A stretch of 64,000 bases of DNA from Dipteris shenzhenensis (taxonomy: Eukaryota): the NCBI GenBank assembly GCA_047967505.1, contig CM106538.1; one strand, given 5' to 3'. Below, piece after piece: positions 1 to 64,000 of this stretch; the stretch's first letter is position 1, and each line of letters starts with the position of its first letter. The notes under the pieces were generated by a model that was given only the letters and a program-made list of their open reading frames with translations, had not been told where the DNA came from and made no database searches. Made by a program: the position numbers and the translations under genes.

Positions 1-2
1 CT

Positions 3-26
3 AGAGAGAGAGAGAGAGAGAGAGAG
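3..26. repeat. (GA)n microsatellite upstream of the U-box gene start
   Basis: agagagag... run at the window start. Confidence 0.95.
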
Positions 27-74
27 GTGTTGATTCTGATAGTACTTTGTTATCATTTCCCATAAGACAGAGGT

Positions 75-1228
75 ATGGGAGCTGAAGATTCGAATATGCT
101 GGGAGGAGTTTCGTCACAAAGAATAGATGTTGGTTTCAACGCTCTGTCAGCCAGATTGATGCATCAAGAGCATCTGTCCCGTGCATATCACGGTGGTTCT
201 CCAGGGGGCCCCTGCAGAGGTGATTCTGCCAGAAAATTCAGATCTGAGGCAACCCCAGGCATCGGAGACAACAAGTCATTTGGTGCTGAGAGGGAACATT
301 TTATGCAAAGATCAGAGAGAGATTTCAATAGTGGGACTAGTGGGATATTGAGCTCAGTTGAAAGAGAAGAATCATCGGTTGATGGGGAGGGGCAAAGGAT
401 TGGTAATGGAGGTTCTCATGTAAGCAACTTGGTAAACACGTCTGCAAGAGTGTCAGACTGGGTAGGAAGTGAGAGAACTGGAGGGATGGCAGCTGAAGCA
501 GACTACAGAGATTTGGAAGAAAGAGGTGGAGCCAGTAGTGGATCCCAGAGTGAAGGTTCAGAGGAAGATGATGAAGACGATGGAAATATTGATGGGGAAG
601 CTGACGATAGTGCAGATGCTAGGATGGTGGATCGTGGACAAAAAGGCTACGAAGGTCTTGCTCATGCGCAAATTGGCTCGACGGAGGGCAGGCGTGAGTC
701 TTTGGCAGGTTTGCAGACTTCTGAAGCTCTTCTGAAACCAAAGTTTGACAGGGAAAGAGTATCACAATCTTCTACATCATCGGTCCCATCACCGGGAATG
801 TTTTTATCCCCTTCATCAACTATCCCTTTCCTGAATTCTTTTCCTTCTTCACCATGTGTAGGACCTATGCTAGGCCATGCAGAAGGTAATTCAACTCAAA
901 ATGGGACGATGGTAGCGGCCAGTGGGCTCAGTACCCCATCTGCTTACTACAGAGACGGCACTGTAAAAGACTCGAGGGATACATATGTGAAGGAGCGACA
1001 AAATTTCCTTCTGGAACAAGGCAGAGCTGCTCACAACTCATCACCACATGAAGCAGTACCAGTTGGAGCAGTAACATCAGAAGCGGAAAATTATTACACA
1101 GCCCTTATACAAACTTCTGCGGCAATTTCTCAGAAGGACCCAGGGAATCAGATTGTTGCATACAGCCACAGGAAAATCCATGATACAATGGAAATGGCTC
1201 TTCGGTCTGCCTTGACTGACCCCCTTAC
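75..1228 (+). CDS. PUB62: U-box protein PUB62/63-like, coding exon 1 (long Ser/Gly/acidic N-terminus plus U-box start LRSALTDPLT)
   Basis: ATG at 75; ends AC|GTAATT (phase-2 donor at 1229); LRSALTDPL matches the LRAILSDP start of PUB62/63-type U-boxes. Confidence 0.85.
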
Positions 1229-1499
1229 GTAATTTCTGACACTCTTTAATACCTATATTCGAAACTTGTCCATAGTATACATATTAATTGTTGCAACTGA
1301 TCAAGATGCTGAAGAACACTGTTTTGTTTGTCATGACAGCATACGTGCATGTCTCTATGAATTCTATAACTCTACCTTCTGTGACGTGTTTTGTAAGACT
1401 CTCCGGCCTCACCTATGTGTCTATTGAGTGCACCATTGTATATTTCAAATCTGAGGTATTAACCCACACCTAAGGCATATCTTGATAATATGCCAGGTC

Positions 1500-2550
1500 T
1501 GTAGTGCCAGTATACAATTCGTTGCATAGTTGGCCCATATGGAACTTATGTGGTGTGTGGCTAGCTGAATGATGAGGGATGAACAGGCTGCTACATGGGC
1601 AGTATATAGACGTCTGGGATTATTTCCAGCAGATGGCCCAGTAAGAAATTGCCAGGCAAAGGGGTTATATAGGCCTCACTCCCTGCCCTGGTGAGCCAGG
1701 TAGGCAGGGTCAGTCAGCAGCCACTAGATCCAGGTCGTCCAGCACCTCGTTGCCCTGATGGTCGGCAAATGACAGTAGGAGGATCTGTAGAGCAGGCCAG
1801 TCAGCCAGAGGAAAGAGCTACTAGGCCTACAGGCAGATAAACAACTTTTGATCCCTTCAGAGTGCATTCCCAGGCATTTAGAGGCAGCTTTTGGCAGGTA
1901 CATGGGCGTTTTGTGGCTCCTCCCTAAGTCACTGAAGACCGCGCTTGAGAGGCATGCAGCAGCAGGAGTGAGTAGGAGTTGCGCATCACTTTGTGGCCTC
2001 ACATCTAGCACCATGTGGTATAGGTTTTGTGTTCTCTTTTGTACTTATCTTTTGCGTAGGGCAGACTATTCAAGCAGACCAAAAAAAAGGATTTGCCCTC
2101 TTTTTATGTGCCTTGCCCAACTGACCCGTAAACTTGAGGCTTGGTTTTGCCTTGCGACCAAATGCTTTGATTGCAATTATGACTGAAGGAAAAAGCTTGT
2201 GTGTATTCCCCCCTGCCAAATTTTTTTTGCTCATCTGTAAGAGCAAGAGATGCAGAAGAAGCCTTGCTACTTTTTGTAAGGGTAGTCCATGGCCTTCCCT
2301 CATCTCCTGAACTAATCGTCCCTCAAGATGTTCTTGTGCGAACCAAAAGTTCTTGGTAAGAGAACCCAGTTGTGAGTCAAAGCAAAATAATTTCCTAAAG
2401 AAAATACCAAAAGTGCACCCCTAGTGCCTTCTTTCCGAAGTAAAGAGTGCACTTGTTGTCGTTGAGTGCTTTGCTAAGAACGTGAATGAAATACTATACC
2501 AAACGGCATAAATAAGCTGTAATTACCATACAATAAATCCGTACCTTACA
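1500..2550 (+). mobile_element. Probable solo LTR in intron 1
   Basis: TGTA...CCTTACA ends, TATA-like ttatatagg near 1665, GC-rich block inside an AT-rich intron; no TSD found, left end uncertain. Confidence 0.35.
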
Positions 2551-3794
2551 GAAAATTAGCTCTTATTGGCTGCACCAAATAACTGTGTATTACTGCATAC
2601 AGACAGTTTAAGCTGAAGTCAGCACTAAACTGAGGAATGCCTTTGCATTGTCATGCGTGCCAGGTTTGATACTAAACTGCATACACAGTTTAATCTGAAG
2701 CCGACTCTGAAGCTGGGAATGAAGCCGTAAGAACTTCTAACACTGACATGCCATTCCCCAGCCATTGACTTAGAGAATTGGAGACTTTTAGATTGCCATT
2801 GCTACCTCTCTATGGTAGAATTAAGAAAATTTTGGAATTGGTCTTATCTTCTGAACGTATATACATATAAGAGACTTTGTGTGCTCTTCTATGCTGACAT
2901 AGGCTGGGAAAATAGAGGTTGGGCTTGTGGATTTCAATTTTCCCATCATGCATGGAATGCTAACAATGAACATACTTCTCTGCAGACATGACTGTTAATT
3001 ATATCCCTTTCAGACAGTTTAGAAACTGTGACTGCCTTTGAAACTATAAGTACGTTAGCGAAGGGATATTGGTTTATATTTTTAATGTATAGAGAAGGGT
3101 GAATTTTTTGTCTTCCTGGAGGAAAAGGTACGGTAGGATTTGAATGATCTAAGACATGGTGGATGAAGTGTAGTGGAAGTTAAAATAATATATGTGGTAA
3201 CATTGGTATACTCACACTCTTTCGATGTCACCTGTTACATCTATCAGCATTAGTGAATTTGTATTTCTTGTCCTGGCATTGACTCTCTGATTGGACTATT
3301 CAAGTGGCTGTGCTAGTCCTCACCAGCTAACTTTGTATCATGGAAATTTTAGTGGTGACGAGTGGTCTGCGTATTGGCCTAGGATAGTATTAGAAGAGCT
3401 TCTCTCTTCTTCTTTCAAGTTTTGTCTTTGTGAATTTTCGTATTTCATTCAAACTGGTAATAAATCACACATACTAAATGGCGACAAGTGATTGGTATCA
3501 AGTATTTTTAGTCTACTGTAAATGAGAAATATTGAAGATAACATGTGATCTGTATCAGTATTTGTAGTGTGTGGTACAAGGAATTCATAGCTTGTACGCT
3601 AACTAGCTAGGATGACGATTACATTGTTGCTTTCCAGTTTGTTCAGTTATGTTTGAAAGTATGTATAATAGGACTTTTTCGAGCATGCCTCTTTCTGAGT
3701 ACGAATATTGGCCTTGTGGCCACTGTAATATCAGGATTTTACTGATTTATGCTCCCATCATCTGGCCTGAGCCATTGGATTTTATTGTTGTCAG

Positions 3795-3876
3795 GGGTGC
3801 TTTAATGGACGATGCCACCATACTTTCATGTGGGCACTCTTTTGGAAGTGATGGTCTCCAACGAGTTCTTGCAACT
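3795..3876 (+). CDS. PUB62: PUB62/63-like exon 2 (GALMDDATILSCGHSFGSDGLQRVLAT)
   Basis: tcag| acceptor at 3793-3794 and |gtaagt donor at 3877; phase matches exon 1; U-box core LMDDAxILxCGHSF. Confidence 0.92.
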
Positions 3877-3992
3877 GTAAGTGATATTCCTGTCTTTTGC
3901 CCAGCCAAGCATATTCATTAAGTTTTGAGCATACTGAAGTATGGTTGTAATTGAATGAGAGAAAGGACAAATGGTCTATATTTAAATAGCTT

Positions 3993-4062
3993 TGCTCTCT
4001 TTTCTTAATGTTAATCTTTGCTGACTCTGCTCTCTTTTCTTAATGTCAATCTTTGCTGACTC
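3993..4062. repeat. 35-bp tandem duplication
   Basis: tgctctcttttcttaatg(t/c)aatctttgctgactc x2. Confidence 0.9.
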
Positions 4063-4820
4063 TGCCCTTGAAACTCTTGCAAAATGATAGAAAACTGAAT
4101 ATTCGTATTTGATACGTTTCTGATAAGTGAAGGGCACATTGTCGTGGGTACAATTGGCACGGTCGTGTTGATCACATGAATAGGGATGTCATGCCATGTA
4201 ATTATTTCAGTTTGAAGCCTTGTGAATGGACTTTCATGGCTTTCAGGATGGCATGTATTTTATCTTGAGTTTTGACGCCCGATATAGGATATTGTCCTTT
4301 CTAGTTTTTGGATACAAGCTTTTGGATAAAGTACATTTTGGCGTCTCCTTTGTTTGTGGTATTTGCAATTTTACTGTGGTGAGATATGCGATTTTAATGC
4401 ACCGTGATTAGAGGTGTAAGAGTAGTATGCTTAGACTTTTCCAGCTGATTTGTTTGCATGCTCGAATGTGCATGTGCACATGTGTTTCTTATGGAAATTA
4501 GAGAAAAATGAGAGCTAATTTGGTAATATCAAAGTGTCTCCTGATGATAGTGGTGAGCTTTTTTACTCCTAGAAAGCAATCTAAAAATTCAGCTACTTGA
4601 GGTCTTTTGGGGCCCTGCTTTCAACTTTGCAATGCATTCGTTAAGCTGATTAAATACAGAATTATGAAATTTCAAAAGTAATTCTCAAGTTTGACAGATC
4701 TTGGCAGTGTTCTCTGCATAATTTGGAGTGACATGTTTACACTCCTCTATTGATGCTCTTACTGGTGTTTCATCAACATCATATTGTTTTGAATATATCT
4801 TATTGGAGTTTGGACTTTTG

Positions 4821-5041
4821 AAGAGTCACATTACGCTTGTTCAAGAAGCGCCGACTTCACTTTCTGATGAGTGTCAGATAATGAATGTGATTTTTTTAAA
4901 CAGAATGCATGCATATCGTGTGGAGTAGCAAAGAGTCACATCACGCTTGTTCACAAGAAGCGCCGACTTCACTTTCTGATGAGTGTCAGATAATGAATGT
5001 GATCTTTTTAACAGAATGCATGCATATCGTGTGGAGTAGCA
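4821..5041 (+). repeat. ~110-bp tandem duplication containing the exon-3 acceptor and the first 27 nt of exon 3
   Basis: aagagtcaca...cagaatgcatgcatatcgtgtggagtagca at 4821-4930 and 4931-5041. Confidence 0.95.
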
Positions 5042-5072
5042 GCCAAGAGGGAGGATATGACTCCAAATTACG
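5015..5072 (+). CDS. PUB62: PUB62/63-like exon 3 (NACISCGVAAKREDMTPNY)
   Basis: taacag| acceptor and G|gtaaga donor; CxxC...PN motif of the U-box; phases match both neighbours. Confidence 0.88.
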
Positions 5073-5522
5073 GTAAGATAAAGTGCTATTTTGCTATAGA
5101 CATTGAAATTTATTAAAGCTTCTTTGTGTTAAAGAAATATAGAACTGCTATGTTAACAGCGGATTATAACCTAAAGTTGCAAAAGCTTTTGCGCTTTATG
5201 CTTATTATTGTGTAAAATAAAAACTTAATTGGGCCCCTTACTGGAGTTGAAACCAAGTGTCTAGTGTCCTGGATGAAACACTTCAATTTGTGATGGGTAC
5301 ATTTCTTTACTTCAACAATCCCTTACTCTATATGATTTGCTTCAATGGTGCAAATAGTGATTACAGAGGATTTACATAGTTCACCGGACTCATGTATAAA
5401 TGTGTGCTTGTGATTGTTACCTTACTCCACTGAGCAATTTGTTACTCTTCAAAATTGTGCACATAGCTCACAGGGCAGAACATAAAAATAACGTTGGAGT
5501 ACAATTAGCCTATCTTAGTGTT

Positions 5523-5617
5523 GTGTATACCGAGATGAATCCAGGAACATTCCCAAACTCATCCTCTAAAAACACAACATAGTGCAGTTTCAATCTCATG
5601 ATAGTCACTCACAAGGT
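5523..5617 (-). mobile_element. Short retroposon 3' end (family R), copy 1
   Basis: Reverse complement is identical over ~84 nt to 14521-14604. Confidence 0.8.
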
Positions 5618-5901
5618 CTCACTATTTTGTCATGTATCACATTTCAGGTTGCCATAGAGGATTGAATAGTGTGCTTGAGATTTGTGTATGTTGTACACCC
5701 TACTATCTTCCTCAGTTGAATTTTTGCTCATCAGGCTTGAAGCTATCTTGGATTTCTCTTGAAATTTGTGTCAAGTGAAGTTGTCAGCCATAAGCAAGTC
5801 CTTTTAGGAAAGGCCTTAAAGGCCATGGGAGGAGTTAGCCACATTGGACATTGAAAGAGAGCGTTACTTTACTCAGTTGTGTGCATGAAGCAAGACACCT
5901 C

Positions 5902-6078
5902 GCGCTGATGATGTTGGTGGGGATGTCATAGTAGATAGTCCCTGCAATGTGTGATGGATTTATGGTTTCAACCTTGTGAGTGACTATCATGAAATTGAAA
6001 GTGCACATTGTGTTGTGCTTTTAGAGGATGAGTTTGGGCATGTTCTTGGATTCATCTAGATACACACACACACACATA
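5902..6078 (+). mobile_element. Family R copy 2 with (CA)n tail
   Basis: gcgctgatga...ggattcatctaga followed by tacacacacacacaca; aligns to 14463-14606. Confidence 0.8.
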
Positions 6079-6524
6079 GAGAAGGTTAGGGTGTGAGGAA
6101 ATGATGCTCAAATGAAGACATGACAAAGGCTTTCATTCATTCATCAAGTATAACAAGACAAGTGAAGTAACAAGCCTTATATAGGCTACTCACTCACACA
6201 CTAGCACCTAGTGCCTATGGGATAAGTCCCATGATGACACATGGCACTCACACAAGACTCACTCACATAGACTAGTACTAGATCACCTAGTACTTCTCAC
6301 TAACACACCACATCACCACTCTTTGGCTATGATATCTCCAACATCCCCCTTCAGAGCAAAGAGTGTGAGACCCAACACACAAATAGTAGACTGATTCCCC
6401 CTCCACCGCAATACTGCAAAGAGCAAGTCCAACTATCCAACACCTCCTGTGTGATAGTGACTTCTCAGTAAACTTGTAACCAGCAAGGGCAAACCATCAC
6501 TCGTCATCCCCCCTTACTTTGAAC

Positions 6525-7790
6525 TGTTAGAAATGACCCAACAGAGGGTACGCACAGCGGAAGACTGATAGTAATGCCCAGGAGCGCGGAAGACTGATAG
6601 TAATGCCCAGGAGCTCACATAGTGTTTGTGTGGGGTGTGGAATCACAAACTTCTTAACTTATGTGCATAGATGTGCAAGCCAGTAAATAGACAATGCTCA
6701 GGGACAAATATAGAAGCAACTCTTTATATTTCCGTCCGTCCATTCTACTAGATGCCAAGCACTTTTAGATCTCTGAGCCCCATGCTCCACCTCGAGCATA
6801 TGTAGACTCTCTGTCTAGATCCCTTCCACCTTACTGTCCGGAAGCCAGCCTAGGTGGGCAGCACCTCTAGCTTAGTCTGCAGCTTGTTCTGGGTCACCTT
6901 CACCTCCTGAATGTAGGCCCAAGGTAGGTCCTGCTGCTGCTCCTATCTGCTGGTTGAGGGCTGCTCCAAGTGATGATGAATGAGGGCATGGAAGCCCTCC
7001 TTTTATAGGGCTCAAGGCCCCCTTGATCGGACCGACCAGCCAGCCTCATCCTGGCCAACCAGACTGGCCGACCTGTCTGCTTGCTGGCCGACCTGGTTGG
7101 CTGGTCCAACCAGCCCTATATAAGGGCCTTTGGCAGCCCCTTTTGGACTGCTGCCTTTGCCCATTCCTGTGCCTATTGCAGGCCTGTTTGCAGGCCTTAT
7201 GCCTGCCCATAGACCCCCGCCATGCAGTCGTACTGCAGCCGTACAGGTCTGCGCCCTGCTGCGGACCTGCTGCAGGCAATACCCTTGTGCACAAGCCCCC
7301 CCAAACAGGTCGCCATTTTGCACCTCCAATTGCAGGTCCATGGACTGCCCTTTGCCTTGACAGCTGCCCACATGGCAGCTCATGTGCTGCCCATGTGGCA
7401 GCCCCAATATTTCCAGGTCGCCCAATGCCAACACGTCGATGATGATGCTCTAGTGACTCCCGGGTCGTAGTCCTCTAAAACTTTTTGATGTCGAAATCTT
7501 TTCCTAGCTTTTCATCCAGTGGCTCTTACTCCAGTAGGTCCGGTTCCGCTTCCGCACACCGTCCTGGTACACAGGTCCATCTTTGGTAGCACCTCCTGGC
7601 ACCACCATCTTTAGTCACGTTCCTGCCTTTGAAATCGAGCAGTCCAGCCGTCACGATCTTCTAGTTGTCCCCCTCATAATGAGTGAACAACCTGGAGTTT
7701 TCCAGGCACCATGCTCTGAGGGTCTGTTTCAACCCGTCCTTCCTTTGGTAAGGTCTGCAACCAATGAACATTTCCAGATAACCTGGACCA
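6525..7790 (-). mobile_element. Probable solo LTR nested in element A
   Basis: Starts TGTTAG; gcacagcggaagac motif typical of Copia LTR 3' ends; TATA (cctataaaag on -) near 7003; candidate TSD TGAAC at 6520-6524 and 7791-7795; internal 29-bp tandem repeat 6557-6614; right end uncertain. Confidence 0.5.
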
Positions 7791-7989
7791 TGAACTCTCG
7801 TTGAGTTCTCAAGCAGGTATTCTTCTGGCTTCAGTACTCTTTGTCCAGCACCTTCTAACAATCTTCGTTTGAGATTTTAAGAAGCACCAATACTTCCCCT
7901 TCTGCCTTCGAAGAAGGCCCATTCCTTCCAATCTTGTATCACCTGAGACAAATGAAGAGCAGAGTCTCTCCACAGCATGCTATAAAGGC

Positions 7990-9268
7990 TCAAATGCAGA
8001 ATATCAAGTACATACCTGTGTGTTTCCTCTGAAAGCAAACCTTGCACCTCATCGAGGCACCTACCAAAAGCATGTGTAATTCTGTACTGTCCCCTTTTGA
8101 AGTACAACATCCATTTGACCATGAGACCCCAGGGCCCTCCATGGAATCCACCCTCGTGTCAGTGTCGACAGCCACACACCTGGAAGGTACCAAGGGCTCC
8201 ATGCTGTCTTTCACCTTCACAAAGGCATCTGACTCCTCGTCGATCCACATCTCTATGTCAGACATCCTCACTGTGATTTCTTGGTCAACATATTTGACCT
8301 CAGTAACACTCGGTGATGTCACCAAGAACAACTCTTCGATTACCACATTTGCTTTGGCCTCTTCCTTTGAATTTGTGTCGGACTCCTTCCTTTTGTTTTT
8401 CCGATCCGCCTTTTTCTTTCTGTAGTCCTTTACAAAATGTCCTGGCGTATCACAGCAGAAGCACTTCTTCTTCTGCTTCCTCTTAGAAGTCTCCTTGTCA
8501 TCAGAGTCGTCTTTCTTGGACTTGCCACCGTTAGCGTAATCCTCCGCCAGCAGCGCATTGTGGTCTTTGCCGTCGTTGTAGAGCTTCTCTCGAGCTTCCT
8601 TCTGTAGCAGTAATGGACCCAACTCCTCCAACCTCAGAGGTTTGGTCCTTTGTTCTGCTGTCACGGTCGTAACAAAGCTCTTGAAACTCCGAGGTAGCCT
8701 CCTCAGTACCATCAAGGCCAAATGACATGAGTCTGTCTTTTTGACCAACTGTTGCCAGTTGATCCCTCACCACCTTGACCTTCGTCAAGTGGCTATGTAC
8801 CATATCTCCTTCTTCCATATCAAGATTGTAGAGTTGATGTTGAAGAAGCAAAATCCGGGAGGTGTTGTCCGTCTCGTATAGATCCTTCAGAGTGACCCAC
8901 GCCTCTATTGACGTCTTGGCCATGTGGATATTTGGAAGCACAGAGTCTGCTTCGAGCTCCTCTTTGTTTACTGCCATGAGTATCTTTCCTTGCCTATCCA
9001 CCATGTCCTCCGGCTTCGTCTCCACTCCCGTTGTCAGCTTCCACAACTTCCGAGCCACTAAATGGCTCCGGATTTTCACCTTCCAGATCGGGTAGTTGGT
9101 CCCGTCTAGTTTCCGAGACTTTCCGAAGTTAGGGATAGTGAATGAGAGAAAACTGGGGGAGGAGGAAGGGAGAGCATGGGCTACTCCAAAATGCACACGC
9201 AGGTCTGAAATGTGCAAGGCGGTAGCTGTAGGTGCTCCAAATGCGAAAGCAGGTCTGAAAACTTGCAA
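7990..9268 (-). pseudogene. Copia gag of element A (KLDGTNYPIW, UBN2-type core, CCHC-knuckle remnant), frameshifted near 8748
   Basis: ORFs 8531-9268 and 7990-8748; CFCCDTPGHFVKDY knuckle. Confidence 0.85.
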
Positions 9269-9918
9269 GGCGGCTCAGCAAGGCAGCTCCGAAGTGCTGC
9301 AGTAGGTCACCACAGTGAAAAATGGCTGATGTAGATATGCTGGAAGCTAGAAGCAGTCCCAAAAATGCTTCTGGTGTAGGCGGTTCTGCAGCAGCAACCC
9401 TAGGGCCACTCGAAAATGCAAGCAACAGCTCCAAAACTGGTCGAAAATGCCTCCAAAAGGCCCGAAAGTCTGCAACCAATGCGTGTAGATGGACAGCTCT
9501 GTTGCAGCGGCCTGGAAACCCTAAAAATGGGAATGGAAATGCTCCGAATCAGCACGTATACAAGCGCCACTTGAAGGAGATGCCAACCAGCAGCACGTGT
9601 GCACACGCCTCTTGAAAACAAGCTGACCAGCAAGGCTGTGGAGAGGTTAGACGGGCAGAAATGGATGCGAAAAGGGCTGCAAGAAGAGGTGGCTATGGAG
9701 ATTCTAGGTGGGTAGGTAGGAGTGCAAAGGGCTGCAAGGGAAGGAGGCAAAATGAAGAAGAGATGAGGCGGCTGCAGAAGGAAAGAGGCTGAACTGAGGC
9801 GGCTGCAAGAGGGAAAAGAGCTTGAGCAGAGTTAGGGTTATGGTTAGGGCTGAGATGATGACGTGGCAGGGCAGCTATGGCAGGGCTAACCTGCTCTGAT
9901 ACCATGTTAGAAACATGG

Positions 9919-9952
<34 letters not shown>

Positions 9953-10210
9953 TAGGGTGTGAGGAAATGATGCTCAAATGAAGACATGACAAAGGCTTTC
10001 ATTCATTCATCAAGTATAACAAGGCAAGTGAAGTACAAGCCTTATATAGGCTACTTACTCACACACTAGCACCTAGTGCATATGGGATAAGTCCCATGAT
10101 GACACGTGGCACTCACACAAGACTCGCTCATGTAGACTAGTACTAGATCACGTAGTACTTCACACTAACACATGACATCATCACACTCTTTGGCTATGAT
10201 ATCTCCAACA

Positions 10211-13200
10211 ATAGGAGCATCTTGTTTGCTGTCTTTTAGAGTGTCAAGGAGCCAATGGGGGACCTTTTTGGGCTCCTGTATTTCAGCTCTCTCTTGGTCA
10301 AGATCCCTGTGCACAATATCCTGATCAAGCTAAGGCATATCAGGCTATAGATCATGCTGAATTTCACATGCCACATGTGGCTGCAAATGACCAATAGAAG
10401 GATGAGCAACCTCAGATGTGACATTATCATGAGAGTCTGACAAAAACAATGGCATCAAGCTGTCAAAGAGATCTAGGACATCAACAATGGGCTGTTTTTG
10501 ACAGTCCAGCAAAGGCATAGAGGAAGATTCATTGAACACAACATCCCTACTGACAAAAACCTTGCCCGTGCGGGGCTGGTAGAGCTTGTAGCCCTTGCTC
10601 TTTGAGCTATACCCAATAAAAATGCATTTGACAGCTTTATCATCCAACTTTGTGCGTGTTTGAGAAGGCACATGTGCATATGCCAATCATCCAAAAGTCC
10701 TCATGTAAGAAATCCCGGGCTTATGACCTTTCCAAGCCTCATAAGGTGTGATGGTCTTCAATGTCCTTGTGGACATGCGCTCAAAATGTAATTTGCACAC
10801 ATAACAGCATCCAACCACAACTTGTTGGGCAAGTGCTTGCCTTTCAACATACACCTAGCCATCTCCATGACTGATCTATTCTTTGTCTCAGCCACAGGAT
10901 TCCTGTTGAGGAGTGTAAGACACAAGGCATTGATGATGTATGCCACGTGAGGCCAAAAAATCAGCAAATTCCTTTGACATATATCACCTCCCTTGTCTGT
11001 ATTAATGTGGGTAATTTTGAGCCCTCTTTTACTTCTCTACCAAGGCAATGAAATGTCTAAAGCATGCAAAAACTAAGATTTAGATTTCAAGGCAAAAATC
11101 CAAGTATATCTGGTGAAGTCATCAATGAATGTGACAAAATAACAAAATTCCCCAAGAGTTGCAACCTGCATGGGTCCACAAACATCACTATGAATCAAAT
11201 ACAGCTTGCAAGATGCACCAACTCTCTCATCCGTGGGAAATGCAGAACGGACCATGGTGCATCTTACCAAGCAAGCAAGCTTCACAGACATGCTTTGAAG
11301 GCATATGCATTTTAGGAAGATCAACAACCATACCATGCTTATGTAACTTCACCAGAGCCCCAAAGTTGAGGTGTCCAAACCTCTCATGCTACAAATGAGT
11401 ATCTGCCATGGTAAAAGTATCAACAGCATAGGCATCTGTATTTGCAAGCCTAGCATTATCCAAGCATCTGTCATAGGCATCAAGTCTGTAGAGCCCTCTA
11501 GTCAATGTGCCAGTCATTACCTTGGTAAAGGCATGTGTAGCATCATAGACTGCACACCGAACAGAATGTGATAGCCACAAGTAGCTATGGCTGAAATAGG
11601 GATGAGGTTCTTGCGTATGCTTGGAACATACATCACATTGTCTAGAGTGACTAGATCACCAGAAAGAGAAGTAATGGCAACTTGCCCAATGCGTTTCATT
11701 GTATATGATGCATTATTTGCACATGTAACTGTCCCCCCCTTGGATGCATGCTCAAGTGAGCTGAATAATTTTCGGCAGGAAGTGATGTGTTTGCTAGCAT
11801 TACTATCAAAGAACCATGCATTAGAAACATCAAAAACTGTCGTGGAGGCATCATGAACATCAGGATTATACTGACAAGTAACAAGAAAAGCCCAATGCTG
11901 GTCATGTGCAAAATTAGCTGACTTATGTCGATCATCTGGACTAGGAGAACCAGATACTGCAAGATTAGACTGTTTCTCTTCTTTTCAGATTCAATTCTCT
12001 CCTTGCATTCTGAGATATCATGCCCACGTTTCTTGCAATAGTTGCATCTCTTTTTCTTCTTCTTCTCTCTAGAAGAAGAGGCATCGTGGGAGTGACCAGC
12101 ATGTGTATGAGGGGGCTTACCAACTGAAACCTTGCCTTCGCCCTTATGCTTGATCACTAGCCATAGAAGCATTTCTATTTGCACGGCTTGTTCCTCCTGT
12201 AGTAACAGAGCAACCATTTCTATTTACACTCTCTTCAAGCTTCAAGGCCTTCAACTGCTTGCGGAGATAGGCAACCCTCGCCTCATTCCGCAAATGATAT
12301 AAAGATGCAAGCTGAAGCCTGATCCCATGCTTGATATCCATCCCACCGAATTCGCTCCTGAGTAGGAGGCAAAGTACTCGTAGTGGAAGATGCAGTTGCG
12401 CCAGAAGTAGCATTAGACCCATCACCAGATGAGCCCGAGGCAGTACCAGATGTACCAGAGGCATTACCAAAATCAACAGGTCGAGTAGGCCTGACCTCAG
12501 TGCCTGAAACAATATTCCACAGATTCTTGGCTACCAAAACATGCCCCATCATATAGGCCCACATGGGGTAATTTGTGCCATCAAGCTTGTCCTCAGCCCC
12601 AAGGATCCCAAACAAATCCTCCTTACTGCGAGCGATAGTGCTGAAATTTAAGGCAAAAGCACCAACTGACAATGCAAATGAGAGGAGGGCAACCTCTTAA
12701 AACCAAAAGGCAAATTTATGCTCAAGCTTCAAAGTTTTTTCACTGCAAATGCATGGTTGTCTCAAGGTGTACCTGCTGCAAAAGGATTCGCAAAAGGCAA
12801 CATGAGGCCTTTCCACAATGCCAATGGAGCAAAGAAAGGACTGTTTTGCAGAAATTAGAAGGAACCAATGCAATAGAGGATTACCCAATGATGTAGCCTA
12901 AAAATGCAGCAGAGAAAATGCTCCAAATGTGCCACTGATAGTCACCCTTGGAGGAGAGGTGAAATGGACAGCAAATGGCAATGAGCTGGCTGGAAATGAG
13001 AATTACAGAAAGAAAATGTGCTCCCACGAGGAGGAGAGCACTTCGAAATGAGTTGAGAAGGATCCAATGGAGAGAATCTCGCAGCGCGAGGCAAAGGGAC
13101 AGCAAATGAGAGGCAACGGGCTCAAGGAGAGGTCTTCGGATGGCAGCAGCAAGCTCGAAATGGCATCAAACACCAAGCACAAGCCTCCAAATTAAGAAAT

Positions 13201-13250
13201 TTGTTGAGAAGAAGCTTCAAATGTGACATGACCACGATCGCTCTTACCTG
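10211..13250 (-). mobile_element. Degenerate Copia B (gag, protease, GAG-pre-integrase, integrase); RT, RNase H and both LTRs not seen
   Basis: DKLDGTNYPMW gag, CNYCKKRGHDISEC knuckle, [20 protein letters not shown] integrase, KLDDKAVKCIFIGY; many frameshifts. Confidence 0.85.
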
Positions 13251-14214
13251 CACACAAGCTCAAACCAACGATCATAGAACCACAAAGAACGGCGCAGGCA
13301 TGCTCACCATCCAACCATGATGCTCATGGGTCCAGGCATCCCCCCGAGCCATAGGTTGGGTTGGGTGCACGAACATCTACATCCAACCAGTCCACAACCT
13401 CTTGGCGTCCCATACCACTAGAAGGCGTCCATAGGGCCTTAGGATTGCGCTAGGAATCCGGCCTACGCTAGAAAGCAGGTGCGTGTCCGTAACGCGATCC
13501 AGGATCCAGACTAGCAAGGAAGAGCTATCCTATTTCTAACTTGACGTTCATGAAAGCCAAGAATACTCTCAGGCTCGTGTGGTATAAAGGTTAAATTAAG
13601 TGGAGTAACTACGCGATCCTCAGCACCCAACACTTCTTTCAGTCTACTGACATGGAAGACTGGATGAATCCTTGCATGAGGAGGCAAATCTTGTTCATAT
13701 GCATGAACTTGGCCAATTCTTCGGATAACCTTGAATGGACCATAGTATCTGGGGGATAACTCCCTTACGTGTCCAGTACTGAGAACAAGTATACCATCGT
13801 TCCAATATAAAACTCTCTAGGTGAACTATGTCTATTAGCATAGAATCTGTCCCTGTCTTGGGCACTTCTAATAGACTCCTTGGCAAACTGCAACATCTCT
13901 TGCATATCTTGCAAGAATGTTTTTGTAGCATCATTCTTGATTCCCTTTAATCCGACCATTATTGGAGATTTAGGTTGAAGCCCATAGATAAGCATAACCA
14001 GTACTAGAATGCTTTGCTCTGTTATAAGCAAATTCAACCATGGGTAAGTAGTCTTCCCATGGTGATGCCTCTTGGAAACATATGCTCGAAGCATATCCTC
14101 TAGAAGTTGGTTCACAACTTTCGGCTGACCATCAGACTACCTTTGATGTTTTGGTGTAGTACCTACTTCCAAGTTTCTACTACCTACTACCTTTGATCAT
14201 GATGTTTGGTGTAG

Positions 14215-14610
14215 ACTAAAATGAAAATGTTTAGACTTCACAAGCAGTTGTAGCTTGAATGAAGAGATTTTGGACTACCTTTTGATTAGCCTTCTCCTTT
14301 AGTGCTAGCCTTCATCATGGCTGAGTCTGCCCTTCATCTCCGGAGTGCCGACAGAAACTTAGTACGAAGACTTTGTATGAATGGATGCTCAAGTATGTGT
14401 GGGTGTGTGGATTTGTATGTGTGAGAGCATATTTTTATACTATGGTCTACACCCACTGTTGGGCGCTGATGACGTCAGTGGGGATGTCATAGTAGCTAGT
14501 CCCTGCTATGCATGATGGAACCTTGTGAGTGACTATCATGAGATTGAAACTGCACTATGTTGTGTTTTTAGAGGATGAGTTTGGGAATGTTCCTGGATTC
14601 ATCTAGGTAT
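14215..14610 (+). mobile_element. Family R copy 3, a non-LTR retroposon fragment with a 16-bp TSD
   Basis: ATGATGTTTGGTGTAG at 14199-14214 and 14611-14626. Confidence 0.8.
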
Positions 14611-17600
14611 ATGATGTTTGGTGTAGTATTGATCTATCATTGACACTATGTATCAGAATCCAAATTCCAAATGACTCTGGTCTCCGGAGAAAGTTTGTAG
14701 GTCTATGTCAATGTAATGTGTACAATGTATATCTTTCTAAATGTTTTTGAGTAAAATTAGGGTCACGTATGTTTCAACCCTAGGGGCTGAACCATACTCC
14801 AATCATACTTCCATACTCGTATGACGTATGTGTATGGTAATGTATGGAAAAAATCTATGCTTCCCACTTATTACGAGGAATGTCCAAAGGTTGTAGTAAC
14901 CCTGCACTTCTAAGTCGTTCTGCTTTGGTCACTTGACAAGTATGGCAACCTACAAAATAGTCATGAACAAATTCTCTCATCTTAGGCCAAAAACTATGTT
15001 TCACGAGAGACAGAGTCTTGTATACTCTAGGATGTCCCGCACTAGGTGCATCATGACACTCCCGAAGACTCAGATCCGACACATCTGGTACATAAATTTT
15101 TTCATTTCAAAACAGTAAGCCATTCCGAATCATCCACACTGACCTCCCGTCGCTTGAACCATAGGTGGCACAATCCCTGAGTCCTGATCAATCATATCGG
15201 TACTATCCTGGACCTTCTGCCAATAATGATTGAAATGACTATCAGTTGCACAAAGCCCTCTCAAGGATTGAAATAGGTAAGAGGATATCTCAGTAAATGA
15301 CAAAGCATTCACCATCTTAATCCGACTTAGGGCATCAGTAACACTGTTGAAAGAGCCTTTCCTATACTGAATCTCAAAATCAATATCCTGCATCAACTCA
15401 GCCCATCGAGCCTTCTTGCCCCTCAAATCATCCCCTCAATATACATATCGGATTGATCGATGATTAGTCAACACGACAAATCTAGAACCATACAGGTAAT
15501 GCCTCCGAACCTTGAGAGCATAAACAACTGTATAAAGTTCCTTTTCCATGGTAGGCCAACGATATTGAGTATTATCGAGCTTTTCTCTCTCAAAAGCTAC
15601 AGGTTGGTCCTCTTGGAATAATGCTACCCCGATGGCATAGTCACTTGCATCGGCCTCCAATACATAAGGCTAGGTAGGATTGAGCAATGCTAGAACATGT
15701 GCACTCTTGATACCAATTTTCAAAGTATCGAAAGCCTTGTTCAACTCTTCATTCCAAGTAATAGGTTGTGTAGGCCTACGGCCACGACCCTTCAATACGT
15801 TGGTTAAGGGGGCCTTGATTTTAGAATAATCACGAATTGATTTTCTTAAAAAGACAGTAAATCCTAGGAAAGAACGAAATTGTTTCACTCTCTGAGGTAT
15901 AGGCCAAGTCAAAATCTTTTGAATATGGTCTTCATCAATGCTAACACCCTCACGAGTAATTTGTAGGATCGATTGAGAGAGAGAGAGAGTACAGATAGCA
16001 AAACGAAGCACAAGCCTTAGCCGTCACGTTAAACTTGGATTAGATAATCAAAAACAAAGGTAAAGCCTGTCGAAAGACTTCGAACTTGGTATGAGGAAGT
16101 GCCTTTGTAAACATATCTGCTATGTTGTCCTCTGTGGGAAGATAGGACAACTCTATGTCTCCTGCTGACAACCGCTCCCGAACATAATGATAGTGAACTT
16201 CAATATGCTTTGTACGTGCATGAAACACTGGGTTACGCGCAATGGCCAAAGCACTCTGGCTGTCAGTGTAGACAATAGTGGAGGATGTCTGGCGAATACC
16301 AAGATCTGTAAGTAACTGTCAAAGCCAAACACACTCTACTGTAGTGGTGAAAGCTGCCCTGTACTCAGCCTCACAGCTAGACGTGGCAACTGTTGGTTGC
16401 TTCTTGCTGAGCCAAGAGATACATGAATTGCCAAGCAAAAAACAATTGCCAGTATGTGACACTCTGGTGTCAGAACATCCTGCCCAGTCACTATCCGTGT
16501 AAGCATGCATTGGTAAGTGAACCCTGATCACCATAGAAGAGGGCTAAATCCTGAGTGCCTCTGAGATATTTGAAGACTCTCTTCACTGCTTGCCAATGCT
16601 GTGAACTGGGCATGTGCATGAATCTTCTGAGCTGAGATATTGCATACTGCAAGTCAGGTCTGGTGTGACATAAATAAATAAGGCATCCAACAACTTGCTG
16701 ATAAAGAGTGATATCGCATGGTGGGCTTCCATCATGAGCTGATAATTTGAAGCTAGGGTCCACTGGAGTAGAGATTGGCTTGCAATCCTTAAACTGAAAA
16801 TGATCAAGGAGCTGTCCAATATACTTGGACCGAGACATCATGATACCCCCCTCAACATGAGCAAACTGAATGCCCAAATAATAATGGAGCCGTCCCATGT
16901 CTGACATGTCAAAAATCTGCTGCAAATCAGCCTTGAAAGCTGCAATTTGTTGAGTATCTGGGCCCGTGATGAGCATATCATCCACATATAAAATCAGCAC
17001 TAAAAAATCAGATCCTCTCCCACGGACATAAAGAGTGGGTTCTGTGGGACTATTCTGAAAACCAAGGGATAGTAAGTGTGCATGAATTTTGGCATACCAT
17101 GCCTTGGGTGCCTGCTTCAAACCATAAAGGGCTTTTCTAAGACGGCATACCTTATTTTCAGAATTAACAACCTCAAAGCCAGGAGGTTGTGTGACATAGA
17201 CACTCTCCTGCAGATCCCCATGAAGAAAATCAGTTTTGATGTCAAGCTGGTGCACTTGCCAATGATGATGGACTGCAATGGCAATGACACATCTAATGGT
17301 AGTAATCCTGGATGTGGGAGCGAATGTATCCTCAATGTCAATGCCTTGTTGTTGGGCATACCCTTTTGCAACAAGACGGGCTTTGTATCGATCTATGCTG
17401 CCATCAGATTTCCCTTTTAATTTGTAGACCCACCGCGTTCCAATGGCATGCTTGCCGGGAGGGAGATCTACTAATTCCCATGTGTCATTTTTGGCAATAG
17501 ATTGTAACTGAGCTCTCATTGCATCCATCCACTCTTTGCTGTCAAAAGCATCTTTATGGCATAGAGGCTCTTCATTGCAAGCTGTAGGAAGGAGTGCAAA

Positions 17601-20491
17601 CTCAAGAAAGTGACCATGTTGGCAAAAGGCTGATCTTGTTTGCTGTCCCTCAATGTATCAAGAAGCCATCTGGGAACTTGCCTTTGCTGTCTATTGACAG
17701 CTCTTTCTTCAATGACTGCATCATGAATAGTGGGATCATTTTGTGCCGGAAGAGGAACTTGCAAATCACTTGCAAATCAGCATGAGGTTGTGGCTGATTA
17801 TTGCTTAGTGGAGGGCCTGCAGGAGGCTCATGTTGCTGGTCAAAATCCTCTTCTGATGATGGCAGAGGTAACCAAGATTCAAAGGCATCAAACATGTCAA
17901 CATCTGGCTTTGCCTTGCAGTCCACAAGAGGAGAAGCTGAATGTTAGCAAAGATTACATCTCTACTGACAATAATCTTCCCAGTATTTGGTTGATATAAC
18001 CGATACCCTCTGCTCTCCTGGCTGTAACCAATAAATATGCATTTGATTGTCTTGTCATCAAGCTTATGTCTCAGTTGAGATGGTACATGAACATATGCAA
18101 GAGACCCAAAAACTCTTATGTGTGAAAGTGAAGGCTTCTTGCCTTTCCATGCTTCATAAGGTGTAACAGTCTTCAATGCCCGTGTAGGTGATCTATTCAG
18201 CACATAGTTGGCACACATTACTGCATCAAGCCAAAATTTATTGGGCAAAGACTTGGCCTCAAGCATGCATCTGGCCATCTCCATTGTGGACCTGTTTTTC
18301 CTTTCAGAAACAGGATTCTGCTGAGGAGTGTAAGGAGTAGTGCATGAGTGAATAATGCCGTGTGAAGATAGAAATGCATCAAACTCCTTTGACATATACT
18401 CTCCCCCCCTGTCTGTGTTGAGGGTGACACGCTTGCATCCTGATTCATTCTCAACCATATTCAGCCATCTCTAAAAGCATAAGAAAACTTCAGATTTGGC
18501 TTTTAAAGGATATACCCAGCAATATCTTGTGAAATCATCAATGAGAGTCATGAAATACTTATATCCCCCAATGGCATTTGTCCTCATTGGGCCACAGACA
18601 TCACTGTGTACTAGCTGCAATTTCCTTGTGAGAGTTTTGGGCAATTTTTTTGAAAAGGAAATCGATGCATCTTACCCAAAAGACAACCCTCACACACATG
18701 TTTGGAAACTGTGTGAGTCTGAGGTACATCATTTGCCATCTGCTGTGAATGTATCTTTGCAAGAGCTCTATAATTGAGATGGCCCATTCTCTCATGCCAA
18801 AGATGAGTTTGAGCAAGCTGTGAATCTGAAATTGCAAATGCTTCAATAGAAAGTGCAGTTGAGTGATGATCAAGGTGATAAAGCCCCTTTTGCAAAGTGC
18901 TAGTGAGAACTATGGCATTGTGATCACGAAGATCATAAACTAGGCATCTATAGCCATCAAAAATAACTCTGAAACCTGAAGTGGCAATTGCTGAAATTGA
19001 AATCAAGTTGACTTCAATTCTAGGCACAAAAAGAACATTTGTCAGAGTAACAGGATGGCTTGAAATGGATGTGGGCTGCACATCTCCAATTCCTTTAACA
19101 GCATATGAAGCATTATTAGCACACGTGACAGTCCCCCCTCGAGGTGCATCAGCTAGAATGCATCAGCTTTGGAGGGATCAAATGAGCAATGGACAGCCCA
19201 TGCCCAATCATCCTGAAGAGCATGTGCATGTGAAGCATCTTCTGGCTCATGGGATTCAATAGCATGTGAGGCAGTAATTGTCAATCCTGCTTTCTTTTTC
19301 TCCGAAGCAATGCGCTTTCTGCATTCTGAAATGTCATGTCCAGGCTTGCGACAATAGTTGCATCTTTTCTTCTTTGACTTATCTGCTGTATTTTTAGATG
19401 CATGGGAGGAATTGCAGCTGCTGTGTGCAGATTTTGGCTTGCCCATAGGCTTGGAAGCCTTGCCTCTTCATGTCAGCTGTGAAGCAAATGCATGATCAGG
19501 AATAATGGCTTGTCTATTAGCTCTACTTTGCTCTTCCTGCAAAAGCAAAGTCACTAGCTGATCAAAAGAATAGTGGTCTGGATTACCCATGGCCACTAAT
19601 CGAAGGGTTGTAGCAAACCCTTGGTATGTATCTGGCAGTCCATTCAATGTGGTACTGACAAGCTGTGAATTTGGCACCACCGCATCAATGTTGGCAAGCT
19701 GTTCCATGAGGTCCTTGACCTTTGTCAGGTATGCATCCATAGACTCACCTTCATTCATACTGACTTCTTGTAATTGCCTTCTCAAATATGCAACACGAGC
19801 TTCATTGCAAATCTAATAGAGATATCCCAAGCATCCTTTGCTGTCCTACAAGACCGGATGTGTGGAATAATGATTCTCTTGCATGATAAAGCAATGCATG
19901 AATGTGCATTTGCATCTCTTGCATCCCATCTTGACTGTTCTTGAGTTGGAAGAGCAGCAACAGGTGTGCTAGAGGAAGAGGCATCAGGAGTAGTACCCCC
20001 TGCAGAAGGACCAGCAGTAGAGGCAACCACTGTAGCATTGGCTGGCCTCAGACCAGCCCCAGAAACAATATTCCACAAATGCTTTGCAACAAGAATATGT
20101 TTCATGAGATAAGACCACATCGGATAGTTGGTGCCATCCAACTTATCATCTTCACGAAGAACTCCAAGTAAATCTTGATTGTTCCCAGCCGTAGCAAATG
20201 TGATACCTTGAAAAAGACTTGAAAACCCAAAAGCCTCAAGGCTATCACTGCAAAAAGCTGGTTGTCTAAAAATGACAGCAAATATCTGCAATTTTTCAAC
20301 CCAAATCAAAGGGCAAATGCGAATCTGATCCAAATGTGACTGTGGCAGGCAATGTTCATTGCAAAAACAGCAAATATGGCAAAAACCCCAAATTTAATGA
20401 GGGCAAATAGGCCAAAAAGAGGGCAAATGTAGAAAAGCCCCAAATTTTCCTGAGATTTTGCAAACGTGAGACAATGTATTGTAATCTGAGC

Positions 20492-20555
20492 CAATGTCCT
20501 GCAAAAGTGACTCAATGTCCTGCAAAAGTGACTCAATGTCCTGCAATCTGACCCA
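20492..20555. repeat. 21-bp tandem repeat in the Copia D leader
   Basis: caatgtcctgcaaaagtgact, about 3 copies. Confidence 0.85.
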
Positions 20556-20692
20556 ATGTACTGCAAACAAACAAGAAATTGCAAACCAAATCCCAAAGAA
20601 AATAGCCTCAAGGCTTGCAACTGCAAAATTAGGAGTGCTGTCCACAAATTGTCTGCAAAAGTGCACCAAATCCCGGAGCAAGTATAATGCAA

Positions 20693-21242
20693 GTACAACG
20701 TACAGTGCGGGTATTGAATTGATGTACGGAATCATACGGATATCAGCACGAAATCCAATGTACGGTTGTACGGATGCATGTACTATGTAGTACAGTGTAC
20801 GGAAATACAGTACGGACATGTATGTTGATTGTACGGAATACATGTACGGAGAGCAGTACAGTACCTTGTACGAACAGATACGTAGTGTAGGTACGGATCT
20901 GTACAACTGCTCAAGTACGTAGCTGTATGGTGTACCAAATGCAGGTACCAAACTGTACGGAGTACGACTATACGGTGTGCGATGTATGGCGATGCATATT
21001 CGAATATGTACGGTTATACGATGAAGCAAGTACGACTGTACGATGATGTAGGTACGGAGCAGGCTGTGAGCACGGAAGGTGCACGACGACAGTACGGAGC
21101 AGGTACGGGATGTTCCGTACGGCGAGTGTCCAATGTACGGACGTCTAATGTAGATTGTACGACGCAAGTGAGTACGGAAGCCACGGGTGGAGAACGTACG
21201 GATTCTGAGGCAGGATCTGTACGGACGTCCGTACAGTCGTAC
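20693..21242. repeat. GTAC/GTACGG motif-dense array in the Copia D 5' leader
   Basis: About 35 GTAC in ~550 bp by manual count, about 19 of them as GTACGG. Confidence 0.95.
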
Positions 21243-21906
21243 GGACTATACGGATAAAGGTATAGGGAGCATATGCAAATCCGGGGGTAGAAGACGAGTC
21301 GAACGTGGTTCTGATACCACTGTAGGATCGATTGAGAGAGAGAGAGAGTATAGATAGCAAAACGAAGAACAAGCCTTACCGTCACGTTAAACTTGGATTA
21401 GATAATAAAAAACAAAGGAGTACAAGGTACAAGTACCTAGACCTAGGACTAAGTGTCCTAGGTGTCACATAGGACTAAGTGTCCTATGTGGCCTAAAAGA
21501 CACTAACACTATAAGTGTCTTTATTTATGCCTACAAGGCACATACCATGGCCTATAGGGCATCACTAGAACCACCAGAGAATGGCCTACATAATCTTGTG
21601 TCCTAAGTAAATGATATGTTTCATGAAGAAATCACATTTACTAACCTTAGCATACAGCTTATTCTGTCTTAATAGAATTAAGACAATCCTAAGATGAGCA
21701 ATATGATCCTCTTGAGTCTTGCTGTAAACTGAGATATCATCCAAGAACACAACATCAAACTTGCTCAAGAACTCAGAAGAAGTCATTCATTATCTGTTGG
21801 AAAGTCACGGGAGCATTGGTCAATCCAAAAGGTAATACAAGAAACTCGTAATGACCATTCCTAGTCCAAAAGGTTGTCCTTTCAATATGTTTTACATAAA
21901 TACGAA

Positions 21907-22150
21907 TCTGATGGTTGCCTGTCCATAAGTCAATCTTAGTGAAATGCCTCGCTCTAGCTTATCTGTCTATTAAGTCATTAGCACGAGGGAGAGGATACTT
22001 ATTCTTAACCGTGATTTTATTCAATCTAAGTCTGATGGTTGTTTGTCTGTAAGTCAATCTTAGTGAAATGCCTCGCTCTAGCTAATCTGTCTATTAAGTC
22101 ATTAGCACGAGGGAGAGGATACTTATTCTTAACCGTGATTTTATTCAATC
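21907..22150. repeat. 120-bp tandem duplication (4-bp spacer) inside the Gypsy C RT
   Basis: 21907-22026 and 22031-22150; the 124-bp period shifts the frame. Confidence 0.9.
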
Positions 22151-23969
22151 ATTTATAATCCGCACACATTCTTCAAGTTCCATCCTTCTTCTTCCTCAGA
22201 AGAACGGGAGCACCCTAGGGTGATCTGCTTGGTCGTATATACCCCAACTTCAAGTATTCTTGAAGTTGCTGAGCTAATTCGTCCTCCTCTAACGGGCTCA
22301 TCCTATAAGGTGGTATACTTATAGGCTGAGAACCAGGGACTAAATCTATGGGATGGTCTACTGCCCGTCTGGAGGCAAGCCTACCGGCAGTTGTTCGGGT
22401 ACTACTTCACTAAAATCATTCAACAACTTCTTTAATTCAATATGTTTAACGACACTTAATCATTTGCATCAGACGCAGATACAACAAATGAAGAAAATGG
22501 AATTAAAACACATTGAAATACATCACACAAAGTTGTTTGTAATATATTTCGAACTTCAATCGCATTTACAAGAGGTCCCTCGGAGGGATGTATTCATCAC
22601 ACTGTATCAAAAGTTGGGTGACCCCGTACAAAAGAGAAAGGGTATGAGCTTCCCAATCAAATTGGACATGATGTGTTTTAAACCATTCAATGCCCAACAA
22701 TAAGTCTACATGATCCAAGTGCAAAACATAGCACTCCAAAATATCATCATAGGCTTGAATCCGGACGGAAAGTCGATCCACCTTGCGATCCCTAAACTTC
22801 TTTGCTTTTGGAAGCTGCTCCTCGTAGGTGTGATCACTAGGCGTTGTAATTAGTTGTAGCTTCTGCACAAGTTTGTGGTTAACAAAGTTGTGAGAACTAC
22901 TTGGGTAAAAAAGAATGTGAATCCGGGTCCCCTGGATCTCACCATAAGCCTGGTAGAGATCATGGGAACAGTGAATTAGTAAAAGAACAATCACTAGAAT
23001 GAGGCTTGGTGAGAACATTGACACATATACTTGTCAAAGTAGTCAGAGCGACTGTCTTTGACTTCGTTGGTTGTCCTTTGATCTTTGGTGTAGGTCCTTG
23101 TGAGGCTTCGGGCCTCTTCGGACAATCAACCGGAGTATGCCCTTGCTCCTCACAAATGAAGCATTGCCCTTCCTTTTGAAGCCGAAGCGAACGGAGGAAG
23201 TGCTCCTTGCTATTCTTGGTGGATTTATAATTCTTCTGAGAAGGAAGATTAGAAGATCTCACATCTCGAGTGCTAGTAGCTGCATTGAAGAACTTTCTCT
23301 TGTTCTTCCCCTAGGTTTCGGGTGTAGTCAACTTCTTGGTGGAGGCCATCGTATCATCATAAATGCGCGCTAAATGTATGGCCTCCTTCAGGGTTGAGCT
23401 CTTATTGTTCTTTACCTGCAACCTATAGGAATCGAGCAAGCGGGCCACAAAGAAACCCAAAAGGGTCACATGATCCATCTTTGTAGCGTGGGTTTGAAGG
23501 TCACGGAATTTTTGGATATAGGTCTCAAAAGGGAGGCTCTGTTTGGTCATATCCAAGGCCTTAAACTTGGCCACGATGTCATAATCATCTTCCTTTTTTA
23601 GAAACTCAGTTCTAAAGGCGTCTTTGAAGTCTGCCCAGGTGGATGGCTGAGGCCACAATTCCTTCCACCAGAGTAGAGCCTTCTCGGCTAGATATCCAAC
23701 CGCTAACTGGATGCGCTTGTCTTGTGGGTAGGGGTGAAAATTGAAGTGGACCTGCCATTTATGCAGCCAGGTATCCACAACCTCTTTCTTGCGATCCTTT
23801 TTCTCCCCCGAGAATGTCCCGTGTATGTATGCGAATCTAATGATATCTGCTCTTGATGTCAATATGCTGAAGATTGTATCACTTCCCAGCCTGTGTTGCT
23901 CTTGATATCTGCTCTGTGTTGCTCTGTGTTGCTCTTGATGTCAATATGCTGAAGATTTTCATAGCTCTC

Positions 23970-24520
23970 TTTGAGGCATCAAAAGCTTCACCTCCTTATG
24001 AAACCAGGGAATAATACCAAGCACCACATCATGAGGCTTCTAGGGTGAGATGAAAAAGTCCTCCTGGTCAACATAATCCTGCAATGATAGGAGTGACAAG
24101 AACAAAATTTCCATGGAACATTTGATCCGCATCCAAGGCTCCTTGGTTTTGATTCCACTTGCAAGGCTAACTCTTCGAAAATGAAATTATTCATAGCTCT
24201 TGGGTCAAAAAGGATCAACACGTTATGATCATGCAATTCGCCCCACAGAGGGGCAAACTTCTCTGGCCTCTTGGCCACTTTCCCCAAAACATCGGGGATA
24301 CCTCCTGCCATAGCCTTGGGCGGTTTTTGAGATCTTTTTTGCTCACTCAGTCCCAAAGAATTTTCGAGGCATTGGGCAGCCACATGTCCTTTTTTTCCAC
24401 ATCAAAAACATCTCCCTTCCTTCCAAAAGTCTCAATCTGCTTAGCGTAAAGCCCCTTATAGGGCCTTTGGTTTTGGTCTTGATTGTGGTTTTCCCCTTGG
24501 CTTGTGAGGTTGAAACCCAT
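23970..24520 (-). mobile_element. Second Gypsy gag-knuckle/protease fragment
   Basis: CGKKGHVAAQC knuckle remnant and LWGELHDHNVLILFDPRAMNNFI protease-like motif. Confidence 0.7.
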
Positions 24521-24739
24521 TCTTTTTTTTTGGTCAAGAAAATTACTTCATTAAGTATGAATGAAAACCGTGAGAGCAAGCTCAAATGCGGGAGTACATC
24601 ATGCAATGCACGAGGAAAAAACAGCTCAAAGTGAGCTAGTATTTGGACTAACACAGTACACTCTCTGATGGCCATTTGAGCGAGCATGCAGGGATCCTCC
24701 AGAGCAACCACTGCCAGGAGAGTTACTTTTTTCAGAGTT

Positions 24740-25295
24740 TGGAGGGGATCTCCTTTCTTCTCTGAGTTTCTTCAGGGTTGAGATGGCATTTTCAGCCTCT
24801 GCCTTGGTTCTTTATTGGCCATAGTCTGGGAAGGGTGAACCTGGATACCCTCCATCGCCTCTGTACACCTGGCTCTCCAAATATGCCAAGTTGCAATGCT
24901 AGCCAAAATCTCCCAAGACGTGTCTACTGAGGCATGAGCAGCTCTGAAAGGAGTGAGGGGAACATCCTGGAGGGAACAAGACTCCATTGAATGTCGCCGT
25001 ACAATGAAAGCTAGAAGGGGGATCTGGATCATGTCTCTCCACAAACACACGTGGGCCAGTAAGAGATAACCAAGCGAGTGAACCCCAGGTCATATAGAAA
25101 GGTGCTGTATGAAAGATGCTGAAAATCCTAGCAACACCTTTCCAGATCGTCCTCGCCTGTATGCACTCCCCAAGGCAATGTTGTACTGACTCAATTGCCA
25201 TGTGACAACGAGGACAAGTAGGGTCAGCCCCGAACCTGGATCTACACAGGTTCACTGCAATCCCTCCATGAATAGAAAGCCAAAATAAAAAGGGT
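24740..25295 (-). mobile_element. L1-clade LINE ORF2 3' fragment (zf-RVT-like)
   Basis: FLFWLSIHGGIAVN...CPRCHMAIESVQHCLGECIQARTIW and WHIWRARC motifs. Confidence 0.8.
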
Positions 25296-25299
25296 GATC

Positions 25300-26550
25300 T
25301 TTCTATTCCTGAGGGATTTCTAGAGCTTACGCCAAAAGTTCTTCCGCACAACTGCGGAAATCTGAAAACTATCCCAATGTGGCGCTCTGGAGGGCCTCCG
25401 ATCTCTATTGCTGAGCTGAAACCTCCGGGCATTTCTAACTGTACAGTGAAAGAAGGGAAAGCTCTTCTCTCGGTGCCCCTCATCAATCCAACCTTTTCAA
25501 ATTGAAGTGGCTGGAAATCCTTCCTTTTTGATATATACTTGGTCTTTTTTAGGACATCTTCCTTCTCCTTTTGAAACGAAGATGAATCCTTCACATTCAT
25601 CATAAATGCAACTGAAGCTGAATGCATGAGGCCTGAATCTCTGCATGAGGCATTGTATTTAAAAAGGCTTAACATTTGGCGGCAATCTTGCTCGATACTT
25701 TTGAAGCTTCCGAAGCTGTGCCTTAGCTGAAATCTTTTTGAACGGGGTTACCTGTGAGTATGCATCCCAAAATCTTTGATTGAAAACCCTGCGTCCTCCC
25801 TCACTTCATGTGAAGGCCATCCCATGCAATATGGCCTTAATTTTACAAATTGGTTTGGGAGAAACTGTTGATAGAAATACTTTTTAAACTTCTTCCACGA
25901 CTTGAGAGCAGGCCCATCTACCAGCTTGGCAGTCCCCCAAGTGATAGGTGTACCTATAAGGTGGGGACTCACCATCCGGGGTTTGGATGATTCTTGATAA
26001 ATTTTCCGTATCTGTCAAACTGACATATAAGCTGCGTAGCCTTCTCTGTCTGCCATATGCCGCATCATAAGTTACAAAACGGCCAGTTTTACCTCTCCCC
26101 TTGAATTCCTTGGCCCTGGAGGGCTTCTTACTCTGCCTCGATGCCTACTGCTTGAAGAGTTGGAGGAAGAGGATGAGGTTGAACTTGAACCGTTGCTGGA
26201 AGTCATTCTGCCTCCCGTGCTTGGGGCTTGAAGATCTAGTTCTCGGTATCATACTTCTCCCTCTATGCTGGGATTTATGGCTTCTCCTGGATGATCTTGT
26301 TGAAGAAGTTGGTGAGGGGCTAGAAGAATGCTTTCTTGGGGGAAATACCTGTTTGGTAGATTTCTCTGTAGGAAGAGATGCTGAAATTGTGGGTTCTTTT
26401 TGAAGAATTCATACTTCATGAAGATCATCATTTGGTACCTCATGCCCTCTCTTGCTGGGCGTTTTGAACGACCTGTTCTGAATTTTGAATGGGAATAGAT
26501 ACCGAGGAAGCAAGGGAAGGGTAAGTGCTTTCTCCCAAGCACCTTCCTTC
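25300..26550 (-). mobile_element. Degenerate Gypsy gag fragment
   Basis: KSWKKFKKYFYQQFLP retrotransposon-gag motif preceded by a Ser/Arg/Lys-rich region. Confidence 0.6.
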
Positions 26551-26726
26551 TCGAGAAGGTGGGGTAAGGCGCTATGCGCTTTCATGCTTCGCCCCTACCT
26601 TGCTCAACGGTAGCAATCAATCAGTACGATACAAGTGCTTGGTCAGTGCCATGATCGGTAAATCTCCATGTGCCTTATTGCGATCAACAACATTAAAGAG
26701 GTAGGAAAGCAGTAAAGAAGCAAATG

Positions 26727-26834
26727 ACTGTTGGGCACAGATGATGTCAGTGGGAATGTCATAGTAGCTAGTCCCTGCTATTGTATTTTTAGAGGATGAG
26801 TGAGGGCATGTTCCTGGATTCATCTAGATATATA
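26727..26834 (+). mobile_element. Family R copy 4 (internally deleted)
   Basis: actgttgggc...gtccctgcta joined to ttgtattttt...ggattcatctagatata. Confidence 0.75.
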
Positions 26835-27587
26835 TCTTCTCCTTGCTTTGCTTGCACTCATGCTTCAAATGACAATAATTGCTAGGTGGTTAGATTTTCT
26901 TGTGGAGAAGGACAAATGCCTCATGCTGTCAAAATCATCCGCTAATAGGTCAGGTAATAGAAAGTTTTTCAGAAGGTGTGCATGTAGTAAGCATGGCCAT
27001 GATACAGTTCCGGTTTAGAATAACAATACCACCTTTCCTTATTAGGGTGAAGAATGTAAGCTCTCATTGTGCATCTTTTGAAGTTGCTCTTGACTAGACT
27101 CTGAAACAAATGATCATGTAAGTCCTGCTTGTCTCCCCTTTTTCTCGGATTCTTGACTTTCCTTTGAGTGAACGCAGTTGGGAAATGTACCCTGGTTTTG
27201 TTTGGTGGAGAGACTGTTTGGGGAATTGACATGATGTATAAAGCGCTGAAGCACTTTCTGTAAACATGCACAGCATCTTGTCAATGCAACAAAGCATGTT
27301 CACAGCAGGTCTTAGAAGCAAGCTAGAGGCATGTCATATGTTTTAGAAGCCCTGCTACCTTCTCTTCATAACAGCCCTCCATTCCTATGCTTGGTAACTG
27401 ATGACAACATAAGCACAGTTTTGCTTACCAAGTGTTTTTTATTTTTCCTCTCTCTTTGCTTTGTTTCATGTCCCCCCCCACCGAGTCTCTTCCCCCTTCT
27501 TTTCTTGTTCCTTGCAGAAACAAATCTAGTCTGTAAGATTGGATATGTTCCATTCTTATGAAGGTATATATTTTGGTTGATTGGCAG

Positions 27588-27682
27588 CTTTGCGATCAGT
27601 TGTACAAGTGTTCAGGCGAGAAGAGGACAACTGGAAAGACAGTTCAAAGTCACTGAAGAGGAGGAGAGAGCGGCCAGATCAG
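27588..27682 (+). CDS. PUB62: PUB62/63-like exon 4 (ALRSVVQVFRREEDNWKDSSKSLKRRRERPDQ)
   Basis: ggcag| acceptor and CAG|gtaaga donor; G|CT completes Ala from exon 3; U-box end LRxxVQxFRREE and basic KRRRER stretch. Confidence 0.9.
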
Positions 27683-27866
27683 GTAAGAGAGCCTTTGTTT
27701 TTTAGGTGCCCTTCAGCAGTTAAATAATTCTAAGTGAAATTTACTACTCGTGGGTATGTGTGAGTGAGTTGTTAAGAGTGTTTTTTGAATGCACTAATGG
27801 GTTGCATATATCTATTTGGCAGAGAATTTGTGTTTGTAGGGTGAAAGTTCTTGTGATTCTGTGCAG

Positions 27867-27962
27867 GATAGACACCATTCCAGTGAGTTTACCTCGTTGG
27901 ATGTTTCAAGATACAGAGGTGTTCAGTTCCCATATAAAGTTAATGACAGAGTCTTAATAAAG
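27867..27962 (+). CDS. PUB62: PUB62/63-like exon 5 (DRHHSSEFTSLDVSRYRGVQFPYKVNDRVLIK)
   Basis: gtgcag| acceptor and AAG|gtctaa donor; 96 nt in frame; GVQFPxxVxDRVxIK motif. Confidence 0.88.
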
Positions 27963-28078
27963 GTCTAACCCTTTTTGTTACTCTTGGTTAAATATTTTTT
28001 TACAGTCAAATTACTCTTGTTAGCCTGCATATGACCTTTGTGTGGTGAAGATAGGGCTTGAATCCTCGTTGCATGCAG

Positions 28079-28149
28079 GGAAATAAGCGAACTCCAGAGA
28101 GATTTGTGGGGCGGAATGCTGTTATAACTACTCAATGTCTGAATGGATG
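28079..28149 (+). CDS. PUB62: PUB62/63-like exon 6 (GNKRTPERFVGRNAVITTQCLNGW)
   Basis: atgcag| acceptor and TG|gtaagc donor; GNKRTPxRFVGRxAVxTTQCLNGW motif of the PUB62/63 C-terminal domain. Confidence 0.93.
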
Positions 28150-28482
28150 GTAAGCCTGATGCATTAGAGAATTATGCCTATTTAACATTGCAAAAGATTG
28201 CTCATAAGGTTTGCACTTAGTCACACTTCAAATTTGGGGCATTAAGAGTTTTCACATCGTTTTCACATAATTTAGCTTGCTTCTGCTAAACAAGTTGCTC
28301 TGGTGCCGTATCAAAGCAGTTTTTTAAATCGCTTTAGGGAAAATTGATGATTAAGATGTCAAATCACTGATGCTTTTCGAAGCACGTGATTCATTGGAAA
28401 TTAGTGCTCTTCTTTTGTGCTCCATAGGCATAAGATTTAGACCACAAAACTGACTTCTTTTGTGAAATGCTGTTTATCGAAG

Positions 28483-28609
28483 GTATGTTGTTAGAACTTT
28501 GGATAACGGGGAGAGTGTCAAGCTACAATATCGCTCCCTAATGAAAATGGGAGAACAACCATCTTCCAATGAGCTTCAACCTAAAGTAACAGGACCGAGT
28601 TGGCTATAA
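28483..28609 (+). CDS. PUB62: PUB62/63-like last coding exon (YVVRTLDNGESVKLQYRSL...GPSWL*)
   Basis: cgaag| acceptor; TG|G completes Trp; conserved YVVxTLDNxESVKLQYRSL; TAA at 28607-28609; spliced CDS is 1683 nt = 560 aa. Confidence 0.92.
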
Positions 28610-29100
28610 TGTGTGGGTAAGGCTATCATAATTAGAGTTATACTTTTTGGAGGCATCAATATAGTATTAATACACATACTTTTCTTGGATAATCTTTTGT
28701 AGTCTTGCCCCAGGGGTGTCAAGGATCTTTAATAGATCCTCAAAGAGAGGTGTATCATTATTTAAGAAAATTCGACCTTTGACATCTCATATAATTTGTA
28801 TACCTCTGGAATTTTTTGCAGTGCGCTAATGCAGGGGACTCATGGATTGTGCTGGACCCTTGAAATTGAATAGTTTTTGCAAGAAAAAGGCAGGTATTTC
28901 TAGTTCAGATTCTTTCTTGCAATGGTAGAGGGCGTGCAAATATGGGAATTCTTGCAAGATACAGGAGTTGAGATTTTGGATGTGAAATCCCAATAAGGTG
29001 GAACAATAGTTAAATTAATTTAGCACCATCGTTTAAAATTGAGCTACTGTTTGTGTTCTATTGAAAAATCTGACAGATTGAAGTAATTTGAAGTCTGTTT

Positions 29101-29255
29101 TGATTTGCTGTCTGTTCATTGCCACTGATAGGACCCTTCACGCACATTAGGACTTAGGCTGAGTGTTATGTGCTACCTGACTTGCTGTCCATTCATTGCC
29201 AGTGATATGACCCTTCACGTGCATTTAGGACTATGGCTGAGTGTCATGCAATCTC
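29101..29255. repeat. ~77-bp diverged tandem duplication
   Basis: tgatttgctgtc...ggctgagtgt x2. Confidence 0.8.
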
Positions 29256-29925
29256 AACATTATGCACTACCTGACTAACTTCGCAATTTAATACATGGAT
29301 TCTATTTAATGAAAGTTACCATATCATTGGAGGAAGTTAGAGATTGAAGAATATGATGATAACCTGGTTAAGAGATGACCAGATGTTTCTCTATAGAGAA
29401 TCTATGAATGCTGCATAGGGTACAGTGTTTAAGTCATACAAGATGAGTAGGGAAGCTCAATTTTATCTGCATCTAATATCTCAGTTTTGATGGTGATGCA
29501 GGATGTGGACTGCACAATCAATATGTATTATAGCTCTTAGTGTCGCGTGGTTCTTTCGCACAAGTTCATGATACTGGCTAATTTTGGTTGTCTCCCTTGC
29601 CCTTTCCTTTTCTGTGGAAGTTGCTTACAAGCTTGGAATCCGTATCCGAGTCTTCCCTTATTTTGGTGAAATGTGGAAGGCTTTGGTCCATGAGTGGGGA
29701 AACAGCCAAGTGATTTAAGACAGGTCACGTCAATCTTGTCCTCCAAGCTTTTGACTAACTGTACTTAAAAGAAACATGCGTTTTCTCAGTGGCTTCTTTT
29801 TGGTCCTTTTGATAATTGCACCCAGGAGAGTTTGTCCAGTTTTAAAGGATGTTTTGGTTTCAGGGAAGGATTAATGTGCTCATTCTATGTGAAGAAGGCT
29901 TGAATGATGCAGACTTTAAAGGGTC

Positions 29926-30120
29926 ATTTGTATGAAGTGTGGCAGTTGTATCGGACATGGGTTCTTGTGTTGTTATGTTAAGCTGCATGATAGGCATAGA
30001 AGGGGCCAAACAACTCTTCATTCGTATGAAGTGTGGCAGTTGTATCTGACATTGGTTCTTGTGTTGGTGTGTTGTTATGTTAAGCTGCATGATAGGCAAA
30101 GAAGGGGTCAAACAACTCTT
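29926..30120. repeat. ~95-bp tandem duplication
   Basis: gtatgaagtgtggcagttgtatc...caaacaactctt x2. Confidence 0.9.
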
Positions 30121-30827
30121 ATCTTTCTTGACCTTGTACCAAGCGTTTAATTAGAAAGTGGAAACTTTATAAGACAAGAATACTCCTTGGAGTGAGGTTT
30201 CTATTTTGAGTTTCTAAGCCGTGAAGTGCAGTGCTGCAAGTGCGGCTGTACAGGTTTCAAATGGTGTGTAGGTCAAAGTTCACTTTCAATGATATCATGA
30301 AAAAGAAAAATGAACAGAAGTAGCAGTGTTTCTTATTGTTTATGGTTGAGTATGACCTATAGGATCAAAAGGGAATTTTGAAGCAAAAGCAGGGTTTATT
30401 TGAAAGTCTGTTTATATTGTGGCTGTTGTATTATCAGTGATTCTTAGAATATTATGAATTATTTACATCTCAGTCTGATTTGATGGAACGGTATCAAGCC
30501 AGCTTTTACACCTTTAAAATAAGAGATTTGAAGCAGTCTCTGTGTACAAGCAGCAACTGCTGTACATGTACTGCCATATGCATTTAAGGGTTGCTGATAG
30601 TGGCTTGTAGAGCAAGCTTCTGGGTGAAATGAAGATGAGACAGAAACAATACCAATCTCACTTCTGCTTATGACCTCCAGGGACCTCACAGAAACTAAGG
30701 TTGGAATAAATGTGTGCTCATTTAGGTGTGGCTGGGCTGGATTTGCATGTGTGAGGGCTTATGTTCATTGCAGGCTCTACCTGCTGCTGCTATGCGTGTT
30801 GGAATTGATGATCTCTATGAAAGCTGC

Positions 30828-31260
30828 GCATTTGCTTTTGTTCATGCACATTTGCTCCACCCATGATCTATTTGGTCATGTATAATTAAGATGGATGGCA
30901 TTTGCTTTTGAATTGCTAATTTGATCAAAGAAGCGATATAAGTGTGCTTATTTTAGGATCAGTGCGCCTTGAAACTGAGCTACGAAACTGTTATTTTAGA
31001 CTCCGAAATAGTTCTGTTTCCAAATTGACCTTCCAACACTACCTAATATGAATTGGGGTATTTGCTTTTTGTGGGCATTTGCTTTTGTTCATGCACATTT
31101 GCTCCACCCATGATCTACCTGGTCATGTATATTAAGAGAGATTTGCATTTGATTTGCTACTTTGAAATATGTTCAAAGAAGTGATTGAAGAAGGATGCTT
31201 ACTCTAGGATCTATGCGCATGCAAATTGAGCTATGAAACCACTACTAAGAATTTTGAAGT
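30828..31260. repeat. Diverged direct repeat, period ~247 bp
   Basis: gcatttgcttttgttcatgcacatttgctccacccatgatcta at ~30828 and ~31075. Confidence 0.8.
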
Positions 31261-32256
31261 AGTTTTGTAAATTCCTGTTAAGTAATTTGGAATCATTTCA
31301 GTTGACTTGAGCTCTCAAATACTTTGATAAGTATTGAGCACAAGTATTCATGGTGTGTTGTACGTGTGTCATTTCCGTTCTTACAAGTGTAGCTGCCCTT
31401 TTAAGGGTGAAGGAAATTTTGAAAGAGACTTTTAATGCGATCTGGTTAAACTTTAACTTCTATTTCAGCATATGGTTGCTCAGTTCTAGTTTCACGAGGA
31501 TTAAACCCTGGTTTTCAGCCACGTGAATATTTTATTCTAGGGGTTATTGCACAGGTGCAAGAATAATTAAAGACATCTTTTATCCCTGAAGTCTTGTTGG
31601 ACAGTTTCGAGTTTAGAAGCGCATTGTATTCATACCAAGAAAATGTGGAGTTTTGTATTGGTTTGATGATATAGAATCTATGACCACTTTTGCACCCAAA
31701 TTTTTAAAAAAAGTCATCGGTTGAAATGCTAACTAAAGAAAGTGACTTTCATAAATATTATTTTTAAATTTTAATGTATATCCGAGAGCCCCCGCCCTTC
31801 CAAGGTTTGTGGCCCCAAGAAAGGAAAGATAACACTATCATTGACCACTCAATTGTGTTTTGTTTGTGGTTTTGAGAAGGAGAATACTGCAGCAAATTGA
31901 AATTCACTAAACCAAGTGAATGACTTTGTGGTAGTAGGACCAAGACTTGGTGGCAGAGATTTTTAAATCAAACGTTAAATCCCCTTACATATATCACCCT
32001 TATAAAATTTTAGGGTTGAAAGAAGGAATCGGAGAACAATATTATGATATTTGGAACAATTTAATTTGAACTAGCGATATGTTTTAGAATGCTAAATATG
32101 GTATTTTGATTGTGGAAGTTGTTCTCCTCCCTTATGTAATTACTTTGTATGGTCTTCCAAAGGCTATGTAGTAATTTCTAGATACTTTAAACTTTTGAGA
32201 TGAGATAAATCAACAACTTTTCGACACATAGTAATGAATAGGTTAGCTAACAACTC

Positions 32257-32440
32257 TTTTTTGGCTTGCCCAAAGGAAGGACTAAATGAAGGCGATTCAC
32301 AACAAAGCGAAAATAGCCATTTACAATTTTCAAAAAATCTGAAATAATTTTTGGCCTGCCCAAAGGAAGGACTAAGTGAAGGCGATTTACAACTGAGTGA
32401 AAATAGCCATTTTTAATTTAAAAAAAATTGAAATGATTTT
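32257..32440. repeat. ~90-bp tandem duplication
   Basis: ttggc(t/c)tgcccaaaggaaggactaa...gaaaatagccattt x2. Confidence 0.85.
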
Positions 32441-32526
32441 AAGATCCCCTTATTTTTAGGCCCCTCCTTGCCCTCCCCGCCCCCCTCCCTCTCTCTCTCT
32501 CGCTCTCCCCACCAAGTTTAATAAAA

Positions 32527-32650
32527 CCCACGTGGGTCTTGGTGGTTGAGGCTCTGGCTCATGCCGTTGGGTGTGTGTGTTCGATCCCCGTGGTCGACGT
32601 CGGATGAGTCAGAACTGGCTCCTTGGGATTGTTCCTACGACGTTAAAAAA
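32527..32650 (+). mobile_element. tRNA-derived SINE candidate
   Basis: A-box-like tgggtcttggtgg at 32533; B-box GTTCGATCC at 32579-32587; GC/CpG-rich; A6 tail followed by a microsatellite. Confidence 0.5.
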
Positions 32651-32701
32651 CTATCTATCTATCTATCTATCTATCTCTCTCTCTCTCTCTCTCTCACACA
32701 C
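32651..32701. repeat. (CTAT)n(CT)n microsatellite
   Basis: Read directly from the sequence. Confidence 0.95.
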
Positions 32702-34153
32702 ATGAGCTTTCAATTCATCATCTCCGTCCTCTTTTTTGCATTGCACATCTTCATTGCTATTTTGAATCTAGGGAAGGCCTTATGAATGATTTGTAATAAT
32801 TAACCTTGTTTATTAAGGACATTGTGTAGGTTATTGATTTTTTCATCTTCTAAAGAACATGTAAAATATTCTCTTACATTTTTAGAATAATAAATCAACT
32901 ACTATTTAAAAAAAAGTTCAAGCACAAGTTATGCAATTGTCTATTCAATAAGATCTAAATAATGGATGAAATGACTATGGTCCTACTTTGTAATGGGACA
33001 TGAACCAACTTTTCATCAAATTGTACATTTACAAGTTGCTGTCAAGATTATTATATCATATTATAGTGCATCTTAAACTAAAAGCATAAACTCGAGCTAG
33101 CGAAGTGTATACCAAATAATCTCTAAATAGTGAAAATGATATGCTAATATCCTACATTTTGTCATATAATGGCCATCGATGAGCTAGAATAACCTTGTAC
33201 ATATAAGAGAGTACTTTGGGAAATAGCAAAGCTACCTTCACGCTTACAACATCATTAGTATGTGGCATGCATTCTAAATTGAAGGCTGAAGGTTGTTAAG
33301 TAGCATCTTTATTGATTAGATGAAAAGAAAATGCTAGATATGACTTGTATTGTGGAACACAAGAAGTATGATGTGAAGTCTTTAATGGCATGTTTGCACT
33401 AAATCTCCAATATCATTGTTTTGGGCACACTGACACCTATTTCTATGGGTTGATTAGCATAGGTTTGCTAGAGTAGAAAGATTGTTGTGATTGCTAAATA
33501 TTGGCAAGTAATAATGAAGTGGAGTATATTTTTCTAATGAGAGATATTAAGAGGAATCATGAAGGATGGACTATCAGTAACAAGAACAAGATAATCTATG
33601 GGTTCTTACATTTTTATTTCATCGTCACATACTTATGGTAGTAGTGGAGTTATATCTCTTTTATTATGTGCCATTTGCATTGTGTATATGCAGATTAATC
33701 ATGCACTTCTTTTCATCACATTCACTTGTGTTCAATTAGCTTGCTCATCTATGCAAATAGTATTGGTGAAATTTGATCCAAGCTCACTCCAATGAGTTAG
33801 TTTCAATGATATGATCATATAACGAGATGCACTATCATCATTTGAGTTTCAAAAATGTCATAGCATTGTGCAGCTTGTTGAGCTGATTATTTCTTTGTTT
33901 ATTTCGTCCCCATTTGAAGTACCTAGCAAAAAAATGATCACCTTTGTGTAACATTGGATCAGTAGAGTTTGATTTTTTTAGTGATGCACGACCATTACAT
34001 GTTTGCGTGGACCAAACTCCACCTTTTCATCAAGTAGTCCTTAGTATGAGGCCCGTTCATCTCTTAAAGGTATCGCCCTTAAGATATTTCAGCATCAATT
34101 TAGTTATGCCACAGTGCATCAAACTTGGATTTAGTTATCACCACCACTTTAGC

Positions 34154-34360
34154 ATATCATTCCTTAGCATGGGGACATTTTAGCATTAGTTTCGTCTTGA
34201 ACACTATTGTGGATGAAGTGAGAACTATTGCACAAAAACAATAACTAGATGAAACATTCCCTTTCATATCATTCCTTAGCATGGGGACATTAGTTGCCTT
34301 GAACACTATTGCAAATGAAAGGAGAACTATTTCACAAAAACAAGAACTAAATGAAATATT
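34154..34360. repeat. ~113-bp tandem duplication
   Basis: atatcattccttagcatggggacatt...aactagatgaaa x2. Confidence 0.8.
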
Positions 34361-34764
34361 GTTTTTCATACAACTAAAAAGTGTCATTTTAGGAAAGTTC
34401 ATGGATTCCTAGCGTCTTCAGAAAAACACAAAAAATGAGTTTTGAGTTTTATAAATTTAAAAAATTATAAAAAAATTATCACATTTTCCATTGAGCCATG
34501 GTATGCACATGGAAAAAGGTTCAAGTGATACGCAGGTTTTTATACACTATCATGTCAAAATGAAAGAAGCAAATACCCATTCTTTAAAATATATCTTTTG
34601 GGTAAAAGCATGATAGGGTATATACTTCAAAATATATCTTTTGGGTAAAAGCACGATAGAGTGTATGTATTGCTTGCAAAAATACAGTATCATACTATTA
34701 GTATGTTTTATGATGAAGTCAAATTAATGCATGCACATAATTTCATGAAGATGCACAAGTACCC

Positions 34765-35177
34765 ACAAGCTTGGCATTATGAGGTGTTCCTAACCGGCTC
34801 CCAAATAGTGCTTGTGTTAGCCTCATGCCTCCAAGTCCTAATCTATTTGGGTTTCAAACCCCCTGTACGAGGCTCAAAACTTGGAGTGGCGAGGCTTAAC
34901 TCCCGTGAGACACTTAACCACAGCTTGCAGCTGGAATCTATAACTTGTGAGATGGAACCTGCAAGTTGTGAGTTGGAACCTGCAACTTATGATCTAGAAC
35001 CTGCAACTTGTGCCCGTAGCATGTAATCTTTGACTTTGGGGTATTTGGGGCTTAAACTCCCTGAGCTTGTACTGAACTCCTTCCATGGCTGCAATCGTTG
35101 AAGTAAATCATGAAGCCTAATCACTTCTAGTCACTAATTACCCTGCATTCCGCGATTGTACTCCGTGGATGTTAACA
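34765..35177 (-). mobile_element. Truncated LTR fragment of the Gypsy F family (5' ~410 bp)
   Basis: Reverse complement of 57536-~57945, including the TGTTAACATCCACGG terminus. Confidence 0.9.
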
Positions 35178-37088
35178 ACTTCCTAATGACCCTCAAGTAG
35201 AGTAAGTGTCATGAGGTGTAAGATGTTAAAAGAAGAAAAGTCATAATGGCATACTAGCAGGTTTGCTGTTGTGGATTATGAAATGCTGACATCTTTGAGA
35301 TGTTCTAAGAACCCCATTGCAAGGAAGTGCATGAAAAAGGAAGCAATGTAAAATAACAAATAATATTGGGATTATTCAAAGAGCATTACACATATATTCA
35401 TTTAATATTTCCTATTAAATCCATTCTAGGGTGAATCAAGATTCACCAAAAATAAATATTTAAAGACCACCATCATGTAGTACTTCCATAAATGTGGAGC
35501 CAATTTCGTGTAATGTTTCTAGTTGCCCACAAAATTTAAAAACTTATGGAGCATGCCGTTGAATGTGAACGTGTAATTCTAATGCAACATTGCACACTTT
35601 GTAAACCATATCAAACATGTTGTCAATTGAATATCTCCTATAGTTTTGAGAAGTCTCAAATAATGCACCACCTCCTGATGCATTGTAGCCTCTTCAAACC
35701 AGCACATAAAAAGCACAAAGATAAAATCTTTTTCTACATTTTTGGTAGTGATGTGTAATATAGTTATAGACTAGCACAACCTTAGAGGAGATCCAACTCC
35801 ACAAATGCAAGTGAACCATTACATGAAACACTTGATTAGTTCCTAGCAAAATCATTCCCCTTAGATCTATCATCAGTGTTCACATTCATACGTTTGGCAT
35901 ACCATCTCCATACTTTGGTACTAGGTGGTTGATCACATTATTGATACACTTGATAAAGTGATCTCTCTTTTGGATTCATGATAGTTGGACACTTATTTTG
36001 CACTCCACATTCCATCCTCTTAAATTCAAATTGTTGCCAATTTTTCGGCATTGATTTGTGCACACAAACATCAGCCTTGTAAACCCTTTTGGCTATTCCT
36101 AATATGTTATTATCATCACCTTTTTATAGGCTTAATCTTTGACATCTTTGGCACATTGCTTCATCATGGCTCAGACCACACATTTTATTAGGGGAGATTT
36201 GAAGTCTCAAAAATGCCAAAAATTAGTGTTTACTAGTCTTGAGGTATTAAAGAGTGATTTGAAGTGGACCAATGGGAGAACTTCTTTCTAAGGGCTAATG
36301 CCATGTTGAGGTGGCACATAGGAATTCATGAAGAGAGTTCCCATTTGTTTCTCCTCTTACATAAGGGAATGCCCAACCCATCTCCTTTCCCCCTTAACCC
36401 ATGCTTGACCCTCCCCAAGACCCCTCCCACTTGCAACTATCTCCTCTCCTCAATACCATATGGACCTCTTTGGATGAGATACTCTCTAGAATACTCTTGC
36501 TATGACCTCAATCATATCCCCCTCATTTCTCTTCCTTTTCTTTGGTCTAAAATTTCCCCCCTCCATTTTTGTATTTGAGCTTGTGGTACCCCACAAAATC
36601 TCCTTCATGTGCTCTTCTACCTCCTGCATATTCTCTACTATAAGTTGTCGCATCTTCTAAATTGTACCTATGCTATTTGCAAGTGTAGCACTCTCAATTT
36701 AAAGATTGCATTGAAAATTTTCCAAATGATGCGGTGGTTTCACTTATTGACTTCACAAATGCATTCAAAGTGTAGAATGAAGTCCAATGGATGCATTTAT
36801 GAATGTACCATCACGATTCATTTTTTCTATTGTTGGGAGATGGGAGGCACAAAAAAGCAATCCATCTTTTGTATTTTGAATGACAAACAACGTGAAACAC
36901 TATTCATGTAGCATTGCTTTAAGCTTCACTACCAATGGCTAGTGTCTAAAAGCCTAAATCGTCAAAGATGTTGCTTTTGGTCAAATGGGGAGGCATCTCA
37001 GCTCAAGGCAACACACCCATTTTACTTCATTGCAAAGTAAGGCATGTGTTGCTCCCTTATTATTTATATACCATTGTGAAGATGTTGT

Positions 37089-40000
37089 TGAGAGTGCTCT
37101 CAACGGAAGCAAGAACGGAAGAGGGAGAGAGAGAAATAGAGAGCCACACAAGTTTTGGTGGGTGCAGAACCACCCTAATCTTCTTTTTCATTCATTTATA
37201 TATGTGTTTGAGTATTGTACATAACCGCGGTAAAGGCACAGTGACCTTTAACCCCCACAACCTCCCACATAAAGGACAATGTGCCTTTAAGGGAGAACAA
37301 CCAGTGAGCATACTATCCAATGCCCATCAATACACGATAATACTCAAACTGCTGACTAGGTAGACTCTTCGTCAGCATATCTGCAGGGTTATCATCTGTA
37401 TGAACCTTGACAAGCTCTATGCGCTTGTCCTCAAGTACCTCCCTGATGAAATGGTACCTGACCTCAATGTGTTTGGTCTTTGCATGAAAGACCGGATTCC
37501 GTGCGTGCTAGCTGAATAGCACTCATGGAATCACTATGCAATGTCGGTACACTTGTATGAATCCCCAAATCTCCCACTAGCTGATCAAGCCATATAGCCT
37601 CCTCGCAACCCTATGTGGCTGCAACATACTCAACCTCTGTGGTAGACAAAGCAACACACTTCTGTGCGCGAGACATCCACAACACTGCACCACCTGCAAA
37701 GGTGAACACATAACCAGAAGTGGATCTCCTACTATCCACATGCCCTGCATAGTCTGAATCTGTGTACCCAAGTACACGCATGTCTCCTCTACCAAAGCAG
37801 ATGCACATCTCTTTGGTACCCTTCATGTACCTCATGATGCACTTAACTGCCTCCCAATGCCTCTTTCCTGGATTAGCCATATACCGGCTAACAACTCCCA
37901 TTGCAAATGCAATGTCTGGTCTAGTAGCTATCATAGCATACATAAGACTCCCAACCGCTGATGCATAAGGAACCTTGGCCATCATGGCCCTCTCCTCATC
38001 TGATTTGGGACTATCTGTATGACTCATTTTCACATATGGAGGCAATGGAGTACTCACTGCCTTCCCCCCCTCCATATTGAAATGCTGCAATACTTTTGTA
38101 ACATACTCCTTCTGTGAAAGCCAAAGGAGTTTCCTACTCCGATCATGCGTGATGCGCATACCAAGAATATGACCTGCAAGTCCCAAATCCTTCATATCAA
38201 GGGGCTCATGCAACTTGGCCTTTAATGCATCTAGCTCATAAGTATTTTTGCTAGCCAATAGCATATCATCCACATATAGTGCCAGGATTATCAGGCTATT
38301 ATCCTTAGCCCTTTTAGTGTAGAGGCAGTGATCAATTTCACTCCTTCTAAGACCTTGGGACTGAATGAAAGCATCAAACTTCTGATACCATTCTCTAGGC
38401 GCTTGCATAAGACCATAGAGACTCTTCTTCAAATTGCAAACTAAATGCTCTTTTCCCTTTTCTTCAAAGCCTTCCGACTGCACCATGTAAATTTCCTCAT
38501 GCAAATCCCCATGCAAGAGAGCTGTCTTGACATCCATCTGCATAAGCTCCATATCTTCTGCTGCCACTAGTCTAAGCATGCATCTAAGTGTGGTCATCTT
38601 CACAACTGGAGAGAATATCTCATCAAAGTCCACACCCTTCTCTTGCTTGAACCCTTTAGCGACCAAACGGGCCTTGTACCTAGGCACATCATCACCTGTG
38701 ACCTTCATCTTGTAGACCCATTTACATGCCAATGCTTTCTTTCCATGTGGCAAAGAAACCAAGTACCAAGTCTTATTCTTCATAAGTGAACTCATCTCTG
38801 ATTGCATAGCATACTCCCACTTGCGTTGATCCTCGCGCATCATAGCCTCTTTGTAGCAAGAAGGCTCCCCGCAATCAGTAAGCATCACATAGTCTACCCC
38901 TGGAACAAACCTATCAGGCAGTCTAGACACTCTAGATGATCTTCTCAAGGGCATTTAAGCTTGCTGTCCCACCTGCATATCAGCCACATTTGGCTCATCA
39001 TTTCCACCAATAGATGATCCATCATCTACCCTTGATTGTATACCTGTGGGAGTACTTGGTGGTACCATTTCTTGCACATTTGGTGCATGGACAGCTTGCT
39101 GTCTATCAACATATGCAGGTGGATTCACATCTTGGAAAGTGATTCTCCTCATTTCCACATCCCTCATGGGTGTCTTATGCATCTTCTTCTCATTGAAGAC
39201 TACATCATGGCTGTGTATGATCTTCTTTACTTCTGGATCCCAGAGACGATAGCCCATCTCTCCACTTTCACCATAACCCAGAAAGATGCATTTCCTAGAC
39301 TTAGGATCTAGCTTCTTTCGAAGCTCTTTTGGCACATGTGCATATGCCTCACACCCAAATATATGCAAATGAGAGTAAGAGGGCTTCTTGCCACTCCATG
39401 CCTCTTCAAGAATACCACCATCCAAACTCTTACTAGGTGATCTATTGATCACATGCACTGCAGTCTTCATTGCCTCAGCCCAAAAAACACCAGAAAGACT
39501 TGCATTGGAAAGCATGCATTGCAACCTTTCTTGAATGATATGATTCATCTTTTCTACAACTGGATTTTGCTCTGGAGTACGAGGGGATGTGAGCTCCCTC
39601 TTAATCCCACGTGTATCACAGAAATGCTGAAAGTCATGAGAGAGATACTCTCCACCATTGTCAGTCCGTAGGCATTTAAGCATTCTACCTGACTGATTCT
39701 CAACCAAGGCCAGCCATTTCTGAAATACCTGGAACACATCACTCTTCCGAGCTATAGCATAAGCCCACACTTTCCTAGTTGCATCATCAATGAATGTCAC
39801 ATAGTATTCAACCGCGCCTAATGACCGTGTAGGCATGGGACCACATACGTCTGAATGCACCAAATCAAGCTTTTCAAACTCTTTCTTTCCCCTTCTTTTA
39901 TGGGCTGATTTAGTCTGCTTCCCATAGAGACAGTGCTCACAAAATTCAAAATCAGAGAAACTCAAATGCAGTACATAACCCAAACGGCATAAGAGTTTCA

Positions 40001-43000
40001 TTCCATTCTGGCTCATGTGCCCCAACCTGCAATGCCACAAAGAAGTGCTTGGCTGCTCGGTTATTGCAACAACATGATCAAATACCCCTGATACATGTAA
40101 GGGATAAAAAGTCCCACACTTGTCACCCCTGGCCAAAAGCATAGAGCCCTTCTGAAATTTCCAACTCTGAAAGCCAAAAGTGGTGTGAAAACCAGCATCA
40201 TCTAGCTGACCCACTAAAATAAGACTCTTGGTCAACTTAGGCACATGTCTCACATGTTTCAAGATAAATGCAGACCCATTTGCAAAAGAAAACTTTATGT
40301 CACACCTGCTCCGACTATGTCACATGCATAGTCATTTCCAAGATGCACACAACCTGTCTTTCCACTGTCATAAGTGGAGAACCATTCCCTATGGGGAGTA
40401 ACATGGAATGAAGCACCAGAATCCAAAATCCAATCTTGGGAACATGCATCATCTGAAGTGGTAAGCAACTCTGCAGATAAACTAGACATGAAGAGAACGT
40501 CATTGTCACTATCATGTGTGACTGCATTGATCTCCTCGATCTTCACTTTTCCTTTGTTCTCCCTTGGACTCTCTTCCTTTTGATTTGCACCCCAATTTGC
40601 ATTCTTTTTCTTATCCTTTTTCTCTCTTTTCAGCTTGTAGCAATCCTTTTGCATATGGCCCTTCTTGCCACAGTGGTAACACTCAATGTTCCATGCCCTA
40701 GATTTACTACAAGACTTCCCTCTTTCTTGGGACTTCCCCCTGAACTGTGATCTGCCCCTTTGCACATTTAAGGCTACATCTTGCTTGTTGCCGTCCATAG
40801 ACTTGCATCTAATCTCCTCGGCCAACAAGCTACCCACAACATCATCAAATTTCAGTACTCCACCAGGTGCAGAGTTATTGATAGCTGTACGGAAGGTATC
40901 CCATGAGGATGGCAATGAACATAAGAGAAATATTGCCTTATTCTCTGCATTAAAATTCATCTTCTGAGCCTGAATTTGGCTGAAAATAATATTGAATTCA
41001 TTCAAGTGAGAAGCAATGGAGACCCCTTCCTTCATCTGTAGCTCAAACAAACTCTTCATGAGGTAAACTTTATTAGAGGCAGTTTCCTTTTCATAAGTGG
41101 CACACAGTTTCTTCCACAGTCTGCTCATTTACTACTGTGAAATAAACTGACTCTGCAAGATGAAGTCTAATAGTAGATTTTGCTAATGCATCCAACTCAT
41201 TCCAATCATCCTTAGACATATTTGCAGGCTTAGCTTCGATCCCTGCCAAGGGTTTAATCTGCTTCTTTTGAATAAGCACATCCCTTATTTGTTCTTTCCA
41301 CAAAGAAAAGTTTGTCCCATCAAACTATTTAATGCTGAAAAACTCCCTTGTAGACATGGAAGAGGATGCCATAATGCAAATAAAGCAAAATCCCAAATGC
41401 TAGTGCCTATAAGAGAGAATCACACCAAATACCAGGTGCACCCAAATGTATATGCCACAATAGAGTGAAATATCACCAAAGCTCAAAGCTCAAAGCATCA
41501 AAAGATGCAGCTGACTCATGTGCATGTACTATGCATCCATATGAGCAAATCTGGCCCAAAAGAAAATGCCAACTGCAATGGTAATCCAAAATGCCAATAA
41601 GTGCCAAATGACTCAAGCATAAACACCGTCCACTGGCATATGCATCAATAATATCTCATCCAAGAGAGCATAGCACTATCAGTGCATCACCTGCAATGTG
41701 TCAAAGTTGTCCCTCAGCATAAAATAGCATCCATGTGCAAAGCGTCCATAAAAATAGCATCCCACAAGGCAATTTGGGCCTATCAGCGCATCCAATAAGG
41801 ACCGCAATGCATCCAGATGGCCTATAAATCATCCACTGTAACCCAATGCACACCACGAATGAGCGCACACTGCTCAAACTGCAACTAGAGTGATCTGCAT
41901 AAGGTATGCTCAACAAATCATGGTCTCACGGTAATGACCGCTACTAAAAATAGGACCTAAGATGCCTCAAAACATGGGCACCATTGATAATCGGACTCAG
42001 CAAGAAAATTTGCAAATATCTCTCTTCTGCCGGAACTCCAAAATCCCTACCGATGAGTGAGAAATGGGAGTCAATACTTATCCACTGCCATGTGGCATAA
42101 ATCTAAGGTTTCAAAACCTTAGAATGAAAAATGCATAACAGAGAGACGAAATCGAATACACAGAGATCTATAACTCTAAAAATACTCCACCGAATCGTGC
42201 AAGAACTGATAGGTAGGGGTTTTCGAGCGTCTCGAACGCAATGGGACAGACGGTTTTGGAAACCATGGTCTCAATCACTGGGTCCAACACACGGGCTGAA
42301 AAATGTTTTTGGAAACAGAGCTGTTTGTAAACTCCATCGGAGTGCGAATGATGAGCAACATAGAAGTTTTAGGACCTCTTGAGTCCACCGGAACTGACAG
42401 ATCTGCAAATGGTTGTTGCAAACTTGAGTTCCAACACCTGGGCAGAAAAACGCAAAAACTGACACAGTGAGTCAGAAATCCAATGAAATGATCCCAGATT
42501 CAAGGATGAAGGTGTTTCCAAGATTCTGAAGTGAAGTGGACACCAAAAGCAAGCAATAGTTGCCTCTACAAGTCAATACGGAGTCTCTGTCATCGAACAG
42601 AATAGGGAAAAGATCAAAACACGACTTTTTCTTTGAAAACACTTAGCAGGCTCTCAAAACCACTTTGCAATACCAAAGTGACTTTTCCAAAGGTTCCTCC
42701 AAGGTCTCTATACACTCGGATGCAAGTAAAGTCACCCACAAAGCTTCCCATAGAGCTTCTCCTTCCTCCCACAGAGCTACTGAGCTCAAGCATTCACGCA
42801 TGCTCAGCTAGATCACACGGGCTCTGATACCAGTTGAGAGTGCTCTCAACGGAAGCAAGAATGAAAGAGGGAGAGAGAGAAATAGAGAGCCACACAAGTT
42901 TTGGTGGGTACAGAACCACCCTAATCTTCTTTTTCATTCATTTATATATGTGTTTGAGTATTGTACATAACCGAGGTAAAGGCACAGTGACCTTTAACCC

Positions 43001-43005
43001 CCACA
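37089..43005 (-). mobile_element. Structurally complete Copia E (Tnt1/Tork-like)
   Basis: 171-bp LTRs 37089-37259 and 42835-43005 with 4 mismatches; TSD GTTGT/GTTGC; PBS 42821-42832; PPT cctccc 37261; gag-PR (WILDSGASFH)-INT-RT (LYVDDML)-RH. Confidence 0.97.
37355..41375 (-). pseudogene. Copia E gag-pol
   Basis: ORFs 41091-41303, 40295-41128, 38955-40262 and 37611-38954; in-frame TAA at 38955-38957; frameshifts near 41120, 40290 and 37610. Confidence 0.92.
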
Positions 43006-43486
43006 GTTGCATGTTTAAAGTGTTGTATAATATACTTTTTATCTTGTGGTTGTGCTATGTATTGCTCTTTGATTGGCTCTTTGATTGGCATTGGAACAAT
43101 GTGGAACTTTTTTGGTAATAGTCATGGCAAGGGAGAACATGACAATGCCAGTGCAGTGATAAAGCATGCATCAACCATCGAGCAAATGGATGCAAATGGT
43201 GGAAAGCTTTAGACTGCATACGAGGTTATGGAATTGTTGACTTGAAAGATATGAGATGATGTGAAGCAAAGGATCTTCATGGAAGTAAAAGCAGGCAATG
43301 TTGATAGGTTTGATGCACAGAGTTGCTAGACCATCAAAGGAACTCACTCAACACATTGCTTCTTGGGTTTCAATCCAAAAGACCTTACACAAACCCTATC
43401 TAGAGGTTTATCTTGATTTTTCTCATTTTGCATGCATGAAACATAGGATAAGTACACTAATTTATCTGGTGTAGGTGTGTGGACCT

Positions 43487-44129
43487 TGTCAAATCGGGGG
43501 ATCAAGCTCTCCTAGTCACTAAGAAAACATCCTAATACAACACTAATCTAAGGAGGATGCAACCTAAGTGCAAAAATGATGAAGAGAGTGCTCATGACAT
43601 GTACCTCAAGTCAATTAGGTTCCAAGATAGATTAGCTTGGACTCATAAAGAGAATCTTGAGATAGTGCAAATGGAAAAGAGCGGAAATCTTTCAACGGGA
43701 GAATGAAAGAATGAACACTAAAAGAGAACACTCAACCTCAATCTAAAACTAACCTAGGAGAACTAGACCTAAGCTTTGATACCATGTCAAATCGGGGGAT
43801 CAAGCTCTCCTAGTCACTAAGAAAACATCCTAATACAACACTAATCTAAGGAGGATGCAACCTAAGTGCAAACATGATGAAGAGAGTGCTCATGACATGT
43901 ACCTCAAGTCAATTAGGTTCCAAGATAGATTAGCTTGGACTCATAAAGAGAATCTTGAGATAGTGCAAAGTGCTTGATTGATATAAAAATGAACCTCCCT
44001 TTTATAGGTGAGGGTATTCACATCCATATGCTTGCTCACATGTGGGATATCTCCTCCATGCCATGTGGTAGCTTGCCCTTTACTCATACCTTTGCTCTAC
44101 ATGTGCTCATGGCACCACAACTCTCAACA
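43487..44129 (-). mobile_element. 643-bp internally deleted LTR element H
   Basis: Full 5' LTR 43785-44129; partial 3' LTR 43487-43671 (1 mismatch in 185 bp); PBS gctttgatacca 43773-43784; flanking GACCT repeat (43482-43486, 44131-44135). Confidence 0.9.
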
Positions 44130-47100
44130 AGACCTTGCACAAGCTAGAGCCCATCAATGGAAAAACTACAATAGACCTAGACTAGGATAATATATTTAAT
44201 GGGACAAAATGCAACAGACCTAGATTAGGATAATAATATAATCCTAGATTAGGATAAAGGTCTAGCTAGATAACATGTGTGAGATGGGTGACCATTTTGC
44301 AAGTACTCTTAGAGCAAAGTGAAGGATCAATGGGGGAAATCTGTTTAACATCAGAGATGAAATGGTGTTTGGAATATATTATAAAAAGTCCCTTTGTGAA
44401 AAAGCAATTATTATGATGCACTACCTATTGTAGTGCATGCGGATGCAGTGTTGGCAATAAAGTTCAGATGTTACAAGTAGAGCACAAGGTTAAAGGCCAC
44501 AAAAATGTATCGTGTCACCATGAAGGTGCACAAACAAAGTGTCATTGGAAGGTCTACATAAAATTTAGGAGAACTAGATGCAGCTCCAACTTGGAGATCG
44601 TACTTGCAATTTTTGCCATCTTTTAAATTGTTTACATTTCCAAAACATATTTTCTACTATTTTCTAACTAGTTTGGTGGTGTAGCTGATCACAAAAGTGA
44701 CCATTTGATGATAGTTTTTTAAAAAACCACACCTTCCTTGAGAATGCATAATTTTTATTTTCCTTTTGTATGCTAATAGTACAATGCTCAAGCCTTGTGG
44801 GGAAACATATACATTTTAGAAACTCCAAAGTTACCACACAAGCATATAGAAGCATGCGGGTTACAAGTCACACAAACAAAAAAATGGAAGAAATTTGTTG
44901 AATCAAGATAATTAATCATTTACTAAAGATAGTTGATATAAGGGCTCAAGTTATTCCTCACATTTGTTTTGGCCCATGGAGGCTAATTGAGTTTGTTTAT
45001 ACATAGGTTAATTTATTTTGAGCATAGGTTAATCTTTTAAGCCTATGTCTAAAAGGCTTGTATTTTTTGTTTTGAATTTCAGATATTTCGAGGGTGATGA
45101 CATGAATGCCACTATCCCCATAATCTATCAGTACCAAAAGGTTGATGCCATCCTAGATGGGGAGTGTCTGTACCAAGGAATGCTGGGTAAAGTGAGGAAA
45201 ACCTACACTCGAGCAAACCCATCTGGTAGTGAAGTTGGCCGATGGTGGAACTACAGAACCCTTGGGAGTCCTTACCGGAATTAACATTAAAGTATTCAGA
45301 TTCTTGTGCCCTGTTAGGTTTGTAGTCATGGACTTCACCCATTAGTTGGGATATGAGGCTATCCTAGGCAGACCCTTCTTATGAATGTCCAAGGCTCATA
45401 CATGACTAGTGTACTGATAACATCTATTTGTAGAATGAGGAACAAATCATGCGAGTGGACTTGCACACCTACAAGGCCCACCCATTGTTAGGACACCTTT
45501 TTGCTGTTGCGAAATTCGACACAACCGCCCGGACCACATCCTTGAAGCTATTCCAACCCTATGAAAAGGAAGAGGATGAAAAGGAGTCTGATGAATTCTG
45601 GTATGCATTTCTTCCCGAGCTGAAATTCTCTCAGAATTGGATGCACATCTTAGCCAACATTGATGTCCTAAAGAGAATAGGGTTCCGGATCACTACCCCT
45701 GAGATCGAGGGTCTGACCCCGATGGTCTCCCCCTTAGAATGTTTAACATGCTCAAACCCCAAGATGTGAATAAAGGAACAATACGGGTCAAATCAGATCT
45801 CCACTGGCTATCATACGTAGGTGCTACGATTGCTCACCATGAGTTCTCTTCCAATTAGGGAGCCAGGGTTATCTTAATAACCTCCCCCATTGGCTCTATA
45901 AGTGCAATGAAAGAGCCCCCTTCATGTTCTAAACTCCCTTTATCCAAAAGCTCAGCTAAGGCCAAAAGGGCCACTTCTCTTGTAGAAATAGATGAGGAGG
46001 TTGAAGAAAAGGAAGATCTATGATAGGTACTAGCCCACTACAAGCCCCACACGATTGAGGATCGCAAGATCTTATACCAATGGGCCAAGAGACCTCGAGA
46101 AGATGGGTGCTCCCAAGGATATGATGAGCCAGCCCCGATCAAGGACGTAAACCTAGCTTCGGAAGGGGAGGACCCCCAACCTATATTCATTTTGCTGACA
46201 ATCTCACCCCCAATGAGGAGAGTGCTTTGATAGCTCTCCTATGATAATACAAGGATTACATGGCCTAGAGATACACCGATATGAAAGGTGTTTGCTGACG
46301 TAGTGCAGCACATGATCCCCATGCTAGACAAAAGCTGGTATGCCAACATTCCTACCCTACGAATCCCAAGTATGCACTCATAGTGAGGGAGGAAATCTAG
46401 AAACTCATAGATGCCAGATTCATCTATGAGATTGAGCATATGGACTGGGTGTCACCCATCATGATAGTCCTGAAGAAAAATGGAAAAATTAGAGTATGCG
46501 TGGATTTGAAAAAAGTAACACTACCACTAGAAGTGACCACTACCCCTTGCCATTCACAGAACATGTCTTAGAAAGGGTAGCGAGAAAGGAAGCCTATAGC
46601 TTCCTAGATGGAATTTCCCCAGGATCAACATAAAACAGCCTTTGCAATCGGTGGTGTGTATGCAGCTAGAGTAATGATATTCAGGTTGACCAATGCACCT
46701 GCCACCTTCCAACAGATGGTGATCACGGTATTCAAGGAGTACCTAAGAGATTTTGTGGAAGTCTTCTTGGATGACATATGCATGAACTCAACGTGGGATG
46801 ATCACTTGAAATACCTTAGACTTGAAGTGCCACCTATACCACATATCCTGAACCCTCTTAAGTGCCAATTTTGGGTCAAACATGGTGTAACTCTTGGCCA
46901 CATAGTGTCCTAGAATGGAATCTCAATGGACCACAACAAATCAAACTCATCTTGGAACTACCACCCCCCACTAATGCCAAGGGAGTCCAATGATTTACTA
47001 GTCACATGGGCTACTATAGAGGGTTCATCTTGTTCTATGCCAACATAGCCCGCCCATTATACAAACTACTAGTATCCTTTGAGTGGATTGAGGAATGCCA

Positions 47101-49094
47101 AAAATACTTCAAAACCCTCAAACTAGCCCTAGCCACCGCACCAGTGTTGAGAGTACCTGACTCGAATCTAATATTCTATGTCCATATCGATGCTTCTAAC
47201 TTTGCTATCGAGTATGTGTGCTAGCTAAACCAGGGGAGCATAACTTGGACTACCTGGTGTACTTTGTGAGCCCCCAACTAAATGAGGCCGAGGCTAACTA
47301 CATAACAATTGAGAGGGAAGGTCTGGCCATGGTCTATGCACTCAAGAAGTTCAGGCACTACTTGTTAGCTAACAAGTTTGTCTTCTTTGTGGACCACCAA
47401 GCATTGTTATACTTGGTCAACAAGCCATGCATGATAGGACGCATCACCAGGTGGATGCTAATCCTCTTGGAATTCAACTTCACAGTTGCTGTGCATAAGG
47501 GAAAAACCCATGTCCTAGCTGACCACTTGTCGAGAATCCCAAAGTGCAAAGCCCCATTAGGAGTTAAAGATGACCTCCCTGATGCTCCCCTCTTCTTCAT
47601 CGACATCATACCTGAATGGGCCGCTGAGATTGGTCACTACCTGGCCAATGGCCTACCCCTTGGCCAAGCTCTCAAGAAAGATAGAGCCCGCAAACTCATT
47701 AAGGAGACATCACTGTATCAGCTAATTGCAGGCTAACTATACCGCATGGGCAAGGATGGCATCTCATGAAGATGTGTGTGTGAGCATGAATACATGGATG
47801 TGCTCGAGGAAGCCCACTCAAGAATTGCAGGAGGTTACTTTTTCACTGAGGTTACAACACATAAGGTGCTCCAAGCTGGCCTTTGGTGGCCGACTCTCTT
47901 CTGAGATGTAGTCAAATTCATAAAGCGGTGCGACCCTTGCGAGCATGTCCAAATCCCACACAAGGTGGAGATGATGCCCTTAATTGAAATCTTAACCGAT
48001 CAACCTTTCAAGAAATGGGGCATCGATTTTATTGGACCCATAAGTCTAGGAGCTAAAGGTACCGGGGCCAGATACATCATCTTGGCCCACAGATTACTTC
48101 ACCAAGTGGGTAGAAGGGAGAGCCACTGTGAAGGCAGATGCGAGATCCACCACCAAATTGTTATATGAACAAATTATCACCGGGTTCAGATGTCTTAGAC
48201 TAAGTCAGTAGCAACGATCGAGGAACTCATTTCCTCAATGAAACAATAGCAATCCTAACTAGTGAATTCATGATCATACATAGGAAGTCAATGCCATACT
48301 AACCTACCGACGAACCGACCGCAACATTCCAACCCCAGAATCTTGAACGTGCTCTATTGCCACGAATCGTCCAACTCAACATGAAAATCGCCCAAGGCAG
48401 CAAAGGAGCAACACAAGAACCGACCCCTACAATGCAGGATGTTACACAAGAGCCTCCCTCCAAATCCAAAGGTGAACCCTCAAGGGTAGTTGCGATCATT
48501 CAATCTCCAACGGTGCCTTTCGACTCACGAGAGCAAATGTCTATGCTGAAGGTGGTCACACAAGAACCCACTTCTCTTGTGACAAAGGACCATTCTATGA
48601 GACAACTAATCATAATGCCAATGTACCTTTGGCATACGAGGTAAGACACAAGTTGGACATTTTTGCAAGCACCTTTTCAATGCTTAATGTTTACAATTAC
48701 GACACACGGCATTATTTTTAAAATACATTATGTATTAGAATGTGCTCTACATGGCCTTTAACACGCTATGCGGCGGTAGCATGGCATCCATCTAACCGCA
48801 TTCCTCATGATTGTCAAGTCCAAGTCTAGGTGAGTCACTACAGTAAGCATGTCACCAAATGCACCCTCAGCCCACAAGTCACTGCTGTACACATACATGC
48901 ACACATCCACGATCAACACTAGGTGATTAGGGTCAGTATGTCCCTTTTGCATTTTTTTGCAATCTTGCACGCTGACCTCACAATTAATCCCACTGCTCAT
49001 CGGTACACCCCACCCATTCCCTTCTCTCTCCCACCTTCCCACTCCTTCCCACTTTTCCCCCTCTTTCCCTCTCCGTTCTTAGATAGTATCTCAC

Positions 49095-49520
49095 TGACCG
49101 TTGCATCCAGAGATCCTACGCACCATCACCGTCCATGTATCTTACTGACCGTTGCCATCCAGAGATCTCGCCGACCATCACTATCCATGTATCCTACCAA
49201 TCATCGCTATTCAGAGATTCTGGCGATCATCGCTCGTCAATGTATCCTGCCGACCATTGCCATCCACATATCAAGCCGATCGTGGCCATCACTGTATTCC
49301 ATTGACTGTTGCCATCCAAAGATTTTGATGATCGTCACCATCCACATATCACACCGATTAGGGCTATCACCATATTCCATTGACCATCGCCATCTAGAGA
49401 TTCTATCGACCGATGCCATCCACATATCACATCGATCACGGCCATCAGCGTATTCCGTCGACCGTCGCCATCCACGTAATCTGCTGCTGACCATTGCCAT
49501 TTGAAGATCCCATCGACCGT
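49095..49520. repeat. ~26-bp minisatellite (~16 units) with 52/78-bp higher-order pattern inside Gypsy F
   Basis: gaccRtYgccatcc... units. Confidence 0.85.
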
Positions 49521-52500
49521 GGGGATACAAAAATCTATATAAAGTCTTAGAGGCCCTATCCCGCTGGGTCATTGCCATAGCAGTTTCCCCCAGACTTTTC
49601 AAAAATTTTATCAAAATTCTCATAGCCCCTTGCCCTCTTCCACACAGCCACCCAACACAGTCAGTTTATGTCCAACTCTTCCTCTTCCATCGATTCTCTC
49701 GTCACTCAATTACCCTCATTCTTCCCCATGGATCCGAAAAACAAATTATTTGAATTTGAAATGGAGCTAGGGACTCCACCCTCGACCTCCTATTCCACAG
49801 GCCACCGGCCCCTTCGATTCTCAAAGCATGCCCTCGGCAACAATCCGCATGCCCTTTGGATTCCCCATCGAAGATTTGCAAGGGGAGGAGGAAATGTCTA
49901 CATGATAGGCCACCTAGGAGGGCTCGATAGTAGCAGCATGCACGCCCCCCTCAAGGTCAAGAAAGTGCACCTCGACTCCCACAAAAGGAGAATACAAAGT
50001 CGTGCGCTCCCAAATGCCCTCACCACTCGAGGAAGCCTAGCTCCAAGAATTAGATGCATGCACCATTCACTCTTGTTTTGCCTATGAGGGTGATGATTGC
50101 ACCTCCACTACCACACAGTAACAACCTATGTGACACTAAGGGAGCCAACAATGCAAGAAGCACTAACAATTGCAGGCCAGCAGAGCAGAATCGTAGACCA
50201 CCTTCCATGCCACTTGGACATGAGGCTATTGGGGGAGTTCCTTTAGGCTTACAACTTGAATACCAATGTGGGCGTCCTATGAGATGCAACGGGCACTCCC
50301 CACTACTACCACCTCAATCAAGACATGGTATGAGCCGCCCTCGATCTATCGGTCGTCAATAGCAGCAGCGGACAAGTATGCAACAAAGAAGAAGGCAGAG
50401 GCCCTCATCAAAGTCTGCCACTATGACCATAAGAAAAGCAAAGGGTGCATCCACTTCACCGAAATTATCAAGCCAGAGGTGGAAAGACCGGCAAGGGCCC
50501 TGCAGTGGTGGTGGCTGATGTAAGTAAAGCACACGGATCACCATCAGTCCATCATGCTTAACATCTTATTGTGGTTGGCAGACCCCAGGTTATGAATTGG
50601 GTAGATTATTTCAGCAACCAAATGAGGGATCACCTCAAAATACAAAAGGAGGTCATTGGCAACCCAATGCTCTCCATTGGATTCTCTACCACATGCTACA
50701 GTAGCATCTGCTTATTGAGGGCTGAATGAAAAGTCTACCATGGGATTGGCATAGTAGACAGATCTAGAAGAAGGCGAGCAAGAATAGAGCCCAATGCCAC
50801 TCTGGCCAGCTCTTGGTGCAACCGGCCCCAAGCCAGTAGTTGCTTGTGCAATACAAGGATCGACGGATGCAAGAATTCCTAGGTCATCAACTACAACTCC
50901 AACAAGTGGATCCCCTAAACAAGGGAAAAAGGGTTCAACAGGAGCCCATCTTAATTGAAGACCTCCTAGGTGACAAGAAACGATCATCATTGGCCTCCAC
51001 CCACAACAGCCAAATCCACACTAGCAACTCCTGCTATGCCCTAGGTCTCGACCTTAGCAATGGCCCATCCTCAAGAGACCACATCCTTCATCCTCTCCAT
51101 GGGCAAGCCTCGCAGAGGCTCTATAGTTTTGCAGCATGGCCCACTATTAGGCACCAAGTGGCTATAGCCATATGTCAACCGAGCAGCTCTCACGTGTCGA
51201 CTAGATGGAGTAAAACTTATTTGAACCAATGGCGTAGCTACCATAGGGGCACAAACAATTTTGCAAAGGAGGCAATAATAGGACTCAAGCTCTCAACAAC
51301 TCTTCTCCAGGCACATCTCTCCGTGCACGATAGCCACACAATGATGGTTACCACCCAAGCCCCAGGGCAAATGGCCATAAATAGAGTAGAGGAGAACAAA
51401 GCCTAAAGAGCTCAAGTTGGCAATCACAAAGCTCAAGGATGAGCTCTCTACAAGAAAATCCTTGGTACAAACACTCATGGACCAAGCCGACAAAGTGGAA
51501 TCCGGCCTTCTTAGAACAACATTAGAGCAAAAGGCACAGGTAGAGGCCCAACACGTCATGACTCAGGACAACTACAAGTGCCAGATCCAAACACTATAGG
51601 ATCTCTTGACACAAGAATAGGCACTGATGGTGTCCCTTCAAGAGTAGAATGAATGATAATGCATCCTCAGTCAACCAAAAGACTCAGGGTTGGAAGACTG
51701 AGAGCAACAATAGTTCAAAATGTAAAGGGAGGTCTCCACACAACTCGGCACTTACACACTCACACCACACACTATCCCCCATACACTCCAAATGCACTTC
51801 GATGCACTCCATGCACAAAACCTTATATTCCACCTAGATCTCACAGCCCCACTCCCTCTTAACACCCTCCAACAATCCTCTGCCACCATAACCCCAATCA
51901 TTGCCGCCCCATTCTCACCATGTCCTATTTTTCCTAAGAGCTTCAGCCCTCTATTTTCTCTCTTCTCTGCCCCTCTGATCTCTAAACTCTCACCGCCCAT
52001 CCCATTGTACTAAATTTCTAAGCCTGGTGCCGCATCATCTCACGGAGTCCACTAATTATCTCACGGACGATGATGTGATGCAAATCACAAAGCTCGAGGA
52101 ACTCAGCCCGTGGGTCCACACTCCCAAAAGTCTACAAGCCGAGATAAATTCGATGTATACCTATGGCCGAGTCTCCACAATACATTCTCAAGGGTATCTT
52201 GCGGCATACTAGTTCACCACCTACGACTCCCTCGGCATTATAATCCTTTTCAACTGGGTGCTAAAAGCTCTCCAAGACTCACTTGAGTCCTCGGTGAGCA
52301 ATTTTGAAATAATACATGTAGCATATCCTGAGGAACTAGCTGAGGAGGAAGGCCAAGAAGCCATTGCAATATTTAATTCTATGGCCCCACCTACCAAAAT
52401 CCCAAAACCACCTCCTTTGGATCCCTCCCAACCCACCTAGCAAGCCACCCAACCTCCCCTTCCTTGCACAACACTACACGAATATTCTTCCAATGCCTCT

Positions 52501-52992
52501 AACACCACCACCACACAGCATGGGACCTCCCCGTCCATCTCCTCTATGGCTCCGCCGATCGCGACCTCCCTGAAGAAGCTCTCAACACGTTGCTCAAAGC
52601 AACCAATTTTGTCTAGATGGCCAATGACACAATGCCAACAGGCACAATGGCGGATGCAAAACCCATGCACATTGAAGATGACGAGGCTTCGCAAGCTCCT
52701 CCCCCCTCCCCACCCCAAAATGTCCAATGGTGCCCTAACTTGCAGTCATTCCAAGAGCTGCTAGATAGTGCACTTATGTAGGTCCATTGGAAGTGCCAAC
52801 TCAAGGGCTCCCACCTCTACCTCTATGAAATGTTAGAGGTGTGGTGCCTCACACAATTCATCACCCAGTCTTTCGACGACTGGCGATGCGCACATCCAAA
52901 GCACACAAGAGGAGGATAAACCTTGCTCGTGATGCTCCAGTCCCACAGACTGATGCAGATGCCATTCTACGGCCTCACTAGTGCATTCCCTT

Positions 52993-54095
52993 TGTTAACA
53001 TCCACAGAGTATAGCGAATGTAGGGTAATTAGTGATTAGAGGTGATTAGGCTTCATGATTTACTTCAACAAAAAAAGCCCTGGAAGGAGTATAGCACAAA
53101 CTCAAGGAGTTTGATCCCCAAATATGCCAAGGCCAAAGATTCTAGGCAAAATGCACAGATTGTAGGTTCCAGCTAACACCTCAAGGCCAACGATTGCATG
53201 AAACATGCACATTCTGATCTACTTCAGGAGTACAGCACAAGCTCAAGGAGTTTGAGCCCCAAATACCCCATGGCCAAAGCATGCAGGCAATGTGCACAGG
53301 TGGTATGTTCTAGTTGCCACAATTGTATGTTCCAGCTACAAGCTGTGGTTAAGTGGTGTCTTGTAGAAGTTAAGCCTCGCTACTCTAGGTTTTGAGCCTA
53401 ATAAATGGGGTTTGAACCACAAATGGCTTAAGGCTTGAGGGCGCTTAGGGGATTTGAGCCCCAAATAGCCTAAGCCTTGGAGGCGCGAGGCTAACACAAG
53501 CGCTATTTGAGAATCAGTTTGGAACACCTCCTAATTCCAGGTTTGTCCCAAGTGCTCTAATATGGTTAACACAGTGCTATTTCCACTAGTAGGGAGAGAT
53601 GGAAAGAATAGCAATATGCCTTGGCACCCTACGGGCCCAAGAGCCTTTTATTATAAAGATAAGGAGAGTGCTTAAAGGAAAAGTGTTGGCCCTCCCTCCA
53701 AAAGGTGACTTGTATAAAAGGCCAAATGGTTGACTTTGGTCTTCATTGTTTTGCACAAGTTTGAATACAAGCTCCCTCTTCTCTTCCAAGAGAGTGTTTT
53801 GGGTGTTCCCTTGTTTCCATTGTAGTGCCCTTGTGTTTGCCACTCCATCCCCCTTCACTCTCCTCTTCCCTTCTCCTTATCCTTCTCCCTCCCTTATCCC
53901 CTCTCTTCTCCCCTCTCCCCATTCCCTATTTCTCTTGTGGAAACACATTGCAACAATCTGGAGGCCGCTTGAGTGACACTTGCAGATGGTGGCTCGTGCC
54001 TTGCATTACTCTCATGAGGAGTAGCTTGGAGTGGAGGCTACATCGGCATCTCTTCAACATCCCCACGACACATGAGTCACCACTGAGACCACACA
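52993..54095 (+). mobile_element. Solo LTR of the Gypsy F family nested within Gypsy F
   Basis: TGTTAACA...ACACA ends; perfect TSD CCCTT at 52988-52992 and 54096-54100; homologous to 57536-58484. Confidence 0.92.
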
Positions 54096-54180
54096 CCCTT
54101 CCTCAAAATGGAGCAATTTTGGCAGTACTACCATAGTGCCCACGTCGATCGCCGAATCCACCCCCTATACATGCCAATGG

Positions 54181-57023
54181 TGTGAAAGTGAGGGATCAAG
54201 AGGATCAAAGCACCATGAGAGAGACATAGGGTAGCAAACACTCAATCTATTGCAATGTATATGTATGCTCAACAATACATGATAGGCTTCTTATATAGAG
54301 AGAGCCTTTAGAATAGTCAAACCATGTGGGATCCTCTCATCCACATCTCTCCTTGTGGATATCCTCAATCCACATCTCCACATCTTGTAGTCCACATCCT
54401 AGGGTGGCTACTTTAATTCTTTCCTATACCATACCTTAGCCCTTTAATATATGTGCTCATGGCACCATATCTCAACACCTCCCCTTGGTGCCATGATACT
54501 TTGGCTACTGCAAGGTGGTTAGATGTGAGTTACATTCCATTACCTCCCCTTAGTGCATGCATTGCTACTTAAGGTGGTCAAGTGTGGTTTACATGTTAAT
54601 ACCTCCCCTGGGTGCTTTCATAGCTACTCTCAGGTGGTCAGGTTTGATTACAAACATATAAGCAAGGTTGTTCCATTGATGTCACCTTTTGGCTCATGGC
54701 TTGATGAGGATTCCACGTAGTTGACCTGCTGGTTCTTCAATCTGCAATCTTCTTCCTTGTGTCCCAGCTTCTTGCAATGGTGACACTTTGGTTTTGTTCT
54801 TCAATCTGTAGTCACTTTGATAGTGACCCATCCTTCCGCAATGGTAGCACTTCGTTGATGTTTTACTGAATAGTGCTTGTTCTTCATTATAGCTGTTGCG
54901 TGTAGATGGCGATGTCGATGTTGATGCCTTCAACTCTCTTTCTTTTTCAAGAAGAGAGGATACACATTCCTCAAACTTTGGATCTGGAAAATTCTTCAAA
55001 GTGGTTGTCAATGCATGATACTCTGCAAGCATGCTTTTAAGGAGAATTGCAAGTGCATCTTTCTCTCCTATCTTTGCATTTATGCCCTCTAGTTGAGTCA
55101 TAATGCTTTTGATTTTGTTGACAAATTGTGCCATGGATTCATTGAAGCCCATGTGCATACCATAGAATTCAATCTTAAGATGGATTTTTTGGTTTTTGGC
55201 TTTTGCACCAAACACTGTGTTCAACTCATCCCATGCATCCTTGGCATGATCCTTAGAGTCTATATGATGAATTATGTTTGGACCCACGTGCAAACCAATG
55301 AGTGATAGTGCTGCTTTATCTTTTTCCTTCCAAGCATCATTTTGTGTAGTGGGTATGTCTTCTTTTACAGTCTTCCAAAGCTTTTGGTGCATTAGGAGAT
55401 ATCTCATTTGTGTAGACCATGTGTGAAATCCTTCCCCAGTGAGCTTCTCAACAGTTGGGGTGCAGATTGCCATTGCAAAGGTCTTACCAATTGATGATAC
55501 TTTCAAATTTGGCAGTGTCTAATTGCATACAGAAAGTCTGAGTTGACAAGCACGTAAAGCTCAAAATACTATTTATTTTTCCTTTTTGGAGCGTGTGCAA
55601 ATTCTTTCTGGATTGAGAGTTATGCCTTGTTGAAGATTTTGTGGAGAAGAGGGGGCATGATGAGGTGGCACAGAGAGTCACATGCTACTTAGAAACCAGT
55701 GCTTAGCAGGGTACTGTGTGCTTAGGTGGCACTATGGTGACCTTTTAACCTAGCTTGGTTAACCCAAGGTTACACAAATCACCATGATTAAACTAACGCA
55801 AGCAGCTTAACCCAACCACAAGCTAATCTAAGGTCATGTGGTTGAGTGGCTTATCTACCACGTGTCCTATCAGAAAACACAAGGAAATGCAAGCTCTCAA
55901 CAGATGACGATGTGGTGAGGATGTGCTGAAGATCTAGTGGTCGACGCGGGAGTTGTAGATGCTGTTGCAGAGAAGGCCGCTTGGAGGCCACCTTGCCCGT
56001 GATGCTGGGAGGCGATGGCCAACATTGAAGGCATGCTATGAGGCTATTGCTGTTGTCAGAGCCAAGAGCATGGATATGGTGAGACTACATAGCTATGCAC
56101 TGTTGGTCTTCGGTGGCGAGGCATTGTTTGTTGGGCTTCGTCGCCTCAGGAGCTGATGCTGAGTGTGAAGCTTAGGTTGATGAGCTTCCCAAAATGTTGT
56201 CATACTGAGTCTTGAAATGGGATTGTGCTGGAACAGAGCTCCTAACTTGCTCACCGAAGCTATTGGAATCCAAAGCAAATCCAAGTCCTACGTTCTTGCC
56301 GAGATGCTTGAAGGTAAGCCTCATCACCCTCAAAAGTCATTGAAGCTGAGACCCAATCCGACGAGTTCTGTACAGGGATCGACTGATCTTTTTCCCCAAT
56401 AGTAGTAGTCTCTTTAAGCTTGGGTTGTAGAAGCATGGTGCTTTTATGCTACCATTTGTAGCTTGGCGACTGGCTGCTTGGAGATGAGAGCGGCTTTGAT
56501 AGAGGAGCCTTATGAGCCTTTTTGTCTCTCCCTCACACTATTGTAAGGTCTAGTATATCTCTCACGCTCATAAGAACAATGGATGGAGCATATGAATCTC
56601 TCTAAGGAGTTAGAAAAAAAAAATGGACTCTCTCTCAAGGAGCTAAGTCTCTATTGAAGAATAAAAGAGATCACTCAAACGAAGGATGGTGCCTTAACTA
56701 AAGATACAACCATGCTCTGATACCACGTGAAAGTGAGGGATCAAGGAGGATCAAAGCACCATGAGAGAGACATAGGGTAGCAAACACTCATTGTATTGCA
56801 ATGCATATGTATGCTCAACAATACATGATAGGCTTCTTATATAGAGAGAGCCTTTAGAATAGTCAAACCATGTGGGATCCTCTCATCCACATCTCTCCTT
56901 GTGGATATCCTCAATCCACATCTCCACATCTTGTAGTCCCCATCCTAGGGTGGCTACTTTAATTATTTCCTATACCATACCTTAGCCCTTTAATCTATGT
57001 GCTCATGGCACCATATCTCAACA
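54181..57023 (-). mobile_element. 2.84-kb gag-only Copia-derived element G (TR-GAG-like)
   Basis: LTRs 54181-54477 and 56726-57023 (~97% identical); perfect TSD AATGG; PBS 56714-56725; PPT 54478; single gag ORF, no pol. Confidence 0.95.
54694..55506 (-). CDS. Copia-type gag of element G (EKLTGEGFHTW, UBN2-type core, knuckle remnant CYHCGRMGHYQSDY)
   Basis: Open 270-codon frame; first ATG probably at MAICTP (~55473); last Cys of the knuckle changed to Tyr. Confidence 0.75.
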   Translation of the reverse strand: MKVSSIGKTFAMAICTPTVEKLTGEGFHTWSTQMRYLLMHQKLWKTVKEDIPTTQNDAWKEKDKAALSLIGLHVGPNIIHHIDSKDHAKDAWDELNTVFGAKAKNQKIHLKIEFYGMHMGFNESMAQFVNKIKSIMTQLEGINAKIGEKDALAILLKSMLAEYHALTTTLKNFPDPKFEECVSSLLEKERELKASTSTSPSTRNSYNEEQALFSKTSTKCYHCGRMGHYQSDYRLKNKTKVSPLQEAGTQGRRLQIEEPAGQLRGILIKP

Positions 57024-57535
57024 AATGGAACGATGATGGACTTGGGTAGAATTTTGAGAGCTCCATTAGAAGTCCACCCTAATATGATGTACAATTTTCC
57101 AAAGTTTAACTTCCCCAAATAAATGACTCAGGAGGGATTTTGCTTCCGCCTCCAGTCATTCCAACGACATGTACAGCTCGATACTGGATCCTGTCATTGT
57201 GGCAGCAGTTCACTTCAACCGCCTCCTCTTACTCCTCTGTGACATCCTCGCCCACAGTCACCCCATCGATGACCGCATCCACAATCTGACCAATCATATT
57301 GTCTTCAATCCCAACATCGGTCCTATGCAATGTCAGGACCTTCACCTCTACCTCCACGTCTACAATCTCCACAGACACCACATCCGCACGTATGAGGATA
57401 TGCACGCCACCCACTTTTGGAAGTATCACTCGACTTACCCCATGCTAGCTGGACCGCTATGCAGTCCTACAGATAGTCCTCACCACACACCTCCTCCAGC
57501 ATCTGAGGGTGATCAACACAATAGGAAGGGGGGCA

Positions 57536-58484
57536 TGTTAACATCCACGGAGTACAATCATAGAATGCAGGGTAATCAGTGATTAGAGGTGATTAGGCTT
57601 CATGATTTACTACAATGGTTACAGCATGGAAGGAGTACAGTACAAGCTCAGGGAGTTTGAGCCCCAAATACCCCAAGGTCAAGATTGCAGGCAACAGGCA
57701 CAAGTTGCAGGTTCTAGATCACAAGTTGCAGGTTCCAGCTCACAGATTGCAAGTTCCAGCTCACAGGTTGTAGGTTCTAGCTGCAAGCTGTGGTTAAGTG
57801 TCTCACGGGAGTTAAGCCTCGCCACTCGAGGTTTTGAGCCTCATACAGGGGGTTTGAACCCCAAATAGCTTAGGACTTGGAGGCGCGAGGCTAACATAAG
57901 TGCTATTTGGGAGCCCGTTAGGAACACCTCCTAATTCCAGGCTTGTCCCAAGTGCTCTTATATGGTTAACACAAGTGCTATTTCTACTAGTAGGGAGAGA
58001 TGAAAAGAATAGCAATATGCCTTGGCACCCTACGGGCCCAAGAGCATTTTAATGTAAAGAGAGGGAGCATGCTAAAAGGAAAAGGGTTGGCCCTCCCTTC
58101 AAAAGGTGACATGTATAAAAGGCCAAAGGGTTGACTTTGGTCTTCATTGTTGTTTGCACAAGTTGGAATACAAGCTCCCTCGTCTCTTCCAAGAGTGTTT
58201 TGGGTGTTCCCTTGTTTCTCTTGTAGTGCCCTTGTGTTTGTTACTCCATCCCCCTGCATTGTCCTCTTCCCTTCTCCTTCTCCCTCCCTTCTTCCCTATC
58301 TTCTCCCCTCTCCCCCTTTCCCTTTCTCTTGTGGAAACACATTGCAACAATCTGGGAGCCACGAGTGACACATGCGGACAACTCGTGCCTTGCATTGCTT
58401 TCACGAGGAGTAGCTTGGAGTGGAGGCTCCATTGTTATCTCTTCAACATCCCCACAACACGTGAGTCACCATTGAGACTACACA
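57536..58484 (+). repeat. 3' LTR of Gypsy F, with 21-bp U3 tandem repeats at ~57698-57790
   Basis: PPT immediately upstream; TG...CA ends; TATA gtataaaag near 58113. Confidence 0.92.
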
Positions 58485-59319
58485 TAAGTTGAGTTTGGTG
58501 ATGTGTATGGCCAGAGGATGCAAACCATAGTTGCTGAGTTTATGCAAATATTTACATCTCCCATGCTAGCTTTCAAAATTTGATGGCTGCTACTCATGTA
58601 TACCACTTCTTTTCAAACGTCCTTTTCCTACCTTGTTCTAGTAGACTCTATGCTCCTATCATTCTCCCATTTGAGTGTGCATTTTTATTTTGTTACTTCT
58701 TTCCTTTTCCTTTTCAAAAATAATTTCCTCCCTTGTTCCATGAGACTTTGTGATCCTATCACTTTTCCTCTAAGCTAACACTTTGATTTGGTATCATTGT
58801 CTTTTCCCCTCTACATGCACCTTGTTTCAATATTGCTTTTCCCCTATGCATGTAGTTTGATTTAGATTTGGGACAACCACAAGGGATCACTCGATCACTT
58901 CTTTATGTGAATCATTATCTTTCTATTTTTGGTCTCTTCACAACTAGATGGTCTATGTTATCAATCCACTTTCTTGAAAATAAGGTAGCTTATGGTATGA
59001 CATGGCTTATCATGGATTGTAAAAGAAGTAGACAAAGTCTTGCAAGAGAAGCATACAGAGGCCATGCAATAGGAAATTTAGAAAGCCCAATCAAGGTACA
59101 AGGAGACCATTGGAAGAAGAGGAAATAGATGGTCCAATATCCAAATGACAATGGAAGGCACATTTACAATGTTTGTAGAGGGAGAAACAATGTTTACAGA
59201 GGAAGAAACATTTGCAATGTTTGCAAAGGGAGAAACAATGCCATGAAAAGAAATAAGAGGTGGGGGGGGCAGGTAGAGAGAAGATAGTAGAGCAACAATA
59301 GGAGGTGCTAGTCTCTCAA

Positions 59320-59520
59320 TCCTACATGCAATTATTCATATATATGCCTCCTAGCAATTCATATATATGCATCCTATATGCCATTCCTACATGTGCATTC
59401 TACATGCCATTCCTACATGTGCATCTTATGTGAAATTCCTATATGTGCATCCTATATGCAATTCTTACATGCCATCCTATGCAATTGCCAATGCAATTTC
59501 CATATGTGATACCTACATGT
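59320..59520. repeat. Degenerate 12-13-bp minisatellite (cctacatgccatt-like)
   Basis: Repeated tcctacatg/tcctatatg units. Confidence 0.8.
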
Positions 59521-59860
59521 AGAGAGAAATTCCTAGATGCAGAGAAAACATCTCCAAACTTGTATAAATATCTCATAATGGAATGAAGTCCACACTCTTT
59601 GGGGCATTGTGTTCAATTTTGATTTGGTGTTCTTGTGAAATTGTCTCCAAAGTGTCCATGCTTGCTTGCATGATCAATGTCCAATAGCATGTCCTACCCT
59701 TGTCTGCCTTTCCCCCTTTCTCCAACCTTGTAACTCCTCCTTTCCTCCTCCTTTCCCCTCTTCTCCTCTCTTATTCTTCTTTATCTCCCCTGACCCATTT
59801 GTTCTTACACATTCCTTTCTCCCACTCCTACACTCTCCATGAACCCTTACACTTCTATAT

Positions 59861-59975
59861 TACTTCCCCAACCTGAATTCTATATTGTTATTAAAGATCT
59901 CTAAGTCCATACTAGCTACTTCCCCAACCTGAATCCTATTTTGTTATTGAAGATCTCTCAGTCCATACCAGCTAA
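59861..59975. repeat. ~56-bp tandem duplication
   Basis: tacttccccaacctgaat...gtccatac(t/c)agc x2. Confidence 0.9.
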
Positions 59976-61409
59976 TCTAATTTATTTGACACATGTTTTT
60001 TTTGTTGATAAAGCCTTATTAGAAACATGAATAGGTGGTAAATCCAAAGTAAAATAAAGTTGAGGCACTAACCTCACACATAAAACAAATGTCCCTTTTT
60101 AAAAATTGTTTAAACATTTAAAAAAAGGCCATTTGGCCCTATATGCACATAGGCATGAATTTGGGACAAATGGCTATTTTTTTGAATATTCTTTTTGGCA
60201 AAGGTAGGATTGCACCATGAATAGGTGATTTACAAGAAAAAAAAAGGCCTTCTGGCCCCTATGTGCACACAAGCATACATTTGGGCTAGATGACATTTGG
60301 CTAATTAGCACCATACATAAGTTTTCCCCCCAATTTTTTTAAATAAAAAGGGCCATTTAGATCCTATGTGCACACATACATGCACATAGGAGCTAGATGA
60401 CCCTTTTTTATAAAATTTTTGGCATAATGTCTTATTCTTGCTATTGAGAATCCATCTATAGCATTATACACATTGACATGAATTGTAGCCTTTGAGAGAG
60501 CACTTGTGTTTTCGTCTTGCTATGTTTTGGTTGCATGTGTTATGTTCACTATGTTTTGTTGTGTCTACATGCCTTGTGTGGGCAAGGGACGATGCGACTC
60601 AAGAGAGCAAGGACTATAGTGGGTGGTATTGTGTATGAGGCTGGTGAGTAGTATAGGCAACTCAGCAATAGCTGTTGTGGGGAGTTTTATGATAGGGAGA
60701 GTATGCACTACAAGGTGGAAGGAGTTTGATGGGGTGGAAGTTGGAAGGGCATTAGGAATGGGAATGTTAAGATAATAAAAGGGGAAAGGTAGTCAAGGGA
60801 GGAGGGATGTGGGCATCTAATGATGCCATGGTGCTCAAGGAGGAGACATTGATGGAGAGGCACTTGCACTTGATGGAGAGACACCACTTGAGCATCATAA
60901 AGATTTCAAGGGTGGTGTTTAATCCATTGAGATGATGTGGTGATGATGGAAGCCACGTTGGGCAAATCATGGGGGCACATAGTACCCTAGGCATGGTGGG
61001 AGTGCCGAGGTGCAAGAGGAGCATCAACCATGAGCACAAGAATGGTGGGTGTTGCACTAAGGTGGAACCAAAGTAGAGCAAAAGGGAGGTGGAAAGATGT
61101 CATGGTAAAGTGGCAACGAGGGCTAAAGTGCAAGAGGCACACCCACCATGAGCATGGAATAATGGATATTGCATTGAGGTGGCACCAACATAGAGCAAAA
61201 GGGCGGTGGCACAATGTTGTGGTAAGATGGCAAAGAGCACCCAATATAAAAGCTAAGGTTTTGTGGTGGTGGATAGCACCTAATGTGATTCTTAAGGACC
61301 TTTGGTCAAAGCAGAGGGGTGGTGCACATGTGAGAGGCAAGGAGTGCCTAATGCAATAGTCAAGGGGATGAAGGCACAATGGTAGTGTTGCAAAATGCAG
61401 TGCCCGGTG

Positions 61410-61920
61410 CATGAGGAAGAGGAGTGTGAGCCATGAGGAAGGAGGAGTTCAAGGGGGGAAGCATGGGGAACCAAAAGGGGATAGGTTAGAGAGAAGGGGT
61501 GGGAAGAGTGGATGGGAGTGGGAGTTGAGAGAGAATGAGAGAGGTGGTGGAGAGGATGAGAGAATGGGAGATAGGGGACATGAAGATAATGTGAGAGAGG
61601 GGGGGCAAAGGAGAACATGAGAGAGGGATGGAGAGGATGAGAGAATGGGAGACAAGGGGTAGGAAGAGATTGCGAGGGAATGGAAGGGGGTGGAGTAGGA
61701 ATGGGGTGATAGAATAAGAGGGAATGATAGAGTGATGGAAGACGAGGATTGAGCGGAGGTGGACTAAAAATAGGGGCAATGGATGGAAAACTGGGGGTAC
61801 CAAAAAAGAGGGAGAGTAAAAGGAGGAAAGAAGAGGGGGAGAGGGAAACAAAAGGGGAAAAAAAGATTGAAATTTGATGAAAATAAGAAGAGTTGACAAA
61901 AATAAAGTGGAAGGGGGGGG
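61410..61920 (+). repeat. Purine-rich (G/A) low-complexity tract
   Basis: About 500 bp with very few pyrimidines on the + strand. Confidence 0.8.
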
Positions 61921-64000
61921 TTGTCCACCTTCAAATAATTTCTAAAAAAAGAACTTTGTTGTTGTTTCAAGATGATTGAGGAAGACAATGGTGGATGGCT
62001 AGGTCATTGCAACAAAAATGGCTTGATGCCTAGCTCAAGTTATGAGGATGGGAGTAAGGTGGTGTTTGGTGTAGAGGGAGAAGTGGCTTGCATGGGCCAA
62101 GAGAATTTGAAAGAGGAGAGAGGCTAGATGTGGAAGAAGAAGAGAGGGGGTTGGGGATACTTTTATAAGAAAGGAGGTGGGAGGGTGGAATTTAGTCAAC
62201 ACTTCTGCACCCTAGAAAATTTCCACCTTTATGTAAGTAGGATAAATTGGATTTTCAAAGTCCCTTTTTTGTGTATAGGGGTTAGGACATGTACAACTTT
62301 TAACATTTCATTGCCTGTAAATTTTCATGGATATGTCAATTGATTTTTTGTAAAAAGGAGAAATATTCAAGGTCTATGCTCTACACATTGATACCCATTG
62401 CATGGCCTAATTCATTGTTTAATTGGGCATTTGGATCAAGAACATGACATTCCTAAGTTGGTAATTGAAGGTTTTGGTTGGATTATTGTTTTTGTCTATA
62501 GTTGGAAATATTTTAGCTCTCTTAGCCTTTCAATGGTATGACAATAATAGTTTGTTTTTGTTCTTCACACATGCTTGTGCATGTCTACTTTTGCTTAAGA
62601 TGCTAGTCTCTGCAATAATGGTACGTCATTTGAATGGTTCCAATGCTAGTATAGATATAAGGGGTGTCATCATTGTAGTATATTTGTTACTTAGGACCTC
62701 GACTCATGGTTCGGTAAGAGCAAGTGTGAAAAGTAGAGGTTGCACATACTTGTATGAAATAGTGATTCATCAACATGGTTATGTAATGAAGGCTTTCACC
62801 TCCATTGGGAGTTTAAGGTTTAGGAGGAGGTTTTAGTGTTCAAAAGGAGATCGGTGGGTTAGAAAGATGTTCTGGGGTTTATAATAGTGTACACGGTGTA
62901 CTCATCTCCCTTATAGAAATGAATCATAAAAGTGATATCCTCACAAGTATTAAATACAACAATAGATTACACACTTTCTTATCAAATACATTAATCTTGT
63001 CAATAGAATTTGAGAGTTCTTTAGTCTCCTTTGCACCTCCGAACTCTCCGAAAGTTTGATTGCTTAATAATCTGCAAGATGCAATACAAGTGGACATCCT
63101 TGTTGCACTTGACACCCCTTTTCTCCATCTTCCTCCTATGCATCCATTTATCCTACCTTCACATTTTCCTTCCCCTCAACTCCTGAAATTGTAATAACCA
63201 AACATTACAAAAGTTTTGGACTCAAAAAGGGGCCTTGTAACAGAGCACTCGGGCTAGTGACATGGAATGATGAGGTGAATAAAACTAACTAAAATATTGG
63301 ATAGTGGAGGGTAATAGAGCATTGGAAATGGATTGACTTCCCTATTTCTTTATTCAAAGGCCTTAAGTTTGATGTAGGCCTCCCACTTGCTACCTCCACT
63401 AAATCATCACGTTTCTCAATATTAACCAACTTGAAAAACCTAGCTCCTCAACAAACTTGCACCATTTGTCTTGAAACCAAATCCTCCCATCCACCTACTA
63501 CACTCCTATCATTCTCTATCATTTCTCTTCCCTCTCCCTCATTTTGGAACTCCATTTTGATTTTTAAAAACTCCACCCCTATTTTTGAATCTCTTCCTTT
63601 CTTTTGAGTGGGAGGCTCATATCTTTATTTTCCCAATCATGGGATGGAATCTCCTGCCAAAATCTCATCATTTCCCTTGTCTACATGCATTTCCTACCCA
63701 TTTCACTTTCATTCTTCCAAAACTTTCAAGATTTTGAATGAGATTTACCCCGACTTCTTCTTGCTCTATTTTGGGAACTTTTCTTTCAAATCTCAGCACT
63801 TCTCTCAATACCATGAATGATACAAGGTGTTTCAAGTCTAGAATGAGCTACTGGATGAGATTCTTTGAGAGAAGATGAAAGAAGATTGATTTTCAAGCAT
63901 TGCAATTGCTTATGCATGAAAATCAACCCATGTATCAACTGGTCTATGAGGGGGCATGATTTGAGAGCACTTGTGAAGTTTTGTGGCCTATCAAAGCAAC

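What the first reader, a model, noticed from the sequence alone, without database searches (positions are those of the whole stretch)
20693..21242. Array of ~35 GTAC (SBP/SPL-binding core) motifs in a Copia 5' leader, inside a host intron
Seen: about 35 GTAC occur in ~550 bp (about 2 expected at uniform base composition), about 19 as GTACGG (CCGTAC on the element strand). Spacers are irregular, so this is not a simple tandem repeat. The array lies just downstream of the PBS, three more GTAC are in the 5' LTR (~21420-21437), and it is CpG-rich while the coding region of the element looks CpG-poor. Known: GTAC/CCGTAC is the core bound by SBP-domain factors, including copper regulators SPL7 and CRR1 and the miR156-targeted SPLs. 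Inferred: the element may recruit SPL factors for copper- or age-dependent activation or anti-silencing, and the array could act as a mobile enhancer on the host gene. An RNA role in dimerisation or packaging through palindromes is an alternative.
Basis: partly seen in the sequence, partly recalled or inferred. Interest (0 to 1): 0.75.

Follow-up and report, generated by a model that had tools for sequence, protein, structure and literature searches.

The report
SPL-site array in fern retrotransposon leader
A broken jumping gene inside a fern intron carries 35 copies of a short DNA word in 550 bases, 19 of them exact matches to the site that SPL developmental regulators bind in flowering plants, and this cluster likely served as the element's own methylation-sensitive switch rather than as an enhancer of the host gene.

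Summary
The array is real: 35 GTAC in 550 bp (shuffle mean 10.6, maximum 19 of 2000), 19 as GTACGG on one strand against 2 inverted, CpG o/e 1.57 against 0.20 in gag-pol. It fills the PBS-proximal half of the non-coding leader of a dead Copia, nested in a Gypsy RT inside a 22.5-kb intron of a fern PUB62/63-like gene. Conservation is confined to an 8-base word, (T/A)GTACGGA, which is the class B SPL motif; copper-type SPL7 sites are a minority. Spacers are mostly unrelated, with traces of short duplications. A perfect 20-nt palindrome 66 nt from the PBS is the only part that aligns in contigs of two other organisms; one sister contig keeps both flanks but holds 532 unalignable letters in place of 586. 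The array folds no better than motif-preserving shuffles. Motifs decay by C-to-T about like the flank. Best reading (0.5): an element-level SPL-type binding array, the palindrome possibly also a dimerisation signal; host enhancer role unlikely. No binding, methylation, expression or family-wide data could be obtained. No paper on SPL-site arrays in retrotransposons turned up in six searches. New variant of a known kind.

The parts
20693..21255 (-). Array of 35 GTAC / 36 sites within one mismatch of GTACGG (TCCGTACA on the element strand), PBS-proximal half of the 5' leader
21217..21236 (.). Perfect 20-nt palindrome (inverted pair of motifs around a CGGACGTCCG core), 66 nt from the PBS; longest perfect palindrome in the window; only array part that aligns in other organisms' contigs
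21303..21320 (-). Primer binding site (TGGTATCAGA..., tRNA-Met type by recalled knowledge)
21321..21590 (-). 5' LTR, 270 bp, TG..CA, with three GTAC at 21420-21436; target-site copy TAATC follows
20193..20692 (-). Gag-proximal half of the leader: U-rich, TTTGCA/TTGCAG words, 21-bp tandem repeat at 20459-20568, CpG o/e 0.15
16061..20192 (-). Broken gag-PR-IN-RT-RH frame (11 in-frame stops and at least 4 frame changes against P0015; start codon not intact)
15962..16060 (-). Remnant of the 3' LTR (99 bp; 3 substitutions and 1 indel against the 5' LTR); PPT and the rest of the LTR deleted; target-site copy TAATT precedes
5073..27587 (+). Host intron 3 (22.5 kb) of a PUB62/63-like U-box gene, holding a stack of nested elements; the Copia interrupts a Gypsy RT frame (15670-15961 and 21591 onward)

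Best explanation
The array is likely a cis-regulatory module of the retrotransposon itself: about 36 same-strand copies of the class B SBP/SPL word GTACGG in the non-coding 5' leader, predicted to recruit host SPL factors to control the element's transcription. Shown: the motif, its 8-base width, its position, its CpG retention and its identity with the published SPL motif. Inferred: copies arose by short local duplications (hence one orientation), selection on transposing copies kept the word while spacers drifted, SPL binding needs the CpG unmethylated so the host can shut the module by methylation, and the 20-nt palindrome at the PBS end may double as an RNA dimerisation signal. In this dead copy the module is decaying and would be inert; whether bound SPLs activated or repressed is open.
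For: Information is confined to positions -2..+6 around GTAC and is at background from +7 on. The extension beyond the core (GG, then A; T/A before) is the class B SPL motif (PMC11429892 passages; PMC13458263); CCGTAC(A/G) 15 and TNCGTAC 19 matches against 0.04-0.05 expected per 576 bp. 25 of 48 CpG sit in GTACG; o/e 1.57 against 0.20 in the same element's coding region and 0.33-0.43 in four other Copia leaders of the window, which hold 0 CCGTAC. Spacers share no more 10-mers than motif-preserving shuffles (9 vs 8.8), 12-mers slightly more (4 vs 0.83; 8 of 500). 14 of 17 one-mismatch sites are C-to-T type, so the ancestral array was more perfect. Two contigs of organism A match the palindrome end at 90% with different flanks, and the 60 loose letters on the array side hold 3 GTAC. 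A contig of organism B keeps both flanks and a 532-letter unalignable segment in place of 586. Relatives' Gag starts right after the leader, and translations of the array have no relatives. Ferns have SPL genes (10 in Ceratopteris, PMC10796333).
Against: No binding, methylation, chromatin or expression data. Fern SPL specificity is extrapolated from angiosperms. Orientation 19:2 (p 0.0002) is not needed by a DNA-binding factor and equally fits duplication without function or an RNA-level motif. The 532 letters of the organism B contig were not seen, so motif retention there is unknown; the organism A evidence is 2 short contigs picked for matching a GTAC-rich stretch, with 60 letters seen, and their Copia origin is not shown. 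No helical periodicity. Matching a 6-8-base word to some known factor after the fact is easy. Spacer CpG o/e is also raised (0.91), so part of the CpG excess is regional.
Confidence: 0.5

Rival explanations
1. A functionless, decayed expansion of a 7-13-base unit in a fast-evolving leader; the match to the SPL word is chance.
For: One orientation (19:2), four shared 12-mers above the null, segment not alignable in a sister contig while flanks are, C-to-T load in motifs 14 of 144 sites, similar to a rough 10 of about 137 in the flank.
Against: No tandem period by TRF or Rayleigh test; conservation stops sharply at the motif edge; a neutral CpG-bearing unit should have eroded toward the family's 0.20 o/e; palindrome end is kept in two other organisms.
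Confidence: 0.2
2. The array acts as RNA: repeated single-stranded UCCGUAC words and the palindrome form the packaging and dimerisation signal read by Gag.
For: Position just downstream of the PBS; strict orientation; perfect 20-nt palindrome (hairpin -11.5, self-duplex -38.7 kcal/mol; 3 of 500 motif-preserving shuffles reach 20 nt) with a self-complementary loop; Ty1 dimerises through 5'UTR palindromes (PMC6844567); leader plus PBS folds at z -4.2 against 20 dinucleotide shuffles.
Against: With motifs held in place the array folds no better than spacer shuffles (z -0.1; 46 of 100); without the PBS end z is -1.7; one palindrome would suffice for dimerisation; Ty1 Gag showed no strong base preference in the passage seen; no Rfam family.
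Confidence: 0.17
3. The words are bound by another protein: a different host factor or an element-supplied anti-silencing protein of the VANC kind.
For: CpG retention in a methylation-depleted element; VANDAL/VANC precedent (recalled, no call).
Against: No extra ORF in what remains of the element (the 3' end is deleted); recalled NAC and MSA patterns match 7 and 0 times against 21 for CCGTAC.
Confidence: 0.08
4. The host has co-opted this copy as an intronic SPL enhancer of the PUB62/63-like gene.
For: It lies in an intron of an apparently intact gene; TE-borne binding sites are common in plants (PMC8647832).
Against: 20.6 kb from the start codon, inside a stack of nested elements; motifs carry about the same C-to-T load as the flank; methylation of the CpG abolishes SBP binding in tomato.
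Confidence: 0.05

Closest known systems
Sirevirus repeated motifs (RM; PMC2829016, PMC4728375)
   Same: Copia element, high-copy short motif, CpG-rich island, fast sequence turnover; the 20-nt palindrome has the CGG..CCG core, and its central CGGACGTCCG is the core of the Usier RM.
   Different: RMs are palindromic in every copy and lie in long LTRs upstream of the TATA box or before env; here copies are one-strand half-sites in the 5' leader, the LTR is 270 bp, and the word matches a named factor family.
Leader-borne regulatory repeats of Drosophila elements (copia ULR enhancer; ZAM and Tirant 5'UTR repeats; gypsy Su(Hw) sites)
   Same: Short LTR plus a leader module of repeated sites for host proteins (copia ULR: title in a reference list, and ChIP passages; ZAM/Tirant passages; gypsy recalled).
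   Different: Animal hosts and factors; binding shown there, not here; ZAM/Tirant repeats are long tandem units.
Class B SPL binding site GTACGG (Arabidopsis DAP-seq, PMC11429892; tomato SPL-CNR, PMC13458263)
   Same: Identical core word, 19 perfect copies plus 2 inverted; GTACGA, also bound by CNR, 5 copies.
   Different: Known targets hold a few sites (8 GTAC in the FSD1 peak); this holds 35 in 550 bp, in a retrotransposon of a fern where specificity has not been checked here.
Ty1 PAL1/PAL2 and retroviral dimer initiation palindromes (PMC6844567)
   Same: Self-complementary sequence in the 5'UTR near the PBS.
   Different: Here 20 nt, downstream of the PBS, and built from two of the array's words; dimerisation untested.

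Membership tests
Ty1/Copia LTR retrotransposon | Domain order gag-PR-IN-RT-RH with RVT_2 | tested here: met
   Pfam; colinear tblastn with P0015, P0024, P0028, P0035
Ty1/Copia LTR retrotransposon | TG..CA LTRs, PBS, 5-bp target-site duplication | tested here: met
   5' LTR 21321-21590, PBS 21303-21320, TSD TAATT/TAATC; 3' LTR partly deleted
Sirevirus RM array | Every copy palindromic with CGG-CCG core | tested here: not met
   One 20-nt and one 8-nt palindrome of this kind; the other copies are one-strand words
Sirevirus RM array | Located in the LTR upstream of the promoter or before env | tested here: not met
   Array is downstream of the PBS; LTR holds no GTACGG
Sirevirus RM array | Cluster forms a CpG island | tested here: inconclusive
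   CpG o/e 1.57 but G+C 48%
Sirevirus RM array | Multiple PPTs and env-like gene in the linker | not testable with these tools
   The linker is deleted in this copy
Class B SPL cis-element | Core GTACGG / CCGTAC(A/G) / TNCGTACAA | tested here: met
   21 CCGTAC, 15 CCGTAC(A/G), 3 full TNCGTACAA; motifs
Class B SPL cis-element | Bound by an SBP domain; motif CpG unmethylated | not testable with these tools
   No binding or methylation data; requirement from PMC13458263
SPL7/CRR1 copper-response element | Clustered GTAC cores with GTACTRC or (A/T)GTAC(A/T) preference | tested here: inconclusive
   GTACTRC 2, (A/T)GTAC(A/T) 5, GTACT 11, against 21 CCGTAC
Tandem repeat / minisatellite | Head-to-tail unit with a period | tested here: not met
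   TRF at score 30; no period; spacers unshared at 10 nt
Dimer initiation palindrome (Ty1 PAL type) | Self-complementary sequence in the 5'UTR | tested here: met
   21217-21236
Dimer initiation palindrome (Ty1 PAL type) | Needed for RNA dimer formation | not testable with these tools
   Needs an in vitro assay

The most novel reading that the evidence does not exclude
A fern Copia lineage has wired itself into the miR156/SPL developmental clock: a leader packed with methylation-sensitive class B SPL sites, kept as a word while spacers turn over between species, times transposition to adult or spore-forming tissue and holds its CpGs unmethylated in an arms race with the host, while the terminal inverted pair doubles as the RNA dimerisation signal.
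Probability: 0.2. Interest if true: 0.8.

Novelty: new variant of a known kind. Interest (0 to 1): 0.52.

Why it matters
Known plant retrotransposon switches mostly answer to stress (recalled: ONSEN heat elements, Tnt1 and Tto1 boxes). An array of SPL sites would tie a retrotransposon to the plant age and reproductive pathway, give a concrete model for how methylation shuts an element (the motif's CpG is the base whose methylation blocks SBP domains), and offer a natural high-density SPL reporter for ferns. If the family is abundant, it would also have spread many SPL sites through a large fern genome.

Tried and rejected
No genome is held for the window, so sister copies of this species could not be compared. 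Run search listed 4 runs at 0.05 of the words, no RNA holder listed; array bins 20672-21191 had no cover in 4 of 4 runs, and the narrower lay did not recover the organism B contig (0 laid in X1, X2, X3; 2 in X4), so its 532 letters stayed unseen. Metagenome pattern scan: 118 loci, none similar to the element by blastn/tblastx; no Copia protein hit in 127 loci. Viral and prokaryote collections: nothing relevant (the 9 hits are bacterial). The 283-codon open frame over the array is rejected as a gene: no Pfam, 0 hits among 1.84 billion representatives, 0 of 3 candidates for the + strand frame, out-of-frame indels in a sister contig's leader, relatives' Gag starts after the leader. Whole-array RNA structure rejected by the motif-preserving control. 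Rfam: one chance hit, E 0.76. The closest Copia in the window (10200-13220) lacks its PBS-proximal leader, so it is no comparator. Lineage (REXdb type) not assigned: no references on hand; best RT identities 60-67% are unnamed or Adiantum proteins. Earlier scan notes: nothing relevant in 4 look-ups.

Full report
Observation. The count stands: 35 GTAC between 20693 and 21242, 25 as GTACG and 19 as GTACGG on the + strand, 2 inverted. Dinucleotide-preserving shuffles of these 550 bases give 10.6 +/- 2.5 GTAC (maximum 19 of 2000) and 1.4 GTACGG/CCGTAC (maximum 7); no other 550-base stretch of the window exceeds 7 GTAC, and only 6 GTACGG/CCGTAC lie outside the array. CpG o/e is 1.57 in the array, 0.20 in gag and pol, 0.15 in the gag-proximal leader. 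The three LTR GTAC are at 21420, 21427, 21433, without the GG extension.

Setting. The element is a Copia on the - strand: 5' LTR 21321-21590, PBS 21303-21320, a 1.1-kb leader, gag-PR-IN-RT-RH, and a 99-bp remnant of the 3' LTR at 15962-16060; the PPT region is deleted; TSD TAATT/TAATC. It is dead: 11 in-frame stops and at least 4 frame changes in five alignments to P0015. The LTR remnant differs by 3 substitutions and 1 indel in 99 columns. It interrupts a Gypsy RT frame, inside intron 3 (5073-27587) of a PUB62/63-like gene whose named relatives among 10 hits are Adiantum and Ceratopteris proteins. The host is therefore a fern by homology; the species is unknown. The leader is non-coding: relatives' Gag begins just before the DKLDGTNYP block, and the two open frames over the array have no relatives.

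Anatomy. Around GTAC, information is strong at +4, +5, +6 (G, G, A; p about 0.001), weak at -1, -2 and -6, and at background from +7 to +13. 36 + strand sites lie within one mismatch of GTACGG (0.76 expected); 14 of the 17 imperfect ones are C-to-T type on one strand or the other. With motifs held fixed and spacers shuffled, shared 10-mers are as expected (9 vs 8.8; 264 of 500), shared 12-mers slightly in excess (4 vs 0.83; 8 of 500), there is no period (23.5% of 1000 random sets reach the best Rayleigh value) and folding energy is ordinary (z -0.1; 46 of 100). Against plain dinucleotide shuffles the leader with the PBS end folds at z -4.2 (20 shuffles) and without it at -1.7. A perfect 20-nt palindrome at 21217-21236 is the longest in the window; 3 of 500 motif-preserving shuffles reach that length. 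Four other Copia leaders in the window have 0-2 GTAC, no CCGTAC and CpG o/e 0.33-0.43; one of them is cut before its PBS-proximal part.

Relatives. No genome was held. Four runs (3 samples, 2 coded organisms) shared 0.05 of the words. Laid at 80% likeness, they cover the gag-proximal leader and part of the LTR but none of the bins 20672-21191. One 2,260-nt contig of organism B (same sample in X2 and X3) aligns at 20235-20634 and 21221-21332 with 532 other letters in place of 586; those letters were not shown, and the second lay did not recover the contig. Two contigs of organism A (run X4, 109,610 records) match only 21215-21254 and 21218-21255, 4 differences each, with unlike flanks; the 30 loose letters on the array side hold 2 and 1 GTAC, one as GTACGG. 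So the palindrome end is the only part that aligns, the segment persists in length, and the rest turns over faster than its flanks. That motifs persist while spacers change is suggested by 60 letters, not shown. In the 40 of 100 difference rows displayed, 10 positions in 20150-20470 have T/A here and C/G in the contigs, about 7% of C/G sites, close to the 9.7% in the motifs; the comparison is rough because it includes species divergence, and the LTR pair shows only 1 transition in 99 columns.

Meaning of the word. DAP-seq of 14 Arabidopsis SPLs splits them into class A (SPL7, 2, 10, 11; GTAC) and class B (SPL1, 12, 8, 6, 3, 5, 4, 14, 15, 9; GTACGG) (PMC11429892, passages). Tomato SPL-CNR binds GTACGG, is blocked by methylation of its CpG, and acts as a repressor; rice and maize SBP proteins share the sensitivity (PMC13458263, abstract and passages). 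CCGTAC(A/G) and TNCGTACAA are the older consensus forms (PMC6508781, PMC10796333, passages); the array has 15 and 3 matches, 19 for TNCGTAC. SPL7 favours GTACTRC and AGTACA/TGTACT (PMC9516184, passages), matched 2 and 5 times. The array thus points to class B rather than copper SPLs, without excluding SPL7.

Mechanism. Most likely (0.5) the array was the element's own SPL-type control module, placed in the leader because the LTR is short, built by small duplications and kept by selection on transposing copies, with methylation as the host's off-switch; the palindrome may also seed RNA dimers as Ty1's 5'UTR palindromes do (PMC6844567, passages). Shown are motif, position, width, CpG retention and partial cross-species persistence; binding, sign of effect, tissue and dimerisation are inferred. 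Rivals: functionless expansion (0.2), RNA packaging array (0.17), another binding protein (0.08), host enhancer (0.05).

Comparison and novelty. Sirevirus RMs are the nearest plant case: high-copy, CpG-rich, fast-evolving motifs in Copia elements, and the palindrome's centre equals the Usier RM core (PMC2829016 section 9 and passages; PMC4728375 abstract and section 16); this array fails their palindrome and position criteria. Leader modules are known in Drosophila copia, ZAM and Tirant (PMC2443393 and PMC5408687 passages; the copia ULR enhancer paper seen as a title only). TE-borne binding sites are widespread in wheat (PMC8647832 passages); an SBP motif appears once for Pogo elements in PMC8725346 (passage); PMC13547354 has no SPL/SBP/GTAC word; PMC5445492 (passages) concerns a different PBS-replacing hairpin. 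Six searches aimed at SPL sites or motif arrays in retrotransposons (listings only, open-access library, 7 to 20 rows seen each except 1) showed no report of such an array; subscription papers and supplements were not seen. ONSEN, Tnt1/Tto1, gypsy Su(Hw) and VANDAL/VANC are recalled, not from calls.

Verdict. Real and unusual in density, with an exact match to a methylation-sensitive plant factor motif, but one dead copy and thin family evidence. New variant of a known kind; interest 0.52.

Noticed in passing
window 4825-5040: A tandem duplication of about 110 bp copies the acceptor and first 12 codons of exon 3 of the PUB62/63-like gene just upstream of the real exon (tblastn hit at 4895-4930); a possible decoy or alternative acceptor.
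   Followed up: no
window 20193-20692: Gag-proximal leader half is rich in TTTGCA/TTGCAG on the element strand (9 and 8 copies; not above shuffle maxima) with a 21-bp tandem repeat; several look like 3' splice acceptors. It aligns at about 90% to contigs of organisms A and B.
   Followed up: partly
window 5073-27587: The intron is a stack of elements: a small Copia with 90-92% LTRs (6058-10187), a truncated Copia of the same lineage as the one studied (10200-13220), Gypsy pieces (13500-24400) and a zf-RVT-bearing fragment (24899-25747).
   Followed up: partly
L065 2800-3574 (marine metagenome contig): Unrelated contig with 68 GTAC in 3.6 kb, 35 within 550 bp, purine-pyrimidine alternating, no strand-biased GTACGG and no Copia similarity; L085 and L084 look similar.
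   Followed up: partly
window 49088-49475: Degenerate 26-bp unit array (CCATCCA-type), CpG o/e about 0.8, the next most motif-dense stretch of the window.
   Followed up: no
window 37087-43005 and 53447-58484: A younger Copia with 98% LTRs and long open frames; and a 98% LTR pair (54200/56746) nested inside an 89-92% pair. Their leaders hold no CCGTAC.
   Followed up: partly
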